Of a stretch of 64,000 bases of DNA, positions 1-64,000 are shown one piece after another. The translations under genes and the position numbers were made by a program. Location: positions 64,001 through 128,000 of the IMG/VR virus record IMGVR_UViG_3300010162_000393. One strand, given 5' to 3'. The notes below the pieces were generated by a model. The model did no database searches. It was not told where the DNA came from and saw nothing but the letters and a program-made list of their open reading frames with translations. Position 1 is the stretch's first letter, and every line of letters starts with the position of its first letter. This stretch comes from a virus. Lineage: Duplodnaviria > Caudoviricetes.

Positions 1-1
1 T

Positions 2-2728
2 TTGGTGTTGAATAGTGTTGGTAGTACTGTTAATAACTCACCGTTTCCTAATAGCATACAAGAGGTATATGTAAATAGAAATATATCTCGTAGCAATGGT
101 ATGTGGGCATTGTTTGGTATAAATGTGGTGAAATGTGTTGTTGATGTAGATGTTACATATATTGAAAATTATGCTTTTAATCGTTGCACTTTGTTAAAAG
201 AATTGACTATACCATTGACTTTATCAAGAGTTAAAGAACATGCATTTAATAGTTGTATTTTATTAGAAAATATAGAAATACCAACTTCTATTGATGAAAT
301 TGAAAATAGTGTTTTTTATAATTGTGTTAGTTTTACTTCGGTGATAATACCAACAAATATTAAAAAAATTGGTGTAAATTCCTTTAATAGTTGTAGGGGG
401 TTAGTTTCAATAACGATACCTAATTCTGTTATAGAAATTGGTGAGGGTGCATTTAGTGCTTGTAATAGTTTACCTGAAATAACTATACCAAATTCAATTA
501 CTTCAATTAGTAACGGTGTGTTACAATCATGTAAAAGTTTGAAAAAAGTTAATCTCCCAAATACAATTGTGTCAATTGGGAATTATGCTTTTTATGATTG
601 TATTGTTTTAGATGATATAACAATACCATCTTTAGTTACATCTATTGGTGTTGGTGGATTTGGAAATTGTTATAATTTACCTTCACCAACCCTTCCAAAT
701 ATTTTGGAAATAAATGACCACACTTTTCAAAATTGCGGTACTTTTACAAACATAACAATTCCAAATTCAGTAACGAGAATTGGTGTAAGTGCTTTTTTTG
801 GTTGTAGTAAATTGGTTAGTGTAAACATAGGTAGTTTTGTAACAACAATCGAAGACAATGCTTTTTGGCAATGTATTTTTTTACCATCAATAACTATACC
901 GAATTCGGTTAAAACAATTGGGGAGAATGTGTTTCTTGGTTGTTATAGTTTAACTTCTGTAACTATTCCAACATCTGTTATATCAATAGGTAGAAGTTGT
1001 TTTCAGGGGTGTTTAGCATTACCTTCAATTCAAATACCGAACTCAATTACTGTTCTTGAAGACAATCTTTTTCTTGGATGTACTAATTTAACCGTAGTAA
1101 ATTTACCTAACTCAATTTTAACGATTAAAGATTGTGTATTTAAAAATTGTGTTAAATTACCATCAATAGTAATCCCAAATTCTGTTATTACAATTGAAAG
1201 TAGTGTTTTTGAAAATTGTACAAGTTTAATTAGTGTTACGATTGGCACTTCTGTTGTAAAAATAGGTCATAACTGTTTTTTCAGATGTACTGCTTTGCCA
1301 TCAATTGTTTTTCCTAATTCTGTAACAACAATAGGACAATATTGTTTTTTTGAATGCGCATCTTTAACTTCGGTTACATTACCAAATACCCTTAAAGTGG
1401 TTGGTATGAAATCGTTTTATAATTGCACAGGATTACTTTCGATAACTTTCCCGAATACGGTTGAAATAATTGAAGAAGCTGCTTTCCAATTATGTTCAAA
1501 ATTGGAAGAAATAACAATACCAGATTCTGTTATTACTATTAGCGCACATGCTTTCAGAGTATGTACTAATGTAACCACATTGAGTCTTGGAAATTCAGTT
1601 GAAACTATTGGAGAATATGCTTTCCAAGGATGTAATAAAATAAATGGAATTACTATACCAAACTCTGTTATAACTATTAGAGAATACGCGTTCCAAGGAT
1701 GTACCGGAGTAACCTCCTTGTCTATAGGAAATTCAGTTGAAACTATTGGAGAATATACTTTCCACAATTGTAGAATGGTAAGTATAACAATTCCTTCATC
1801 AACTACAAGTATTGGGAGAAACGCTTTCCAAGGATGTAGTTCTGCGATCACTTTGGTTATTAATAACGGTCTTACTTTGATTAATACAGAATGTTTCAGT
1901 GGTTGTAGCGGATTAACTTCAGTATCTATACCAAATTCAATTACAACGATTGGAAATTATGCTTTTGCTACCACTTCCGCTTTAAGTACGATAACATTAC
2001 CAAATTCAATTACGGCGATTGGAAGTTATGCTTTTACAAATAGCGGATTAACTTCAGTAACAATACCGAGTAATAGTACCTTGAAAATAATATCTTCATA
2101 TTGTTTCAGTAGTTGTACTAAATTAACTTTAGTGACAATACCGGATACAATTACAACGATTGGAACTGGTGCTTTTACGAGTACTACCACTTTAAGTGCA
2201 ATAACATTACCAGATTCTATTACAAGGATTGAACCTTACGCATTTCAAAATAGCGGATTAGTTAGTATTGATCTTGGAGATTCGCTTACAACCATTGAGT
2301 ATGGTGCATTCCAGAATTGTACTAAATTAGAAAATATAATTCTACCAGAATCTTTAACAACATTAAGTTGGGATTATAATAATGACTGGGCGACTTATGG
2401 TGTTTTTAATAATTGTACTAGTTTGAAAAACATAAGTATTCCGTCTAAAGTTGTGTATTTACCTTCTAATATATTCCAGAGTTGTGCTGCGTTAGAAGCA
2501 GTGACACTTCCGGTTGGGTTATTGAGAATTTGGACGAGAGCATTTAGTGGTTGTACTGCTTTAAAGAATTTTTATAATTATTCAACACTTCCTCAAACAC
2601 TTGATGCAAATGTTATGGTTAATGTACCTGTTTCTACCTGTGTATTACATGTACCTGAAGGAAGGATTACAACATATCAATCATATGATATTTGGAAGGA
2701 CTTTACGAATATTGTTGAAATAGTCTAA
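2..2728 (+). CDS. BspA-type leucine-rich-repeat (LRR_5) protein, probably 5'-partial
   Basis: Tandem 23-aa repeats of consensus LxSITIPNSVTxIGxxAFxxC over almost the whole ORF; typical C-terminal cap (LHVPEG..YQS...WKDF); frame open at the window edge. Confidence 0.92.
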   Translation: MVLNSVGSTVNNSPFPNSIQEVYVNRNISRSNGMWALFGINVVKCVVDVDVTYIENYAFNRCTLLKELTIPLTLSRVKEHAFNSCILLENIEIPTSIDEIENSVFYNCVSFTSVIIPTNIKKIGVNSFNSCRGLVSITIPNSVIEIGEGAFSACNSLPEITIPNSITSISNGVLQSCKSLKKVNLPNTIVSIGNYAFYDCIVLDDITIPSLVTSIGVGGFGNCYNLPSPTLPNILEINDHTFQNCGTFTNITIPNSVTRIGVSAFFGCSKLVSVNIGSFVTTIEDNAFWQCIFLPSITIPNSVKTIGENVFLGCYSLTSVTIPTSVISIGRSCFQGCLALPSIQIPNSITVLEDNLFLGCTNLTVVNLPNSILTIKDCVFKNCVKLPSIVIPNSVITIESSVFENCTSLISVTIGTSVVKIGHNCFFRCTALPSIVFPNSVTTIGQYCFFECASLTSVTLPNTLKVVGMKSFYNCTGLLSITFPNTVEIIEEAAFQLCSKLEEITIPDSVITISAHAFRVCTNVTTLSLGNSVETIGEYAFQGCNKINGITIPNSVITIREYAFQGCTGVTSLSIGNSVETIGEYTFHNCRMVSITIPSSTTSIGRNAFQGCSSAITLVINNGLTLINTECFSGCSGLTSVSIPNSITTIGNYAFATTSALSTITLPNSITAIGSYAFTNSGLTSVTIPSNSTLKIISSYCFSSCTKLTLVTIPDTITTIGTGAFTSTTTLSAITLPDSITRIEPYAFQNSGLVSIDLGDSLTTIEYGAFQNCTKLENIILPESLTTLSWDYNNDWATYGVFNNCTSLKNISIPSKVVYLPSNIFQSCAALEAVTLPVGLLRIWTRAFSGCTALKNFYNYSTLPQTLDANVMVNVPVSTCVLHVPEGRITTYQSYDIWKDFTNIVEIV

Positions 2729-2742
2729 AATACCATTCCAAT

Positions 2743-2772
2743 AAAATCCCCATTACATTCAATGGGGATTTT
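2743..2772. terminator. Bidirectional intrinsic terminator
   Basis: AAAATCCCCATT-acattc-AATGGGGATTTT perfect hairpin between convergent genes. Confidence 0.85.
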
Positions 2773-2776
2773 TGTT

Positions 2777-2923
2777 TTATGGATATTCTGGGTTATCGTG
2801 ATATAAGAGGAATGTAAAAATACACTCATCGCAACCCCAACCGAAGTCATCATACCAAAAACCAACCTTTGCTCCACAATCACTGCAATGGCGTTGAAAA
2901 AATAGTTTTATTTTTTTCCACAT
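2777..2923 (-). CDS. 48-aa Zn-ribbon microprotein (not in ORF track)
   Basis: MWKKIKLFFQRHCSDCGAKVGFWYDDFGWGCDECIF...; CxxC..CxxC; TGTATATTTA motif upstream (2951-2960). Confidence 0.6.
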   Translation of the reverse strand: MWKKIKLFFQRHCSDCGAKVGFWYDDFGWGCDECIFTFLLYHDNPEYP

Positions 2924-2960
2924 AATTAAAAATTTTATTTTTGGTTTTAGTAAATATACA

Positions 2961-2994
2961 AAAAACCCCGAAAAATTAAAATTTCGAGGTTTTT
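2961..2994 (-). terminator. Intrinsic terminator of the tail sheath gene
   Basis: - strand AAAAACCTCGAAA...TTTCGGGGTTTTT just downstream of the sheath stop. Confidence 0.7.
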
Positions 2995-3016
2995 ATTGTT
3001 ATTATAATAGTATTTG

Positions 3017-6000
3017 TTATACCATTTCCATGCCCTGTTGGGTTATAACCCATTCTATCTCAATGTATTCCAACATACTATTAGGTTTAATCCATATTTT
3101 TGCCGGTAGAGTTCTATTTTCACGAGCTTCAACTGAATTATCAACTTCAATACGATAGTCGCTGATACCTCTATTTGTACGAACATCGTTTAGAATTGTA
3201 CTAGTATTCGACTTGAATTTATTGGCAGTTGTCATATCATTTGGAGTGAATAACAATCCTCTGTTAGCGTGTTCTACCAGTTCTTTCATTCTAATCATCA
3301 TACGTCTTACACCAATTCTTGTCAATGGTTCTCTGTCGCCGTCGTAAGAAACCTTAAGATTCTTTTGTCCCCAAGAATAAACTCCCTGTTTGGAGAATTT
3401 AACGACTGGGTTGATACGACTTGCTGTAAGAGCATCAGTTTCTTCCATTTTCAGGATTTTACGTGGTCCAATACAATCAATTTGACCGTTGTTAATACCT
3501 GCGGCAGGATACCATGAATATGAGGTGTTATCAATTTGTGTCATTAATTTGATAATATCCTTTGTGATTGGTAAGAAAATTGCTTTATTTTCCGCCATAT
3601 CGTAGTATTGACACCATGGATAGTATGTTGCGGTATAAGAAGAGTCGGTTTCCGCTACTTCCAGATTACCTACAACATCAAGTGCTGAATACATATTTGC
3701 AGGATTATCGTTTGCACCAGAAGGTTTGTCTGGGGTTGTTACAATGTAAATTGTTTTTTGATTGTAATCCCTTTCAACAACGTCTAATGCTTCTTTGTAT
3801 AACAAAGTATCATTTACGTAGTCAATACCAGGTGTTGCGAAAACGTTTATTGGGGTTGCAAATGGGTTTGCCATTGTTTCATATCCTGCCCAGAAAGCAT
3901 AGAAGTCTGAAGTTATTCCTCCGGCAGGTATTCCGTAATCGTCGTGTAAAACACTAAATCTTGAACCGGCACCGGATACACCAGATATTCTTCCTCTGTA
4001 TTTGTTTCTCTTGAAATTATCAGAAGTTGTTCTTATTGTTCTGTAAGGATCCCAACCATCATAACCGCCGTAGAAACATACCGTAAATTTACGCATATTC
4101 ATATCTTCATATATAGTTCCCAATACATCTTCGGCAGTTGAAATCATAGGTGGTTCATCTTCGCTACCTTTCATTTCCAGAGGCGGAGTTTGCCACGTAA
4201 ATACACCTTTTGTATGAAGATCGGCGTTTGTACCTGTGCAATCTACATTCGGGTTTTCACCATCAACAATGGTATTACAATTAGATATTCTTGAATCTAA
4301 GTGGAAACCGTCTGTATAATATCCGTCCGTATATGCGCTTCTACCTTTGTATGAGAAAATATCAGTATCAATACCAGTTAAATCAGATAATCCGAAATAT
4401 TGGCGTTTTGGTTTCATTCCTTCATAAACTTGTGTGTTGTATGCTAATTGCGGTTTTTGAACATTTGAACCCAAATATCTTACAGGATAACCCAAAAATC
4501 CACAAGGAATAGCGTATTTGATAGTATCGTTATCAGCAACTTCAACCATAATAAATGAAGACCTCTGAATAGTACTTCCGTTTACATCACCAATTCTGTT
4601 TAGAATATATCCAGAACTTGCTGGATTAAGATTACAAGATTTAAATATTTCCAACGGTTTTGCTGAACCATCATTGTCATAGAAATCACGAACAACAACA
4701 TCAAAATTTAAGGTAGCAGGATTAATATTCTGTATACTTATCTTGTAAAGTGTGTTTGCGTTGGTTCCATCTGATATGGTAAAAAATCTGAACAACTTTT
4801 TAACCTCATTTATCGAGAAGTTACCCATCATTTGAGAAACAACCCAAGGTGTTACCGGTGTTCTATATGGTTCCATATAATCCGAAATATTACCGATTAC
4901 TCTTTGGATGACATTTATATCGTTTCCTATTTTTACCTCATACTCTTCACCGGGTATAAAACCGCTACCAGGATTAATTATATTTATTTCAACAACACTT
5001 TCTTCTTTAATAACCGCTTCTGCTATTGCTGGTGTTCCGTTTTCAGGGTGTTCTACAAAAACATACGGTTTAGATTTATAACCAGAACCACCATGATTTG
5101 TTATTTTTATTTCTTTTATTGATGCCCCAACTGTGTATGATAACTCTGCTTTATTATCACCTGTATGATTATCATCTACAAGATGATATTTGACTCCGTT
5201 AATAAATATTACTTTATCTTCATCTGGTTCTTCAGTTTCTTCAACCTCTTCACCAATAAACATAATATCTATATTTTCTACTAATTGATAACCACTTCCT
5301 CCGTTACGAACTGAAATCTTTATAATTTTTCCATCATCATCAACTATTATATCACCAGCAGCTGCTTGTTTATCGGTATCCTCACCTAATGTTGGACCAC
5401 TAATTTTAATAAATATTTTGTCAGAATCATATCCCAAACCACCCTTTTCAACAAGTATTTCCATTACAACACCAGGTGTAAGTTCTACTTCTGCTTTTGC
5501 AATGTCATTGGTACCACCAGATAAATCAACTATTTCATAAAATAGATTTTCATTGATAACAAAAACGGAACTTTCTGTTTCTCCGGTAATTTTATCGGTA
5601 GGTGTATTTACTAATTGTTCGCCTAACCAATGATAATTATAATCCATTCCACCACCGGGGTTTAATGTTCTCCTGACAACAAAAATTTTTCCATTATCTT
5701 CTTTAGGGTCAATTATTTGTGAATGTTCTATTGTTTCACCTCTGAAAAAGTCGGTTATAATAGATTCTTCTTTTGTATACAAATACCTTTCACCATTATT
5801 ATTAGCATCCAAACTATGATTTGGTATTGTTAAAATTCCATTAACCGGTCTAAATTTTGGTATAATAGTTTCTTCATAACCTTGCCCAACTAATCCGTTG
5901 TATAAAACTTCCGGTACACCAGCCGGTTGTTTTGCTATCGCCTTTCCTATCAAAATTCCCTCAATATAATTTACCGGGTCCGTTGATTTTTTAACAACTA

Positions 6001-6976
6001 AATTTTGAAGTGCAACATCATACAATTCTTCAATGAAAATAGGTGTTGTTCCTTGCGCTGTCCCACCCAACACATTATAAATGTAATCTGAAGATCCTGG
6101 ATTAAGGGATACTGTATATGCGATATACTTCGGTGATTCGCCTTTTAATTTGCAAACAAGTTTGAATGTCCCAAAATCTATCGGAGTACAGGGTACGCCG
6201 TAAGCATCTGTATTTTCAAATGTTCCTGCCAATCCGCAAGTAAAATTTGCGGCAGTTTCACCGGCGGTTGAGATATAAACCTCATCAACATCCCAGTCGA
6301 ATGTATCGTATTGATAACTGGTTCCACAATAACCATATACTGCCAAATCATCCTCACAAAGATTTGTGAATATACTTATATGTGTTCCAAAAAACTTTTG
6401 ACCAAGTCCATATCTTACACCATTATAAACAACACCACATGTAAGACTATCACTCAATGGTTCATCGCTGGTTTGATCTTTTCTACCAACAACGTATTGT
6501 ACATTTTTTTCAATTTGACCACTTAATACCACATCATCAGAATATTTTGGTAATCCGAGAGTTTCAACATAACGACCTCTTGATCTGATTACACCAACCA
6601 ACATGTTGTGTCCTTCACCTGATCCGATTGCTCTTATAAGCCATGCTTTACCTGCGTTATATCCAGATAAACCGAGTACTCTTGTTACGTATAGTTGTTG
6701 CGATTCTGGTAAATAATCCTGTGCAATGTAAGGAAGTTCATATCGTGGGTATTTTGAACCACTATATTGTTCGGTTGATGTTCCACCAAATACATTTACA
6801 AAGTTTCTCCAATTATCAATAAAAATAGGAGTAAAAGCGGGTCCTTGAAGAGTTTCTCCGACAAGACCTAAACTTGTTATTCCTCCTATACTTTCTCTGG
6901 TTGCTCTCATTTCAGTTTCTTTCTGATAGATACCAGGAGTTGTATGGAATCCTTTTACATTAGTTAACAATGCCAT
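3017..6976 (-). CDS. gp18: Contractile tail sheath protein (T4 gp18-like) with large internal insertions
   Basis: N-terminal TPGIYQKE...GLVGETLQGPAF; C-terminal YYPW, WYPAAG, RINPV, WGQKNL, RIGVRR, IWIKP..LEYI sheath motifs. Confidence 0.93.
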   Translation of the reverse strand: MALLTNVKGFHTTPGIYQKETEMRATRESIGGITSLGLVGETLQGPAFTPIFIDNWRNFVNVFGGTSTEQYSGSKYPRYELPYIAQDYLPESQQLYVTRVLGLSGYNAGKAWLIRAIGSGEGHNMLVGVIRSRGRYVETLGLPKYSDDVVLSGQIEKNVQYVVGRKDQTSDEPLSDSLTCGVVYNGVRYGLGQKFFGTHISIFTNLCEDDLAVYGYCGTSYQYDTFDWDVDEVYISTAGETAANFTCGLAGTFENTDAYGVPCTPIDFGTFKLVCKLKGESPKYIAYTVSLNPGSSDYIYNVLGGTAQGTTPIFIEELYDVALQNLVVKKSTDPVNYIEGILIGKAIAKQPAGVPEVLYNGLVGQGYEETIIPKFRPVNGILTIPNHSLDANNNGERYLYTKEESIITDFFRGETIEHSQIIDPKEDNGKIFVVRRTLNPGGGMDYNYHWLGEQLVNTPTDKITGETESSVFVINENLFYEIVDLSGGTNDIAKAEVELTPGVVMEILVEKGGLGYDSDKIFIKISGPTLGEDTDKQAAAGDIIVDDDGKIIKISVRNGGSGYQLVENIDIMFIGEEVEETEEPDEDKVIFINGVKYHLVDDNHTGDNKAELSYTVGASIKEIKITNHGGSGYKSKPYVFVEHPENGTPAIAEAVIKEESVVEINIINPGSGFIPGEEYEVKIGNDINVIQRVIGNISDYMEPYRTPVTPWVVSQMMGNFSINEVKKLFRFFTISDGTNANTLYKISIQNINPATLNFDVVVRDFYDNDGSAKPLEIFKSCNLNPASSGYILNRIGDVNGSTIQRSSFIMVEVADNDTIKYAIPCGFLGYPVRYLGSNVQKPQLAYNTQVYEGMKPKRQYFGLSDLTGIDTDIFSYKGRSAYTDGYYTDGFHLDSRISNCNTIVDGENPNVDCTGTNADLHTKGVFTWQTPPLEMKGSEDEPPMISTAEDVLGTIYEDMNMRKFTVCFYGGYDGWDPYRTIRTTSDNFKRNKYRGRISGVSGAGSRFSVLHDDYGIPAGGITSDFYAFWAGYETMANPFATPINVFATPGIDYVNDTLLYKEALDVVERDYNQKTIYIVTTPDKPSGANDNPANMYSALDVVGNLEVAETDSSYTATYYPWCQYYDMAENKAIFLPITKDIIKLMTQIDNTSYSWYPAAGINNGQIDCIGPRKILKMEETDALTASRINPVVKFSKQGVYSWGQKNLKVSYDGDREPLTRIGVRRMMIRMKELVEHANRGLLFTPNDMTTANKFKSNTSTILNDVRTNRGISDYRIEVDNSVEARENRTLPAKIWIKPNSMLEYIEIEWVITQQGMEMV

Positions 6977-7008
6977 TTGCTTTATTTTTTTATTTAAATT
7001 ATTTATAT

Positions 7009-7016
7009 ATAAATAG
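7009..7016 (-). promoter_or_regulatory. Putative late promoter CTATTTAT (sheath)
   Basis: Motif recurs upstream of virion genes; here ~33 nt before the ATG. Confidence 0.7.
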
Positions 7017-7044
7017 AGGGAAATTTTTGGTTTAACGTCTATTT

Positions 7045-7587
7045 ATGGAAAATTCTCCTATGAGACAACCATCAAAAATAGCGAATGTACCACAATCTGA
7101 TAAACCGAATAAGAAGAAAAGTGTGAAAACACAGAAACTACCTATAAAGGCGGATATCAAGTTCTGGCTGTATAAAAAGGTTGCAATTTCTAAAAAAGGA
7201 AAAGATTTAGAGCTTGGTGTTACCACATCAAAATTAGAAGTTTTATTTAAAGAACAGTTTCTTGATAGGTTGGGTATAAAGTATATATACCAATGGAAGG
7301 CACCAACTAAAAGAGTATATGATTTTGCAATTTTAACGAAGGATGGTGGAATGATAGATTATCTGATCGAAATACAAGGGACGTTTTATCATGCTGATCC
7401 ACGAGTTTATGACCGTAAAAACTTGAAATATAACAACCAGAAAAGACAGATTATCATTGATGAACAGAAATTGACATGGGCGAACCAAAATGGGTTTGTA
7501 TTACTGCAAATTTTTGAAGATGATATAAAAAATCACCCCAAAAAAGTTTTGAAATTGTTGCGATCAAAAAGTGAGTGCGGAAACTAA
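7045..7587 (+). CDS. PD-(D/E)XK / Vsr-DUF559-like endonuclease
   Basis: SKLE...YDFAI...LIEIQGTFYHADP...GFVLLQIFE; CTATTTAT at 7039-7046 overlaps the ATG. Confidence 0.7.
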   Translation: MENSPMRQPSKIANVPQSDKPNKKKSVKTQKLPIKADIKFWLYKKVAISKKGKDLELGVTTSKLEVLFKEQFLDRLGIKYIYQWKAPTKRVYDFAILTKDGGMIDYLIEIQGTFYHADPRVYDRKNLKYNNQKRQIIIDEQKLTWANQNGFVLLQIFEDDIKNHPKKVLKLLRSKSECGN

Positions 7588-7607
7588 AATGTGATGTAAT
7601 TTTGTTG

Positions 7608-8732
7608 TCATTTCTGTAAATTTTTAATTTTATCATCATAATAACTAACTAACATTGGACTACCATCTATCATTCCCATAAACATAATATGTTTTAGTTT
7701 ATTTCTTTTACAATATGATTGAAGGTAGTTATATAGATCCATAATTATATATTGATGCTCTGATAATATTAGTTCAATATCATTTTCTTTCTTTATAATA
7801 AGGTTTTTATCATACACCATAATTTGTTTACTATCATCATCTAACAGTAAAATATTATTTATAATATGATTAACATCTATTTTATCATCATTACCCATAA
7901 TATTGAACTTTTGTTCGGAATGGTAGGGGTGTTTATCAATGATTATTAACTTGTTAAATTTACTTGTTGATTTAACTTTTGTGTTTATTAGTTTTCCGAG
8001 TTCATTTTTTTCTTTTAATGATATTGTACTATCTTCATTTCGTTCAATAAGTAGAATTTCATTATTTATCTTAACCGCCTTGTCTTTTTTAATAACATAT
8101 TTTTGTGGTAATGTTATTAAAGTATTATCTAATACGAGTTTTTTGAATAATTTAACAGCATCTTTTTTCAAAATGAATTGTTCGATTACTTCTTTCTTTT
8201 TTCTAAATTCAGATAAAACCAAAAGATATTTGTGTTTTAATTTTTCATCAATGAGTTTTTTATTATATTCCTCTATCAGACATTTATATGAACAATATTT
8301 TCCAATGTATCCTATATAATATTCCTTTCTTTTAAATTTCTTGTTGCAGAAAACACATTTATAGGTACGAACTTTACAAAACACCCTTCTTGTTTTAAAT
8401 CTATCCCTATATTTTGGCATTTCTTTTTCTTTCAACCAGTACTTATGTCTGTGTCTTTTTTTCTGTAATCGTTTATGTTCTTTCCAATGATATTCCGACA
8501 TATCATTTGGGAATTTTCGTTCTAATCCGTTTTTATGAGTACCCTTAAACTGAAAGTGGTTCTGAGGTCTTTGCCACAATTCTTTTTTACCTAACAGAAT
8601 ACATACCTTTGAGAATTTATTGATATAATATACCTTAGAATAATCAAACCTATCACCATGTATAGATTTTGCTCTTTTTATAAAAGTGTTTTGCCTTTCT
8701 AAACGATCTGCTTCGGTTACTATTTTTGGCAT
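7608..8732 (-). CDS. Hypothetical protein with an N-terminal homing-endonuclease-type repeat (DUF723-like) and a CxxC/CSxxC Zn finger
   Basis: FIKRAKSIHGDRFDYSKVYY resembles the repeats of 60801-62065; CVFC...YCSYKC. Confidence 0.55.
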   Translation of the reverse strand: MPKIVTEADRLERQNTFIKRAKSIHGDRFDYSKVYYINKFSKVCILLGKKELWQRPQNHFQFKGTHKNGLERKFPNDMSEYHWKEHKRLQKKRHRHKYWLKEKEMPKYRDRFKTRRVFCKVRTYKCVFCNKKFKRKEYYIGYIGKYCSYKCLIEEYNKKLIDEKLKHKYLLVLSEFRKKKEVIEQFILKKDAVKLFKKLVLDNTLITLPQKYVIKKDKAVKINNEILLIERNEDSTISLKEKNELGKLINTKVKSTSKFNKLIIIDKHPYHSEQKFNIMGNDDKIDVNHIINNILLLDDDSKQIMVYDKNLIIKKENDIELILSEHQYIIMDLYNYLQSYCKRNKLKHIMFMGMIDGSPMLVSYYDDKIKNLQK

Positions 8733-8785
8733 GTTGTTTATTTATGATTGTTTATCCAACACCATTGGATATTTAGATCTATCTA

Positions 8786-9481
8786 TTATTTTTTTTCTCG
8801 CCATTTAAAATAGTTAACCGGTTTTGTTTTTACTTTTCCATCTGGTTTTTGAAATACTAAAAAATGACTATGAAAACATCTGGCATGTTCCTGTTTTTTT
8901 ATATTTCCTATAAGACGACTTTTTGCAAGTAATAAAAACTCATCCTGTGGGTAAAAACCTATTTCTTCTGCTATTTTCCAACTATAATATGGTGTAAAAT
9001 ATTTTTTACTTCCTGATATAGTGGACTGTGTCTTGAACACACAAAATCCACCAGGTTTCAAATATTTAAAAGCATTATATAAAAAGTGATAATAACTTTT
9101 GAATAATTCGTCAATAGGGTAATAACCTTGAAATCTCTTAACAATAATACAAGAATGTGGATCACCCATTTGTTCTTCTTTAACACTACCGGAACAAACA
9201 AATGGTAAATCAATGTTAATACTCTTCAATGAGTTTATTTCTAGTGGCCACTTTCCAAATGGTTCAATTTTTTCAACACCTTCTACTATCGGATAAACAT
9301 CAAACTTATATTTAGGTGGATTTAAATTAAATTCACCACCTTTATTATAATATCCGCCTTTTGAATATGTTGGATCGCACTCAAAATCTTCACCATTAAG
9401 ATAAAGTTTTTGAATATTATACATAATCTCAAACTGATTTTCCGATATACTTTTAATAATATCTTTGTATTCGACTCCCAT
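8786..9481 (-). CDS. Putative DNA amino-methyltransferase
   Basis: DPTYSKG (motif I-like), IDLPF (DPPF-like), LKPGGFCVFK. Confidence 0.65.
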   Translation of the reverse strand: MGVEYKDIIKSISENQFEIMYNIQKLYLNGEDFECDPTYSKGGYYNKGGEFNLNPPKYKFDVYPIVEGVEKIEPFGKWPLEINSLKSINIDLPFVCSGSVKEEQMGDPHSCIIVKRFQGYYPIDELFKSYYHFLYNAFKYLKPGGFCVFKTQSTISGSKKYFTPYYSWKIAEEIGFYPQDEFLLLAKSRLIGNIKKQEHARCFHSHFLVFQKPDGKVKTKPVNYFKWREKK

Positions 9482-9867
9482 TACGTATTTGTTTCTTGAA
9501 GTTTTTCCATTAATGTTACCGCCAATTCCAAATGTTGTTCAACGTTGTGATTGAGAATGAAATTTACATTAGCAACTCCGTCATCATAATCACATTTCTG
9601 TTTTATTTTAAGTTCGTAAATTGCGCGCTCATCTTGTGGTCGATAAGTATCTATATCATAGAAAATATCAAAATCCGGATTTACATTAGAAAGTTTATGT
9701 ATAATATCTTCTAATTTTTCTGTAAAATCTTCGATAGAGATTAGTTTTAATTTTGCGACATACCATAAGTTTATTTGAATACGGTAATCACCTTCTTCCC
9801 ACAAAGGTACTGTAATGAAATTTTCACTACAATATGGAATAATTTTTTGAATTAATTTTTGACACAT
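9481..9867 (-). CDS. Hypothetical protein
   Basis: 128-aa ORF tightly packed in a - strand operon. Confidence 0.65.
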   Translation of the reverse strand: MCQKLIQKIIPYCSENFITVPLWEEGDYRIQINLWYVAKLKLISIEDFTEKLEDIIHKLSNVNPDFDIFYDIDTYRPQDERAIYELKIKQKCDYDDGVANVNFILNHNVEQHLELAVTLMEKLQETNT

Positions 9868-9868
9868 A

Positions 9869-10048
9869 TTATTTTATTTTTTTAAAATTACAATTTTTAC
9901 AATATAGGGTTTTGTTGTTATCGGTATTTATCATAAAACTACCACACAATGGACATTTTTCTCGTTTATACAAACTAAGTACAAAAAATACGCATAACAT
10001 TGCTAATGATATACGAATAAGTACCGATATTATTGTTGCGGTGTTCAT
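9869..10048 (-). CDS. 59-aa membrane-anchored Zn-ribbon protein (not in ORF track)
   Basis: MNTATIISVLIRISLAMLCVFFVLSLYKREKCPLCG...YCKNC; start overlaps the dut stop and the ORF fills the gap exactly. Confidence 0.65.
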   Translation of the reverse strand: MNTATIISVLIRISLAMLCVFFVLSLYKREKCPLCGSFMINTDNNKTLYCKNCNFKKIK

Positions 10049-10722
10049 TAATTTTTACCTGTGTGACCAAAACCACCTGCACCACGTTGAGTATCCTCTG
10101 ATAAACTATCAATCGGTACTAATTTAGTAAAAGACTCTCCAGACACGGGACATAAAACACCTTGTGCGATTCTATCACCATTACGTATTTTAAATGGTTC
10201 ATAAGAATGGTTTGTTAAGATAACGCATACTTCACCTCTATAAGACACATCTATCGTTCCCGGTGAATTTAACACTCCAATACCATTTCTTAATGCTAAT
10301 CCACTTCTCGGTCTTATTTGAACTTCAAACCCCTTTGGTATCTCCATATAAAGACCGGTGTGTATCATTTTTACATCTCTTGGTTCCAGTGTAATGGTAT
10401 TAGCATCCCCTGTTGGTTCAAAGTCTACTATCCATGCCCTAATATCAAAACCTGAATCGCCTTCGGTCGCATACGCGGGAAATGGGTTAGGTGATTTGTT
10501 CACTATCTTCAAAATGTTTTTACCATATTCTGATAACTCACCACCTCTTTTAATAATCTCCAATCGTAAAAGTCTTTCGGTTTCATCATCTTCAAGATAG
10601 AAGAAATCTCCCCTACCAAACACATAGTTTTGGAGTAATTGGGAAAGACGCTGATCCGGATAAATATTCCAAAGCGTTTTTACCTCACCTAATATTCTGT
10701 CTATTCTTTTTGGATCTCTCAT
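10048..10722 (-). CDS. dut: Trimeric dUTPase with a fused N-terminal small domain
   Basis: GDSGFDI, RPRSGLA, NSPGTIDVSYRGE, GDRIAQ, RGAGGFGHTG. Confidence 0.95.
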   Translation of the reverse strand: MRDPKRIDRILGEVKTLWNIYPDQRLSQLLQNYVFGRGDFFYLEDDETERLLRLEIIKRGGELSEYGKNILKIVNKSPNPFPAYATEGDSGFDIRAWIVDFEPTGDANTITLEPRDVKMIHTGLYMEIPKGFEVQIRPRSGLALRNGIGVLNSPGTIDVSYRGEVCVILTNHSYEPFKIRNGDRIAQGVLCPVSGESFTKLVPIDSLSEDTQRGAGGFGHTGKN

Positions 10723-10973
10723 TCGTCGTCAAAATTATCTTCGTCGTTATATTCAACATCAACATCGCCGTATTTCATTATTTTGATAATGAAATCAATT
10801 GCGTCTATTTCACCATGTGTTAGGGAGATGTTTTTATCCTCAAACTGGATATCGTACCCTTCACCATTCGTCCACTCTGTTACTTCTATGTAATCTCTCT
10901 CTTTTGAAAGAATACAAAAAGGTGCTAATTTAGAATGGATAGTTTTTCTTTTGTTTACTGTTATTGTTACCAT
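10719..10973 (-). CDS. Hypothetical protein
   Basis: 84-aa ORF with ATGA overlap to dut. Confidence 0.7.
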   Translation of the reverse strand: MVTITVNKRKTIHSKLAPFCILSKERDYIEVTEWTNGEGYDIQFEDKNISLTHGEIDAIDFIIKIMKYGDVDVEYNDEDNFDDE

Positions 10974-10978
10974 AATAT

Positions 10979-11848
10979 TTATTTTTTAATGTACATTATT
11001 TCTTCAACCTCAACTTGTTTTCCATTTAATCTGGAATACGAACTGTTTTTCTTTTCTAAATTTACAATATTTACCCCATTTAATGAAATTTTATTTGCCT
11101 TATTTTCGCCCCTATCACCATCAAACGTTAATGCGTAATCACATTTTAGATTATTACAATATTCAATTAATTCATTTGTGTTTATTCCACCATGATACAT
11201 ACTCTTTTTCCCTTTGCTGTTTCCAACAGACGAATACGGAGGATCCATAAATACAAAATCATTATAATCTGGTATGAAATCTTTATAATCTCCACATAAG
11301 AATAACACATTATATTCATTCAATAATTCCGATGCTTTAATTATTATTTTTTTCATTTTATCAGGGTGAATACCGGGTCTGGTAAAATGACATGAAGAAT
11401 TGTAAACACCTGAACTATTGTATCTTACCAACCCAGAAAAGGAAGTTCTCAAAAGAAATAGAAAGTAAATAGAATTTGTTAAATTGGAGTGTAATTTACT
11501 GTTAAATTCATTCCTAATATAATTAAAATAAAATTTACGATGTCCTTCAATAGTTTCTTCTTGACGTTGTTTGAAATCTTTCCACAACCTTTCATATCCA
11601 CCTATCAATAAATTAGGTGTTCTTTTAATATAATTCCACAAGTGCATTAAATCTTCGTTGTTATCAACACAAATTATATTTTCATACTCACGAGCTTTAT
11701 CAGGATATTTTAATATTAGTTCTAATGTGATTGAACAACCACCACAGAACAATTCATAAAATTTACCTGTTTTTCCTTCTGGAAAATGTGATATTATTTG
11801 ATTTGCGAGAAGGCGTTTGCTTCCACTCCACTTAATCGGGTTTTCCAT
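10979..11848 (-). CDS. dam: Dam-like (D12 class) DNA adenine methyltransferase
   Basis: PIKWSGSK, ELFCGG, FSGLVRYN, FMDPPY. Confidence 0.88.
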   Translation of the reverse strand: MENPIKWSGSKRLLANQIISHFPEGKTGKFYELFCGGCSITLELILKYPDKAREYENIICVDNNEDLMHLWNYIKRTPNLLIGGYERLWKDFKQRQEETIEGHRKFYFNYIRNEFNSKLHSNLTNSIYFLFLLRTSFSGLVRYNSSGVYNSSCHFTRPGIHPDKMKKIIIKASELLNEYNVLFLCGDYKDFIPDYNDFVFMDPPYSSVGNSKGKKSMYHGGINTNELIEYCNNLKCDYALTFDGDRGENKANKISLNGVNIVNLEKKNSSYSRLNGKQVEVEEIMYIKK

Positions 11849-11890
11849 TATAAATAATTTTTGTAGTAAATCTACAAAAAAACATCTTAT

Positions 11891-13030
11891 TTACCGAATG
11901 GAACGATTGTATACATATAAATAATTGCGAAGATCATATAATTTTTTCAATCTATCTGTTCTTCTAATCACCTTAAAAATAATATTCATAGAGTCGTTTT
12001 CTCCACCACGCTTAATACCCTCTTTCCTCATACCTTTAATTTTTGTCCACAGTTTATTACATTTTTGTGTTAAATGTAACATCTTTTCGTCGTTTTCTTC
12101 GGATTTAAATTGTTCAAATTCTTCACAGTATTTGTCAATGATATTAATAAATTTTGCCGATTTGGTTTTTATTAACGCTTTTTGGTATGTAATTGGTTCC
12201 GGTTTTGTTGGTTGTTGTATCCATGTATTTGATTCTAACGAATATCTTCCATTACTTTCTGCCGGATTTGAAATATCCTCAACATATAATTCAACATCAT
12301 ATCCATATATTCTTATTTTTTTGGTTTCATTCCATATTGTTTTTTTACTGTCAACATATTCTCTTACGAAATTTGTTCTTTTGTCAATATCATTGAAATC
12401 ATAAATAATATGTAAATCTACGTCAGAATATTTTGACCAATTGTATCCTACAATACTTCCTACAATATGAATATCCTTTGGATTAGCGAATGGTAGGTTA
12501 AGTTCATCTGTAAAATCATCAGCAACCTCTAACAAACGAAGTCTTGTTCTTTTCAATAACTTTTCACCATCCGGGAAAAATCTTGGATTCAATTCTGATT
12601 TTGGTTGAAATGAATTGAGATTAATTTGTGAAGCATCAACGGTTTCTTCGTAATTATTTTCAACTAATAGTTTTGTTGCTGATCTTGTTTCACCCTCAAA
12701 AAGTTTTATAAACATTCGTTTTATTTTTCTCTCAAAGTTGTTATTCAGTAATTTGTAAGTTATTTCTAATTGTGGTCCATCAATATTATCCGTATTGACT
12801 TTTTCGTCTTTATCCAAGACACCAACTTTAAGTAAATATTCTATCATCTTATTTTTAGAAAACCCTCGTGATTTCCAAAATTCTCCGATATTACTTTTTA
12901 CAGGATGATCTAATAATGACCTTAAAAATGTTTGGATTTCGTTCTTAAATTCATAGAACGTTACCTCATTGGATTCCTCTTTCAGAATCATGTTCAACTG
13001 TTTTTCGGATATTATTACTTTTTTTGCCAT
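11891..13030 (-). CDS. Pol-beta-superfamily nucleotidyltransferase, possibly virion-packaged
   Basis: IVGS.VGYNWSKYSDVDLHI...VELYVE motif; CTATTTAT at 13045-13052; N-terminal IISEKQLNMILKEE. Confidence 0.75.
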   Translation of the reverse strand: MAKKVIISEKQLNMILKEESNEVTFYEFKNEIQTFLRSLLDHPVKSNIGEFWKSRGFSKNKMIEYLLKVGVLDKDEKVNTDNIDGPQLEITYKLLNNNFERKIKRMFIKLFEGETRSATKLLVENNYEETVDASQINLNSFQPKSELNPRFFPDGEKLLKRTRLRLLEVADDFTDELNLPFANPKDIHIVGSIVGYNWSKYSDVDLHIIYDFNDIDKRTNFVREYVDSKKTIWNETKKIRIYGYDVELYVEDISNPAESNGRYSLESNTWIQQPTKPEPITYQKALIKTKSAKFINIIDKYCEEFEQFKSEENDEKMLHLTQKCNKLWTKIKGMRKEGIKRGGENDSMNIIFKVIRRTDRLKKLYDLRNYLYVYNRSIR

Positions 13031-13098
13031 TGTTTCACTTTCCTATAAATAGTTAAATTTAAAAATCGCCACTATTTATAACAAAATACATTAATTTT

Positions 13099-13485
13099 AT
13101 GTCAAAATCAAATTTGAAAGAATACATAGATAATACGGTTAAGGATTTGTTGAAGGAAAATAAAAACTCTGTCAAACCCAGTATTATAGCAGAAAATATT
13201 CATTCAATGAAAGAAAATTACAGGTTGCTTCGCGAATATGTTGAATACGCAAATGAAGGTGAATATGATGGGGATGTTATGTTGGATAATGAAATATCTG
13301 ATATTGATTCCAATGAACCTGAAATTAATAAATTCATTGAGAATATTAAATCGGAGGCGCTGGATGCTATGGCACAACTGTCAAAAAATGGTGAGAGTGG
13401 TAGTGAAACATTTAATACACTTAAAAAGGTGTTTGATGTTTGTCATAACACACAGAAAAAAGAAAAAGAAGGTAAAGTAGAATAA
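13099..13485 (+). CDS. Hypothetical late (putative internal head) protein
   Basis: CTATTTAT at 13072-13079; repeated L/I-x-E motifs. Confidence 0.6.
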   Translation: MSKSNLKEYIDNTVKDLLKENKNSVKPSIIAENIHSMKENYRLLREYVEYANEGEYDGDVMLDNEISDIDSNEPEINKFIENIKSEALDAMAQLSKNGESGSETFNTLKKVFDVCHNTQKKEKEGKVE

Positions 13486-13535
13486 GAAAAAGTTCTATTT
13501 ATTATTAAAATAAATGACAATAAAAAATAAATAAT

Positions 13536-15002
13536 ATGAACCAATATAAAGTATATTGTATCAACGAACAAAGAGGTTTAATTATTAAAGGATTTAATAC
13601 GGATGATAAATCAAAAATAAAAAACGAAGTAAAATCTTACTTATCCAAAGTATATCCTGGTAGAAAGTTAAACGAAAATATTGTCGTAACATCAAACCCG
13701 CAAGGATACGGATTAAATCCAAAAGATCGTTCTTCATGGATAAACATGGAAAAAGAAATGAAAAATGAATCTATTGTAAGGTATTTTACTGACAAGATAT
13801 ACGAATCTATGGTTGAAGGTGGGTATTTGTCTGATAAATTAAACCAAAAATATAATGTTTTACCCAGAGAAGTAACAGAAAAAAGAAAAGATTTTGAGAG
13901 GGCATTAACCAGTTGGTTAAAAGATCAAGATCAAAATCTTGGTACCGAAGAATTGGCGGCAAGAGTTAAAGCAAAAATAGATGAAATAATTGCCGAAGAA
14001 GAAGTAGAAGACGGTGAAGAAGAAATGCCTAGACTTACAAGTGGTGATATGAAAAATTTCAGAGAAAGTGTTCAAAAAATGGTTAGTCAAAATATCAATG
14101 AACTTTTAACTGAATCATATACCCAAGCAATCAATGAAAAATTTGGTGATAGGGTTGGAACTGGTATAAGAAACATGTTCAGTTGGGGTGGTAAGGGAAC
14201 TATACCCCCTAAAACATATGAAGCGGCAAGAGAATTTGGTAGAGCATGGGCATCGTTTAAAGGGGCGTGGGAAAAATGGGCTCCGCTTTTGGGTCATAAT
14301 CCTCATCAACCAGACGCGACACTTGCTAGTAAATTGCCGGTTGTTGAAAAAAGTATTCAAAAAGTGTTACCAAGACTTGAAGGTGTTGCTGATATTACAA
14401 GACCAAGGAGGCCAGAATTAATTGGAAAACATTTTGTGTCAAACAAAAACTATCAAGCGAATGTAGAAGCGCAAGCTCAAATATTGTCTCAACAACAAAT
14501 TGATATGGCAAATCAAGAAGTCACTAGTTTACAAAAAGAATTAGATGTTTTAGAACAACAATATTCCCAAAGTCAAAATCAAAATCGGCAAAGTAAACTG
14601 CGTATTGCCGCTTTAGAAAAGGATGTAAATACTTATACACAAAAAATTACTGAATTAGAGGCAGGTAAAGAAATTGATGAAAAAACAATTAAATTCCTTG
14701 AATCTTATTCTGCCTCTATAGTGGCGAAACTAGATGAACTAAAAAAAGATCAAAGTATTAATCAGAATCTTATATCAAGTTTAGAAAAAAGACTTAAAAC
14801 AGTGACCGGATTATTTACAAAAGCACAAACAGCAAAAAGAGATTATAAAAAACAACGTGATGTTGCCACAGGACAAGTAAATGATCTTACTGGGAAACTT
14901 GACGCTAAAGACGCAGAACTACAAAAAGAAAAGGGTTTACGAGGGAAAGCAGAAGCAGATTTAGATGCTCATTATAAAATTGCTGATTTTAATCCAACTT
15001 AA
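13536..15002 (+). CDS. Coiled-coil late (putative internal head) protein
   Basis: CTATTTAT at 13495-13502; long C-terminal heptad region; many L/I-x-E motifs. Confidence 0.6.
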   Translation: MNQYKVYCINEQRGLIIKGFNTDDKSKIKNEVKSYLSKVYPGRKLNENIVVTSNPQGYGLNPKDRSSWINMEKEMKNESIVRYFTDKIYESMVEGGYLSDKLNQKYNVLPREVTEKRKDFERALTSWLKDQDQNLGTEELAARVKAKIDEIIAEEEVEDGEEEMPRLTSGDMKNFRESVQKMVSQNINELLTESYTQAINEKFGDRVGTGIRNMFSWGGKGTIPPKTYEAAREFGRAWASFKGAWEKWAPLLGHNPHQPDATLASKLPVVEKSIQKVLPRLEGVADITRPRRPELIGKHFVSNKNYQANVEAQAQILSQQQIDMANQEVTSLQKELDVLEQQYSQSQNQNRQSKLRIAALEKDVNTYTQKITELEAGKEIDEKTIKFLESYSASIVAKLDELKKDQSINQNLISSLEKRLKTVTGLFTKAQTAKRDYKKQRDVATGQVNDLTGKLDAKDAELQKEKGLRGKAEADLDAHYKIADFNPT

Positions 15003-15007
15003 CCAAC

Positions 15008-15535
15008 TCATGTAAAATTGATATGAATAAGTGGGGCAAGGTCTTTTGAGATTATTGCCCCATTTTCTATATCAAATGATATCAATGTGTTTTCTTTATC
15101 ATTTTCGTTCCAAAAGTTTAACATACCCTTATAACAATGGTGAAAACTTCCAGATTCATCTTCTACGAGTTCTTCGGTAGAAGACCAAGAATCATATATT
15201 GGTGGTATTAAAATTCTCTTTTCAAGATCACGTTTATTCATATATCGTTGAATAAGACCAAACTTTCCTATATCCGTTTTAAAGTAGTTATTCCAATATA
15301 TATCGTATTTCTCACATAATTTAGAAACCTTTTCCTCAACAGGCATTGTATAACCACTAAACGGACCGTTGTAATTATCTTCGGATAACTGTCTTCTATA
15401 TTCTTCAGACATATCACAACCGCGAATAACATTTACAGAGTAAATATTTCGATCCCCCAAACAAATCGAATTTTCGGTGTGGTAAATCCAATAATTACCA
15501 TCCACATCTTTCATCTTATATCTATTAACAATCAT
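15008..15535 (-). CDS. Hypothetical protein
   Basis: 175-aa ORF; TGTATATTTC upstream (15561-15570). Confidence 0.65.
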   Translation of the reverse strand: MIVNRYKMKDVDGNYWIYHTENSICLGDRNIYSVNVIRGCDMSEEYRRQLSEDNYNGPFSGYTMPVEEKVSKLCEKYDIYWNNYFKTDIGKFGLIQRYMNKRDLEKRILIPPIYDSWSSTEELVEDESGSFHHCYKGMLNFWNENDKENTLISFDIENGAIISKDLAPLIHINFT

Positions 15536-15616
15536 TTTTTTAATTTTTTAATATTTTAGTGAAATATACATTCTATATAATTTTCTGATCACCTATTTAT
15601 AGAAAATACTATTTTA

Positions 15617-16867
15617 ATGCAAACATTCGTTAATGGTGGTAAAAACAATATAAACCCAACACGCGGAGATTTTCCGCGCAGTTATGGTGATACATGGAAA
15701 AAACTATTGACTCTTGAAGCATTTCTTGACCAAGCAAATAACCCAAAACTTATGTCTTTGGAAGATATAGATGCGAGTTTCAAGGAATGGGTTGAGCGTA
15801 ATTTAGAAATAACATATGCCGGACAACTTATACCAACACAATTTTTATTATCAATACAAAGATTAAGTGAGTTCGGAAAAAACTGGAAGATAACAAATAA
15901 TGAAGGGGAATTAATACTATCATTCAAAACAATATCCAGAGAATTGGCACCACAACAAGGTACAATGTATGATAAGATATATAACATACCTGGAGAACCA
16001 ACGTGGCCGGTATGTTATATACCTATTATTGAAAATGGTATTGAGGGATATGATGTTATTTCAATGAAACAACCAAACCAGGTTGATCTTAAATACACTG
16101 TATCTATTTTTAGTACTAAAATGGATACTGTTAATAAGTTTAATACATTGGTTATTGATAGATTCAAATCATTGCAAGCATATTTAAGGGTTAGGGATAC
16201 ATATTATGTTTCAATGGTATTAGAAAAGGTTAGCGATGAAACTAAAATGGAAATAGAAGAAAGGCGTTATTATGTTCAAAATTATGAAATACTTGTCAAA
16301 GCATATTTGTTACAAGAATCAGATTTTAAAAGAGAACGTCTTCAAAACAGAGTATTGGTTTCGGTTGATACGGAGGCAAAGTTTAAACCATGTGCTACAA
16401 TTATGGAAGATGATTGTTGTCCCGGTGCAATAGTTTTAACCATTGATTTTCCGCTTGAATCTAAAAGTTATGTAAAATTCAGAATAGACGAAAATGTATA
16501 TATTAAATCTGTTTCAAGTGATAATATTCGTTCATTTTCATTGAAACGAAATGATGAACCAGTACATAATGCCTGTGTTGGCGGATTTGATTTACGTGAA
16601 AATGATAGAGTAGAAATTCATTTTAAAAAATGGGATAATTATCTACCTGCAAGAATTAGATTTAGTGGTCAAATCGTTTGTTGTGAAGAACCAAAAAGCG
16701 TTTTTGATTGTACTATACCTGAAATAGAAGGTGAGGATATAATATTTGAGGAAGCTGATCCATGTATTTTACCAGAAATAGATAGTGATGAAATATCATT
16801 TGATTATATTGACCCATGTATTGTTCCGGAAATATTATCTAATTCAGTTTCTTTTGTATTATCGTGA
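15617..16867 (+). CDS. Putative tail completion / sheath-stabiliser (gp15-like) virion protein
   Basis: SLEDIDASFKEWV...P.QVDLKYTVSI pattern resembling tail-terminator proteins; CTATTTAT at 15593-15600. Confidence 0.5.
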   Translation: MQTFVNGGKNNINPTRGDFPRSYGDTWKKLLTLEAFLDQANNPKLMSLEDIDASFKEWVERNLEITYAGQLIPTQFLLSIQRLSEFGKNWKITNNEGELILSFKTISRELAPQQGTMYDKIYNIPGEPTWPVCYIPIIENGIEGYDVISMKQPNQVDLKYTVSIFSTKMDTVNKFNTLVIDRFKSLQAYLRVRDTYYVSMVLEKVSDETKMEIEERRYYVQNYEILVKAYLLQESDFKRERLQNRVLVSVDTEAKFKPCATIMEDDCCPGAIVLTIDFPLESKSYVKFRIDENVYIKSVSSDNIRSFSLKRNDEPVHNACVGGFDLRENDRVEIHFKKWDNYLPARIRFSGQIVCCEEPKSVFDCTIPEIEGEDIIFEEADPCILPEIDSDEISFDYIDPCIVPEILSNSVSFVLS

Positions 16868-19020
16868 ATCAGTTTATTTAACTTTTTCGTATACCCATAA
16901 TCAACCTTTTCATTTACACTTATCAGTTTACTAACATCTATATTTGAATATTTACGGATATATTCCTTTAATTTAGATTGAGATATGGATGTATGTTTAG
17001 TTAAATATTTACCGATTTGTAATAAAAGAGTTATGTGATTAGATAGTATTAAAATGGTGTTATCCATAATATTTCTCAACTCTTCATTTACATCTTGTTG
17101 GATAGTATAATTTTCATATTCCTTTAATAAAGTATCGTCATCAGATGCTAATGTTGTAACGCCTAAATTATATCTTAATCCATATTTTCTGTATGATTCA
17201 ACAATCAAAGAGGTTGCTTCTTCCAAGTCGTTAGATGCACCAACACTAACTAAAGCATCTTCAAAAACAATACTTTCTGCTGCCATACCGGCAAGTAAAA
17301 CACTAACCTTTTTAATTATAATTTCTTTATTTATAATACCATCTTCTTCTGATCCTTGAACTGTTATACCAATAGAAGTTGGGTCACTGGTAACAGATAG
17401 AACTTGTAGTGGGAGTTTGTTGAAAAGTGCAATAGACGCAACAGTATGTCCTGCTTCATGTACGGCAGTGAGGGTTTGTAAATCGTTTCCTTTGTTATTT
17501 CTCAAACTCTCTAAACGCAAATGAATTTTATGTTCGGTAGAGTCACATAAAACACCTTCCTTATAAAAATAAACTATTATTTTTTTATTCTTATACGAAT
17601 ATTCAATAGTATCACAATCTATGTTATTTGAACTTTTATATAATAATGTGTTTGCAAAATTAGATTTTATTAAGTCATTAATACCGGTTTGTAACGGTCT
17701 AACACCTAACACAGGAAATACATTCTCTTTGTACACAATAGTATGTATTGAATCATCATATTTCAAATTTACATTATATACTTCTTTAATATAATTTGAA
17801 TAATTATTAAGAATATTTTTAATAATAGTTTTATATGATTTTGAATCTAATGATGGGTAAATAATGAACGTATTACCTAACCTTGATACATGTTCTGCCC
17901 TGTATCTATTCATTAATGCCTCTTTTATTTCGACAATAGTGATTTTTTTAGATATTTTTGAAAATTCATCGGCAGATATATCAGCATTGAAGTCGGAGTG
18001 CATTCCGTGATACGCCTCATCAAGATTTAGTAGAACAAATATTAAACTTCGTTTATAATTTATTTGTGGTTTTTTTAATCCATCTATAATATCAGTACGA
18101 ATTGTAGTTAGAAAATCTATCATATCTCCTATTAACATTTCTGACATATCGTCATATAATCTATTAAGATCAATAATTTTATCTAAACCATACAATTTTA
18201 TGATATTACCAATTTCAGTAATAAATTCATGTTTGAATGTATATGTATAGTTGTTATTAATAGGGTTTGATTTAAGATTGAACACACCTAATAAATCTAA
18301 CATAACTTCATCAGATACTGTTACAACCATCTTGGTTTCGTTGGTTTCTACTAATATTGATTTGTTAACGTCTTTACAATTTTCGGCATAGTTATGAATA
18401 TCTTCAAGAAGTTTATATTCTTCTTCGGTTAGAGTAAATGATAAGTTTTTATATGTTCTGTTTTTCAAATACAAAATTGCCTTTAATACCCTAATAGCAG
18501 CAGACACACCATCATTATTATAACCGCTCTCAATTTTTCCCTCATATTTTAATAACCCGGTATCCATGAATAACCATAAACTGGAATTATATGAATCTAT
18601 TTCCCCATCTTTATCTTTTGCTTTATAGTTTTGAAACTCATCCAAAATAATTATTGGGTGGTCAATAAGTCTATTATGGTCATAAAGTAAAAACTTCAAT
18701 GGGGTTTCGCTATTTAATTCGGAACCATTAACAGTATGAGCATGAAATTCTAATCCTAATAAGGATATTAGTCTGTTAACCAGTGCTGTTTTACCACAGC
18801 CGGTTAATCCAACTAAATTAATTACTAATGGTTTTTCCAACGAATCTTTAAAAAACAACCATGGTTTAACAGCGTTGATTAACTCATCAATTTGTTTGTC
18901 AATGCCGATAAATTCAGATTTTAATACACCGGATATTTCTGTAAGTTGTTCACTTGTGGTTACTATTTCAAACTTTTTTTTACTATTAATAAAATCTTTA
19001 ATATCCTTTGTCTTTATCAT
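16804..19020 (-). CDS. Soluble AAA+ ATPase fused to an M41 (FtsH-type) metallopeptidase
   Basis: Walker A GLTGCGKT, Walker B ILDEF, Clp-like GVRPL; AVHEAGH, LAGMAAE, GASNDLE; no TM segments. Confidence 0.85.
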   Translation of the reverse strand: MIKTKDIKDFINSKKKFEIVTTSEQLTEISGVLKSEFIGIDKQIDELINAVKPWLFFKDSLEKPLVINLVGLTGCGKTALVNRLISLLGLEFHAHTVNGSELNSETPLKFLLYDHNRLIDHPIIILDEFQNYKAKDKDGEIDSYNSSLWLFMDTGLLKYEGKIESGYNNDGVSAAIRVLKAILYLKNRTYKNLSFTLTEEEYKLLEDIHNYAENCKDVNKSILVETNETKMVVTVSDEVMLDLLGVFNLKSNPINNNYTYTFKHEFITEIGNIIKLYGLDKIIDLNRLYDDMSEMLIGDMIDFLTTIRTDIIDGLKKPQINYKRSLIFVLLNLDEAYHGMHSDFNADISADEFSKISKKITIVEIKEALMNRYRAEHVSRLGNTFIIYPSLDSKSYKTIIKNILNNYSNYIKEVYNVNLKYDDSIHTIVYKENVFPVLGVRPLQTGINDLIKSNFANTLLYKSSNNIDCDTIEYSYKNKKIIVYFYKEGVLCDSTEHKIHLRLESLRNNKGNDLQTLTAVHEAGHTVASIALFNKLPLQVLSVTSDPTSIGITVQGSEEDGIINKEIIIKKVSVLLAGMAAESIVFEDALVSVGASNDLEEATSLIVESYRKYGLRYNLGVTTLASDDDTLLKEYENYTIQQDVNEELRNIMDNTILILSNHITLLLQIGKYLTKHTSISQSKLKEYIRKYSNIDVSKLISVNEKVDYGYTKKLNKLIHDNTKETELDNISGTIHGSI

Positions 19021-19030
19021 ACATTCTTTT

Positions 19031-19312
19031 TTATTTATATTTATATTCTATTTTCAAAATAGATAATTTGTTAAAAATTTCAACTAATTCAGATAATGAT
19101 TTTTCGTTTTCAATTCTTAACCAATTCCAAGAAGTAGTGTCAGCAAGTCCACCAAAAGTGTATAACCTATTACTTCCTTCACCATAATCAAATTCTTTCA
19201 CAAAAAAATTAGCATCTGGGTATTTTTCTTCCAAAAACGGATCACAATACTTTTTCACCAATGGTTTCAGAAGACACATTACTTCTTCTTTTGTTTTAAC
19301 CTCAATTTTCAT
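19031..19312 (-). CDS. Hypothetical protein
   Basis: 93-aa ORF in operon. Confidence 0.6.
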   Translation of the reverse strand: MKIEVKTKEEVMCLLKPLVKKYCDPFLEEKYPDANFFVKEFDYGEGSNRLYTFGGLADTTSWNWLRIENEKSLSELVEIFNKLSILKIEYKYK

Positions 19313-19318
19313 TTCCTT

Positions 19319-19645
19319 TTAATTTGTTTGTAAATACCTATTTACTATATCATTTATTTCAAATAAAAACTTTTCACCCCATATTGCTCTGCGCTTCTTG
19401 CGTAATAAGAAATCAAAACGACCATTTTCACAAAATCTACTATTATCACTCATTTGTTCTAACGGAACGTTTTCAAATAAATCTTTTAATGCGGCAAAAA
19501 GTTTCTTTTCTTCCTTATCAAGTTCTGATTTAGAAACATAATATTTTAAATTAGTTCTTATATAATTCAAAATATTAGCCTTAATTATCCTTCTTTTGCT
19601 ATCTTCTGCTGTCATAATATCCTCGTTTATATTGTTGCTACACAT
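19319..19645 (-). CDS. Hypothetical protein
   Basis: 108-aa ORF in operon. Confidence 0.6.
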   Translation of the reverse strand: MCSNNINEDIMTAEDSKRRIIKANILNYIRTNLKYYVSKSELDKEEKKLFAALKDLFENVPLEQMSDNSRFCENGRFDFLLRKKRRAIWGEKFLFEINDIVNRYLQTN

Positions 19646-19656
19646 AAAAATACATT

Positions 19657-20460
19657 TTATTTTTCTTTCTCAGAAATTGCCCCAATTTCTAACAAAATTG
19701 TTTTAACCTGAACAATCAAATAATTAATGGTTCCGTTGTTATCAATAACAAAATCATATTCTTTATATTCGTTTTGTTCTGTTTCTGAAGAATGTGTGTG
19801 GGCAACACCCTTATCCCTTTCTACTTTGATAACATAACCACCCCTTTCTTTAATTGCTTCAATTTCGTTTAAAAATCTACAGTCGGCAATAATCCAATTT
19901 GGATGAACTATTTTTGACCAACATTCTCTACAAATTCTACAATACTTATCGGTATTTAATTCTTGTTTTCCACAAATAGTACAAAGATTCGTATAATTTC
20001 CTGTTGGGTATTCTCCGGTGTTTTCTACACCTTTATAACCACTTAGTGTGGCGTTTACCCATGTATTTTTGTTCCACATATCCCTAAACATTTCTGTTCC
20101 TATACGTTGATGCGCATAACGATATGTTAAGGTTGTGTCTGGTATTATTTGCCATATGTCAGGCAACGCAGAATTTTTGAAATCAATATCATGTAATTGT
20201 TCGATTGTGCAATCAAATAATATTGACAAAACCTCTTTAAGTTTATCGGCATACGCTCTCTTTTCCCATGAAGTGTAAAAATTTACAACATTAAATAAAT
20301 CACTATCATTCAACACTAATTTTACAAACTCTATATCTGTATAATCACTGTAATCGTTTGTTCGATTAAATTTCTCATTATACCAACAATCAAGTGATTG
20401 TATAATTTTTGCAACGGTATCCTTACCAGATTGCATTTGTCCTGCTATTCCTATTAACAT
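19657..20460 (-). CDS. Deoxynucleoside monophosphate kinase with a Zn-finger insert
   Basis: IGIAGQMQSGKDT, YADKLK, IADCRFLNE, HSSE; CTIC...CREC insert. Confidence 0.85.
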   Translation of the reverse strand: MLIGIAGQMQSGKDTVAKIIQSLDCWYNEKFNRTNDYSDYTDIEFVKLVLNDSDLFNVVNFYTSWEKRAYADKLKEVLSILFDCTIEQLHDIDFKNSALPDIWQIIPDTTLTYRYAHQRIGTEMFRDMWNKNTWVNATLSGYKGVENTGEYPTGNYTNLCTICGKQELNTDKYCRICRECWSKIVHPNWIIADCRFLNEIEAIKERGGYVIKVERDKGVAHTHSSETEQNEYKEYDFVIDNNGTINYLIVQVKTILLEIGAISEKEK

Positions 20461-21284
20461 TTTTTTAAGGTATTAATTAATTTTTTGGTATGATCATCCA
20501 TTTTATATTTTCCGTAACTCTCTTTACTTTCATTCAAATATATTAATATTCTATCTAAAACTTTACATCCAATACTTTCTAGCGGAACTTGGTAAAGGGA
20601 AATTTGTAACTGGTAGTGTCCTTCCGCAGGTGAATCTCGCATATCTTCAAATGGTGGTAACATTCTTTGATCGTTGAAATTCTTGAATAAATCCTTATTC
20701 GTTTTAAAATCTAATAAAATAAGCGACTCTTTCAGTGGTATATTCGGTCTATCCCAAGCACATAATAAATCAAATGTTCCAGAATATTTTAAATTTTCAT
20801 TATATACTCTACACTCACTTAATATTGGAATATAAGAAACCGGTAAATCTTCCCAAAATCTTATACTATTCCAACCCATATAATCATCTTCTTTTGGTAA
20901 TTCTATTTCATCAATTTTTCCTGTGTAGAAATCAAATAGAACTTCATTATATGAGTGTTGCTCATGACCGATATCACACGACTTTTTATTATTAACTTTC
21001 CATTCTTTCAATATTTGGTTTGGGGTTTTACCATAATATTTTGAATTAACATCGTTATAATATCTCTGATAACATCTTTCTGCTTGTGATTTAGCATCAA
21101 ATTTAGGGGCAAAACTTTCAACAACTTTTGATACCGATTTCAATTCTTTACCATTCAAAAAATATTGGTGGGTCTTTTCTTTAAACACCAAATCCTTGAA
21201 AGAACTTGTTATATATTCTCTCAATTCCTGAACGTCTTCCCTATTGATAACGTTAGACCATTTATTTTTGTTAAGTTCTACCAT
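20454..21284 (-). CDS. PD-(D/E)XK exonuclease
   Basis: SVSKV, G..H, SE.RV, SGTFDLL, LDFKTN, YQLQISLY. Confidence 0.8.
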   Translation of the reverse strand: MVELNKNKWSNVINREDVQELREYITSSFKDLVFKEKTHQYFLNGKELKSVSKVVESFAPKFDAKSQAERCYQRYYNDVNSKYYGKTPNQILKEWKVNNKKSCDIGHEQHSYNEVLFDFYTGKIDEIELPKEDDYMGWNSIRFWEDLPVSYIPILSECRVYNENLKYSGTFDLLCAWDRPNIPLKESLILLDFKTNKDLFKNFNDQRMLPPFEDMRDSPAEGHYQLQISLYQVPLESIGCKVLDRILIYLNESKESYGKYKMDDHTKKLINTLKKC

Positions 21285-21287
21285 CTT

Positions 21288-21560
21288 CTATGAATCAGAA
21301 TTTAAAGTTGTTCTTAAATCTCTAACTTCGTTTATCAGAGAATTGTTTTTTTGTTTAGTTCTGTAAACTTCCATTAAATCTTGTAAATTAGAGTCTGGAT
21401 GACAAAAAACATTAATCCACTCCTCTTCTAATGGCGTTTCCTTTATACTTACACTTATACCAGAGTTTAACGCCTTTGCAATATTTATACCACGAATAAG
21501 TGCTGCTGTGGAATCTAAACTACCTTTTATTAAAATTTGAAATTCTCCTGTTACTGCCAT
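21288..21560 (-). CDS. Hypothetical protein
   Basis: 90-aa ORF; TGTAAATTTA upstream (21580-21589). Confidence 0.6.
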   Translation of the reverse strand: MAVTGEFQILIKGSLDSTAALIRGINIAKALNSGISVSIKETPLEEEWINVFCHPDSNLQDLMEVYRTKQKNNSLINEVRDLRTTLNSDS

Positions 21561-21604
21561 AGTTTTTAGAATTTTTAACTAAATTTACATAACTTTTTTG
21601 TAAA

Positions 21605-21676
21605 AACAAAAAACACATAAGTCTTTGCCTATGCGTTTCTCGATTGGGTTCTTTCAAATGATAGATCCACTCAACC
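21605..21676 (-). ncRNA. Candidate ~70-nt small RNA
   Basis: CTATTTAT (21677-21684, - strand) followed directly by a GGTTG..CAATC hairpin and a terminator AAACGCATAGG/CTTATGTGTTT plus T-tract. Confidence 0.35.
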
Positions 21677-21740
21677 ATAAATAGACACAAATGTATTATT
21701 TAAAACAAATAAATCTATTTATATAAAAATATTTAATAAT

Positions 21741-22877
21741 ATGAGAACATGCGGTCGTAACGTCAGTATCCAGATTCCACATCTCGGTCAAGATATTGAT
21801 TATGGGTATCTTATCGCTTCCGAATATTTCAAAACCGGAATGCTTGTTGATAACTGTGGAAATCCGAGAATAGTGTTTCTTCCTGATCCGTGCGTACCTC
21901 TGACCGGTGAAGAAGATTGTGAGGATACACCATTAGAAACTATTGTAAAAGGAAATATGCACGTTGAGTGCAGATTATCTGCTGGTTCGTTGAAGGTTGA
22001 TGATATTTCCGGTAACGGTTGTAATCTAACCAATACTGATGATACTAAAATAATAGAATTTGAATATGATGAAGAAGCAGAGGAAATCGTAATAAGACAA
22101 CAAAATTCAAAAGAATGTGAAATTGAAGAAGAGGGTGAAATAATTGAAGAATTTAGATTATCTGCTGAACCATTTGTTAAAAACACAATAATTGAAGATT
22201 TCAGTTTTGGTGAAGAAAGTGAAATTGAAGAAGAAGATGAATCTGATTTACTAACGATATACGATAGTGACGAAAGAACATTTACTGTGGATCTTAGTAA
22301 ATATAGTAATAGAGATGAGCGATATGTTGCACCCGGAAATTATACCGCCACACGCGAAGGTCTCATAAGTTTACCTTATAATATTGAAACAGACGAAACG
22401 GTTGAAATTGATATATCAGAAGCAGTTCATGGTTTCAGAGATATGGAGTTTGATAGGTGTAAAGGTATTTTGACGATTAGAACAAGTTTGGGAGATGTTG
22501 TGAATGTAACTGGTTTTCCAACTAATATTTCAATAGATGGTCAGGTTACACCTGTAAATTTTAATGGGGCAATTCATTATACAATCGAAAATAAGGTGAT
22601 ACATGTTAATTGTAATTTTTATGTGAGATCAACTGTTGGTGGTTTTGGTTCTCTTGGATATCTCCCAATTAGATTAAAAAGACCATCATATGTTTGGTTG
22701 TCTTCTATGCACGGAACATCATATAGTAGAGTAAATCGTGTTCAATTAACTATAAATGTAGATGGTGAAATTCAATTACGACAATGGCAACGTCCAGAAC
22801 ATGTTCAAGATTCTTTCTGTTTAGTATTTGATAGTCTTGATCCAAATCTTCTTGACGACTATTGTAATAATCTATAA
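21741..22877 (+). CDS. Putative virion structural protein (acidic, beta-rich)
   Basis: CTATTTAT at 21715-21722; fibre-like beta-rich C-terminus; upstream of neck-like gene. Confidence 0.5.
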   Translation: MRTCGRNVSIQIPHLGQDIDYGYLIASEYFKTGMLVDNCGNPRIVFLPDPCVPLTGEEDCEDTPLETIVKGNMHVECRLSAGSLKVDDISGNGCNLTNTDDTKIIEFEYDEEAEEIVIRQQNSKECEIEEEGEIIEEFRLSAEPFVKNTIIEDFSFGEESEIEEEDESDLLTIYDSDERTFTVDLSKYSNRDERYVAPGNYTATREGLISLPYNIETDETVEIDISEAVHGFRDMEFDRCKGILTIRTSLGDVVNVTGFPTNISIDGQVTPVNFNGAIHYTIENKVIHVNCNFYVRSTVGGFGSLGYLPIRLKRPSYVWLSSMHGTSYSRVNRVQLTINVDGEIQLRQWQRPEHVQDSFCLVFDSLDPNLLDDYCNNL

Positions 22878-22888
22878 ATCATATTATA

Positions 22889-23407
22889 ATGCAAGTTGGA
22901 GGTAAATATCCTATAACAAGAAATTCATTGCATTTTGATGAAAGTATGTTCAATATGTTCTCTGAATGGGCGCAAGATTATACTGAAACTTGGATTAATC
23001 AAAAGGTTGTTTTATATCAGGTAGATTATATAAGAACCAATGCCGATGATTTGTATGGAGAAACACATACTGACGAAGTTAGATATAAAACTCCTATTGA
23101 ACTACCATGTAGATATAAGATAGATAAAAGTACGAATGAAGCGTACACAGCAACTAAAAAAGCACGTTACAAAAAGATAGGAAATATAAGTCTTTCAGTA
23201 TTTGAAAAAACATTTAAAGAATATAATTGTGATATTAAATACGGAGATTTAATAGGTGTTGCCGCCGATGAAAAAACACTGATATTCTTCGAGATAGTGG
23301 ATGACGGAAAATCAAATTTCAGTAATATGGAAACAATGTTTGGTTATAAGAGATTATATCGAAACATTAAGGGGTGTACTATTGATGAATCTGTCTTCAA
23401 CGGTTGA
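22889..23407 (+). CDS. Putative neck / head-closure protein (gp14-like)
   Basis: DDLYGE...Y..PIEL...IKYGDLI...FFEI pattern typical of head-closure proteins. Confidence 0.6.
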   Translation: MQVGGKYPITRNSLHFDESMFNMFSEWAQDYTETWINQKVVLYQVDYIRTNADDLYGETHTDEVRYKTPIELPCRYKIDKSTNEAYTATKKARYKKIGNISLSVFEKTFKEYNCDIKYGDLIGVAADEKTLIFFEIVDDGKSNFSNMETMFGYKRLYRNIKGCTIDESVFNG

Positions 23408-24737
23408 ATTCCAGAGGCATAGTTATAGGTTTTTGCATAAGTGTTCCACTGAGATACACTAATGTTCCGTTTACAAATGTGTGTGTAACCGTAGATCTAA
23501 ATCTATAATTTACAAATGACGACCATTTACATTTATGAATAATTGTATTAGGTAATACATACCATCCATACTCCAAGTCTACTAATATTAAATCTGCCCA
23601 ATAACCTGGTCGAATAAAACCTCTGTCCTTAATACTAAATAATCTTGCTGGACCGTGACACATTTTTTCAACTATTTGTTCAATTGTTATTTTATCGTCA
23701 TGATAAAATTCTAACATTGCTTGTAATGAGTGTTGAATTGAAGGAATTCCTGACGGTGCTTTGAAGTATGTGTTACTTTTTTCCTCCAAAGTATGTGGTG
23801 CATGATCTGTTGATATTGTGCTAATAGTATTATCTAATAACCCCTCAAATAGTGATAACCTATCCTCTTTTGTTTTAAAAGATGGGTTGCATTTGATCCA
23901 TGTTCCAAAATTATCATAATTTGAATTATCAAATATTAAATAGTTTACACACACTTCACCTGTAACAAAATCTTTATTAGCACGTATTAAATCCAATTCT
24001 TTTTTTGTGGACACATGTAATATATGTAATTTCGTGTTATATTTTTTCGCTAATTCAACTGCTAATGAACTTGATTTATAACACGCTTCTTCACTACGAA
24101 TATCCGAATGGTATTTAATTGGCATGTTTTCACCATATTTTTCACGAAACAATTCTGTGTTTTTAACAATAATATCCTCATCTTCACAATGTACTGCTAT
24201 AATAGATGGTACTTGTGAAAATATCTTCTCAATGGTAGAAATATCTTCTACCAACATATTTCCTGTTGAAGACCCCATGAATAATTTAACACCACATACT
24301 TTTGAAAAATCTGTTTTTAAAAGTTCATCAATATTATCATTTGTTGCTCCGATATAGAACGAATAATTAGCAAATGAATTTTCTGCTGCTAACGCAAATT
24401 TTTCTGAAAGTGCTTCTTGTGTAACAGTTTGTGGTATTGTGTTCGGCATTTCCATATATGATGTTACGCCACCAGCAACTGCTGCATGTGTTTCACTAGC
24501 AATGTCCCCCTTTCTGGTTAGACCTGGTTCACGAAAATGAACATGTGTATCAATAACACCTGGAAGTAAATATTTTCCTTCGGCATTAATTATTTGACAC
24601 TCTTGAAGTATGTGATAACCACTTTCACAAACCCCTACAATTTTTCCATCTTCTATAAGGACATCGCCTTCTTGTATTGTTCCTTCGTTGACAACCTTTG
24701 CATTTCGTATCAACGTCTGTTTTTTTGTATTTGACAT
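23397..24737 (-). CDS. pyrC: Dihydroorotase (auxiliary metabolic gene)
   Basis: PGVIDTHVHFREPG, GGVTSYMEMPNT, KLFMGSSTG, HVST, KCNP, TDHAPH. Confidence 0.93.
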   Translation of the reverse strand: MSNTKKQTLIRNAKVVNEGTIQEGDVLIEDGKIVGVCESGYHILQECQIINAEGKYLLPGVIDTHVHFREPGLTRKGDIASETHAAVAGGVTSYMEMPNTIPQTVTQEALSEKFALAAENSFANYSFYIGATNDNIDELLKTDFSKVCGVKLFMGSSTGNMLVEDISTIEKIFSQVPSIIAVHCEDEDIIVKNTELFREKYGENMPIKYHSDIRSEEACYKSSSLAVELAKKYNTKLHILHVSTKKELDLIRANKDFVTGEVCVNYLIFDNSNYDNFGTWIKCNPSFKTKEDRLSLFEGLLDNTISTISTDHAPHTLEEKSNTYFKAPSGIPSIQHSLQAMLEFYHDDKITIEQIVEKMCHGPARLFSIKDRGFIRPGYWADLILVDLEYGWYVLPNTIIHKCKWSSFVNYRFRSTVTHTFVNGTLVYLSGTLMQKPITMPLEFNR

Positions 24738-24739
24738 AT

Positions 24740-25792
24740 TTAATTATATAATTGATTTCTCATTTCAACTAAAACTCTTTCAATAAATTCAACATCCGGT
24801 GTTTCTTGTAATGTACATTTTTCGTATAGGATATCTATTTCTTCTATCATTGTTTTTGCACGACTTACCAAATCATCATATTCAGCATCACCACGACGTA
24901 TTGATAATAATTCTTCACGATTTGGAACACGAACAATTAGATTTCCATTAGATAATATTTCTTTGGATTGTTGTAACAACCTGATAGTATGACACATATT
25001 CTTAGCATCGTATCGTTTTCCATGTGACATAGTATTATTAAATCTTACTTCACTTCGTTTATCAACCCACTCCCAATATTCTTTATATTCTTTACAATAT
25101 GCTGAATATCCGTCTTTATTAAAATATAATCTATTATCTGGTGTTATCCATTTAGGTATAGAACTAAGAGCAACTTCATTAGCATCTGGACATGACATTA
25201 TTCCTCTGAATTTGTCTTTATAATAATACAAATCGTAAATGTCCTTCATATTATTTATGGAAGATAATCCACAATCTTCTTGTTTGTATCCGTAATTTGA
25301 CAACCATGTGTTAAGTGATACAGATCCGCCATTATCATTAAGAACATAACAAAAATCAAGTATATTTTTTCTTTCCTTATCCATTGGGTTTAGGATTTTT
25401 TTGTTCAACCCTCTCGCCTTTTTAATTTGAGATATGGCGTATCCGGCAAACGTGTTTTTACACAACTTTGATAAAAACATATCAACCGTAAGATTATCCA
25501 TAATATTATTTCGATACAATATACAATCTTCTGGTGTTGCTAACAATTCCAACATATTAGGATTGTTTTTTAATAATAGTTCAACGAATCTCCCAATCTC
25601 ATAATATACTTTGTCGTTTTTTTCGTCTTCTATTTGTTGGGTATAAGTCAAACCATATAACTTATCTTTTGGTAAATAAAAAACACCTCGAATATCTGTA
25701 TCCGATTCAGGGGTATCTATTCCATATGCTTTACTACCGCTGATACATTCAAACAGTAAAAGGTTATTTTTTTTTATGTATTCTATCGACAT
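24740..25792 (-). CDS. Nucleotidyltransferase (Nuc-transf / YcgL-like family)
   Basis: SGSKAYG..TPESDTDIRGV, NNPN.LELL, YDAKN..H.IRLL. Confidence 0.85.
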   Translation of the reverse strand: MSIEYIKKNNLLLFECISGSKAYGIDTPESDTDIRGVFYLPKDKLYGLTYTQQIEDEKNDKVYYEIGRFVELLLKNNPNMLELLATPEDCILYRNNIMDNLTVDMFLSKLCKNTFAGYAISQIKKARGLNKKILNPMDKERKNILDFCYVLNDNGGSVSLNTWLSNYGYKQEDCGLSSINNMKDIYDLYYYKDKFRGIMSCPDANEVALSSIPKWITPDNRLYFNKDGYSAYCKEYKEYWEWVDKRSEVRFNNTMSHGKRYDAKNMCHTIRLLQQSKEILSNGNLIVRVPNREELLSIRRGDAEYDDLVSRAKTMIEEIDILYEKCTLQETPDVEFIERVLVEMRNQLYN

Positions 25793-25806
25793 TTTTTGTT
25801 TAATAT

Positions 25807-26184
25807 TTGAAATATACTATATTCGATTATATTTTTGATATGAGTGGTTTTGTTTATCTAATACTTGAATGGGATAAAATTGAAGAAAACCTTGTCCCAA
25901 GTAAAATAGGTGTTACCAGAGGGTGTATTGAAAAACGTATCAAAAAACTCCAAACCGGAAATACCTCTAATCTACATCTCTTCACACATTTCAAATCTGA
26001 ACATCCGTTTAGGTTAGAAAAAATGTTACACAACCATTACCAAAAATATAAAACAAATGGTGAATGGTTTAACCTACCAAATGAAACTGTATTAGGATTC
26101 AAAACCATTTGTGAAGAAAAAGAAGAACTTATTAAATTTCTACTAAAAGAAAACCATTTTTTCGGAAAAAAAACAGGTTTCTAA
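25807..26184 (+). CDS. GIY-YIG superfamily (T5orf172/Mug113-like) nuclease
   Basis: GFVYLI, KIGVT, R.KKLQTGN, LE..LH, GEWF; start probably the internal Met at 25840. Confidence 0.8.
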   Translation: MKYTIFDYIFDMSGFVYLILEWDKIEENLVPSKIGVTRGCIEKRIKKLQTGNTSNLHLFTHFKSEHPFRLEKMLHNHYQKYKTNGEWFNLPNETVLGFKTICEEKEELIKFLLKENHFFGKKTGF

Positions 26185-26209
26185 TTTATGATTTTCCGCA
26201 AACATACCC

Positions 26210-27403
26210 CTAAAAGTTATTTGTTTTTAGAATTGACGCTTCAACGGGTTCGTAACCTCTTCCCTCCACGTCCACTACCCCCCACATCGGGGGTGATATA
26301 CCTATATTCCTTATGTTTATGGAAGCGTTAAAATCCCTGTCATGTAAAATGCTACACGAAGGACATATCCACTCCCTTACACGTAAATCCTTTACCTCAA
26401 CATTCTTATAACCACACCTGTTACACAACTGCGAGGAAGCAACAAACCTACCAATCTTGATAAGATTCTTACCTTGCCACTCACTTTTGTATCCCAACTG
26501 CCGTACAAACTCACTCCAACTTACCGACTGAATACTTCGCGCAAGTTTGTGGTTTTTGACCATTCCGCTTACGTTCAAATCCTCAATACAAATGGTGTCG
26601 TAATTATCCAACAAATACGTGGACAAATTATGCAACCAATGGTTTCGTTGAAATGTGATTTTTTGGTGAATTTTTGCAACCTTCAACCTTTGCTTTTCTC
26701 TACGATGACTTCCTTTTTGTCTTCGACACAACACCTTTTGGGCGTGTGCTAAACGTAAATGAGTCTTTTCAAGAAATTTTGGGTTTCCAAAACATTCACC
26801 ATTTGAGGTAACAGCAAATTCCTTAATTCCCAAGTCAATACCTATGGTTTTATTAGAATCTTCCACTTTGGTTTTCGGTGGAATTGGTTCTAGCGTATCG
26901 CATAGGATACTTACGAAATAATAACCTGCCTGTGTTTTTGATACTGTCATAGACTTGATTTTTCCTTTTGGGAGTCTTGACAATATCACTACTATATTTC
27001 CACATTTTCCTAATCTTACGGTGGATTTCTCCACGTTCAGGTTGAAACAATCTGGAAATGTACAAGTTTGTTTGTTACATTTTTTCTTATAATTTGGGTA
27101 TCCTGCTGGTTTCCCTTGTTTTACATTTCTGAAAAAATTGTTGTATGCTGAATCGACGTTGTTCAGAGTAACGTTCAGGGTATGTGCGGTGGTGTCTTTC
27201 AACCATTCATGTTCTAACGTTAATTCGTTTCGCAACATTTTTCCCAAATCGAAAGAAGATAATGACTTCTTTTCAGTTTCCCACAACGTTTTCTTTTTGT
27301 TCACTGCCCAATTATAGATAAACCGAGAACAACCAAAATGTTGTGCAAGGGCAACTTTTTGGTTATCGGTTGGGTATATTCTATATTTGAACGCCTTTAA
27401 CAT
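26210..27403 (-). CDS. tnpB: TnpB RNA-guided endonuclease (IS200/IS605 OrfB family)
   Basis: HTH MLKAFKYRIYP; RuvC D-E-D intact (GIDLG, IEDL, DRDFNA); Zn finger CNRC..CPSC. Confidence 0.95.
   Translation of the reverse strand: MLKAFKYRIYPTDNQKVALAQHFGCSRFIYNWAVNKKKTLWETEKKSLSSFDLGKMLRNELTLEHEWLKDTTAHTLNVTLNNVDSAYNNFFRNVKQGKPAGYPNYKKKCNKQTCTFPDCFNLNVEKSTVRLGKCGNIVVILSRLPKGKIKSMTVSKTQAGYYFVSILCDTLEPIPPKTKVEDSNKTIGIDLGIKEFAVTSNGECFGNPKFLEKTHLRLAHAQKVLCRRQKGSHRREKQRLKVAKIHQKITFQRNHWLHNLSTYLLDNYDTICIEDLNVSGMVKNHKLARSIQSVSWSEFVRQLGYKSEWQGKNLIKIGRFVASSQLCNRCGYKNVEVKDLRVREWICPSCSILHDRDFNASINIRNIGISPPMWGVVDVEGRGYEPVEASILKTNNF
26213..26300 (-). ncRNA. Putative omega-RNA 3' scaffold plus guide overlapping the tnpB 3' end (5' boundary unknown)
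   Basis: GC-rich hairpin CACCCCC-GATGT-GGGGGG and ...GAAGCGTCAA end (TCAA at 26233-26236) followed by 20 nt before the TIR. Confidence 0.5.
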
Positions 27404-27457
27404 ATTTCAAATTTACACTTTTTATACGATAGGGGTATTATTGCGGAAAATCATTTT

Positions 27458-28531
27458 CTAATTTCTGTAAAACAAAACATCATCCGCCTCAATTGGATAT
27501 GGAAAATCCATTTCCTTCATCATATTCATAATGGTATTAGGATGTACTTGTCCTTCCCTTCTATCAATATGGTTTTGTTTTGTGGTTTCATGATATTCAA
27601 TTGTTATGTGAGGATTATATGGGGATACCATTTGAATGAATTCGTCACGGTATTTTTTTCTTATAAAAAGATTATCTGAAACAAAGTTTTGTCTTCGTTC
27701 ACATAATTCTATTATCTGTTTATGTTCAACATGTGTCACCTTGTCTTCCTGAATTTTGTTCCCCTTTAATTTTCCACCATGTTCAACCATACCTAATTCC
27801 GCTCTAATAATGTCGCGTGATATTAGTTCAAACCCAAATTGTTTATATCGTCTTTCATATGCCGTTGTTTTTCCACCACCAGCAACTCCGCATAAAATTG
27901 TAATATAAAAACCAGATTCTTCTTTTGTTTCAATTTTTGGTTCGCAATTCCAAACACCTAATTGTTTAGCATAATCTTTTAATGTTTCGCAATGTTGAAT
28001 TTCATTTTCTTTATCAATGGATATTGCACCCATTACATCAAACAGATTAAGATAATATAACAAACGACAATCTGAATTGCGTGATATGTTGGTTACATTT
28101 TTTTCAATATCTTCCATTTTGAAACGCAAATATTTTGGTTTCATGTGGTGTTTTATCAACGAACATATTTTCTCTCTCAAAGGTAGTGGTTCATCCCACA
28201 ACATAAATCGTGTCAATCGCTCTCCTTCAATAGCATGATATGCTGCTGACCAGTTACCATCTTCTTTTAGTTTTGCAACTTTTCCTTTACCAATATCATG
28301 AAATAATGAGGCGGAAACCAAAACCAATTTTTCAAAATCTGAAAATTCTTTTGGATTTTGTTTCAAATAATCTTGACACGCTTTTACCACCATTTTGGTA
28401 TGTACCATTGTACTACCCTCCTGATGCCATTCACTATGATATCCACCTTCATTGAGACGTTGAAATTCTGGTATTTCTTCTACCAAGTTCCAATTAACCT
28501 TTGTATTACCAATTATTAATCTATCTAACAT
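27458..28531 (-). CDS. HD-domain phosphohydrolase fused to an AAA_33 polynucleotide-kinase-like domain
   Basis: HQEG..HT, LFHDIGK, HHM, D; C-terminal GVAGGGKT...SRDIIR. Confidence 0.82.
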   Translation of the reverse strand: MLDRLIIGNTKVNWNLVEEIPEFQRLNEGGYHSEWHQEGSTMVHTKMVVKACQDYLKQNPKEFSDFEKLVLVSASLFHDIGKGKVAKLKEDGNWSAAYHAIEGERLTRFMLWDEPLPLREKICSLIKHHMKPKYLRFKMEDIEKNVTNISRNSDCRLLYYLNLFDVMGAISIDKENEIQHCETLKDYAKQLGVWNCEPKIETKEESGFYITILCGVAGGGKTTAYERRYKQFGFELISRDIIRAELGMVEHGGKLKGNKIQEDKVTHVEHKQIIELCERRQNFVSDNLFIRKKYRDEFIQMVSPYNPHITIEYHETTKQNHIDRREGQVHPNTIMNMMKEMDFPYPIEADDVLFYRN

Positions 28532-28668
28532 TTTTTCAATTTTTTAAAACAAAACGTTATAATTATCAAAAACGAAATAACAACAATAGCAACAGCACAC
28601 AATTCTACCAAATATGACCAAGACGCTTGCGATTGCCACCATTTTTCATCAAACATTAAATTCCACAT
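28525..28668 (-). CDS. 47-aa membrane microprotein (not in ORF track)
   Basis: MWNLMFDEKWW...LCAVAIVVISFLIIITFCFKKLKKC; single TM helix plus basic tail; overlaps the next start. Confidence 0.5.
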   Translation of the reverse strand: MWNLMFDEKWWQSQASWSYLVELCAVAIVVISFLIIITFCFKKLKKC

Positions 28669-28709
28669 ACTTTTTTATTAAATTTTTTACAAAACAATAA
28701 AAAAGCAAA

Positions 28710-29234
28710 CTAATTTTCTGATCGCACTTCTGGACCACCTTGACAAACGTAAATGAACTTACTATCATCATTGACAACATCCAAAAACTCATCTATCATT
28801 CTTTCGTTTGTTTCATCAAACGGTTTAGTGGAATAACTTCCAAACATTTCATTGAAGTCGAATTTGTTGGATTCTTTTGTTTTAGAAGTAAAAATATATT
28901 TATCTCCCATTACAACACCGTCGAATGGGATTTTTGATATAATGTAGTTGATTGCTTTATCTACATTTCCAACGTTTTTTTCAACACCTTCTATTTCATT
29001 TGTGAAATTATTCGCGTATAATAACAATAAACACGATTTTTCTGACGTTGTGTACGCTCTCCATTGTTTCAATTCACCAATGATAGAATTTACCCTGATG
29101 TGTTGTTCATAGAAAATACTCGGATGTAATATGTTATCACAAGATAATATACATCCCTCAAATTTCTTTTTTATTTTTATTCTGTGTATAAAACTACTAC
29201 TCTGTTCGGTAGAGGTTATTTTCTTTTTTTTCAT
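28710..29234 (-). CDS. Hypothetical protein
   Basis: 174-aa ORF. Confidence 0.6.
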   Translation of the reverse strand: MKKKKITSTEQSSSFIHRIKIKKKFEGCILSCDNILHPSIFYEQHIRVNSIIGELKQWRAYTTSEKSCLLLLYANNFTNEIEGVEKNVGNVDKAINYIISKIPFDGVVMGDKYIFTSKTKESNKFDFNEMFGSYSTKPFDETNERMIDEFLDVVNDDSKFIYVCQGGPEVRSEN

Positions 29235-29248
29235 ATTATTAAAATTTT

Positions 29249-29884
29249 CTAAATTACTAATTCATTGAAAATAAGGTCTTTTGGTAATACACCTCTACAA
29301 ATAAAAATAGAAGCAAAGTGGTTTGTCATACCTATCTCTTCCCATCTTTTTTCTCTTGTGCTGTATGGTATTCTTTTATCAAATATCAATACTTGTGTAT
29401 CCCCTTTTGAAAAAACATCGTTGAAACGTCCAATTGATTGAAGTGTTGGTAATGGTAATAAGAGCGCATACGGAATATCTAAACAATAACAATGTTTTAA
29501 TATTTCGTTTTTTAAAGAAAATGGTGGGTTAGATATTATATAATCAATACCTAATTGACACATATCTTCTTTTGTATAACTGAAAAAATCTTTTCCTTCA
29601 CCGGTTTCAGGATCAAAGTGTGTGTTAATCACATCAAATCCTAACTCATTAAATACTTTCGGAAAAGCATGTTCATCCTTATCAAATGGACATAATATTT
29701 TTGTTTTTTTTGTTATTGCTTTATAGTCTCCTAATTCTGGAGTATCTTTAAAAATCATAAGTTTACATCCAAAAGTTTCTTTTGGAACATACTTCGCGAT
29801 GTTGTGAACAACAAATTCCGGTGTAAAACAATTATCACTTTCCGGAGTTTTTTTTGATGTTAAATATCCTATATTACGTGCCAT
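29249..29884 (-). CDS. Putative DNA adenine methyltransferase
   Basis: FTP, ILCPFD, DFF, IISNPPFS, ALLLP. Confidence 0.75.
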   Translation of the reverse strand: MARNIGYLTSKKTPESDNCFTPEFVVHNIAKYVPKETFGCKLMIFKDTPELGDYKAITKKTKILCPFDKDEHAFPKVFNELGFDVINTHFDPETGEGKDFFSYTKEDMCQLGIDYIISNPPFSLKNEILKHCYCLDIPYALLLPLPTLQSIGRFNDVFSKGDTQVLIFDKRIPYSTREKRWEEIGMTNHFASIFICRGVLPKDLIFNELVI

Positions 29885-29885
29885 A

Positions 29886-30374
29886 TTATTCTTTATTTAA
29901 AATTTTAATTGCGTTTTCTACGTCTGCTTCGTCAATACCATCCAATGGGTGCGTATTAATGAAATATGGTATTTGTTCTTTCAGAAAATCTATATCGTCA
30001 TCAAGAATAACATAATTACCATCAAAATGGTTATCATCAATCCACTTCTTAACTTCAACACCGCGTATTCTTGTTTTAAACTTTCCATCTTCACCTTCAT
30101 AATAAAGTCTTTCGGTTACACCAATAATCCTATCACAAAATGGAAATTTCATACCATTCATATAAAATTCAGTATCATCTGAAAGATATTCAATAGTTTT
30201 TTCAAGGGTGTGTTTACGCCATGATGATGAGATTACTAAACAGCAGTCGGTAGCATCTATAATTTTACCGAGTAAATCCAATTTATCTTTATTTAATTTG
30301 AATCTACTATCACAATTTGTGATTACACCATCAAAATCAAGAAATAAAATTTTCTTTCTGTTCATCTCTAACAA
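29886..30374 (-). CDS. HAD phosphatase (HAD_SAK_2, RNA-repair Swiss-army-knife type)
   Basis: FLDFDGV, ISSSWR, RG.EV..W, YVILDDD. Confidence 0.82.
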   Translation of the reverse strand: MLEMNRKKILFLDFDGVITNCDSRFKLNKDKLDLLGKIIDATDCCLVISSSWRKHTLEKTIEYLSDDTEFYMNGMKFPFCDRIIGVTERLYYEGEDGKFKTRIRGVEVKKWIDDNHFDGNYVILDDDIDFLKEQIPYFINTHPLDGIDEADVENAIKILNKE

Positions 30375-30819
30375 AATTATAGTGTGTTTCTATTTTTTTC
30401 CGTTCTTCCACTCTAACAGATGTTCTATTTTGATACCACTTTTTAGGGTCTACTTGCTTTAGTCTTTTCTGTTTTCTTCTTTTGGTTTCACATCGCCTTA
30501 TTATATTGTTGTTATCAATATAATATGGGAAACTCCTTGAACATTTTACTTTTTCTGAAACTATTAGGTTTCTAAAAAAGAATTTATATTCCATTAAAAG
30601 ATCATTATGTTTACATCTTGATGATAAATCACTAAAAAAATCATCAAAATTTTTATCAATATAATGTGATAATAACCTATGTGCTAATTTATATGGGTTT
30701 CTCTCATTCGCCGTGTGCCATGATCTACGTGAGATATTAGTGTTATACATATTACCATATCTTCTTGTCAGATATTTCGCCCTATTTTCTTTTAAAGGTA
30801 GTTTATCACAATTTTCCAT
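30337..30819 (-). CDS. Hypothetical basic protein
   Basis: 160-aa ORF in operon. Confidence 0.55.
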   Translation of the reverse strand: MENCDKLPLKENRAKYLTRRYGNMYNTNISRRSWHTANERNPYKLAHRLLSHYIDKNFDDFFSDLSSRCKHNDLLMEYKFFFRNLIVSEKVKCSRSFPYYIDNNNIIRRCETKRRKQKRLKQVDPKKWYQNRTSVRVEERKKIETHYNFVRDEQKENFIS

Positions 30820-30821
30820 GT

Positions 30822-31613
30822 CTATTCAACAATAAAATTGTTAGGAACATAAAATTCATGATCTGGATATTCAAGATATTCGTTCAGCGGATAAATAACA
30901 TCTTCTGATGAAAATTCGTTTATATTCAAATTAAAATTCCATTTTCCATTAATTACGTTACATTTGAAACAAACCATTTCTTTTACTGTTCCGTCATCTT
31001 GTTTTATTTTTAGATTAAAATGGCGAGTAATATCCATTGCTCCTAAAAATTTCTGCCATGGTTTATCATCTATTTTTTCATTTCCGAAACGCATTGACAT
31101 ATAATTGTTATCCTTAAAATTTAAATATTCTTTTAAGTCATTAGCAATAATATTCTTCTGTTCTTCGGACATATACTTGTATCTATTTTTAATAATACTT
31201 GGTGGTAACGATGCGCTAGCAATGGTTTGTCTTTTACAAGCATATATAACAGCGAGTCTAATTAATGAAAACTCAAATTCATCGCATTTAGGGTATGGTA
31301 TAAATGGTACATCTTCATCAAATACTTCGTTTGCTTCTTTGTAAGTATCAAGTAATTTTTTAGTACGATTCTTTGTGTCCGACCAATCGTAATCAATTTC
31401 TCGACTGCAATCAAGAATAAGTCTTTCCTTTTGATTATGTGATAATCCGGACCAATATCTCTTAACTAATTTCAAAGGATAACTTGGTTCAAAATCCTGA
31501 ACAGTATCAGATGGTGTCCACATCCACTGTCTTGCACTCATCCACATAATCGTGTTTTCAAAATCACCTAACATGTTTTCGACCATATTGTCGTTAATCT
31601 TCTTCGTTGACAT
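30822..31613 (-). CDS. Hypothetical protein
   Basis: 263-aa ORF in operon. Confidence 0.65.
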   Translation of the reverse strand: MSTKKINDNMVENMLGDFENTIMWMSARQWMWTPSDTVQDFEPSYPLKLVKRYWSGLSHNQKERLILDCSREIDYDWSDTKNRTKKLLDTYKEANEVFDEDVPFIPYPKCDEFEFSLIRLAVIYACKRQTIASASLPPSIIKNRYKYMSEEQKNIIANDLKEYLNFKDNNYMSMRFGNEKIDDKPWQKFLGAMDITRHFNLKIKQDDGTVKEMVCFKCNVINGKWNFNLNINEFSSEDVIYPLNEYLEYPDHEFYVPNNFIVE

Positions 31614-31995
31614 GACATTCTATTGATTTATTGAGTTTATCTTGTACTACTTTTAAATTTTCACCATAATGAAGCACTAACCGATATTCAGGATATTCTT
31701 CATAAAAAGATAAATCTTGCCACGCTAGTGCCAAAATATTATCCGTAACATCAGTCATTGACAATGAATTATTATTCTGTGCCAATTTTAATAATATTGG
31801 TAATCGTATTTCAATTTTATCATCGATGGTAGATGGATGTGGTTTTTTTTGATCTTTTGAACACATTCCTATTGGAAGTACATCCCAAAAATCACCAAAT
31901 ACCAATGTAGGGTCTTTGGCAACATACAATTCGTAAAGATATTGATCATTACCATCTTTTCCAACAAAATCTATATATACCAAATATTCATCCAT
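31594..31995 (-). CDS. Hypothetical protein
   Basis: 133-aa ORF in operon. Confidence 0.65.
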   Translation of the reverse strand: MDEYLVYIDFVGKDGNDQYLYELYVAKDPTLVFGDFWDVLPIGMCSKDQKKPHPSTIDDKIEIRLPILLKLAQNNNSLSMTDVTDNILALAWQDLSFYEEYPEYRLVLHYGENLKVVQDKLNKSIECHVNEED

Positions 31996-31997
31996 TT

Positions 31998-32360
31998 TTA
32001 TACTTTGTTACCACATACTGGACAAAACGCAAAATTGTTTTCTATTTTTTCACCACATTTAAAACAAAAATTATTGTTTCTAACACGAGATTCTGTTATA
32101 CCTGAATTGTAATACGGATTTTTAACTATATTAGCATGTCCGTCGCCACCACTTTCAAGGATAAGTCTTCGTTTAGATACTGGTAATCTTTCATATTCAT
32201 CCATTTTTCTTTCTAACGCTTGGATATACTTTAAACTTTTCCATAGGTTATAATAAAAATTCCAATATTTTTGTCTTGCAAGATGTGCGTTTGGATCGCT
32301 TGCACATTCTCTCAAAAAAAATTCATCAAATACTTTTTTAAATTCTCTATCTTGCTGCAT
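31998..32360 (-). CDS. Hypothetical protein with a C-terminal Zn ribbon
   Basis: FCFKCG...FCPVCG. Confidence 0.65.
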   Translation of the reverse strand: MQQDREFKKVFDEFFLRECASDPNAHLARQKYWNFYYNLWKSLKYIQALERKMDEYERLPVSKRRLILESGGDGHANIVKNPYYNSGITESRVRNNNFCFKCGEKIENNFAFCPVCGNKV

Positions 32361-32407
32361 ATTTTTTTTATGTTATTATATAACTAATGTAAAAAAAAAT
32401 AGTATTT

Positions 32408-33148
32408 TCAAATGTTTACGTTTCTGTACACAATATTTTCGTCTTTCAAATATCCGTTTTGTGTTATTTTTTGAAACACTCTTGTTGTTGCTATAACATC
32501 GGCGGAACAATATTTAACAATACGTTTCAAATCTTCTTCGTGTTTTGTATTATCATTAAAATTTTGATAATAAACTTCTGCCACTTTTGAACCATCAATG
32601 TCACCCTTTGATGTTGGGATATCAAATATTTCACATAACACTTTTAATGATGTTCTATTATTATAATCCCCAAACCATAATTTAATTGTATCAATAAAAT
32701 TATAATCCCATGGTTGTTTAGTCATAATGTTGAATACCATTGGGACCTTTATTCCGTTTAAAATACATCGTTTTATGATAAATGGGATGTCAAATGATTC
32801 TACATTATGTCCTGCTAATATGTATTTAAAAGAAAAATTATCATTTTCTAACATGTTTGTAAAATCTATCAACAAATCTTTTTCATCATCTCCGTAGAAA
32901 GATTTCACATAAAACATATCGTTTTTGAATACACCGACACTTATACAGATAATTTTACCTGTTTCAGGATATAAACCACCAAGCAGGGTTATATTATCAT
33001 TGGTAACTTCATGTGTTTCTTTTTTTGATCGTTTTACCACAAACTCTCTTAAAACAGGATTTTTTTCTATATCAATTTTCTGACCAACTGTTTCAATATC
33101 AAAAAAACAAATCCTGGTTAGGTCGCTTAAAATCACATTCTTATTCAT
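32408..33148 (-). CDS. DEDDy 3'-5' exonuclease (PolB-exo-like)
   Basis: FFDIET, GHN..FDIPF, SL..LC, YC..DV. Confidence 0.87.
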   Translation of the reverse strand: MNKNVILSDLTRICFFDIETVGQKIDIEKNPVLREFVVKRSKKETHEVTNDNITLLGGLYPETGKIICISVGVFKNDMFYVKSFYGDDEKDLLIDFTNMLENDNFSFKYILAGHNVESFDIPFIIKRCILNGIKVPMVFNIMTKQPWDYNFIDTIKLWFGDYNNRTSLKVLCEIFDIPTSKGDIDGSKVAEVYYQNFNDNTKHEEDLKRIVKYCSADVIATTRVFQKITQNGYLKDENIVYRNVNI

Positions 33149-33152
33149 ATAA

Positions 33153-33644
33153 TTAAAATTTTAAATATTTTTTTCTAACTAACCAACACAACATATCATA
33201 TGTTGCTTCTAAAATCGTATCACCAACTGCGCGATAATCGTCAAGTATAATATATGCGCCTGTAAGGTAAGAAACACTAACTTTATCAGAATTAAAATCT
33301 ATAGCTAACTTTGCTATTCTTCCGCCAAGCAAAATGTTTGGTAGTTCTTTTGGTAACAAATCAATAATATCTTGTAGTGTAAATACACCACAATTGTAGC
33401 GATATGAATGATCATAGTTACCATACCCGGCATCGAAATATTCACCATCCGCAAAATCCCATACTTCCTTATCCTCATCATAATATTCGTAAAGTGGTTT
33501 ATCCTTACCATGGTTTTCGACTTCCCACCCAAGATTATTACCGTCTTGATCTACAAAAAGTAAAACAATGCTTGCGCTTTCTGTTTTCACACCCAACTCT
33601 TTTAGGTGTTTCATCTGTTCTATCGTCAGTGTTTGATGTTCCAT
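33153..33644 (-). CDS. Hypothetical phage protein
   Basis: LTIEQMKHLKELG...FTLQDIIDLLP...YDMLCWL; 163 aa. Confidence 0.65.
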   Translation of the reverse strand: MEHQTLTIEQMKHLKELGVKTESASIVLLFVDQDGNNLGWEVENHGKDKPLYEYYDEDKEVWDFADGEYFDAGYGNYDHSYRYNCGVFTLQDIIDLLPKELPNILLGGRIAKLAIDFNSDKVSVSYLTGAYIILDDYRAVGDTILEATYDMLCWLVRKKYLKF

Positions 33645-33649
33645 TACTA

Positions 33650-34405
33650 CTAATATTTCAAATAGTTAAACAACGTTTTATCCAATTTATCACTTCTCAA
33701 TATATAATGTACAAATGTGAACTTGATATATCCACGATATTTGTAAAACATATAACTAATTTTATTACACTTATTTTTCAAATAGAATTCTAATTTTTGT
33801 ATTTTCAATGCTATTTTAATAACATTTGAAATCCTAATTGAAGTGTATTTTGGTGTCCAATCAATGAGTATTTGTTCATCTTTGGCACATCTTTCGCACA
33901 TAGTTGTTATCCACCCACTTTTTGTTTTACCTACATTGAAAGGACTACCACACAACATACAGATTTGGTTAGATGCTTTTTCACACATGTTAATTCTTTC
34001 CCATTGTTCTTCAGTTGCACCAAAATTATACAAGTTTAATGACCCAAATTTTTCTTTAATTTGAGTGAATTGAAAGTTGTGTTCATTATCTTTATTCCAT
34101 CTCTCAACTTCTTTGTATAATGGGTGTAATAATCCTGCCCAACCACTTTTAGATAATCCCTCATCATAGAATAACTCGAATGGGGTATATATTTTTTTTG
34201 GTACCGGTTTTTCCTTTTCGGTTGTTTTTTTACGTCTACGTTTTTTGTTGTGTGTTTGCTCTGTTGGTGCAACATCTAAAACTTCCACAGGTGGTGTTGT
34301 TAATTCCGTATGTGTATTCTTTTTACGTCTGCGTTTTTTCTTCTTTTTAACTTCTTCATGCTGCATAGTATTTATTTCAGATACTATTTTTTCAATTGTT
34401 TCCAT
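33650..34405 (-). CDS. Hypothetical protein with a QIKEKFG motif and Zn ribbon
   Basis: GW..L, QIKEKFGSL, CMLCG...MCERC; basic N-terminus. Confidence 0.65.
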   Translation of the reverse strand: METIEKIVSEINTMQHEEVKKKKKRRRKKNTHTELTTPPVEVLDVAPTEQTHNKKRRRKKTTEKEKPVPKKIYTPFELFYDEGLSKSGWAGLLHPLYKEVERWNKDNEHNFQFTQIKEKFGSLNLYNFGATEEQWERINMCEKASNQICMLCGSPFNVGKTKSGWITTMCERCAKDEQILIDWTPKYTSIRISNVIKIALKIQKLEFYLKNKCNKISYMFYKYRGYIKFTFVHYILRSDKLDKTLFNYLKY

Positions 34406-34407
34406 TT

Positions 34408-34686
34408 TTAACTGTGTTTTTTTATCGCCTCTCGATAAACGTCTTCTCTTGCTAATCCGGTAATTCTTTCCAATTCATTTTCTTCTGAATCTAATATCAA
34501 CACTACTGGAACGCTGCGAATACTAAACTTCAAAGCATATTTTTCAAATAATTGATAATCCCCATCATCAGATACTTCTAAAAAATTTATTTTCCCTTTA
34601 AATTCGTCTTTCAACTCATTAAAAACGGGTTTTAATAATTTACACGGCGGACAATGGAATGTACTAACTTTTAATACGGTGTTCAT
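34408..34686 (-). CDS. Thioredoxin
   Basis: HCPPCK, IRSVP; start reassigned to the ATG at 34686. Confidence 0.85.
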   Translation of the reverse strand: MNTVLKVSTFHCPPCKLLKPVFNELKDEFKGKINFLEVSDDGDYQLFEKYALKFSIRSVPVVLILDSEENELERITGLAREDVYREAIKKHS

Positions 34687-34784
34687 TTCTTTAAAATTTT
34701 TACTTATTATTACGAAATATCGTTTCAAACCTACACTTTTTTGTGATAATATCAAATACTTCTATTTATAATAAAATTAAAATA

Positions 34785-35231
34785 ATGAGTAATGAAGATA
34801 TTATTTTCAAACGTATGTTTGAAACTATTCGTAATTTAAAATCAGAAAGTTCAAAACGTTTGATGGAAGAATATGAAGGAGATTATAACGAATCTCAGGA
34901 AGATGTTGTAAGTGAAGAAAAATATCCCGGTGTAAAGGGTCAGATTATTGATCCGTTACTTCAAAAAATACCTAACGTAAAAATAGAAGATGACGGTTTA
35001 ACTATTAATAAAGAAAACTCTACCATAACATTGGAAGGTACAATACCAAGTCTTTCAAATTTGAAATTTATTGTTATTACTGACACTTCAAATACCGAAC
35101 CATTACATGTTAGTGTTGAAAATTTAAATCTTAGTGAAGACGGGCTAACTTCGCTAACCGCATTATACGCATTTGCAAAGACCTTCTATAATGAATGGTC
35201 TATAAATAAAGTAAAAGAAACTTTTAAATAA
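34785..35231 (+). CDS. Hypothetical late protein
   Basis: CTATTTAT at 34762-34769 supports the ATG at 34785; LMEE-type motif. Confidence 0.6.
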   Translation: MSNEDIIFKRMFETIRNLKSESSKRLMEEYEGDYNESQEDVVSEEKYPGVKGQIIDPLLQKIPNVKIEDDGLTINKENSTITLEGTIPSLSNLKFIVITDTSNTEPLHVSVENLNLSEDGLTSLTALYAFAKTFYNEWSINKVKETFK

Positions 35232-35233
35232 GA

Positions 35234-36037
35234 TTAGGATTTTTTAAATCCAGGTAACTTTATTTTTTTCGTTGGTTTTTCAATCACAGGTGGTTGTTCC
35301 ACTACTGCCGGTTTAGTACTTTTTACAAAATTAGGCGGTTGATTACCTAATACAATCTTTGATTTTTGTAAAGCATCTTTCTTTGTGTCTGACAATTCAT
35401 GTGGTGGGATTATTTCTTCAGAAGGTACCGACACATTCACATGTTTTTCCTCAACAACTATAGGGTATTCAATAACCGGTGTTTCTTTCTTCGCTTCCGG
35501 TATTTCAATTACTTCTTCTTCGACTTCTTCATGTTTTTCTTCAACAACTTCTTGAACAACGTTTTTTCCTTTTAATTCAAATGTCGCAATCAAGTGTAAT
35601 GATAAAAGTGATAAACCGGGAACAACTGCACCGCTCATAACCGCTAACCAAAATTTGTGGATTTCATTTGCCCATTGATTTCCTTCACCTAATACAATAT
35701 TCATAAATGTAACCCAAGTTACGAATAATTGACCGCTCTCGTCAATATAATTGAATGAAAAGAATATGTTACCTAACATTTGGTAAATAGTAACAAATAT
35801 AAATGTCAATACTATTGAAAATGTTAGTTTTCCTGTTAGTAGTGCTATTAGTGTGGTTGCTGCTGCTACTTCTAAAGCAACGCTCATTGCTATTGCAAAT
35901 ATACTTGGGTTGCTAATGGCAAACCATTCTATACAGTGAAAAATACTTATTATAATTGCAAAACAGATGGGTAGAGAATATACTGACTTTAAAATAGTTT
36001 CTCGGTTTCTACCAAACCAATTTCTTAAACCCCTCAT
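35234..36037 (-). CDS. Multi-pass (about 4 TM) membrane protein with an acidic/Pro-rich tail
   Basis: Four hydrophobic segments in the N-terminal ~155 aa. Confidence 0.65.
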   Translation of the reverse strand: MRGLRNWFGRNRETILKSVYSLPICFAIIISIFHCIEWFAISNPSIFAIAMSVALEVAAATTLIALLTGKLTFSIVLTFIFVTIYQMLGNIFFSFNYIDESGQLFVTWVTFMNIVLGEGNQWANEIHKFWLAVMSGAVVPGLSLLSLHLIATFELKGKNVVQEVVEEKHEEVEEEVIEIPEAKKETPVIEYPIVVEEKHVNVSVPSEEIIPPHELSDTKKDALQKSKIVLGNQPPNFVKSTKPAVVEQPPVIEKPTKKIKLPGFKKS

Positions 36038-36396
36038 GGCGATAATTGTCTTAATTGCAATTCTAAATCCCTAACCCTATCAGAATAATATCTGGAACGT
36101 TCTGTTGGAGAGGTCTTTGTGCGAGCAATATCGTTAAAATCGATCATAATTGCTTCTGATATGGTATATTGCATTATTCTCAAATATAATTGTAATTCGT
36201 CTTTGTTTACAAATTCATGTTTCAAACTATCTAACTGTTTTATCAGTTCTTCGTTTTGTAAAGTCAATACTTGGTTTTGTTTGATCAATTCCTTATTGTT
36301 TCGTTGCTGACTACATGTATTCATGAAGATAAGAAAGAAAATGATTAACACAATCCAAAAATAATTATCTGCTAAAAATTCTTTAATGTTGTTCAT
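36034..36396 (-). CDS. Single-TM coiled-coil protein
   Basis: FWIVLIIFFLIFMNTC followed by coiled coil; GTATTTAT at 36421-36428. Confidence 0.6.
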   Translation of the reverse strand: MNNIKEFLADNYFWIVLIIFFLIFMNTCSQQRNNKELIKQNQVLTLQNEELIKQLDSLKHEFVNKDELQLYLRIMQYTISEAIMIDFNDIARTKTSPTERSRYYSDRVRDLELQLRQLSP

Positions 36397-36444
36397 CTTT
36401 TTTATAATTTTAATTTGTCTATAAATACTAAAAAAATTTTTTTC

Positions 36445-37218
36445 TTAAAAATTAAGATTTTTCATTGAAAAATCGTGATATTCCTTGTTTATTTCAATAC
36501 CGATATATCCCCTTTTCAATTTTTTTGCAACTTTACAAGTTGTTCCAATTCCACTGAAAGGATCCAAAATAATATCACCTACCATTGAATAATATTTTAT
36601 TACCATTTCAGCAAGTTCTTCCGGAAATATTGCAGGATGTTGTTTTGAACTTTTAGGGTGTATTTTCCATATAGAAGATGTTTCATAACCATATTTTATC
36701 TTACTTTCTTCTATTGTATCATCAGAATATTTTCGTAAATTCCAATCTATCAATTTATCAGTTCGTTTACGAAAAACCAATATATATTCATGTACAATAT
36801 TTGGTTTGTATGATATTGGTTTTCTGTGTTGGTAAAATTGTGCATTTCGATTTTTTACTGAACTTTCCGGTTTCTCCCATATAATATCTTCAATAAAATC
36901 CCAACCATCTCTTGTCAACATATACGTTAAATCAAATGGTATTGGATGTCGTTTTGATTGGTGTTGTCTGCTGATTCTTGGTTCTATAACCGGTGATACG
37001 TTTATCACAAGAAACCTACCTTCTTTTGTGACTCTCTGTACTTCTTTAAATATTCTACACATTGTTGATAGATAAATATCATAACTATCATATTGGGAAT
37101 ACTCCCTGGCATTATAATACGGTGGACTACAAAACGTCAAATCTACTACATCAGGTTTTAGTGTTCGTAGTATCTGTTCGCTATCACCAAGATACAATCT
37201 TCCATCAACTATTTCCAT
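36445..37218 (-). CDS. N4-C/N6-A DNA methyltransferase (beta class)
   Basis: CSPPY, IIWEK, HEYILVF, HPAIFP, LDPFSGIGTT. Confidence 0.92.
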   Translation of the reverse strand: MEIVDGRLYLGDSEQILRTLKPDVVDLTFCSPPYYNAREYSQYDSYDIYLSTMCRIFKEVQRVTKEGRFLVINVSPVIEPRISRQHQSKRHPIPFDLTYMLTRDGWDFIEDIIWEKPESSVKNRNAQFYQHRKPISYKPNIVHEYILVFRKRTDKLIDWNLRKYSDDTIEESKIKYGYETSSIWKIHPKSSKQHPAIFPEELAEMVIKYYSMVGDIILDPFSGIGTTCKVAKKLKRGYIGIEINKEYHDFSMKNLNF

Positions 37219-37942
37219 CTCTATCAGGTGTTAATTGGAATGGTGCCCACCACTCACCTTGTATTATAGATACATTTGTAAATGGTACATATTCCGTTGT
37301 GTTAAATTTATCGTAAACCCATTGTGATGTTTCTGCTATATTTTTATTTGAGATTGCATCCGCAATAGTATATAAACTTATTTTATTATATACCTCTGAT
37401 GGTAAATATCTGTGTAGTGGAATATAATATCCAACACAACTATCAAATTCAACCGCCAATTCAGATTTATTTTGTATAAGATACATATAATACCAATCCT
37501 CGTCAGTTGTTACTCCACCAACCAAATATTTTATTTCATTATTTGCAATAACATATGTGGCAATATCTCTATCAACATTAATAATAATATCTTTCAGTGT
37601 TGCGTTTTCTGGTGCATCAATATTATCTAATTTACTTTTGATACTTTCTTTAATTTGTGATAAACGTATTTCGTAAAATTCATCAAGTGTAATTAGTTTA
37701 TGTTCAATAAAGTCTTCATCTGGAACATATCTAATAACCTCGTCAATAATATCAGTAACATCTTCATAATTCTTGAATTGTGAAAATTGATGTAAATACA
37801 CCATATATTTTGGTCCCCGTCTTAATAGCGCAGGTAAAAAAACACTTTTTTTCCCTATTGTAATAACACAATTATCCTCATCCAATAGGTTTATAAAATC
37901 CAACAATATTTGTTGGCGATTGCTTTCCTCTAAATCTGACAT
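37205..37942 (-). CDS. Hypothetical protein
   Basis: 245-aa ORF. Confidence 0.6.
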   Translation of the reverse strand: MSDLEESNRQQILLDFINLLDEDNCVITIGKKSVFLPALLRRGPKYMVYLHQFSQFKNYEDVTDIIDEVIRYVPDEDFIEHKLITLDEFYEIRLSQIKESIKSKLDNIDAPENATLKDIIINVDRDIATYVIANNEIKYLVGGVTTDEDWYYMYLIQNKSELAVEFDSCVGYYIPLHRYLPSEVYNKISLYTIADAISNKNIAETSQWVYDKFNTTEYVPFTNVSIIQGEWWAPFQLTPDRDGNS

Positions 37943-37960
37943 AATGTAACATCTTTTTTT

Positions 37961-38233
37961 TTATTTTATTTGTATGTATTTATCTTCACTTTCTTGTTCT
38001 ATGTTTTTGTTTTTAATATTGGTTAGAATGTGTTGAATTCCTAAATAACTAACCCAAATAACAACCGCTAATAATATCCACTTAATATTTGTAATAATAA
38101 TGTATAATATTGCACATATTATTAGTAGAGTTATCGCAAGACAACCGCCAACCAAATTTTTCATTTTTCTATTTCTTGGGATTAATTCAGATAACCGTAT
38201 ATCACCAAATTTTCTATTCTTACTCCAAAACAT
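37961..38233 (-). CDS. Small 2-TM membrane protein
   Basis: Two hydrophobic helices; TGTATATTTT upstream. Confidence 0.55.
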   Translation of the reverse strand: MFWSKNRKFGDIRLSELIPRNRKMKNLVGGCLAITLLIICAILYIIITNIKWILLAVVIWVSYLGIQHILTNIKNKNIEQESEDKYIQIK

Positions 38234-38310
38234 ACAGAAACATATTTTTTAAAATATACAAGTTATTATGAAAAGAACAAAAAACTCTATTTATATGAAA
38301 TCGAAATTGA

Positions 38311-40107
38311 ATGGGAAACCTGAATATAAGTAGAACCGAAAAAAATCATTTAGATAAATGGATACTTGTAGGTAGACGTTATTACGATTTCTTTCTTCAT
38401 CCTGATGCAATGGCGGCAAGAAATGAGGAGGTGTGTTTTACTGCTACTATAGATCCAAGTATATCAGAAATAAATGAAAATGGTACTATTTTTAGTGTAG
38501 ATACTTGGGAAGAAGCGTTGAATACTGGAATAGAATTAAAGGATTGGGGGTTGTGTTCTGTTGATAACGGAGCAACCATGATAGATTGGTGTATAGATAG
38601 TCTTGAAGATGTGTTCAGAAATACTATTTTGACGATTCCGAAAGAAGAAAAAAGGTTTTTCATGAATCTTATAAATGGTAACTATTATTGTGATCCTCCG
38701 GTAGATTATACTTTAGTATATGAAGAAATTGATAATAGGATGGTTATTAACGCACAGGGTGGTGGGTTGCAAGGTTTTTGGAAATTACAATTACCAAAAT
38801 ATGTTGGTGAATACGAAACCCTTCCAACACGACCTAAAAAATGTGTTTCTTATGAGTTTTTAATTAAACCTGAAAACATAATTAAAGAAAATACTATGTC
38901 CTACTATTATCCAGATAATTTTGGAATATTTTTTTGTAAGGGTATCCGAAGTGAAAATAAATGGTGGTATTACACAAATAAACTAAACATAGAAAATCTT
39001 GAAAATATAAAAAAAAGTTTGGAAAAAAGTGAAGAAGAAAATCGGTTTCTTTACACTAACATTGAAGGGGTTTATTTAATAGATTTATTAAATGTGGATG
39101 ATTTACGAAAACCGAAAAGTGTTTTTGAAAATTATATCAACAATGAGGGACAAGCGTTAAACGTTCCTAACGTAGTTGAGTTACAAACCGACAATAAGTT
39201 TTTGTATATGAATAGAACGGTTTGCGGTTACAAAGTAGATTGTTGTGGAGATAATAGTGATATCCCAGAAGAAATAATATTTTCATATCAGAAGAAAAAC
39301 CCAAGACTTAACTATTTTACATTGTTCAATAGAACTAGGGATAAGTTTGGTAATCCGGCTGGTCTAACCGTATCACAATTACATCCGGTGAGTGGTATCA
39401 ATTGTTGTAGTTATGGTTTTTATGAAATATGGAAAAAATATCAGTGTGATCCTATTCTTATGTATAATCATGGTGATAAACCATTACAGAAACTTCCACT
39501 CGGATTTGAAAATATTGATATATACGATAACGAAATAAACATATATAAGGATACATATAATAATATAATAGCATTCAGAATAACACCAGAGGGGGCAATA
39601 GGTTATAGAATTATCACACAAAATTGTGATGAGGATGCCAAAGAAAATCCAATTAAAATTATAGAAGAATATTCGTTTGATAATATTATAAAATTCGGAG
39701 AATGGAATAATATTATTATACAAATATGTTACGGTACATATATTGACGACCCAAGATGTTCAAGTATTGGTCCAAGAGATGGAAGAATATCATTTTATGT
39801 TAATGGGAGATTGAAGTTTGTAAGTCAAGTAATAAAAGAACCAATGTTTCGTGAATTAGATGAACATTGGTCAAAACAGGAAGGTGTACCATTTAATATA
39901 AGTTTAATGATTGGAACACAGGGGTTGTTTGAAACTATTTTATCTGATAATCTAGAAGATTATGACCGTTACACATTTCCTATAGAAAAACATTTTGTAG
40001 GTAATATTTGTGGTTTACTTGCTTACTTTAAAATGAGTGAATGTAAATTACCATATAGTTATATTAGATCAAAAAGTGTGTATTCAAATAAATTCAATCT
40101 AATATAA
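38311..40107 (+). CDS. Putative virion structural protein with LamG/ConA-like elements
   Basis: CTATTTAT at 38287-38294; WNNIII...ISFYVNG...IG; located just upstream of scaffold and MCP. Confidence 0.55.
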   Translation: MGNLNISRTEKNHLDKWILVGRRYYDFFLHPDAMAARNEEVCFTATIDPSISEINENGTIFSVDTWEEALNTGIELKDWGLCSVDNGATMIDWCIDSLEDVFRNTILTIPKEEKRFFMNLINGNYYCDPPVDYTLVYEEIDNRMVINAQGGGLQGFWKLQLPKYVGEYETLPTRPKKCVSYEFLIKPENIIKENTMSYYYPDNFGIFFCKGIRSENKWWYYTNKLNIENLENIKKSLEKSEEENRFLYTNIEGVYLIDLLNVDDLRKPKSVFENYINNEGQALNVPNVVELQTDNKFLYMNRTVCGYKVDCCGDNSDIPEEIIFSYQKKNPRLNYFTLFNRTRDKFGNPAGLTVSQLHPVSGINCCSYGFYEIWKKYQCDPILMYNHGDKPLQKLPLGFENIDIYDNEINIYKDTYNNIIAFRITPEGAIGYRIITQNCDEDAKENPIKIIEEYSFDNIIKFGEWNNIIIQICYGTYIDDPRCSSIGPRDGRISFYVNGRLKFVSQVIKEPMFRELDEHWSKQEGVPFNISLMIGTQGLFETILSDNLEDYDRYTFPIEKHFVGNICGLLAYFKMSECKLPYSYIRSKSVYSNKFNLI

Positions 40108-40166
40108 AATATATTTCAAAAAAAGTAACTATTTATTATTAAAATAAGAAAATAAAATTTTCAAAT

Positions 40167-41549
40167 ATGACTGAAAATAATCCAATATTAGATGCCATGA
40201 CGATAAGAGAATCCGTTAAAAAAAATACTGATGATGCTCTTAAAAAAATTATGGAACAACAAATTAAGGAAGAAATGAAACGTATCATAAAGGAAGATGA
40301 TTCTGAATATGAAGAGGAAGAAGTAAATCTTCAAGCAGACGCTCCCGAAGTACCAGAAGTTGAAGACGAGGAAGGGGTTGATGTTGGTGATGAAGAAATC
40401 ATTGACGATGTACCTGAAGAAGAACAAGAACTTGACGGAATGGAGGAGTATGAAGTTGACGACGATACTTATGACGTTAGCCAAGATGATGAGGCTGCCA
40501 TTAAAATATTCAAAAATATGACGGATTCTGATCAAATTGTAGTTACCAAACAAGGTAGTACAATAGAAATATCGGATCAAGAAACTGGTAGTGATTATAT
40601 TATTGACTTAAACGAGGAAGAAGATATGCTTGGTGAATCCGCATGTATTAGTCCATCAAAACCTGAAATGAAGGGTAAATTGGGTGGAAATTCCAAATCT
40701 AAATTAACTGTTCCTGTTCAAACACCCAGTAAAACAGGTACTCTTGGTGCCGGAACTGGTAGTAGAATGAGTGGAAAGGGTGCTGGTGAAGGTACACCTT
40801 TTGATGGTACTCCGAAAGATAGTGAATTTGGTACAACAGGAAACCCGCTTGGTAAAAACAGAAATGGTGATAATTCGCCTTTTAAACAAAATCCTAAAAT
40901 AAAGGAATTTGGTGTAGCGGGTTGTAAAACCAAGGCTGCCGATAGTACGCCTTTTAAAAAGAAAGTTAACGAAAATGAAGAAGGTGTGGAAGAAATTACC
41001 GAAGGTGAGGTTGATGAAGCTTTGGTAAGAACACATCGTAGTTTGAGAAATATTGGTAAGAAATCTAAAAACCAAATTAAGGTTCCTGTTGATCAGGGTA
41101 GGGTACCGGCAGTTCGTGATGGTGCTCAATTGAAAACGGAAAACAAAGAACTTATTGCAAGAGTAAACAAGATAATTGAAGAAAATATCATTCTTAAAGA
41201 AACTGTAAAACAGTTGAGGGAGTGTGCGCAAAACTTCTATGTTGCAACACAAGAAACCGTTTTAACTAACCAAAAATTGGGGAAAGCAATCCAACTATTT
41301 TCTGAACATTCGACAACGCTCGATGAAAAGAAAAACATTATCGAAAGATTTGAAGGTTATAAAACATCGGAAGATATACAAGCACTTTATGAAACAATTA
41401 ATAAAGAGTTGAGATCAAGGAAACCTATTATCGAAAGCGTAGATACCGCTTTTAGTAATATCATTACCGAGATTAAACTCACAGATCAACCGTCTATCGT
41501 TAATGAGGATGTTAAAAAGATTCTTGGTTTAATGAGGCGTATCTGTTAA
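40167..41549 (+). CDS. Prohead core / scaffold protein (gp22-like)
   Basis: Directly upstream of MCP; acidic N-terminus, coiled-coil C-terminus, many L/I-x-E sites; CTATTTAT at 40129-40136. Confidence 0.75.
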   Translation: MTENNPILDAMTIRESVKKNTDDALKKIMEQQIKEEMKRIIKEDDSEYEEEEVNLQADAPEVPEVEDEEGVDVGDEEIIDDVPEEEQELDGMEEYEVDDDTYDVSQDDEAAIKIFKNMTDSDQIVVTKQGSTIEISDQETGSDYIIDLNEEEDMLGESACISPSKPEMKGKLGGNSKSKLTVPVQTPSKTGTLGAGTGSRMSGKGAGEGTPFDGTPKDSEFGTTGNPLGKNRNGDNSPFKQNPKIKEFGVAGCKTKAADSTPFKKKVNENEEGVEEITEGEVDEALVRTHRSLRNIGKKSKNQIKVPVDQGRVPAVRDGAQLKTENKELIARVNKIIEENIILKETVKQLRECAQNFYVATQETVLTNQKLGKAIQLFSEHSTTLDEKKNIIERFEGYKTSEDIQALYETINKELRSRKPIIESVDTAFSNIITEIKLTDQPSIVNEDVKKILGLMRRIC

Positions 41550-41596
41550 AAACAAAAGAAACAAAAAACAAAATAAATAATAAAAAACTTATAAAA

Positions 41597-43582
41597 ATGA
41601 TTAATAATTTTTTAGAAAGTGGTCTGGTTGGTAATATTGCATGGAACCAGGTCTCTGAACAAAGGAAAAAGATATCTGAAACTTGGGAAAAACTTGGTTT
41701 TACCGAAAACTTGCAAGGTGTTTTGAAAGAAAATATTTCGATGTTGTATGAAAATACAGCTCGTGCTCTTATTCACGAAGCAACAGATGCTACAAACTCC
41801 GGTTCTTTCGTAACCGTTGTATTTCCGCTTATTAGACGTGTATTCAGCAAATTACTTGCTAATGACATCGTTTCTATTCAGGCGTTGAATTTACCTATTG
41901 GTAAATTGTTCTATATTAAACCCGTTACCTCTGAAAGAGAATGGGAAAACCTCGATGGTGATGGTAATGTATTATCCGGTAGCAACGCAAAACATACTGG
42001 TTTAATGGGTTACAATAGACATGATCGTAATTTTCAAAATCCGGGCAAAGCAGTTTTTGATCCTCTAACCAATACGTTTAGTGGACAAAAACAAGGTTTA
42101 TACAACAACCGTTTTTATCTTCCTGATGAAGTTATCACAGGTACACCAAGTAACGAAAAACCGATACCAACTTGGCAAACTCTCGACGCTGATAACACTT
42201 TTCCTGCTGATCCTACAAATCTTGATGATCGTAACAAACCAGTCGTAACTCGTTATATGCAGACTTCTCTGTATGATTTGTTCTATGACGAATTCTTGTA
42301 TGACCACTCAAAAGGACGTGCTTGGGTTAAAATTTCCGATATGGTAGAAGTTGTTCAATTGAATAACAAAAGAACTTTTGATCTTCTTGCTCCCGGTGCT
42401 GATTTTATTGAATCTCGTGAAGATGGTTCAATCCGAAACGCTATTTTGAAAATCAAAGGTTTTAACAACTACAACGCAGGTCTGTTAATTGGTCCTGACG
42501 GAGACGAAATGGATACCGAAACTTTCCTTGCTTCGTTGAAAGTAATTACTAAAAACGCTATTGCTGATACCAGTGCTAGTGGTTATTCGGAATTTAAAGA
42601 AAATGAAAATCTTCCTATCAGGTTGTTGCCACAAAAGTATGGTAAAGCTATCGTAGAAAGAGATAATTTCTGCGGTGCTGACGGTACAATGTATGTTGAA
42701 GTAGACTTCAAAAAACCTACCGTTAATCATGGTATAACCGTTGATGGTTATATTGGTATTGACCCGGCTAATAAAGTTGGTGATGTTGAATTCTACGTAT
42801 GTTGGATACAATATGATAGTCTTGAACTTGAAACCGAAATCGGTGAAGTATCTTTCCAAATTGACAGTGTTACCATTGCAGTTGAAGAACGTAAATTGAG
42901 AAGCACATGGTCGCCTGAACAGGCACAAGACGTTGCTGCTTTCCATAACATTGACGCAGAAGCAGAACTTACCAGCCTTTTGGCACAACAAGTTTCTGTT
43001 GAAATTGACCGTGAAATTCTCCGCGACCTTAAAACCGCTGCTCCTTGGCAACTGAGCTGGGACTTCAACGGTTGGAGACGTACTGCTACAACAAGTACTA
43101 ACTACACACAGAAGGATTGGAATCAGGAACTGATTACGAAAATTAATCAAATTTCCGCACAGATTAACAAGACTTGTTTAATGGGTGGTGCTAACTTCAT
43201 CGTTGTTTCTCCGGAAATCAGTGCAGTTTTCGATAACCTTGAATACTTCCACGCTACTAACGCCGCTCCTGGTGAAGAGGAATACTCTTTGGGTATGGAA
43301 AAAGTTGGTAATTTGAGTGGTCGTTATCAAGTGTATGTAGACCCTTATTCACGCCATTGGACGCTTTTGGTTGGACACAAAGGAAAAAGTATGTTGGACA
43401 CAGGTTACATATATGCTCCGTATGTGCCTCTGCAGCTGACACCAACTCTATTTAATCCGTTTAACGCTGCGCCTGTAAAATTTATAATGACGCGCTACGC
43501 AAAGAAAGTTGTTAATAACAAATTCTATGGATTGGTAAAGGTTCATGGTTTAACTACTTGGGATACCAACGAATTGAGATAA
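41597..43582 (+). CDS. gp23: Major capsid protein (T4 gp23-like)
   Basis: PLIRRVF..LLANDIVSIQ, RKLRSTWSPEQAQD...DAEAELTSLL...EIDREIL, GYIYAPYVPL, MTRYA. Confidence 0.95.
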   Translation: MINNFLESGLVGNIAWNQVSEQRKKISETWEKLGFTENLQGVLKENISMLYENTARALIHEATDATNSGSFVTVVFPLIRRVFSKLLANDIVSIQALNLPIGKLFYIKPVTSEREWENLDGDGNVLSGSNAKHTGLMGYNRHDRNFQNPGKAVFDPLTNTFSGQKQGLYNNRFYLPDEVITGTPSNEKPIPTWQTLDADNTFPADPTNLDDRNKPVVTRYMQTSLYDLFYDEFLYDHSKGRAWVKISDMVEVVQLNNKRTFDLLAPGADFIESREDGSIRNAILKIKGFNNYNAGLLIGPDGDEMDTETFLASLKVITKNAIADTSASGYSEFKENENLPIRLLPQKYGKAIVERDNFCGADGTMYVEVDFKKPTVNHGITVDGYIGIDPANKVGDVEFYVCWIQYDSLELETEIGEVSFQIDSVTIAVEERKLRSTWSPEQAQDVAAFHNIDAEAELTSLLAQQVSVEIDREILRDLKTAAPWQLSWDFNGWRRTATTSTNYTQKDWNQELITKINQISAQINKTCLMGGANFIVVSPEISAVFDNLEYFHATNAAPGEEEYSLGMEKVGNLSGRYQVYVDPYSRHWTLLVGHKGKSMLDTGYIYAPYVPLQLTPTLFNPFNAAPVKFIMTRYAKKVVNNKFYGLVKVHGLTTWDTNELR

Positions 43583-43600
43583 ACTCTCTAACTACTAACT

Positions 43601-43633
43601 AAAAAAGGGTCTTGGTTGACAAGACCCTTTTTT
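43601..43633. terminator. Bidirectional intrinsic terminator after MCP
   Basis: AAAAAAGGGTCTTG-gttga-CAAGACCCTTTTTT. Confidence 0.9.
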
Positions 43634-43669
43634 TATTATTATTAATTTTAGGTTTAAAACCCACGCCTT

Positions 43670-45922
43670 TCAGGTTGGATATACTTTATTGTTATATTCA
43701 TACACAACATTTCCGTTGTCGTACATTTCTACAAATCCCTCCAACTTCATTATCTCACGATTATCCATACCCTTCGGATATTTTACCAAATCATCATCAC
43801 CTATAAATCGACTGGCACCTTTGAATCGTAAAGAGTTGTTGGTTATTGTTCTCCCCGTTTTCAAATGAATCCAATAACCAGCAGGTTTATTATATTTTAC
43901 AAATTTGAAATCATCAAGATGTATGTTGTCGCCGCCAAGATTCAAATTCAAATAACAAATACAACTCGTTGGGTTATACGTGGTTTTGAAATAATTCCAC
44001 ATTTTGGATACACCACCCTGAATAGTTATGTTCGGTTTGAAACATAACCGGACTAATTCCCATTCATATTTCTTGTTGAAACGCGGTTGCCCGAATGTCA
44101 TTACACCAACTAATTCATTTTCATAAAATAAAGCAATACAATACTTCTGTCCATTTGATTTGTTTTGAATGTGGTGTTCATCTAAAAACAGGTTACACTC
44201 TTTCTGTGGTATTTCTTTTATTTCACATTTTCTTGCGCCAATTTTTATTTTGTTTTTACCTATTTTTGAACGGATTATGTTTAACATCTTTGTTTCGGAT
44301 ATATTATCATATATTGAAATCAATGTATATCCATTATCTTTTGCTAATTTCCATTTATTAAAATGATAATCAGGTGTAATTGGAACATTTTCTGTTGTAA
44401 ACCCTCTTATGAATCCGTAACCATACGTTGAGTTATGTGTAAATGTTGGATTTATTTCTATTAAAAGATTTTCTATTTTTAAATCATATGAAAAATTATT
44501 AATACGAAATTCTTCTTCACATTTAATATTAAAATGTTTTTTTATTAAATTCAGCCATTTCAAATTTATCTTGGAGGTTACATTTGACGCTTTTTGGTAC
44601 TTTTCTGTTAAACAATAATGTGGTACACCGTATCTTTCAAGATTGGTTTGTATACGTTTTTCTTGAAATTCTGGTACTAATAGAACATGTTTTTCTCCAT
44701 ACCTTTCAAGATTAGTTTGTTGCATTTTTTTAACAACATCTTTATTTTTAACAGGATTTGGTACACCATATTTTTTAAGATTAGTTTCTTTTATTTTTTC
44801 TTTAATTTCTGTTGATTGAAATGGGTTTTCACATCCGAATTTTTTAATAAAAGTTTGTACGTTTTTTTTCTTTATTACGTCTATTATTTCCGGAACTTGA
44901 AAAGGGTTTTTGTATCCATACCTTTCAATATAACTTTTTTCTTTTTTGTTCTTTATATCTTCTGATTTTGATACATGTGAAACCCCATATTTTTTGATAT
45001 TGGTTTCTATTGTTTTTATTTTAAAAGAACATTTACTACAAAAACATGTTTTTTGTAATTCTAACGCACTGATTGTTTTTTCTATAATTTTACCACATTC
45101 TTGGCATTTACAAGGTAATTTACTTCTTTTATTAACATAGTTATTCCAATCCAAAACATATGGAAATTCTTCTTTATTTATAATATGTGTTTTTGTTTTT
45201 GTTGCATTTACTATACCACATTTACGACAAAAACAAGTGTTTTTCCTATCTAATAAATCAATTGGTTTATATGTTGTATTTCCACACCCATCACATTTAC
45301 ATGGAAGTTTTGTTGAAATTGTTTGATAACCGTTCCATTCTAAAACCATTGGGTAATCTTCTTTGTTAATAATTCTCTTTCCGTGTTTCTCTATTTTATT
45401 TTTCACTTTCTTATTTTGAACAGTTTCTGATTGAGATGGATTTTCAACCCCATACTTTTCTTTCATAGTATTTTTGAAATCTTCTGATTGATAATAATTT
45501 TCAACGCCGTATATTTTAGTATTTGTTTGTTTTCTCTTTGTTGAAGTGCAATTTTCACAAACACTACCACTATTGCTTCTTCTTTTACATCTATCTATCA
45601 TGTAAATACTTCTATTAAAAGAATTACCACAAATATCACATTTACATGGTAGTGGTGTTTGGGTGTTTTCGTAACCACTCCAATCTAAAACCATTGGGTA
45701 ATCCTCATGTTTTGGTTCCCTTGTTCTATTTTTACCACCGTTTTTATGACCACATTCACGACAAAAACAAGTTTTCCTATAATCCAAATCATTAATACTT
45801 CTAAAAATAACTTCATCACAAGTTTCACATTTGCACGGTAACTTGCTTTTTGTATTTTTAAAATTACTCCAATCTAATACCATTGGATAATCTTCGTGAT
45901 TTATTTCTTTCTTTTTAAGCAT
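43670..45922 (-). CDS. Hef-like homing endonuclease: Zn-ribbon and TNxxKYG repeats + PD-(D/E)XK + GNAT-like C-terminus
   Basis: 4x (H/K)EDYPMVLDW..LPCKC repeats; TNLKKYG/TNLERYG repeats; SYDL...LIEIN; IGARKC...LVGVMTF...WELVR. Confidence 0.75.
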   Translation of the reverse strand: MLKKKEINHEDYPMVLDWSNFKNTKSKLPCKCETCDEVIFRSINDLDYRKTCFCRECGHKNGGKNRTREPKHEDYPMVLDWSGYENTQTPLPCKCDICGNSFNRSIYMIDRCKRRSNSGSVCENCTSTKRKQTNTKIYGVENYYQSEDFKNTMKEKYGVENPSQSETVQNKKVKNKIEKHGKRIINKEDYPMVLEWNGYQTISTKLPCKCDGCGNTTYKPIDLLDRKNTCFCRKCGIVNATKTKTHIINKEEFPYVLDWNNYVNKRSKLPCKCQECGKIIEKTISALELQKTCFCSKCSFKIKTIETNIKKYGVSHVSKSEDIKNKKEKSYIERYGYKNPFQVPEIIDVIKKKNVQTFIKKFGCENPFQSTEIKEKIKETNLKKYGVPNPVKNKDVVKKMQQTNLERYGEKHVLLVPEFQEKRIQTNLERYGVPHYCLTEKYQKASNVTSKINLKWLNLIKKHFNIKCEEEFRINNFSYDLKIENLLIEINPTFTHNSTYGYGFIRGFTTENVPITPDYHFNKWKLAKDNGYTLISIYDNISETKMLNIIRSKIGKNKIKIGARKCEIKEIPQKECNLFLDEHHIQNKSNGQKYCIALFYENELVGVMTFGQPRFNKKYEWELVRLCFKPNITIQGGVSKMWNYFKTTYNPTSCICYLNLNLGGDNIHLDDFKFVKYNKPAGYWIHLKTGRTITNNSLRFKGASRFIGDDDLVKYPKGMDNREIMKLEGFVEMYDNGNVVYEYNNKVYPT

Positions 45923-45934
45923 ATACCCTAATAA

Positions 45935-47425
45935 AATTACAATAAAATTTCATGATCATTCCAACATTTTTTGATTTTTCCATATATAACAATATCTCCC
46001 CCCATCATATATCCTGAATACCTTTCCATCATCGTATAATTGCTTCATCTCTTTATATATTTTTGGTTGCCTTTTTTTGAATATCAAACCACTTTTGTAC
46101 ACCCAATCATATCTAGATGGATTTATATGTTTTAATTCAAATCCCATTATTTCATATGATTTACCCGTAAATTTTGACCTATCTACGTATGCCACAACGC
46201 TTTTAGGGTTATATTTTCTTATGAAATATTTGAATACTTTTGATTTACCACCAATAACAGAATACCCTTCTTTACACACCTCTCTTTTTACTTCCCATTC
46301 TGCCGCAGGGGTTTGTGTAAAAATGTTTTTTGAAATTTTATTCAATAACATTACTAATACCAATTCTGATTTATGAAAAAGACCGATATAATTACTAGCA
46401 GTAACCGATTTTTGTTGATGGTATTCTAACAATGGTTTAGCGGTTTTAAGATCTATTTCCTGAATTGTGCAATCTCGTGCAAACACTTTGTGCTCACATA
46501 ACCCCAACTGCGCTTTTATATATGATTTTATTTGTTCTCGATTATTCAACCATTCGTAATCCCATACATATATAAGTCTAATATCATTATTCTGACAAAC
46601 TGTAATTTTATCATAATGATAATTTTTATGTTTAGCAATATCATTATGATAATATGTTCCATTATATTCAAATGCTATTTGTTTTGAAGGTATCAAAATA
46701 TCTATTTCTATACCAGAAACTTTTTTATTTTCTACAATATCAAAACCACAAGATATGATAAAATTTTTCAATTCATTTTCTCCGGTTGAAGTTGATTGTT
46801 GGCATCTTCGACACATTCTACTACCTCTTCTATCAAACATATTATTAATAGCGGTTTCAAAAAATTCACCACATTCTACACATTTAATTTCTATATTTGT
46901 AGTACGTCTTTTTTCATAAACAAATGGTTTAAAAATTACACCAATATGTTTAAGTCTTTTTTCAATCTCTTCTTGTGATAAATTTTGGTTTTGACTTATT
47001 TTTTTAATACCACACGATTTACATAATGTATGTCCGTTAATTATTTCAATAAACTTGTTTTGTTTTAATTTACCACATCCGGTGCATTTATATTCTATAA
47101 TAGTTTCATTATTTTGATAAACAAATTGGTTGAAAATAATAGATTTCTTCAACAGTTCTTGTTCTGCTTCATTTTGTGTTCTCTTTTTTTTACCGGCACA
47201 TGCTTTGCATTTAGAATGTCCATTCAAAACATGTACTATCTGACTTTCTTTAATATTGTTACATATTGGGCAGTAATATGATATTTTTTGATGCATCTCA
47301 ACATATGTAAATGGTAGGAAAACAACGTGTTCTTTCAACAGGTTTTCTATTTCTTCTTGAGAGTATTTAATATTTCTTCTTTTTAACATATGTTAAAAAT
47401 AATTATAATAAAATTTTCTGATCAT
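45935..47425. repeat. 25-bp imperfect direct repeats flanking the 45956-47389 gene
   Basis: AATTACAATAAAATTTCATGATCAT (45935-45959) vs AATTATAATAAAATTTTCTGATCAT (47401-47425), 22/25. Confidence 0.6.
45956..47389 (-). CDS. Hef-like homing endonuclease: Zn ribbons + PD-(D/E)XK + GNAT-like C-terminus
   Basis: CxxC repeats; STGE..L, EIDI, AFEYNGTYYH, FARDC, YVDRS, IYDGG. Confidence 0.78.
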   Translation of the reverse strand: MLKRRNIKYSQEEIENLLKEHVVFLPFTYVEMHQKISYYCPICNNIKESQIVHVLNGHSKCKACAGKKKRTQNEAEQELLKKSIIFNQFVYQNNETIIEYKCTGCGKLKQNKFIEIINGHTLCKSCGIKKISQNQNLSQEEIEKRLKHIGVIFKPFVYEKRRTTNIEIKCVECGEFFETAINNMFDRRGSRMCRRCQQSTSTGENELKNFIISCGFDIVENKKVSGIEIDILIPSKQIAFEYNGTYYHNDIAKHKNYHYDKITVCQNNDIRLIYVWDYEWLNNREQIKSYIKAQLGLCEHKVFARDCTIQEIDLKTAKPLLEYHQQKSVTASNYIGLFHKSELVLVMLLNKISKNIFTQTPAAEWEVKREVCKEGYSVIGGKSKVFKYFIRKYNPKSVVAYVDRSKFTGKSYEIMGFELKHINPSRYDWVYKSGLIFKKRQPKIYKEMKQLYDDGKVFRIYDGGRYCYIWKNQKMLE

Positions 47426-48087
47426 CCCAATGCTCTTTGATACAACATTTCAATAGCATTCAAAGCACATTTTTTCATTTCGTCACCGACATATTCTGGG
47501 TTATTAACCCATTCATCTGTAATTTTATCTTTAATTTGATATTGTTGTATTTTTCTACTACCTATTCCGGCGAAGTTTTTATGTAATGTTGGAATATCAT
47601 CTCGGAATAATTCAAATCCATGTTTTTCATCAACATAAACATACCATGTATTATATGTCCAATCGAATACATAAATCAATTTTTTAAGTTGTTTTGCGTA
47701 TTCAATAGCGTAACGTGTACCACCTTTAACACTTTTGAAGTCTGGTGTTAATTCAACAACGGCGTATATTGCCTGTGAATTTTTAACCTGATAATAATTC
47801 CTTGCTTTCAAGTCATCCGCAAAGCTTCTTTTGAATTTTTTCTTTTTCTTACCTTCAAGACATTCATACATGAATTTATAACATTCATCCATTTCGGGAG
47901 AAGATAAAATATGTGGTGTAATACGAATATCTTTTAACTGTTTTGGTAGATTCTTGTTTTCTTCTGGTCTGTAATGATGTTGTCTGTCCGGTGTTATTCC
48001 ATATTTAACACCATACCAACCAAATGCTGTGTCTGCGCCATAAGCACCACCAGAGTGAAGAACATGATTTTTCAATTTGTTTTCCAT
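47422..48087 (-). CDS. SLOG/DprA-like nucleotide-binding protein
   Basis: HSGGAYGAD, RNY.QV, GGT.YA, FAGIGSR. Confidence 0.65.
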   Translation of the reverse strand: MENKLKNHVLHSGGAYGADTAFGWYGVKYGITPDRQHHYRPEENKNLPKQLKDIRITPHILSSPEMDECYKFMYECLEGKKKKKFKRSFADDLKARNYYQVKNSQAIYAVVELTPDFKSVKGGTRYAIEYAKQLKKLIYVFDWTYNTWYVYVDEKHGFELFRDDIPTLHKNFAGIGSRKIQQYQIKDKITDEWVNNPEYVGDEMKKCALNAIEMLYQRALG

Positions 48088-48109
48088 TTTATTAAAATTT
48101 TATTTAAAA

Positions 48110-48143
48110 AAGGGCGAACCCATATTTGATGGTGTACGCCCTT
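48110..48143 (-). terminator. Probable terminator after ssb
   Basis: AAGGGCG...CGCCCTT stem followed by a T-tract on the - strand. Confidence 0.6.
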
Positions 48144-48168
48144 CCTACGTTCAAAAATGCTAACTATT

Positions 48169-48642
48169 TTAGAAAGGAAGATCTTCATCCTGCACATAAA
48201 CAGGTGGTGCCGGTGCATGTGCTGGTGTATTTGTTGATCCGGTTGCACGACTGTTGCTTGTTGTTTTCGCTTCTTGTGGCGGTGTTGGCGTGTTTACACC
48301 ATTTTGCCCATCATTTCTTGGACATAATTCCAGATTTTCGATTACAATAACCGTAGCACTTTGTTTTGCTCCGTCTTTTTCCCATTCACGAGTTCTGATT
48401 TTACCATCGATCATAACAAATGAACCTTTTTTCACATATTTTTCGATAACACCTGCAATTCCGCTGCGCGATGTTTCGACACGAATCCAGTCTGTTCTTT
48501 CGGGAACTTCTGTACCATCTTGTCTTTTGTATCCGCGTTCTGTTACTGCCATACTGAATTGTGCAGATTTACCGCCACCATCAAAATCTGTTATACGTGG
48601 GTCGTTACCAAGACGACCGCTTACAATTACTCTGTTAATCAT
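48169..48642 (-). CDS. ssb: Single-stranded DNA-binding protein (bacterial type)
   Basis: NRVIVSGRLGNDP, TDW, KKGS...GKIRTR, C-terminal DEDLPF. Confidence 0.95.
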   Translation of the reverse strand: MINRVIVSGRLGNDPRITDFDGGGKSAQFSMAVTERGYKRQDGTEVPERTDWIRVETSRSGIAGVIEKYVKKGSFVMIDGKIRTREWEKDGAKQSATVIVIENLELCPRNDGQNGVNTPTPPQEAKTTSNSRATGSTNTPAHAPAPPVYVQDEDLPF

Positions 48643-48690
48643 GATTACTTTTATTTAATATATTAATTTTACTTTATTTCTATTATAAAC

Positions 48691-49695
48691 TTACACTTTT
48701 TTTAGTGGAGTTAAAAATCGACAAAGATTTTTTTCATAATAAAACACCAAATCATCATCACGTATTTCTTTACCAGATATTAACTTAAAAACCTGTGGGA
48801 AATACGTTAAAGGACAAGATTTAATTTTTCCAACAATATTTGTTTCCGGTGTTAAAAAATCCATTTTTTCGTAAACACTAATAGTATTTCCAAAAGATGT
48901 TTCAAATTCATGGTAATTCAATCGGTAAAGTTGAGAATCTACATTGATTTTTCCTAACAAACATCTTTCTGCAATGTAACCACAAAAATTTGATACGATT
49001 TTTTCACCCACTGATAATCCCCCAACTTCAAATATCAATTCATCAACTTGTTTTGAATGTATCTTAATATTACCATTATCAAATTCACTACTATTATAAA
49101 TTTCGTTAAAAATTTGATAAAGAATATAATTTTGAATGGTTACATTTCTTGACATGTTCAATTTACCAAATATGATTTGTCTGGTATATTTACTATTTTC
49201 AAAATATGGTAATAGTGGGTGCATATTACCTAAATGGTATTTTAAAAACTCTTTATAATTGTTTGTGTTGTTCACCAATGTTGGATCATGATATTTTAAC
49301 GCTTGAAAATTTGCATGTTTCAAATCTACCGAAAGAAAGTATTTTCCATGATTGGTTTTTGTGTAAACAGATGTTTTTGGAATATTATTAAAAATAGCAT
49401 TTGACGGAACAACATATCCGCTCATTGCTTTTGATGTGAAATCTTGATATGCTTCAGATTTCTCTATACTAGTTATCATTTTATCCCTACATTGGTAATA
49501 ATCATCTAAAAACTGATTTTCATCACCATTGTAATATGTGTCAATTAATGACAATAACCATAACCATTTTTTATAAGAATCATTATATTCATCATATAAT
49601 TTCAACTGATATTCAAAATACGGATAATCCAATACACTGATAGGTAGATTGAAGTCATTTACAAAACGGTTTTTTAATTTGATGTTTGTACTCAT
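48691..49695 (-). CDS. Hypothetical protein, possible palm-polymerase-like fold
   Basis: FLSVDLKHANF ... SKYTRQIIFGKL ... QVDELIF. Confidence 0.55.
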   Translation of the reverse strand: MSTNIKLKNRFVNDFNLPISVLDYPYFEYQLKLYDEYNDSYKKWLWLLSLIDTYYNGDENQFLDDYYQCRDKMITSIEKSEAYQDFTSKAMSGYVVPSNAIFNNIPKTSVYTKTNHGKYFLSVDLKHANFQALKYHDPTLVNNTNNYKEFLKYHLGNMHPLLPYFENSKYTRQIIFGKLNMSRNVTIQNYILYQIFNEIYNSSEFDNGNIKIHSKQVDELIFEVGGLSVGEKIVSNFCGYIAERCLLGKINVDSQLYRLNYHEFETSFGNTISVYEKMDFLTPETNIVGKIKSCPLTYFPQVFKLISGKEIRDDDLVFYYEKNLCRFLTPLKKV

Positions 49696-50072
49696 TTGTC
49701 GACTATTTTGATTTTTGGTAAAAAAGAAAATGTGATTATATATTTAAAAATTTCTTTTATCAATATACATATATTTTTTGTAACCACAACCCTGTATTCC
49801 CATTTAAGTTTTCTTATTTCTTTTCTTATACTATCGGTTATTTTGTGTTCCCCATTTTTATACCTATCATAACGAAAAATTTTCCATTCAATCCAATATT
49901 CCCACCAATCTTCACATGTCCATAAAAAATCTGGTGCAAAAGCTGCTAAAGGAATTTTAATAAATATAAAAAATATCATGTAGAATAATGTACCAAAAGC
50001 AAATAATGTCATTAATAATGCTACAACCGTTCCAATTGGACCGACTTCTTCTAAACCTAATTGTTCAATCAT
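49692..50072 (-). CDS. Membrane protein
   Basis: Hydrophobic N-terminal segment. Confidence 0.55.
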   Translation of the reverse strand: MIEQLGLEEVGPIGTVVALLMTLFAFGTLFYMIFFIFIKIPLAAFAPDFLWTCEDWWEYWIEWKIFRYDRYKNGEHKITDSIRKEIRKLKWEYRVVVTKNICILIKEIFKYIITFSFLPKIKIVDK

Positions 50073-50187
50073 ATGTAAAATGTTAAGATATATACATTAC
50101 CGCACTTGTTTTTGATATTTCATTTATGAAGTATGTGTTATAGGTGTAAAGCGGAGATAACATAATAATATCATATTTATTTGTTTT

Positions 50188-51048
50188 TTAATTAATTATT
50201 ATTGTGTGATTATAAACAGTCTCCATCCACTGTGTTTTGTATTCTACTTTATCCGGTTGAATTTCGTAGGATATTAGTTTAGGTTTTTCACTATTACATT
50301 TTATTTTTTGGATGTATCCTATGACACAACATATTGAATCGCTTGAATCATAGTTTATCTTTTTTATTTCACCTTTTTTATCATATAAAACATTTATATC
50401 CGGATATTTTTCTATTATCATATCGAATATAACATCTTTTTTGGCAACCCCAAAAGGAAATTCTCCGAATAGTGGTATTGTTCCATCCTTCAACGATTTT
50501 TTAATTTCCTTTATATTTCGTTTTTCACCCTTTTTGTTATATACATTCACAGCACACAGAGAAGGAAAGGCGTACATTCTTGCGTCATAGGAGGAAATTT
50601 CCTCACAAATAATATTCAATGTATTATAAATAACATGTGTAATTATACCACTAAATCTCATAAGGGTTCCAACAGTATTTATGTTGTTAGACCCAAAAAG
50701 TGGTTGTTCAATAACAACTTTAGTAATACTATTATCATATGTCATTTTAATAATAGTTTCGTATTGTTTTAGTTTTTCCTCAAAAATTTTACTTTTTGTT
50801 AAAAGAGATTCTAACCCCTTTAATTTTTTGGTTTCTTTGTTATTTAATTCAAGACTTTCGGATAATATAACATCCAAAATATCGTTTTCATGTTTGAATA
50901 ATGACATTCCAATTACAGAGGTAGAAATATCTAATCCTAATAGGTATTCGATTTTATTTTCCATTTTATTATGTTTGTTTATGGATAATATAATGGAATC
51001 TGGGATTAAATCAAGTCTTGCTTTTTTCTTCTTTGATAATTGTATCAA
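50188..51048 (-). CDS. RuvC-like Holliday junction resolvase
   Basis: LGLDISTSVIG, VVIEQP, K..I, DSSDS; true start probably Met at 50964. Confidence 0.75.
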   Translation of the reverse strand: MIQLSKKKKARLDLIPDSIILSINKHNKMENKIEYLLGLDISTSVIGMSLFKHENDILDVILSESLELNNKETKKLKGLESLLTKSKIFEEKLKQYETIIKMTYDNSITKVVIEQPLFGSNNINTVGTLMRFSGIITHVIYNTLNIICEEISSYDARMYAFPSLCAVNVYNKKGEKRNIKEIKKSLKDGTIPLFGEFPFGVAKKDVIFDMIIEKYPDINVLYDKKGEIKKINYDSSDSICCVIGYIQKIKCNSEKPKLISYEIQPDKVEYKTQWMETVYNHTIIIN

Positions 51049-52837
51049 TCACAAGTGTTTTCTTTATAACTTTGTTGTAAACGTATTCGGTATATGTGTT
51101 GTTGAATATTTGTATGTAAGTGTATACGTGTTTATCTTGTGAAATTCTGAAATTTCTATCCATAAACTGTATTAAGTTTCCGGGTACAAAATCAAATGAA
51201 TTTAAAATTAAAACATTGGATGCTACAAGAGTAATTCCTACTCCCGCCGCTAACACATTGCCGGCGAACACTTTACAATCCGGTTTGTTTGTAAAATCTT
51301 CTTGTGCTTTATCTTTTTGTTTTGCTGTCATTCCACCATGATATGTAACACATTTATCACCGAAATACTCTTTTAGTTCCGACAATTCATCATTATAGCA
51401 ACACCCTATTATTACCTTACTACCACTTTCTAACCAACTTTCACATAATTCTATGGTATGAGAAATCATCTGTTTTGCTAAATACTGACGATATAGTGTT
51501 CCGCTAACCAGATCTTTGTATAATTCATCAACATTTATTCCTTCATCTTCTTTTGCTTTAACATATTCTGACCAGAGTTTATCATACTCTTTTCTTTGTG
51601 TTGGTGTTAAATCGTAGAAACGTTCCATTATGGTACGTTCTGGTAATCCGGGTATTTCTCTCTTCAACCTTCGTAAATAAAGGTGTTTACATTTTTCATA
51701 TAATTCTTCTCCGTTTGTGTCGGCGTTTGGTTTTAATATTTCTCTACCAGTTTTTAATCGCATTTTTTTTGCGCCACAATATCTTGTATAATAATAATTA
51801 TAATCTTTTGATAATTCTGATCCTATTAATCCTAATATGTTAAAGAAATTGATATGACTATTTGAAATAGGTGTACCACTAAGAGCATATATATTTTCAA
51901 CTCCACTTCTACTCAAATAATCACGAATTGCTTTATATCTGGCGGCACTTGTATTTGAGAATTTATGACATTCATCTATGATAACTAAATCAAAATTTGA
52001 TTGAATAAGAGGATTTTGTTCGTTTAATTCTTCTATTTTTTGTTTGTTTCTTGATTTAACCTTTTTTGGTTTACCTGTATATTCATCTATAATGGTATCA
52101 TAGGCAACGGAATGAAGAACATTATTTAAAATGTCCGGATTCGCTATTACATATTTTTTAGTTAAATCCCATTTTTCTCTATCTTTGCCTTGTACAATTT
52201 CAACATCGGTTATTCCGAAAAACCCCAATTCTTTTTTCCAAGTTGATTTTACAGATGCGGGACATATTATTAAAATTTTATTAAAACTACCATTTATTGA
52301 TGCTGCTATACTACTGATTGTTTTACCCAAACCCATTTCGTCTGCCAAAATACATTTCTTATTTGCATTGAGAAATTTGATGGCATCTATTTGGTGTTCC
52401 AATATTTTTCTACCACTTTCTTCCAACATTTTATTGAGATTTTCTACATCAACAAAATGATTTTTCCAATCAATTTCAACCATAACATCCAAAATATTCT
52501 TCTTTGGAATGAACAATGAAACCCATTTTTCTTGGTTCTGTGACCATTTACACCAACAATGATATATGTAGTCAGTTTCACCGGAAAGTGTCTTAATCTT
52601 CAATTTAGAAGGTATGAATGATATTTTATACTTGTATTGTAATTCTTTTCCATAATGTTCTGCAATTTTTATTACTCTATCAATTATGATGGGTTCTGTT
52701 CTCATGTAATTCATAAGAACATATTGTAATTCAAAATCACTTAAATTATTTTTTGTTTTGAGATAATTTATGTGAGAATTACGTCCTTCGTAATCTTTTA
52801 AAATAATAATTGCTTCGTTTCTTTTCTTAGTAGTCAT
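51011..52837 (-). CDS. SNF2/HARP-like SF2 helicase
   Basis: HQ, LADEMGLGKT, IICPAS, IDECH, LSGTP, LRRLK, AGVGITL, Q..DR..RI.Q. Confidence 0.9.
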   Translation of the reverse strand: MTTKKRNEAIIILKDYEGRNSHINYLKTKNNLSDFELQYVLMNYMRTEPIIIDRVIKIAEHYGKELQYKYKISFIPSKLKIKTLSGETDYIYHCWCKWSQNQEKWVSLFIPKKNILDVMVEIDWKNHFVDVENLNKMLEESGRKILEHQIDAIKFLNANKKCILADEMGLGKTISSIAASINGSFNKILIICPASVKSTWKKELGFFGITDVEIVQGKDREKWDLTKKYVIANPDILNNVLHSVAYDTIIDEYTGKPKKVKSRNKQKIEELNEQNPLIQSNFDLVIIDECHKFSNTSAARYKAIRDYLSRSGVENIYALSGTPISNSHINFFNILGLIGSELSKDYNYYYTRYCGAKKMRLKTGREILKPNADTNGEELYEKCKHLYLRRLKREIPGLPERTIMERFYDLTPTQRKEYDKLWSEYVKAKEDEGINVDELYKDLVSGTLYRQYLAKQMISHTIELCESWLESGSKVIIGCCYNDELSELKEYFGDKCVTYHGGMTAKQKDKAQEDFTNKPDCKVFAGNVLAAGVGITLVASNVLILNSFDFVPGNLIQFMDRNFRISQDKHVYTYIQIFNNTYTEYVYNKVIKKTLVIDTIIKEEKSKT

Positions 52838-53054
52838 CCCTTCTTCCTAACGGTTTTTTGAATCGCATCCAGAACTCGTCACCGCATTTCTGACACTGCA
52901 TGTTACGACAATTATTATTACAAGCAATGTGGTGTATTACACCACCACATTTTTTACATATTCCTTTGTTGTACATTATTGTTTCAGAAGCGTATATTAA
53001 ACCTAATATTCCTAATGCTATTACAATAACAAATATGATAAAATATCCAAACAT
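52827..53054 (-). CDS. Small membrane-anchored Zn-ribbon protein
   Basis: N-terminal TM helix; CKKCG...CQKCG. Confidence 0.65.
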   Translation of the reverse strand: MFGYFIIFVIVIALGILGLIYASETIMYNKGICKKCGGVIHHIACNNNCRNMQCQKCGDEFWMRFKKPLGRRDDY

Positions 53055-53137
53055 AACTTAACATTTTGTAGTTAAAAATACAATAAGGTTTTCTAAATTC
53101 AAAACAATTCTATTTATATGAAAAGTGTAAAAAACAC

Positions 53138-56100
53138 ATGCCTATAATAGATAATAAAGATACTATAAAATCTTATTTTATTGCCGGGGCAATCCCGTCA
53201 GAAAGTAATTATGTTAATTTAATAGATTCTACTCATATAGTACATGATACAGATGTTGATGGTAATAGTACTGGTATTGTAATTGAACCAAGAAATAGTG
53301 GTATTAACAGGGTTATAAAACTTGAAACCAAAGTTATAAATGATTTAATAAAAGCGCAATTAGGTAGTACTAGTGTTGCACATAATAGAACAATTACTAT
53401 AAACCAATCGTTTAAAGAAACCGATGAGTTTGGAGACCCTATACCTTCTATTCAAACATTTACTCTTAATCAAAATGAAGATAAAACAATTAATATAGTT
53501 ATTCCAAATGGAACAATAAAGGTTGTTGAAAATAACAGTGGCGAAGTACAGCAACAAATTAAAAAAACTGATAATCTTGAAGATGAAATCATATTATCTA
53601 AAATAGCATTTTCAGGTGATTGGAATGATGTTCAAAATAAACCTACCATTCCTGATGCAGATTCTTTTTCACAAGTAAACGCTGATTGGGCGGAAGATGA
53701 ACCGACTAGTGTTTCATTCATTAGAAATAAACCGAATTTTGCTGATGGGGAACTATTTGTAATGCAAAACGGTAGTAATGTAAAATCATATTTTATAGAC
53801 AGTGGTGGTGTTAAACATGATTATGTTTTTAGACCTGACACCACATTTAAAACGTATTATGAAATTGAGGCAGTTGATTGGGAGGTAGCAGAAAATGCTC
53901 CTGGAGGAATAAAGAATAAACCGCTTCTCGCTAAAGTGTCTTATACAGGAAATTACAATGATTTATTTTATAAACCTGGTGCAGCAAATAATCCCCCTAT
54001 AATAATATATAAAAATAAAACAAAGGGGTTTGATTCAATTTTAAAAGAAGGTGATGAGGGTAGCGGCGCAACTGCAACTGCAACAACAAAAATTAGTGTT
54101 ACTCAAGTTCAAATTATGGATGGTGGTTCTGGTTATGTATCTAGTTCCCCACCAAACGTTGTTTTTTCATCTCCAATAGCGGAAGGTGGTATATTAGCAA
54201 CCGGCACTGCAAATGTTTCTCATACAGGAAGTGTAACAAGTATTATAAATATAAATTCAAATGTAAATTGTGGTTATTCATTTGCAACACCACCTACTAT
54301 TACAATTGATCCGCCAGCAGAAGGTGGAAGCAGAGCAACAGGTTTTGCAATCCTTGAAGCATGTTTGGATACAATAACCGTTGTTAACGGAGGAAGTGGT
54401 TATAACCCATTAAAACCACCTAAAATTACTGTTGTTGGAGGAAATAATGCAGTTGTAACCCCGATTATAAGCGATGGTGGACAAATATCCGGTTTTACTA
54501 TAACAGAAAGAGGGGAAAATTTTACTGGGGATGTTAGTATAATTATAGGACCTGCACCAATAATATTCACATTAAATCAACCTAATAAAGAAGAATATGA
54601 TTTGGAGATGGCATTGGTCGGATTAACAGGTGATTTTGATGATTTAGATAATAAACCAACTATTGGTGATGGTGCATTTGTTATTACTTTAAATAATAAT
54701 GAATTAATCGAAGAAGAAAATCGTTTTAATGCAAATTCAGTGCAACCTGTTTTTCTTAATATTAACGCTGCAACTAATATTACAATAGATGGTGATGTTT
54801 ATAGTGATTACAATATTCCGGTTGATGAACAGGGTTATTTCCATATTAATACTTATTTAATGGATGTGGATATAACAAGGGGTCCAGATGATTTGGTAGA
54901 ATATGTATATAATGGAAGTGATTTAATATTTGATGTTCTACATGGATATGATGAAACTCTTGATGAGAACGTGCAATCGTTTAAGGTTGATAATAAAGGT
55001 AGAGTTATTTCGTACAAAAGTAGGAAGTATAAAGTGAAACTCCCAAATGTTATTGTTTCAAATACGGGAGATATTATTGGTGAGAGTGGTGTTGAAAATG
55101 GTGGTAATATACAATTGGATTTGATATTAAAGGATACTAATCCTGAAATAAATGTGTTGCCAGTTGAATTACCTTGTCCTTTAGATAGGGTTATTGGTAT
55201 AAAATCTATTAGTAATTTATCATTGGATGATAAGGGTAGGGTAAATTCAGCAGATTTAACAAACTATAAAATAATTTTACCCAATGTTATTTTAGAAAAC
55301 GATGTGGTTGGTATAGGTGTAGTTGATGAGGGAGATATTAAAATTGATACAAGTTTAAAAGATATAAATCCAGGTGTTACAAATGTGGAAGAAACTACAA
55401 CATGTCCGGTAGATAGAACGTTTAGTGTTTCGTTTGTATCCGACATATCTTTAGACGAAAAGGGTAGGGTGACTGATGTGGTTAAAAAAACTGATAATTT
55501 GGTTATCCCTAACATCACTTTAAGTGGTGGTGTTACTGGTAGTGGGGTGGTTAATAATGGAAATATTGAAATTACTACTACTTTAGAATCGCATACGCAT
55601 GATCCATCGCATATTAATACAAATAACAATAATTTATTTGTAACAGCGGCAGAAAAGGCGGCATGGAATGCAAAACCAGATTCTATTACTAATGTAATAC
55701 CATTCAAAATGTATCATACTAACAATCAAACCACTTTTGGTTCAGGTACAGGGTGGTTTAGAATAGCAGCTCTAACCGCTCGTTCTGGTGGTATTGTAGA
55801 TTTGAGTGTTGGTATTCAGGATGATTCTTTTGTTATGTCGTTTGCTTTTTCTTCCATGTATTCTGATAAATCATGGAATACTAACCTTCAGAGTATATCT
55901 TTGATTGATTCGGGTTTTATGAGTGTTGCTTCCAATACTCCTGTATTTGAAAAAATAAGGTTGGTTTATAGAAGTGGACCAACAACAACGGTTGAAAACA
56001 GTGCTTTTATAGAGATTTATAAAAGATCATCACATTCAAGACTGATTAATTATCATGCATTTTGTTTTGGTGTAGCAGCTGCTTATGATTTTGTTGATTT

Positions 56101-56872
56101 AATACACCCTGTAGCTGGATCTATACCTTCTGGTTACACATCAAAAGAAATAAATACAACTGGGGGTTCTACTACTTCAACGTTTTCTGATCCTTTGATG
56201 ACTCCCTTTAATTCAGACATTGATGATTCAGGTATTAATAAAGTAAATATTGGATTGAATAATGAAAATAATATTAAAAGTTATATTAATATTATAGAAG
56301 AGTGTGAAAATAGAATTACAACACTAGAATCTATAGGTGGAAAGTGGGTTGGATTTAATTTTAATACTTTTTATGATCTTGAAAGCACAGAATTATCAAG
56401 AAAAATAAATAATGGGGATTATATTTATGTTATTCACGATGAGTTTCATCCGTGTGAAATTAGTGGTGAACCACAATTAACACTATATAGATGGGTTGAT
56501 GAACAAAATAAGTTTGTTTTTTCACATGTTGTTCATGAAGATCCTATAGGTAAATTTACTAACAATGAATTTGGGTTATTAAAAGGTGAAAATAAAAAAC
56601 CTGCTTATATTAATGCTCAAAACGATGGTACAGGAAAGGTGAATTTATATCCGAGAATACTTGATTATGATAACGAAACAAAAAATATATGGTTAGATTG
56701 TGAAATACCTGATGGTTATTGTTTGTTTGGTTTTAATAAAGGTGTTGTGAGTGAGTCTATGGATTTAAGATTAATTTCTTCTGATTTGTTTTCGTATAAA
56801 TATGAAGAGATAAATACATCTGTATTAGAAGATATATCATGGAAAAAATTCTATGCACGTTATATTCAATAA
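53138..56872 (+). CDS. Tail fibre / baseplate-associated structural protein
   Basis: CTATTTAT at 53110-53117; (F/Y)(S/T)GD.NDL.NKP repeats, GGSGY repeats, LD.KGRV repeats, HTHD, WNAK fibre motifs. Confidence 0.75.
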   Translation: MPIIDNKDTIKSYFIAGAIPSESNYVNLIDSTHIVHDTDVDGNSTGIVIEPRNSGINRVIKLETKVINDLIKAQLGSTSVAHNRTITINQSFKETDEFGDPIPSIQTFTLNQNEDKTINIVIPNGTIKVVENNSGEVQQQIKKTDNLEDEIILSKIAFSGDWNDVQNKPTIPDADSFSQVNADWAEDEPTSVSFIRNKPNFADGELFVMQNGSNVKSYFIDSGGVKHDYVFRPDTTFKTYYEIEAVDWEVAENAPGGIKNKPLLAKVSYTGNYNDLFYKPGAANNPPIIIYKNKTKGFDSILKEGDEGSGATATATTKISVTQVQIMDGGSGYVSSSPPNVVFSSPIAEGGILATGTANVSHTGSVTSIININSNVNCGYSFATPPTITIDPPAEGGSRATGFAILEACLDTITVVNGGSGYNPLKPPKITVVGGNNAVVTPIISDGGQISGFTITERGENFTGDVSIIIGPAPIIFTLNQPNKEEYDLEMALVGLTGDFDDLDNKPTIGDGAFVITLNNNELIEEENRFNANSVQPVFLNINAATNITIDGDVYSDYNIPVDEQGYFHINTYLMDVDITRGPDDLVEYVYNGSDLIFDVLHGYDETLDENVQSFKVDNKGRVISYKSRKYKVKLPNVIVSNTGDIIGESGVENGGNIQLDLILKDTNPEINVLPVELPCPLDRVIGIKSISNLSLDDKGRVNSADLTNYKIILPNVILENDVVGIGVVDEGDIKIDTSLKDINPGVTNVEETTTCPVDRTFSVSFVSDISLDEKGRVTDVVKKTDNLVIPNITLSGGVTGSGVVNNGNIEITTTLESHTHDPSHINTNNNNLFVTAAEKAAWNAKPDSITNVIPFKMYHTNNQTTFGSGTGWFRIAALTARSGGIVDLSVGIQDDSFVMSFAFSSMYSDKSWNTNLQSISLIDSGFMSVASNTPVFEKIRLVYRSGPTTTVENSAFIEIYKRSSHSRLINYHAFCFGVAAAYDFVDLIHPVAGSIPSGYTSKEINTTGGSTTSTFSDPLMTPFNSDIDDSGINKVNIGLNNENNIKSYINIIEECENRITTLESIGGKWVGFNFNTFYDLESTELSRKINNGDYIYVIHDEFHPCEISGEPQLTLYRWVDEQNKFVFSHVVHEDPIGKFTNNEFGLLKGENKKPAYINAQNDGTGKVNLYPRILDYDNETKNIWLDCEIPDGYCLFGFNKGVVSESMDLRLISSDLFSYKYEEINTSVLEDISWKKFYARYIQ

Positions 56873-56890
56873 ATTAATTAATTAAAACTA

Positions 56891-57286
56891 ATGCAAAATT
56901 TCTTCATAAATAAAGATAGTATTCTACCAACTCTTGAAATGAAATTAATAGAACAAGGTCGTGTTGGTTCCGATGCACATGTATCATTTTATAATGCACT
57001 TCAAAATGCTGATATATTTTTCACTATGATTGATGTTGATACAGGTGTTACAAAAGTAGCGCATCAACCTGCTATTCTAATAGAATCTGATGGTTGTACC
57101 GATCAATTTAACATAGCATACGAATGGAAAAAACGGGACGTATCACGTCCCGGAAAATACAGAGGTCAATTTGAAATTATATTCTCTGATGATAATATAC
57201 CAGAGTTCGCAAGTAAGAACTTAGTGGTTCCTATACATAACGAACTTATGATAAATGTTACCGAAGGATCAATCAAAAAACACTAA
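56891..57286 (+). CDS. BppU-like baseplate-associated protein
   Basis: FFINKDS.LP.L...YEW...D...G.YRGQFEI.F. Confidence 0.6.
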   Translation: MQNFFINKDSILPTLEMKLIEQGRVGSDAHVSFYNALQNADIFFTMIDVDTGVTKVAHQPAILIESDGCTDQFNIAYEWKKRDVSRPGKYRGQFEIIFSDDNIPEFASKNLVVPIHNELMINVTEGSIKKH

Positions 57287-57507
57287 TCATCGATCCAATC
57301 GGCATCTGGCATCAAAATTACCTCGTTAATTTCATCCTGTTGAATACCATTATAGATATTCGTTTCATGATAGTGGTGATGAACTGAAAATTTATAATTT
57401 CCAAACTTTTCCTGTTGTCCGTTTACTTCAACGTAAACAGGTATTTTACCTCCACTTCTTTTACGAATATCTTCTAACTCTTCGATTAGTTTGTCAAGCG
57501 TAATCAT
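57283..57507 (-). CDS. Hypothetical protein
   Basis: 74-aa ORF with ATGA overlap. Confidence 0.55.
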
Positions 57508-57857
57508 TTCAATGGTCTTAATGCATGTAATAATTCAACGTCAAATGTTAAATCTGAATTAGGTGGTATGCTATCACCAGCACCTCGATTCCCATAACCC
57601 ATTTCAGATGGAATGTTTAATGTGCGTTTTCCACCGATTTTCATACCGATTATACCGCTATCCCAACCCTTAATTACTTGACCAACACCGATTTGACATT
57701 GAAATGGTTGATTTCTGGTATGAGAACTGTCAAATTCTTTTCCGTTTTCCAACAATTTTCCGGTGTAGTGCATAAATACAACATCACCAACTTCTATTGA
57801 TTGTTCAGTTGTTCCAACAACTGTGTCAATTACTTCTAAATCGTTTAACTTTTCCAT
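57504..57857 (-). CDS. FKBP-type peptidyl-prolyl isomerase
   Basis: [39 protein letters not shown]. Confidence 0.95.
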
Positions 57858-57858
57858 G

Positions 57859-58944
57859 TTATTTAAAAATTTTTAAAATGTTATTATTATTTTCTTTTAC
57901 TATATTAATAGGAAACATTTCTTGTTGTCTCCATCTCAATGCTATTTCAGGTATATCCTTTTTAATATTCTTTTTAATATTAAGTTTAGGATAGTTAATT
58001 GTATTTAATACTTGAACAAACTTGTTGTCTATAATTGTATTCTCCGCCATATCAACTTCAACATCATATAATAGTTTGTTGTATTTATTATTAACCAATG
58101 GTTTTAATAGAATGTTATAATATATTCTATTGGATATGATTTCCTCCTTCCATATACGCTTATATGATTCTAAATTAATATTTCCATTATATTTATCATT
58201 AGGAAGAAATTTAAGAAGAAATTCTTTATATTCTTCAGAACATATTTTGTAATTGTCTGTGATAATTTTTTCATATTCTATCCAAACATTATCAGTAACA
58301 GGTTTATTTACAAAACAACGTTCAACTTTATCATATGTTGAACCTATATTTGTAAATCCGACTAACACAATTTTATTGTTTTCCCAGAACGTGTTTTTAA
58401 AATCTAAATTAGATAATAGTTTAATATTTTCTAAATCATATTCTGTTGGAACAACCCCAAATACAGGTTGTTTTGTATCTATTTTAATTTTTTGAAATCC
58501 TTCTGTTCGTTTAAGTTGTACGACATTATAATTGAATTTTTTAATTTCTTCAACTAACAAATCGTTTCCATAAGTAACAATTAAGTCACAACTTTGAATA
58601 ACTTTTGTTATTTTTGTACCGAGTTCTCTTTCATTGAACTTTTTATATAAATCATGTGTTTTTGGTAATTGCCACCACTCTTCTATATAATAAATGAATT
58701 TTGGTTTTAGATATTCACTTTTATAATATAAAATTCTTTGACGAATTTCTTCAAATGAAACATGTTTATTAAAAATAACGCTATCATATTCATTAAAATT
58801 TATAGATGTTATATCACATCCCACTTTTATTGTAATATGAATATCATTACTTTTTTCCTGTAATTCAATTAAGGGTTTAACTATATTGTTTAAATACCCC
58901 TTATCAAGTTTATTATTGATAACTAATATCCTTTTCTTTTCCAT
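57859..58944 (-). CDS. Hypothetical protein, possibly a diverged glycosyltransferase
   Basis: GT-B-like segments ([23 protein letters not shown]) without a clear catalytic motif. Confidence 0.45.
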
Positions 58945-58945
58945 T

Positions 58946-59605
58946 TTATTTTGAAAATAATTTTTTAATCAAATTTTTTTGTTTTGAAAAAGCATCTTCG
59001 GTTGTTTTTTCAAAAACATATTCTCTCAACTCTTCGTTTTCACCAGCAAAATACCATATAACATATTCCCAATTATTTATCCTTGTTATACTTTCATTGG
59101 TAATTTCAGCAAAAACATTATGGGGTGCGAAAAATAATAATTTTTTATCACATTTTGATGTTACTAGATTTTCAAGATAATCATCAATAATATAATCCCC
59201 TACTATTAAACTTTTATTTTTTGCTGTAATAATATTATCTGTACTTATATGTGGAAAAAATCTTTCAATCCATTTAAATTTTTCAACAATGTTTTGAGGA
59301 TATACACATGCGGTTACAATATAAATATTATAAAATTTGGATAGTATGTCGGTTGCTTCAACACTATCTTCTTTTGGTTGTATCATTTCCGAAAAAAGTT
59401 CGGGTGTTTTCAACAATTCATACATATCATCAACCGCTTCCGGTTTAATAAAATCTGTTATTCCCCAAGATAATATGTTCTGGGGTTGAAGATTGTCATC
59501 GTATTTTTTATTATATAATTCCAACCAACACTCTAAAAGAGTACCAAGTGTATCATCTAAATCAATCAGTATTGTTTTCTTCATCTTCTTCGATTTTTGT
59601 ATCAA
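58946..59605 (-). CDS. 5'(3')-deoxyribonucleotidase (NT5C, HAD)
   Basis: ILIDLDDTL, YIVTA, K..WI, GDYIIDDY. Confidence 0.87.
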   Translation of the reverse strand: MIQKSKKMKKTILIDLDDTLGTLLECWLELYNKKYDDNLQPQNILSWGITDFIKPEAVDDMYELLKTPELFSEMIQPKEDSVEATDILSKFYNIYIVTACVYPQNIVEKFKWIERFFPHISTDNIITAKNKSLIVGDYIIDDYLENLVTSKCDKKLLFFAPHNVFAEITNESITRINNWEYVIWYFAGENEELREYVFEKTTEDAFSKQKNLIKKLFSK

Positions 59606-60083
59606 TAATATACGGATGGTATTTTGGTTTCAATATTTTATAATAGTAATTGATACTTATCCTTTCATCATTCTTGTGGGTTATCCACGTTTGAGAATGT
59701 TTTTCGGTTAATTCTTTTACTCTATCTATTATTGAACCGTTCTTATCCGTCTTATATTTATAATCTAACCACGCTTCCCAGTACATTGTACTGCTTGAAC
59801 AATCTGTTTTAGGTAAAACAAAAATAACGATTTGTTTTTTTAATATTACCAATGAAAAACGAGGATCCCACTCATGTCGAAAAGAATCATATTTTGTTTT
59901 CCACCCCAAACTAACATAGTTAAACTTAAACCAATTATTTTTTGGTAAAAAATATGGAACACCCATACTAACATTTCCAAAATACCATTTCAGTCTTAAA
60001 CCAACAAATGGTGATGAAACCAAAACCCCTATCCAGCTCCAATGATAAGAAAAATAACTTTTTATTCTTTTAACGATTTTCAT
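59562..60083 (-). CDS. Hypothetical Trp-rich protein
   Basis: 173-aa ORF; LGWKTKY..FRHEW, YWEAWL. Confidence 0.6.
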   Translation of the reverse strand: MKIVKRIKSYFSYHWSWIGVLVSSPFVGLRLKWYFGNVSMGVPYFLPKNNWFKFNYVSLGWKTKYDSFRHEWDPRFSLVILKKQIVIFVLPKTDCSSSTMYWEAWLDYKYKTDKNGSIIDRVKELTEKHSQTWITHKNDERISINYYYKILKPKYHPYIIDTKIEEDEENNTD

Positions 60084-60130
60084 TTTTACCTCCTATTTAT
60101 TTAAAATAAAACTAATAAAATATCTGAAAC

Positions 60131-60283
60131 ATGGGATGTAATTGTCGTGGAAATTCTGCTAAACCTGCCCCTCCTCAGCCGGTACTTAAACCTGTTAATA
60201 CCGGTAGCGGTTCGACCGGTACTCCTGTTGCTAATCCGAGAACAGTTCAAGCGACCAGAAGAACTATAATCAGAAGGGGTTAG
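60131..60283 (+). CDS. 50-aa late microprotein beginning MGCNC (not in ORF track)
   Basis: CTATTTAT at 60093-60100; MGCNCRGNSAKPAPPQP...RRTIIRRG; stop overlaps the convergent gene. Confidence 0.65.
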   Translation: MGCNCRGNSAKPAPPQPVLKPVNTGSGSTGTPVANPRTVQATRRTIIRRG

Positions 60284-60732
60284 ACTTTTTTGGATTTTTT
60301 ATTTTTCTTTTCCTCCTTTTTCTCTTCCTCTATCTGTCTGATAGCATGTTGTCCGGCAAATATTGATAACACCAATTTTTCCCGATACTTTAAGTATGTT
60401 CCTTCATGGATTTCACCCTTAACAATGGTAGTCTTACCATTTTCATCATTAAATTCAACAAAGTTCAACGCATTGGCAACAATCAGTTTTTGTTGTTCTA
60501 ATTCTAATCTATCAAACGCATCTTCGTATATAATTACGAATACCATTTCGTCCTTCTTACTAATATAATTTAATAAAGGACTTGATTTTGTTATTTGAAT
60601 AACACTACTTTGCTTATCAACACCGAGATAAATGAAATCAATACCGATGGTACTTAAATAGGGGTTACTGGAAATCATAACATCATCCACTAATTTTTGG
60701 AGGTCTTGGGACATTTCAAAATAACTACTCAT
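60280..60732 (-). CDS. Hypothetical protein (phage metallopeptidase-like, HExxH absent)
   Basis: VIIYEDAFDRL...Q..LIV.AL pattern; TGTACATTTA upstream. Confidence 0.5.
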   Translation of the reverse strand: MSSYFEMSQDLQKLVDDVMISSNPYLSTIGIDFIYLGVDKQSSVIQITKSSPLLNYISKKDEMVFVIIYEDAFDRLELEQQKLIVANALNFVEFNDENGKTTIVKGEIHEGTYLKYREKLVLSIFAGQHAIRQIEEEKKEEKKNKKSKKV

Positions 60733-60800
60733 TTTATTACATTTTTTTAATTAATATTGTGTTAAATGTACATTTTTTTATATTTATATTAAAAGATTTG

Positions 60801-62065
60801 ATGCGCGGAAAAAACAAAACGTTAGAAGAGGTTATTAAAATAGCAAAAGAAATTCATGGAGACAAATATGATTATTCGATTACCGAGTATAAAGGTTCTA
60901 AAAAAAACATGTCTATAATTTGTAAAAAACACGGATGTTTTGAACAAAGAGCGTCTTCTCATTTAAAAGGAAATGGTTGTCCACAGTGTGGTGGATAGAT
61001 GAGTGGATTGAAAAGGCAAAAACTATACATGGTAATAAATATGATTATTCTATTGTTGATTATAACGGTTCTTATCAAAATGTTTCTATAATTTGTTCGA
61101 TTCACGGTGTTTTTACTCAAAAAGCATATAAACATTTATCTGGGCGCGGATGTCAAAAATGTGTTAATAAGTATCGACCAACAACAGATGAGTGGGTTGA
61201 AAGAGCAAAAAACGTACATGGTGATAAATATGATTATTCAAAAACTATTTATGTTAATGCTAGAAAAAAAGTTCTTATAATTTGTTCTGAACACGGAGAA
61301 TTTTGGCAAACCCCATATGATCATTTAAATGGATGTGGGTGCTTGAGTTGTAGTGGGAAAAATATGTTAACAATAGATGAATTTATAAAAATCGCAAATA
61401 AAACACATGGTTGTAAATATGATTATTCAAATGTAAAATATAATAATTCTCAACAAAAGGTGTCTATTATTTGTCCAAAACATGGGGAATTTTTACAAAT
61501 ACCTGTTCATCATTTAAGAGGTAGTGGTTGCCCAAAATGTGCTGGTAAAAATTTAACAACAGAAGAATGGGTTGTAAAAGTAAAAGATGTTCATAAAAAT
61601 AAATATGATTATTCAAAAACAAAATATGTTAATGTTAAAACTAAAATTTGTATTGTTTGTTCAAAACATGGGGAATTTTGGAAAACACCTAGTGAACATT
61701 TATCAGGGCAAGGTTGTCCAAATTGTAACTCTTCAAAAATGGAAAATATTGTTGTTAGATTTTTGGAAACACGCGGTGTTTTACATGAGAGAAGATATAG
61801 AGGGTTTGAGTGGTTAAAAAATGAGAAAAAACTCGAATTAGATTTTTATTTACCAGAACACAATATTGCGATTGAATGTCAAGGGGTACAACATTTTAAA
61901 CCGATTGATTGTTGGGGTGGTGATAAATCTTTAGATTATATTCAAAAAAACGATAAATTAAAAAAACGCTTGTGTGATGATTATAATATCCCTCTTTACT
62001 ACATAAATTACAACGACAATATCGAAGAAAAGTTAAATGATATTTTTACTAATATTTTAAAATAA
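60801..62065 (+). pseudogene. Repeat-rich (DUF723-like) PD-(D/E)XK homing endonuclease, frameshifted after the first repeat
   Basis: 5x HG.KYDYS..Y....IIC..HG.F...HL.G.GC..C; ELDFY...IECQG.QH; frame break at about 60996. Confidence 0.7.
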
Positions 62066-62091
62066 AAAAACCCCAAGTTTAAAACTTGGGG
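62063..62091. terminator. Intrinsic terminator (strong T-tract on the - strand)
   Basis: CCCCAAGTT-taa-AACTTGGGG with an adjacent A7 run on the + strand. Confidence 0.8.
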
Positions 62092-62109
62092 ATAAAGAAT
62101 TACTTGAAA

Positions 62110-62370
62110 AAAAGACTTGCGGTCGCGATAAGTATGAGTGCGATTCTTTCCGCTTTAAAAATTTCTTTCACTCTTTTTTGCGAGTCGGGGAAGTCCCCAA
62201 CGAACATTGTTGGTAAGAGGAACTTACATTTAGTCTTTTAAAAAACAAGCGGTTTGTAAGCGAATATTAACCATTATCAATGTAGGAACAAAACTATGCT
62301 TGTTTATCGGTAAAAAGCGGTAACTACAAACTCGTTCATGTAACGTGGATAGGAAGTTACTTTGCTTTTT
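62110..62370 (-). ncRNA. Array of three related structured RNA-like units
   Basis: Each unit: terminal stem, A(A/T)A bulge, second stem, TTCCT, variable loop, CCGC, closing stem; promoter-like CGTATATTTA at 62377-62386 and a terminator downstream. Confidence 0.55.
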
Positions 62371-62388
62371 ATATTATAAATATACGAT

Positions 62389-63999
62389 TTATTCAAATAA
62401 TTTCAAAATATCATCTTTGGATAATATTTTATCTTTTGAATAGGTCATATTTACATTTGCTTTTTTAAGAACATCGTCAATGGTAAGATAATGTTCATGT
62501 GATGAAGTGAATATATCTAATATTATTCCATTGATATTATCAATACTTGAAACACGTTTTTTTGACGACTGCATATTTGCAAACACAAATTTGTTTTCAA
62601 AAAATGTTCCGATTATTTTTTCACCTTCAATAATATCATCATATTGATATATGATGTTATCCGGGTTTACCATATAATTTTTGAAACCTATTATTGTTTT
62701 TACATTTTCTTTTGCGAAGAAAACCTTATATTTTGCTTTCCCTTCTGTTGGAAAATCAGATGTTTCGCGTTTTTCTCTAACAAAACAATATGGATTAACC
62801 CTAACACTACCTACTGTTTGTGCTAAATTACTTTTTTTGTAAAGTAGTTCGCTTGCGCCATTTGGGGCGGTAGTCATATCACCGGAATATATAAATGTTT
62901 TTTCCTCATTATAATAACATGTATTCCATCCTATTTTCATTCCGGATTTATCTATGTATGATAAATCAAGATCTCGTGCACCATCCTTTTCATGCCAATA
63001 TATTCCAATAATTGTGTCTTCAAAATCCAAATCAACCCATGAATATAAAGGAATTTCACCCATAAACGATTTTTCGGAAGTTGGACAAACGAGATTTATA
63101 TTTAACGGTAACTCAACAACATTTGTTCCAACGTTGTCTTTTACTTTTTTCACAATATGACCTATCAATGTGTTTTTTAGAGAAATTAGTCTATGTACGG
63201 TTTTAGGTGTTATTTCCGATTTATTACTATTATCTTTCACAAACATTTTTCCATTTCTAACAAAATATATGTTGTGTTTCAATGTGCTATTCAATTTAAT
63301 GTTAATCAAATTGTATAACGATATCATTTTATATGTTGTTAGATTTTCAATAGAATTATTTATTGATTCAAATATAAATTCATCCAAAGAACTATCCGGA
63401 GAATTTATTACTGAAATAACCTTTGTCCAAAACGGTGCATTGAATGGAGTATGATTTGTTCTTGCCATTCTTCTGATTTTGTTTATCTTGTATTGATTTT
63501 GTTTCTTCAATGCAAGGAACAATGGTTTGAATCTGAAAAATATTTGAGAAAATCTTTCAAGTAGAATATTAGGAATAATAACATTACTGTTTTTCAAGGT
63601 TTCAATTGTTTTTTTGTCTTTGATTAACATTGTTTTTCCAGTTACTTGATAGATAAAACACCTTAATGCGCTTTCAGGATTGGTTGGATATATACCCATA
63701 TTAACCGCTATGATTGCTTGCGCTTCCCTGTTTTTTACCTTGTCAATATCAACACAGTCGCCAAGAACATCTAAAATGTTTTCAATAGTGGTTTGTTTCA
63801 ACGCCACACCAGAATATAACATGTTCTGGCAGCGCGTTATTGCTTCATCAAAAGGAATACCTTTGATAAATTTTACATTCATTGATTTCAAGTCAATCGG
63901 AGTGTTATTTACAATAAATGGTTGTTCCAACTCTAATGTGTACGAAGTAAAATAATGGAGAATTTGATCCATAAACAATTCAAAACGTGTTCGAGAAGT
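62389..63999 (-). CDS. Large helical protein with a TerD-like C-terminal domain (possibly TROVE/Ro-like), 5'-partial
   Basis: DQILHYF, IF.RFKPLFLALK, IN.IRR.A...H, GIYW, DLDLS, IGWN, YSGDMTTAPNGASE; frame open to the window end. Confidence 0.6.
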   Translation of the reverse strand, partial: TSRTRFELFMDQILHYFTSYTLELEQPFIVNNTPIDLKSMNVKFIKGIPFDEAITRCQNMLYSGVALKQTTIENILDVLGDCVDIDKVKNREAQAIIAVNMGIYPTNPESALRCFIYQVTGKTMLIKDKKTIETLKNSNVIIPNILLERFSQIFFRFKPLFLALKKQNQYKINKIRRMARTNHTPFNAPFWTKVISVINSPDSSLDEFIFESINNSIENLTTYKMISLYNLINIKLNSTLKHNIYFVRNGKMFVKDNSNKSEITPKTVHRLISLKNTLIGHIVKKVKDNVGTNVVELPLNINLVCPTSEKSFMGEIPLYSWVDLDFEDTIIGIYWHEKDGARDLDLSYIDKSGMKIGWNTCYYNEEKTFIYSGDMTTAPNGASELLYKKSNLAQTVGSVRVNPYCFVREKRETSDFPTEGKAKYKVFFAKENVKTIIGFKNYMVNPDNIIYQYDDIIEGEKIIGTFFENKFVFANMQSSKKRVSSIDNINGIILDIFTSSHEHYLTIDDVLKKANVNMTYSKDKILSKDDILKLFE

Positions 64000-64000
64000 T

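Follow-up and report, generated by a model that had tools for sequence, protein, structure and literature searches.

A tnpB gene between cut-and-paste-type transposon ends in a large termite-gut phage

How does a tnpB gene come to lie alone between inverted repeats and a target-site duplication in the genome of a tailed phage? TnpB is the ancestor of Cas12, and it is thought to owe its persistence to repair after IS200/IS605 and IS607 elements have excised without a scar. TnpBs on DDE-type transposons test this idea and show the adaptation of guide RNAs to foreign transposon ends, the step thought to have produced the eukaryotic Fanzors. The locus described here, E1, lies in a window of 64,000 nt (the whole stretch of DNA analysed; positions 64,001–128,000 of IMGVR_UViG_3300010162_000393), within a phage record of 136,864 bp (G000) derived from termite-gut metagenomes. 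An HK97-type major head protein is encoded in the window (phrog_138, 2e-61) and the 137-kb record is estimated to be 38% complete, which supports a large tailed phage as the recipient of the insertion, as proposed in the initial annotation. We consider E1 to be a non-autonomous cut-and-paste-type transposon with TnpB and its guide-RNA scaffold as cargo, moved by a DDE transposase from elsewhere that is most probably of the IS1595 family; we put the probability of this reading at about 0.6.

Anatomy and insertion site of E1

E1 extends from 26187/8 to 27454/5 of the window (1.27 kb), and tnpB (26210–27403, minus strand, 397 aa) is its sole gene. It is enclosed by 25-bp inverted repeats: ATGATTTTCCGCAAACATACCCCTA at 26188–26212 (plus strand) on the tnpB 3' or guide-RNA side, where the inner edge overlaps the tnpB stop codon, and ATGATTTTCCGCAATAATACCCCTA (minus strand) at 27430–27454 on the 5' side. 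The arms match at 23 of 25 positions (92% complementary) and, as initially annotated, perfect copies of the 10-bp sequence TTTCTAATTT directly abut both of them (26178–26187 and 27455–27464). When bases 26187 and 27455 are counted, the repeats are 26 bp long and the duplication takes an 8-bp register, at 26179–26186 and 27456–27463. The left copy contains the TAA stop of a gene for a T5orf172/MUG113-domain protein (25807–26184, plus strand) and the right copy the TAG stop of an HD and AAA_33 (polynucleotide-kinase-like) gene (27458–28531, minus strand); the frames of both are preserved by the duplication. Removal of E1 regains both neighbour genes at a site with overlapping stops, in agreement with the earlier claim, and the convergent layout held to be present elsewhere is real, with overlapping CTAA stops at 57283–57286. 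The HD-kinase neighbour protein has no close relatives in IMG/VR.

Inverted repeats together with a target duplication constitute DDE-type anatomy and bear out the view that E1 is a real insertion. One might instead suppose that the 25-bp repeats are a regulatory or RNA-processing motif of the phage, bracketing tnpB by chance, and that the direct repeats are coincidental. Solitary copies do exist. Another termite-gut phage, G001, unrelated to G000 (only 19 ORFs with similarity, no synteny), has three of them on one strand, mostly just 3' of genes, and repeat-like singletons are about four times commoner in 401 Bacteroidota genomes than in the reversed control (44 versus 11); no inverted repeat pair was found in these 401 genomes. 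In the window, however, the motif at up to three mismatches is confined to the two arms of E1, and two matches were obtained in 0 of 100 shuffles. Moreover, the arms are immediately flanked by exact direct repeats in E1 and in a second, independent element (see below), both neighbour genes of E1 are restored upon removal, and the GC content is raised inside E1 (0.376 versus 0.306 in the flanks), a contrast that also supports a foreign origin. We regard a chance arrangement of this sort as very improbable. A degenerate partner repeat beside the G001 copy at 68818 was not counted, being more like a terminator hairpin; repeat-pattern scans also yielded a copy matching at 24/25 positions, present in the short metagenome contigs L011 and L018, besides matches that resemble chance.

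The TnpB of E1 matches the Pfam families HTH_OrfB_IS605, OrfB_IS605 and Cas12f1-like_TNB (E-values 1e-19 to 6e-28), and solved structures of ISDra2 TnpB align with its residues 3–369 (E 4e-74). The RuvC residues D190, E274 and D357 and the zinc-finger cysteines C327, C330, C347 and C350 are all present, and with this D-E-D triad and C4 zinc finger the protein, judged by its sequence, appears catalytically intact, as previously proposed. Past residue ~370 it is a read-through across the RNA scaffold. Its closest homologues, at 45–50% identity, are named IS200/IS605 TnpB, and no close relative was found in GTDB representative genomes. The E1 TnpB is also encoded on a 269-kb contig.

An IS200/IS605 element was considered and rejected on account of the 25/26-bp inverted repeats, the abutting direct repeat and a left end of 26 nt without a hairpin. 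This left end is the leader between repeat and ATG (27404–27429, minus strand). It holds a Bacteroidota-type -7 box, TAAATTTG, at 27408–27415, and is too short and unstructured to be an IS200/IS605 left end; the initial annotation had rightly seen no room for a hairpin there. The motif is unique within the genome record, and 22 nt of the leader recur beside a remnant in G001. No match to the Y1 (HUH) TnpA (PF01797) was found in the 137-kb record, which covers ~38% of the genome. IS607 elements have a serine-recombinase TnpA and lack both inverted repeats and a duplication; assignment to this group is contradicted by the inverted repeats and duplication at the ends.

E1 carries no transposase of its own, as already noted. 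Since TnpB is its only gene and its ends are of the cut-and-paste type, E1 probably borrows a transposase made elsewhere. Of the initial designation as a 'MITE-like DDE element', the DDE-type ends stand, whereas 'MITE-like' is loose for a gene-carrying element of 1.27 kb.

A second element and the family of the transposase

A second element, E2 (G000:C1:13979-15308), lies outside the window. Its inverted repeats are those of E1, but the duplicated site differs and the TnpB is unrelated. The presence of such another copy in the same genome favours the transposon reading. Exactly four repeat copies occur in the 136,864-bp record, one inverted pair around each of the two OrfB_IS605 genes, the only ones that it contains. 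Identity between the two TnpBs is 24%, and the elements have only the repeats in common; as in E1, the tnpB stop codon of E2 falls within the repeat. Comparable inverted repeats are absent from all seven phage relatives of the E1 TnpB and all 33 of the E2 TnpB, and an E2-type relative present in three copies in one phage has asymmetric ends.

Taken alone, the E1 duplication fits both 8 bp (TTCTAATT) and a perfect 10 bp, the latter better. The flanks of E2, TTAGAAATA(A)/TTAGAAATA(T), give an exact 8-bp TAGAAATA around 26-bp ends, but only 9/10 in the 10-bp register. With the boundary placed one base further out, both elements thus have 26-bp repeats and exact 8-bp duplications, and 8-bp duplications are made by all 21 IS1595 reference elements. 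In this register the ends match those of the IS1595-family element L108 at 16/25 and 15/25 and those of L155 at 15/25 (anchored identity; 42 comparisons; null P(≥15) ~5e-4 per comparison), a similarity that rests on these two reference elements. The families IS4 and ISAs1 and the ~10-bp duplication initially invoked therefore probably reflect a one-base register error, the best match being to IS1595-type ends with 8-bp duplications. IS1595 (transposase PF12762; some members have passenger genes) has a family-type terminal repeat of the form GG-Y-R-A-T-T-A-T...TAC-CC. The ends of E1-type elements, which begin AATGATTTTCC..., share with it end positions 3–7 (T-R-A-T-T) and an inner TAC-CC block equidistant from the tip. 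They differ at the tip itself, which is GG in 21/21 reference elements, but AA in E1 and E2, or TA at one E1 end. Members of the family are plentiful in Bacteroidota and also in phage contigs, where at least 557 transposase loci were counted.

A transposase-bearing element with these repeats was found neither in IMG/VR nor in GTDB representative genomes or JGI metagenomes. An IS1595 profile gave no match in the six frames of G000 and G001, and the profiles DDE_Tnp_1, rve, Transposase_mut and Y1_Tnp gave nothing over threshold in either record. The autonomous DDE transposase sharing these repeats, which the initial annotation had led one to look for, was accordingly not encountered in these databases or in the two phage records. 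E1 may alternatively be an element of the same kind that depends on another DDE family truly making 9–10-bp duplications (IS4-group, ISAs1 or IS5/IS903-like), the likeness to IS1595 being fortuitous. Such an origin would suit the perfect 10-bp repeat of E1, ends that begin with A(A)TG instead of GG, and the lack of a matching IS1595 transposase in our searches. It fits poorly with the E2 repeat, which is exact in the 8-bp register only, with an identity of 15–16/25 to two IS1595 ends that arises in that register alone, and with the empty DDE_Tnp_1, rve and Transposase_mut searches of both phage records; we consider it unlikely. The ISAzo13 family was rejected, as Bacteroidota ISAzo13 ends (GGGCTGGCGAAAAAAT...) match at no more than 12/24 even with offsets.

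According to the IS1595-type model, a transposase encoded elsewhere would recognise the inverted repeats as the ends of E1, cut the strands of an AT-rich target (TTTCTAA-like at E1 and E2) with an 8-bp stagger and join the repeat ends to it. The resulting target duplication would leave stop codons to both convergent neighbour genes. We infer the mobility of E1 from the two insertions and the relics; neither an empty site nor an excision product was seen. Among the Logan contigs of four termite-gut runs on 25400–28300 none joins the flanks, but contigs drop rare variants and this result therefore says nothing either way on the empty site. Loose contig ends, compared as 30-mers with IMG/VR, gave no match.

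The guide RNA and the transposon end

A probable omega RNA (reRNA) scaffold overlaps the tnpB 3' end at 26235–26330 (minus strand), with a hairpin upstream of 26231–26273 that shows compensatory changes. It matches no Rfam family, and a 25-mer of it is absent from GTDB representative genomes. Between the ancestral scaffold end (GCGTC) and the repeat lies a spacer of ~22 nt (26213–26234, minus strand), whose boundary follows from aligning E1 to its relatives and to the remnant in G001. The latter is one of the three solo repeat copies of G001, which retains 85 nt of E1-like guide-RNA scaffold. E1 and the remnant are identical at 43/43 positions of the scaffold stretch 26231–26273 (26235–26273 being scaffold and 26231–26234 spacer) and at 24/25 positions of the repeat, while the 18–22 nt between scaffold end and repeat differ. 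The unitig 26231–26273 has about double depth in termite-gut runs.

Pairing of the spacer with the repeat, over 13 pairs, is predicted for E1, E2 and the G001 remnant, and the 5' portion of each of the three spacers reads as a degenerate copy of the repeat in inverted orientation. One compensatory change, C-G to A-U, goes with the AC/AA variation of the repeat. This AU-rich hairpin is weak, with folding z-scores of −0.35 (E1), −2.4 (G001) and −1.45 (E2) for the three sequences available. The ~20 nt beside the tnpB-side repeat are predicted to pair with it, and the guide RNA therefore probably has this repeat in its final hairpin, with the guide in the flank. The transposon end would in that case supply the terminal hairpin of the omega RNA, whose guide would be read from flanking DNA, in parallel to what has been proposed for Fanzor1 and for DDE-linked TnpBs. 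Unoccupied sites, such as those in the genomes of co-infecting phages, would then be open to cleavage by TnpB, which would bias the inheritance of E1.

The ~20 nt between scaffold end and repeat could also be a fixed, built-in guide directing TnpB to one constant sequence, a situation that could have arisen if an older element with inverted repeats received nested insertions of IS605-type tnpB elements. In an alignment, the scaffold end of E1 coincides with the boundary at the right end of ordinary relatives, the spacing in E2 is similar, and a guide might well differ between E1 and the G001 remnant where scaffold and repeat are conserved. Pairing with the repeat in all three elements, including a compensatory change, is however unexpected for a guide, and the 137-kb record contains no target for the putative internal guide. 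The left end moreover has no room for an IS605 end, which excludes a nested intact IS605. A built-in guide thus appears quite improbable, and we favour a guide located in the flank.

More tentatively, and at present doubtful, one family of transposase-less IS1595-like shells may move between jumbo phages of the termite gut that are unrelated to one another, exchanging cargo that includes TnpBs of two unrelated lineages, a guide-RNA remnant and other genes. In each of these lineages the 3' end of the guide RNA would have been remodelled independently so as to pair with the transposon end that they share. If so, this would be a case of convergent RNA adaptation, mirroring in bacterial viruses the capture of Fanzors, and the nuclease could serve as a homing weapon of one co-infecting phage against another. 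The locus in any case provides a compact natural experiment, in which a single phage presents the same repeat frame around two TnpB-RNA modules that are unrelated. As the spacer of each module is predicted to pair with the repeat, comparing the two could reveal, in directly testable form, the rules by which a transposon end is fused to a guide-RNA scaffold.

Relation to known TnpB and Fanzor elements

The novelty implied by the initial annotation was overstated, since DDE-associated and solo TnpBs with inverted repeats (PMC10691335) and virus-borne, Fanzor-only elements with terminal inverted repeats and target-site duplications (PMC10711439) had already been published. The arrangement is rare but published in principle, and E1 is a useful example and not a new class. 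New here are E2, with the same repeats and an unrelated TnpB, the TnpB relatives lacking the repeats, and the solo repeats with a guide-RNA remnant in the unrelated phage G001. They add evidence that large phages are a reservoir of hybrids between TnpB and DDE transposons.

Altae-Tran et al. (2023, PNAS; PMC10691335) described DDE-associated TnpB branches, DDE-1 to DDE-6, as well as solo TnpBs with the same kind of inverted terminal repeats. Like these, E1 and E2 hold a prokaryotic TnpB between symmetrical inverted terminal repeats, without IS200/IS605 or IS607 ends, and the tnpB 3' end is near the transposon end (within the 250 bp used to delimit the group); transposase-less copies exist in that group too. 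The partners named in a review (ISL2, IS630, IS1031; PMC13565253) make 2–3-bp duplications, whereas those found here are of 8 (or 10) bp and accompany IS1595-like ends. Further differences are the combination of one repeat frame with two unrelated TnpB lineages in a phage, and the nearest relatives of the E1 TnpB, which are ordinary IS200/IS605-type TnpBs. We found no paper tying IS1595 to TnpB cargo.

Fanzor1 and Fanzor2* occur in eukaryotic cut-and-paste transposons, and a Fanzor-only element is present in two copies in Spodoptera frugiperda ascovirus 1a (PMC10711439, Yoon et al., 2023; PMC3627910, Bao and Jurka, 2013). E1 resembles the latter as a virus-borne, transposase-less element with terminal inverted repeats and a target-site duplication whose sole gene encodes a TnpB-family nuclease, and for both a guide-RNA scaffold is predicted that takes in the transposon end and is followed by a guide lying outside the element. 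Fanzors belong to eukaryotes and eukaryotic viruses, whereas the host here is a tailed bacteriophage with an HK97 head protein and the proteins are bacterial-type TnpBs.

The E1 TnpB and its RNA scaffold are of the lineage of the tnpB-only IS200/IS605 elements (IS1341 group) and their PATE derivatives. The known members have subterminal hairpins at both ends and neither terminal repeats nor a duplication, in contrast to the repeats, duplication and 26-nt left end of E1.

The E1 element and its insertion site

The tnpB-only element of the window, E1, is bounded by two inverted-repeat arms of 25 nt each (26188-26212 and 27430-27454; 92% complementary). The direct repeat TTTCTAATTT adjoins the outer side of both, in agreement with the initial annotation of 23/25 terminal repeats abutting a perfect 10-bp direct repeat. 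At up to three mismatches the repeat motif matches only the two arms within the window, and two matches were seen in 0 shuffles of the sequence. If the register is moved one base outward, the duplication becomes an exact 8 bp, TTCTAATT, and the repeats mismatch once, at the tip. The sole ORF between the arms is tnpB (26210..27403, minus strand, 397 aa). Its ATG lies only 26 nt from the repeat, confirming the distance reported before, and its stop codon lies within the opposite repeat. Excision of E1 in silico leaves CTAA, in which the TAG stop of the HD/AAA_33 gene and the TAA stop of the convergent T5orf172 gene overlap; this layout of overlapping stops recurs at 57283-57286, as had been claimed. 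GC content is 0.376 within E1 and 0.306 outside. Among assembled termite-gut metagenome contigs, which drop rare variants, none skipped E1.

The TnpB of E1 contains three TnpB Pfam domains, and residues 3-369 align with the solved ISDra2 TnpB (E 4e-74). The RuvC positions D190, E274 and D357 and all four zinc-finger cysteines are kept; by these residues the protein appears catalytically intact, as first described. Its best homologues among 5.8 billion proteins show at most 50% identity and are named IS200/IS605 TnpB.

The source record (G000, IMG/VR) comprises 136,864 bp and is estimated to be 38% complete. Because of this size and completeness, the HK97-type head protein encoded in the window and the occurrence of the sequence in termite-gut metagenomes, the host is a large tailed phage and not a eukaryotic virus, which upholds the earlier assignment. 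Two adjoining large genes (43670-47389, minus strand; 750 and 477 aa) with matches to phage HNH/homing-endonuclease families lie immediately downstream of the gene for the major head protein (41597-43582).

Shared repeats and the carrier family

The whole record contains four repeat copies forming two inverted pairs, and two OrfB_IS605 genes in all, one per pair. The second pair encloses E2 (G000:C1:13979-15308; L003 1501-2830), outside the window. The initial annotation had proposed a search for copies with a different duplicated site, and E2 is such a copy: it has the same 25/26-bp repeats as E1, and its flanks differ from those of E1 (TTAGAAATA-A ... TTAGAAATA-T). One base further out, 26-bp repeats (AATGATT...) are accompanied by an exact 8-bp duplication, TAGAAATA. 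The E2 TnpB (412 aa; 24% identity to that of E1) belongs to a lineage that lacks the zinc finger, and its RuvC-II motif is altered. The two elements have no common sequence except the repeats, and comparable inverted repeats are absent around phage-contig relatives of either TnpB (44-54% identity). For these reasons the mobile unit, judged from sequence comparison, is defined by the repeats, and the TnpB modules are its cargo. Three copies of an E2-type relative in one phage have ordinary asymmetric ends. Asymmetric ends were also seen in four copies of an E2-type TnpB element on one 162-kb phage contig (IMGVR_UViG_3300025858_000012; L029, L031, L037, L067). The right end there reads ...GAATAAATAG; before it stands a hairpin with stem positions that covary from copy to copy, and the motif GATACGAT recurs 14-25 nt past the element end.

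The E2 insertion adjoins a gene for an N6/N4 DNA methylase. The 7-mer TTTCTAA / TTAGAAA is present at the E1 and E2 insertion sites alike (window 26178-26187; L003 1491-1499), in opposite orientation relative to tnpB. Further junctions occur on short metagenome contigs, two of which read repeat followed by TTTCTAAT. The common TTTCTAA site and the TTTCTAAT junctions possibly reflect the target preference of an unseen transposase.

The initial annotation found no transposase in the element, and profile searches of the whole G000 record were likewise empty: neither there nor in a second termite-gut phage, G001, did DDE_Tnp_1, rve, Y1 or IS256-type domains exceed threshold, and the IS1595 profile gave no match in either. 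The element ends were compared with 21 genuine IS1595-family elements, each of which combines a transposase and inverted repeats with an exact duplication of 8 bp (8 from 301 Bacteroidota genomes, 13 from phage contigs). Tip-anchored identity reached 16 and 15/25 with the reference element L108 and 15/25 with L155; a random 25-mer attains 15 matches with P = 5e-4. Blocks common to both sets of ends at equal tip distance are T-R-A-T-T (positions 3-7), CGCAAA and TAC-CC. In contrast, the tips are GG in 21/21 references and AA or TA in the G000 elements. Weighing the likeness to L108 and L155 against the absence of GG tips and the silent profile in both phages, we call the carrier IS1595-like, a reading to which we give a probability of roughly 0.55-0.6. 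The duplication of about 10 bp, earlier held to be typical of DDE families, is real at E1 as a 10-bp copy, but one base further out both elements give exactly 8 bp together with IS1595-like ends. ISAzo13 was ruled out as carrier, its ends not matching those of the G000 elements. At 4/110 loci with an IS1595-family transposase gene in phage contigs (L169, L200, L150, L215), TnpB-like ORFs occur no more than a few kb from that gene.

Solo repeats, putative guide RNA and predicted terminal hairpin

Repeat-pattern scans of IMG/VR matched only one other genome, the 135-kb G001, which has few genes in common with G000 and no synteny. It contains three solo repeat copies, and no TnpB was found in it. 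One copy (131823-131930; L006 6937-7045 and 8527-8550) is followed by 85 nt resembling the tnpB 3' end/guide-RNA scaffold of E1, among them 43 identical bases and a hairpin that shows compensatory changes. Beyond this stretch a Band_7/SPFH gene stands in place of tnpB, and a 22-nt match to the promoter-like leader of E1 lies 1.6 kb away. The remnant looks like an E1-type element with tnpB replaced, or a guide-RNA gene kept without its nuclease. The other two copies (68818-68841 and 76656-76679; L078, L079) are on the same strand as the remnant's repeat; one sits just downstream of a 121-aa ORF without family match, and the other extends over the stop codon of a 504-aa ORF, with a weak inverted partial copy ~20 nt on.

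When E1 is aligned with ordinary relatives, the right-end boundary of the ancestral element (...GCGTCAA) falls ~20 nt inward of the E1 repeat. This spacer differs between E1 and the G001 remnant while the scaffold and repeat on its two sides are conserved, a pattern that first suggested the ~20 nt as a fixed internal guide. However, the spacers of E1, E2 and the remnant all start with (A)UUYCY-AAAAA, which is the repeat in inverted and degenerate form, and E2 has this start although its scaffold is unrelated to that of E1. Predicted base pairing joins the motif to UUUUU-GC-GGAAA in the repeat; 13 pairs make up the consensus fold of spacer and repeat, a weak fold from three sequences. One pair is compensatory, a G in the E1 repeat (AC variant) facing a spacer C, and a U in the others facing A. 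For Fanzor1, the scaffold is reported to include TIR and TSD, with the RNA running ~15 nt beyond (PMC10711439). Because the predicted hairpin occurs in all three elements and agrees with this arrangement, a guide read from the flanking DNA is favoured. With such a guide, TnpB would cleave any site still unoccupied, also in co-infecting phages, a process termed non-restorative homing in a review (PMC13565253).

TnpB on a DDE-type inverted-repeat transposon is already published in principle: Altae-Tran et al. 2023 (PMC10691335) described TnpBs of prokaryotes that are associated with DDE transposases, have inverted terminal repeats and also occur as solo copies, and the review PMC13565253 gives ISL2, IS630 and IS1031 as the partner families. 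Our literature search found no paper tying IS1595 to TnpB cargo. The particular value of the present case lies in two unrelated TnpB modules within one repeat frame and the predicted terminal hairpin common to them.

A 24/25 repeat copy is present in two short JGI metagenome contigs (L011 1862-1900 / L018 712-750), which contain neither TnpB nor transposase. A second, direct partial copy follows immediately (AATGATTATCCGC...), and the flank resembles the E1 target (GTTTCATTTG vs GTTTCTAATTT). Among 401 Bacteroidota genomes, where no inverted pairs were found, repeat-like singletons at up to three mismatches were about four times commoner than in the reversed control (44 vs 11).

What the first reader, a model, noticed from the sequence alone, without database searches (positions are those of the whole stretch)
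62063..63999. Array of three structured RNA units behind a TerD-like-domain protein: candidate Ro60/Y-RNA-like RNP
Seen on the - strand: unit A (62370-62312) AAAAAGC-AAA-GTAAC-TTCCT...AGTTAC-C-GCTTTTT; unit B (62305-62243) AAACAAGC-ATA-GTTTTG-TTCCT...ACAAAC-C-GCTTGTTT; unit C (62239-62110) AAAAGACT-AAA-TGTAAG-TTCCT...CCGC-AAGTCTTTT with a large loop containing extra hairpins. Stem sequences differ between units but pairing is kept, while the 3-nt A(A/T)A bulge, TTCCT and CCGC are conserved (unit C fits less neatly). The array has a promoter-like CGTATATTTA (62377-62386), a terminator (62063-62091) and no ORF. It follows a >530-aa helical + TerD-like protein. Known: Ro60/TROVE proteins bind Y RNAs at a bulged terminal helix, are encoded next to them and associate with RNA-repair genes. 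This window also has HD-Pnk, HAD_SAK_2 and nucleotidyltransferase genes. Inference: a phage protein-ncRNA system with conserved handles and variable loops (decoys or guides).
Basis: partly seen in the sequence, partly recalled or inferred. Interest (0 to 1): 0.82.

Follow-up and report, generated by a model that had tools for sequence, protein, structure and literature searches.

The report
Phage handle RNAs with TerD-fold partner
Three small folded RNAs behind an uncharacterised 607-residue phage gene belong to a widespread RNA family, found in no catalogue searched, that nearly always lies next to this same protein family, often among tRNA genes, so the pair is probably an undescribed RNA-protein particle organised like, but not detectably related to, Ro60 with its Y RNAs.

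Summary
Units A (62312-62370) and B (62243-62305), minus strand, fit one RNA design: outer stem S1, 3-nt AWA bulge, 5-bp stem S2, invariant UUCCU, variable loop, UA, S2', bulged C, S1'. Unit C (62110-62239) keeps this handle but has a 99-nt interior and an extra 3' insertion.

A covariance model finds 264 more units beside homologues of the upstream gene in viral, MAG and metagenome contigs. All lie on the gene's strand and flank the gene. 134 of 169 loci have at least one; many of the rest are cut contigs. Stems covary heavily. Rfam 15 has no match.

The partner is a 607-aa protein: a helical N-domain with no clear fold match and a TerD-fold C-domain (Z 9.7). It has no Pfam, PHROG, NCBIfam or PADLOC hit. 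The family has about 1,400 clusters at 50% identity.

Every test for TROVE/Ro60 or Y-RNA membership failed. The resemblance is organisational: adjacent small RNAs, T-arm-like cargo, tRNA arrays and RNA-repair genes in this phage.

Best reading: a handle-binding RNA-protein particle acting on tRNA or RNA damage. Binding and function are inferred, not shown.

This scan had already flagged the same pair in at least eight other genomes, and I found no paper describing it.

The parts
62389..64000 (-). Partner protein gene. It is 607 aa in full, and the first 71 codons lie beyond the window end (G000:C1:126389-128212). Residues 1-~365 form a helical N-domain and ~390-570 a TerD-fold beta sandwich.
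   Evidence: ORF and translation. AF2 model: pLDDT 85, pTM 0.83. TerD fold: Foldseek 3ibz prob 1.0, E 2.5e-4; VIA Z 9.7 to 2qz7_B and 9.0 to 2kxt. No Pfam, PHROG, NCBIfam, PDB-sequence or PADLOC hit. At least 521 homologues and 1411 representatives at 50% identity.
62379..62406 (-). Promoter-like element between the stop codon and unit A: TTGAAA-16-TATATT, overlapping CGTATATTTATAATAT.
   Evidence: Consensus scan, 10 of 12 matches, not above chance for this AT-rich region. A similar GTGTATATTTATAGTAT precedes the first unit in L003, and TATTTATATTGAAATAATTAT precedes the arrays in the 40-46% identity clade. Function is inferred.
62312..62370 (-). Unit A, a canonical handle RNA of 59 nt. S1 is 7-8 bp, the bulge is AAA, S2 is GTAAC/GTTAC, followed by UUCCU and a 26-nt loop.
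   Evidence: Sequence. Fold. R1 scores 43.2 bits, but this unit was in the training set. Its terminal S2 pair is C-G instead of G-C, a compensatory swap also seen in L026 and L056.
62243..62305 (-). Unit B, a canonical handle RNA of 63 nt. S1 is 8 bp, the bulge is AUA, S2 is GTTT(T)G/CAAAC with one inserted U, followed by UUCCU and a 27-nt loop.
   Evidence: R1 scores 37.3 bits, but this unit was in the training set.
62110..62239 (-). Unit C, an enlarged and divergent handle RNA of 130 nt. S1 is AAAAGAC/GTCTTTT, the 5' bulge is UAAAU, S2 is GUAAG paired with CUUAU, and UUCCU and AUA-CUUAU-C-G are kept. It also has a 99-nt interior with hairpins and a 10-nt insertion (GCGACCGCAA) before S1'.
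   Evidence: Sequence. Fold z-score -3.15. Only one homologue was found, in L003. The two-sequence consensus keeps S1 and a 3' hairpin GYGG..UMGC/GCKA-CCRC with three compensatory pairs. S2' lies in that hairpin's loop, so S2 would form a pseudoknot or not form at all. R1 does not detect the unit.
62061..62091 (-). Intrinsic terminator closing the array. It also backs onto the convergent HNH endonuclease gene.
   Evidence: 9-bp stem with 5 G-C pairs, then a T7 run. L003 has a stem plus T-run at the same place with a different stem sequence.

Best explanation
The 62063-62388 region encodes three small non-coding RNAs: two canonical units and one enlarged unit. They belong to a widespread, uncatalogued family of 'handle RNAs'.

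Each RNA closes with a variable outer stem (S1). Next comes a constant asymmetric internal loop, AWA opposite a single C. A 5-bp stem (S2) follows, capped by invariant UUCCU on the 5' side and UA on the 3' side. Inside is a free loop of 25-110 nt.

The RNAs are made on the same strand as the upstream 607-aa gene. They come either by read-through or from a small promoter after its stop codon, and transcription ends at the terminator at 62071-62091.

I infer that the protein (helical N-domain plus TerD-fold domain) binds the constant handle and forms an RNA-protein particle that displays the variable loop or cargo.

Three observations bear on function. Extra copies sit inside phage tRNA arrays. 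About a third of long-loop units carry a T-arm-like hairpin. This phage also carries RNA-repair genes: an Rnl2-like ligase, HD-Pnk, RlaP and HAD_SAK_2.

The most likely job is therefore surveillance, protection or repair of tRNA-like RNAs during infection. That would be analogous to, but evolved independently of, Ro60 with Y RNAs.

Shown: the RNA family, its structure, and its genomic lock to the protein. Inferred: physical binding, processing into separate units, and the tRNA-related function.
For: RNA family and structure:
- A 57-unit alignment shows compensatory changes in all 11 pairs.
- An independent set of 79 units from MAG and metagenome loci is 99.1% paired, with compensatory changes in 10 of 11 pairs. 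Its covariation score is 0.745, against 0.22 when shuffled and at most 0.21 when slid.

Lock to the protein gene:
- Model R1 gives 150, 59 and 55 hits at E <= 0.01 in three collections of homologue loci. All 264 are on the gene strand and lie just upstream or downstream of the gene.
- Units occur in 62 of 75 viral loci, 45 of 50 MAG loci and 27 of 44 metagenome loci, 134 of 169 in all. Many of the metagenome contigs without a unit end at or inside the gene.
- In 150 Bacteroidales genomes the RNA and the protein each occur once, in the same genome, 19 nt apart.
- Bacterial flanks are unrelated housekeeping genes, so the RNA is the only constant neighbour.
- In the clade nearest this phage, arrays of 2-3 units follow the stop codon, as they do here.

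Link to tRNA:
- Orphan units in whole jumbo-phage genomes lie inside tRNA arrays, on the same strand and 2-10 nt from tRNAs.
- 24 of 75 phage loci have tRNAs within 3 kb, and all 165 are on the gene strand.
- 13 of 44 long-loop units contain a T-arm-like hairpin, against 0.02 expected.

Context in this phage: RlaP, HD+AAA_33 and HAD_SAK_2 are in the window and an Rnl2-like ligase is on the contig.

The protein's conserved residues include many Arg and Lys: R184, K198, R227, K229, R247, R319, K322 and K381.
Against: - No binding, expression or processing data exist. Adjacency alone does not prove a complex.
- The training units were picked with a rule that demanded pairing, and the independent alignment was fitted to the model. 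Both paired percentages therefore lean high.
- This phage contig holds no tRNA gene, but it is only 38% complete.
- Unit C of this window has no T-arm. Its hairpin ends in an ACUU tetraloop.
- 35 of the 169 homologue loci show no unit. Many lack a flank, but not all do.
- No RNA-binding fold is recognisable in the protein.
- TerD domains are known as Ca2+-binding stress proteins, not RNA binders.
- RtcB, reported as a neighbour by earlier notes, was not among the flanks I sampled in six bacterial loci, nor on this contig.
Confidence: 0.6

Rival explanations
1. The units are cis-acting operator or leader elements. The protein binds them on its own mRNA only to control its own translation or stability, and they have no independent role as RNAs.
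For: The units always lie on the gene strand and touch the gene. In most loci they sit in the 5' leader, 20-500 nt before the start codon.
Against: - In this window and its whole clade the units lie after the stop codon and before the terminator.
- Orphan units lie up to hundreds of kb from the gene, inside tRNA arrays.
- Arrays have up to 6 units with different loops and tRNA-like inserts. An operator does not need these.
Confidence: 0.1
2. The pair is a very diverged true homologue of Ro60 (TROVE) with Y RNAs, with the vWA domain replaced by a TerD domain.
For: - The layout is the same: a helical N-domain of about 360 aa followed by a second domain.
- The small RNAs are adjacent and on the same strand, and some carry a T-arm as YrlA does (PMC4201824).
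- D. radiodurans Rsr appears at rank 7 of the Foldseek list for the N-domain.
Against: - The Rsr match is not significant: E 0.5, prob 0.20, TM 0.21, rmsd 19 A.
- Rsr is not among the top 50 rows of the wide structural search.
- Pfam TROVE hits none of 36 members.
- hhalign against a real TROVE protein gives probability 0.1%.
- The handle lacks GNCGAAN0-1G / GGUCCGA.
- The Rfam Y RNA and YrlA models do not hit.
- R1 finds no unit next to two TROVE genes.
Confidence: 0.05
3. The RNAs are guides. The protein is an RNA-modifying or RNA-cutting enzyme, and the variable loops base-pair with its targets, as in snoRNPs or CRISPR effectors.
For: - The units combine a constant handle with a hypervariable loop and occur in arrays of several different units.
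- The N-domain has conserved polar residues that could be catalytic: D82, H86, E163 and H254.
Against: - Loops are no more complementary to the neighbouring phage tRNAs than shuffled loops. The mean longest antisense run is 6.43 against 6.39.
- The loops of units A and B have no significant match on either strand of the 137-kb contig. The best is 16 of 17 at E 0.03.
- Many loops hold their own hairpins or T-arms rather than open sequence.
- Host targets could not be tested.
Confidence: 0.1
4. The pair is a toxin-antitoxin-like or defence / counter-defence module. The protein is an effector held in check, or triggered, by its tandem RNAs, as in type III ToxIN.
For: - In bacteria it is a self-contained two-part module, rare (1 of 150 Bacteroidales) and set among unrelated genes.
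- Tandem RNA units sit directly before the gene on the same strand, as in ToxI-ToxN.
Against: - The units are not near-identical direct repeats. They differ in stems and loops.
- The protein is 600 aa and shows no ToxN/AbiE-like or other PADLOC family.
- Orphan copies in tRNA arrays and T-arm cargo are not explained.
Confidence: 0.1
5. The units are chance hairpins, terminators or a mobile repeat with no specific function.
For: The DNA is AT-rich and folds easily. Unit B's fold z-score is only -1.35.
Against: - All 264 model hits are on the gene strand and next to the gene.
- Control 5-mers give 4-26 gene-strand sites against 124 for TTCCT.
- UUCCU, the bulge and the 3' C are invariant across phages, bacteria and an archaeal MAG.
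Confidence: 0.01

Closest known systems
Ro60 / Rsr (TROVE + vWA) with bacterial and phage Y RNAs YrlA/YrlB (Chen et al. 2014, PMC4201824), including the Salmonella rsr-yrlBA-rtcBA operon
   Same: - A two-domain protein of 550-600 aa with a helical N-part is encoded next to one to several small structured RNAs on the same strand.
- Each RNA closes with a long terminal stem carrying a conserved bulged protein-binding site.
- At least some RNAs carry a tRNA-like T-arm.
- The pair is linked to RNA-repair genes, and it occurs in both bacteria and phages.
   Different: - No sequence, profile or significant fold similarity to TROVE was found.
- The second domain is TerD-fold, not vWA.
- The handle is AWA/C + UUCCU, not GNCGAAN0-1G.
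- Rfam's Y RNA and YrlA models do not match.
- Units are embedded directly in tRNA arrays.
- Binding has not been shown.
TerD family (tellurite-resistance / Ca2+-binding stress proteins; PDB 2qz7, 3ibz, 2kxt)
   Same: The C-domain has the same beta-sandwich fold: Z 9.7 and 9.0 over 136 aligned residues, and Foldseek prob 1.0. By my own reading of the sequence, TerD-like motifs are kept: GIxW, DLDLS and SGDxT.
   Different: - Pfam TerD does not detect it even at E 10.
- Most acidic Ca2+-site residues of the GDN..GDDE motif appear to be lost. This rests on my knowledge of TerD and was not tested.
- The domain is fused to a 360-aa helical domain and paired with RNAs. It does not sit in a ter operon.
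tRNA acceptor/T-arm minihelix and tRNA-like small RNAs in phage tRNA clusters
   Same: - Units sit in tRNA arrays with tRNA-like spacing.
- S2 is 5 bp ending in G-C followed by UUC, like a T-stem entering a T-loop.
- Long units carry true T-arm-like hairpins.
   Different: - ARAGORN and Rfam's tRNA model do not call the units.
- S1 length varies from 5 to 15 bp.
- The loop is 25-110 nt rather than 7.
- There is no anticodon arm or D-arm.
Type III toxin-antitoxin systems (ToxI RNA repeats + ToxN)
   Same: Tandem small RNA units lie immediately beside a protein gene on the same strand, as an autonomous two-part module.
   Different: The units are not identical repeats. The protein is four times larger and has no known toxin fold or PADLOC match. 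The module also has a tRNA-array context.

Membership tests
Ro60 / TROVE protein family | Sequence match to the TROVE domain (Pfam PF05731) | tested here: not met
   No TROVE hit at E <= 1 in any of 36 family members or at E <= 10 in P0002. hhalign of the family profile against a real TROVE protein (L183, 67.5 bits to PF05731) gives probability 0.1%. The same TROVE search does find D. radiodurans and B. thetaiotaomicron.
Ro60 / TROVE protein family | HEAT-repeat ring fold of the N-terminal domain | tested here: inconclusive
   The N-domain model has pLDDT 83.5. Foldseek lists Rsr 2nvo only at E 0.5, prob 0.20, TM 0.21, rmsd 19 A. In the wide search the top Z of 8.3 covers only residues 259-365 and matches generic helical hairpins. 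The fold is helical, but a ring is not shown.
Ro60 / TROVE protein family | C-terminal von Willebrand A domain with a MIDAS site | tested here: not met
   The C-domain is a TerD-type beta sandwich: Z 9.7 to 2qz7_B and 9.0 to 2kxt, and Foldseek prob 1.0 to 3ibz. No vWA family appears in Pfam.
Y RNA / YrlA-YrlB | Ro-binding motif GNCGAAN0-1G (bacteria) or GGUCCGA (animals) in the terminal stem | tested here: not met
   The motif is defined in PMC4201824. The handle consensus here is ..GC-AWA-GNNNG-UUCCU...UA-CNNNC-C-GC.., and neither motif is present in units A-C.
Y RNA / YrlA-YrlB | Match to the Rfam covariance models (Y_RNA, YrlA) | tested here: not met
   No such hit at the gathering score in the window or in 13 loci, nor at E <= 10 over 61800-62600.
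Y RNA / YrlA-YrlB | Encoded next to the partner protein on the same strand, with a tRNA-like module in at least one RNA | tested here: met
   264 of 264 units lie on the gene strand beside the gene. A T-arm-like hairpin occurs in 13 of 44 long units. This feature is organisational and does not show kinship. Unit C of this window has no T-arm.
Y RNA / YrlA-YrlB | Physical binding of the RNA by the partner protein | not testable with these tools
   This needs RIP, EMSA or a structure. The complex predictor offered here takes proteins and small ligands only.
TerD domain family | TerD beta-sandwich fold | tested here: met
   VIA-align gives Z 9.7 (rmsd 3.1, 136 of 169 residues) to 2qz7_B and Z 9.0 to 2kxt, with the next row at 4.7. 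Foldseek gives E 2.5e-4, prob 1.0 to 3ibz.
TerD domain family | Sequence match to Pfam TerD (PF02342) | tested here: not met
   No Pfam hit at E <= 10 or in 36 members at E <= 1. No PDB sequence hit with the profile.
tRNA | Cloverleaf recognised by ARAGORN or Rfam RF00005 | tested here: not met
   ARAGORN finds 0 genes in the window and in the contig. RF00005 hits the neighbouring tRNAs in other loci but never the units.
Type III toxin-antitoxin (ToxIN-like) or other known defence system | Protein matches a known defence or toxin family, and the RNA is a near-identical tandem repeat | tested here: not met
   PADLOC gives 0 families for 6 members. The units differ in stems and loops.

The most novel reading that the evidence does not exclude
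A new class of RNA-protein particle, unrelated to Ro60. A helical + TerD-fold protein grips a universal RNA 'handle' and displays interchangeable cargo, including tRNA-like arms. Huge phages (and a few bacteria) would use it to shield, monitor or repair the tRNA pool when hosts attack tRNAs. The tandem units would be made and released together with phage tRNAs.
Probability: 0.35. Interest if true: 0.9.

Novelty: categorically new. Interest (0 to 1): 0.8.

Why it matters
If the pair is a particle, three things follow.

- It adds a second, independently evolved solution to the Ro60/Y-RNA problem: a protein that uses small adaptor RNAs with tRNA-like modules.
- It gives a first function to a protein family of about 1,400 clusters at 50% identity that is common in huge phages.
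- It explains unannotated gaps inside phage tRNA arrays.

It would also be the first RNA-linked role for a TerD-fold domain.

The handle is short, constant and portable. It is therefore easy to test with EMSA and mutants, and it could serve as a tagging or display scaffold.

For phage biology, it bears on how jumbo phages cope with host defences that cut or deplete tRNAs.

Tried and rejected
- Rfam at the gathering score (window and 13 loci) and at E <= 10 over the region gave only terminator-like noise, tRNAs and one Hatchet ribozyme.
- ARAGORN called no tRNA in the window or the contig.
- The 'phages' nucleotide collection gave no match. A single-protein scan of viral contigs found nothing until a family alignment was used.
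- A first generic stem scan was too noisy in AT-rich DNA and was dropped.
- More unit C homologues were sought with blastn over all loci and a pattern scan of viral contigs. Only L003 was found.
The metagenome loci for two of them end at the gene, so their arrays are not seen.
- A loop-to-tRNA antisense test and a loop-versus-own-contig search gave nothing above chance.
- Fold searches of the N-domain (Foldseek PDB, VIA wide) showed no clear fold. Ro60 and TROVE were absent from the wide list and insignificant in Foldseek.
- The ESM Atlas returned only its own unnamed, mostly viral clusters.
- Longer family members (669-837 aa) have no informative fused domain.
- PADLOC gave no hit.
- The ClpX-like neighbour is not conserved in any other locus.
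- RtcB was not found on this contig or among the 20 flanking genes sampled in six bacterial loci. Those six loci do include one Rnl1-like ligase (L091) and one sigma-54 activator (L093).
- Complex prediction was not used. It cannot take RNA, and two copies of the protein exceed its size limit.


Full report
**1. What is in the sequence**

The window is bases 64001-128000 of a 136,864-bp IMG/VR viral contig that CheckV rates 38% complete. That implies a jumbo phage. It has a T4-type Gp23 capsid gene.

On the minus strand an ORF runs from beyond the window end to a stop at 62389-62391. In full it is 607 aa (P0002).

After the stop come, in order:
- an AT-rich promoter-like stretch,
- unit A (62370-62312),
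- 6 nt of spacer,
- unit B (62305-62243),
- 3 nt of spacer,
- unit C (62239-62110),
- a strong intrinsic terminator at 62091-62071 followed by T7.

No minus-strand ORF of 50 aa or more lies in this stretch. A convergent HNH/homing endonuclease gene (60977-62065, plus strand) ends at the terminator.

**2. The units are a real RNA family**

Downstream of the 65%-identical homologue in a complete 367-kb phage (L003) I found one canonical unit and a unit C homologue. The stems differ in sequence but still pair.

I then applied a rule-based scan to 75 viral loci that encode homologues. The rule was S1 of at least 5 bp, a 3-nt bulge, a 5-bp S2, a TTCCT core, and a 1-nt 3' bulge. It gave:
- 124 sites on the gene strand and 12 on the other strand;
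- 100 of the 124 within 1.5 kb before the start codon;
- only 4-26 gene-strand sites for nine control 5-mers.

Aligned units (A2, 57 sequences) give this consensus: S1 ending in GC, then AWA, GNNNG, UUCCUAU, a variable stretch, AWUA, CNNNC, C, and GC beginning S1'. T15-T19 (UUCCU), the A before S2' and the bulged C are invariant.

All 11 pairs show compensatory changes. That figure is partly circular, because the rule demanded pairing.

I therefore built covariance model R1 and searched sets it had not seen:
- 50 MAG loci gave 59 hits, in 45 loci.
- 44 metagenome loci gave 55 hits, in 27 loci.
- The 75 viral loci gave 150 hits, in 62 loci.

All 264 hits lie on the gene strand, just before or just after the gene and never inside it. 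In all, 134 of 169 loci have at least one unit. Many of the loci without a unit are short contigs that end at or inside the gene.

An alignment of 79 independent units is 99.1% paired, with compensatory changes in 10 of 11 pairs. Its covariation score is 0.745, against 0.22 when shuffled and at most 0.21 when the partners are slid. That alignment is fitted to the model, so it leans that way. The strand and position result does not depend on any fitting.

In the window itself, with filters off, R1 finds only units A and B.

**3. Unit C**

R1 misses unit C. Even so, it keeps every handle element:
- S1 is AAAAGAC paired with GTCTTTT.
- The bulge begins UAA, as in the nearest clade.
- S2 is GUAAG, followed by UUCCU.
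- On the 3' side it reads AUA-CUUAU-C-G.

It differs in three ways. The 5' bulge is 5 nt. The interior is 99 nt. A 10-nt insertion (GCGACCGCAA) lies between the bulged C and S1'.

Only L003 has a homologue. The two-sequence consensus supports S1 and a 3' hairpin, GYGG..UMGC/GCKA-CCRC, with three compensatory pairs.

S2' lies in that hairpin's loop. S2 would therefore form a pseudoknot or not form at all.

The central hairpin in L003 is GGUGG-UUCUAAA-CCACC, which is close to a T-arm. In this window it is UUGGGG-ACUU-CCCCGA, which is not.

I read unit C as a derived, cargo-bearing member of the family, with moderate confidence.

**4. The protein**

P0002 has no hit in Pfam, PHROGs, NCBIfam, PADLOC or PDB sequences. 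This holds for the single protein and for the family profile.

The family is large. At least 521 homologues were found. A profile search with the N-domain returns 1,411 representatives at 50% identity, nearly all 580-650 aa, so the two domains travel together.

The AF2 model is confident: pLDDT 85, pTM 0.83.

Residues ~390-570 are a TerD-type beta sandwich. VIA gives Z 9.7 to 2qz7_B and 9.0 to 2kxt, with the next row at 4.7. Foldseek gives prob 1.0 to 3ibz.

The N-domain (1-365) was modelled alone at pLDDT 83.5. It has no significant match. Foldseek's best is E 0.18. The wide search tops out at Z 8.3, and only on a helical hairpin at residues 259-365.

**5. Is it Ro60 with Y RNA?**

By layout it resembles that pair. 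By descent there is no evidence.
- TROVE is not detected in any of 36 members.
- hhalign against a real TROVE protein gives 0.1%.
- Rsr appears in the Foldseek list only at E 0.5, TM 0.21.
- The second domain is TerD-fold, not vWA.
- The handle lacks the Ro-binding motif defined by Chen et al. 2014.
- Rfam's Y RNA and YrlA models do not match.
- R1 finds nothing beside two TROVE genes.
- This contig and four of five bacterial carriers have no TROVE gene.

**6. Context and clues to function**

Whole jumbo-phage genomes hold extra units far from the gene. Those I checked lie inside tRNA arrays, on the tRNA strand and 2-10 nt from tRNAs. One example is Cys-unit-unit-Met in one phage and Cys-unit-Met in another.

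24 of 75 phage loci have tRNAs within 3 kb of the gene, and all 165 are on its strand. Thirteen of 44 long-loop units contain a canonical T-arm-like hairpin, against 0.02 expected.

In bacterial MAG chromosomes the pair sits among unrelated housekeeping genes such as H+-PPase, iPGM, cytochrome bd and TyrRS. Its only constant neighbour is the RNA.

In 150 Bacteroidales genomes the RNA and the protein each occur once. They are in the same genome, 19 nt apart.

This phage has no tRNA on the 137 kb available. It does encode RNA-repair parts: RlaP, HD+AAA_33 (Pnk-like) and HAD_SAK_2 in the window, and an Rnl2-like ligase upstream of it. It has no RtcB.

**7. Mechanism**

I commit to this reading: the protein recognises the constant handle and carries the variable loop or cargo as an RNA-protein particle acting on tRNA-like RNAs. 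Confidence is about 0.6 for the particle and about 0.35 for the tRNA-related role.

The tight tandem spacing and the tRNA-array embedding suggest that the units are released from a precursor, as tRNAs are. This is inference.

Rival readings:
- A cis-operator role alone does not fit the downstream arrays and the orphan units.
- A guide role got no support from a limited test.
- A toxin-antitoxin-like role got no support from PADLOC.

**8. Novelty**

I found no paper with this pair. The jumbo-phage survey by Iyer et al. (PMC7824862) mentions ROT/TROVE and TerD only as separate items.

Earlier notes of this scan describe the same pair in at least eight other genomes. I reached the same reading before seeing them.

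Here I checked their leads myself:
- tRNA-like cargo was confirmed.
- Bacterial occurrence was confirmed.
- RtcB linkage was not seen in my sample.

Noticed in passing
window 24740-30374 (-): An RNA-repair gene cluster: an RlaP nucleotidyltransferase (24740-25792), an HD + AAA_33 Pnk-like protein (27458-28531) and a HAD_SAK_2 protein (29886-30374). An IS605 OrfB/TnpB-like gene (26210-27403) is inserted between the first two.
   Followed up: partly
G000:C1:21640-22278 (-), outside the window: An Rnl2-type RNA ligase domain (PF09414, E 4.6e-9) in a 449-aa frame. No RtcB or Rnl1 match was found on the contig.
   Followed up: partly
window 60977-62065 (+): An HNH/homing endonuclease (phrog_559, E 7.6e-82; DUF723 and a treble-clef zinc finger). 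It converges on the RNA array and shares its terminator.
   Followed up: no
L001:3756-4907 (-), just beyond the window end; window 16804-19020 (-): A ClpX-like AAA+ unfoldase lies directly upstream of the partner gene (NCBIfam ClpX, E 1e-124). An FtsH-like AAA+/M41 protease is elsewhere in the window. The ClpX neighbourhood is not conserved in any other locus.
   Followed up: partly
L016:460-597 (+): A Hatchet ribozyme (Rfam RF02678, 81 bits) lies about 1 kb upstream of the handle-RNA array of another phage.
   Followed up: no
L080, L081, L083, L084 (whole jumbo phage genomes G004, G005): Handle-RNA units are interleaved with tRNA genes 2-10 nt apart. The order Cys-unit(s)-Met recurs in two different phages.
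   Followed up: partly
L087 (Methanobacterium MAG contig, 170 kb): The protein, two units and eight same-strand tRNAs occur on a contig binned as an archaeon. It may be a virus or provirus of a methanogen.
   Followed up: no
window 41597-43582 (+); 10979-11848 (-); 10048-10722 (-): A T4-type Gp23 major capsid protein, a Dam-type N6-adenine methyltransferase and a dUTPase/dCTP-deaminase-like gene. All are ordinary for a large myovirus-like phage.
   Followed up: no
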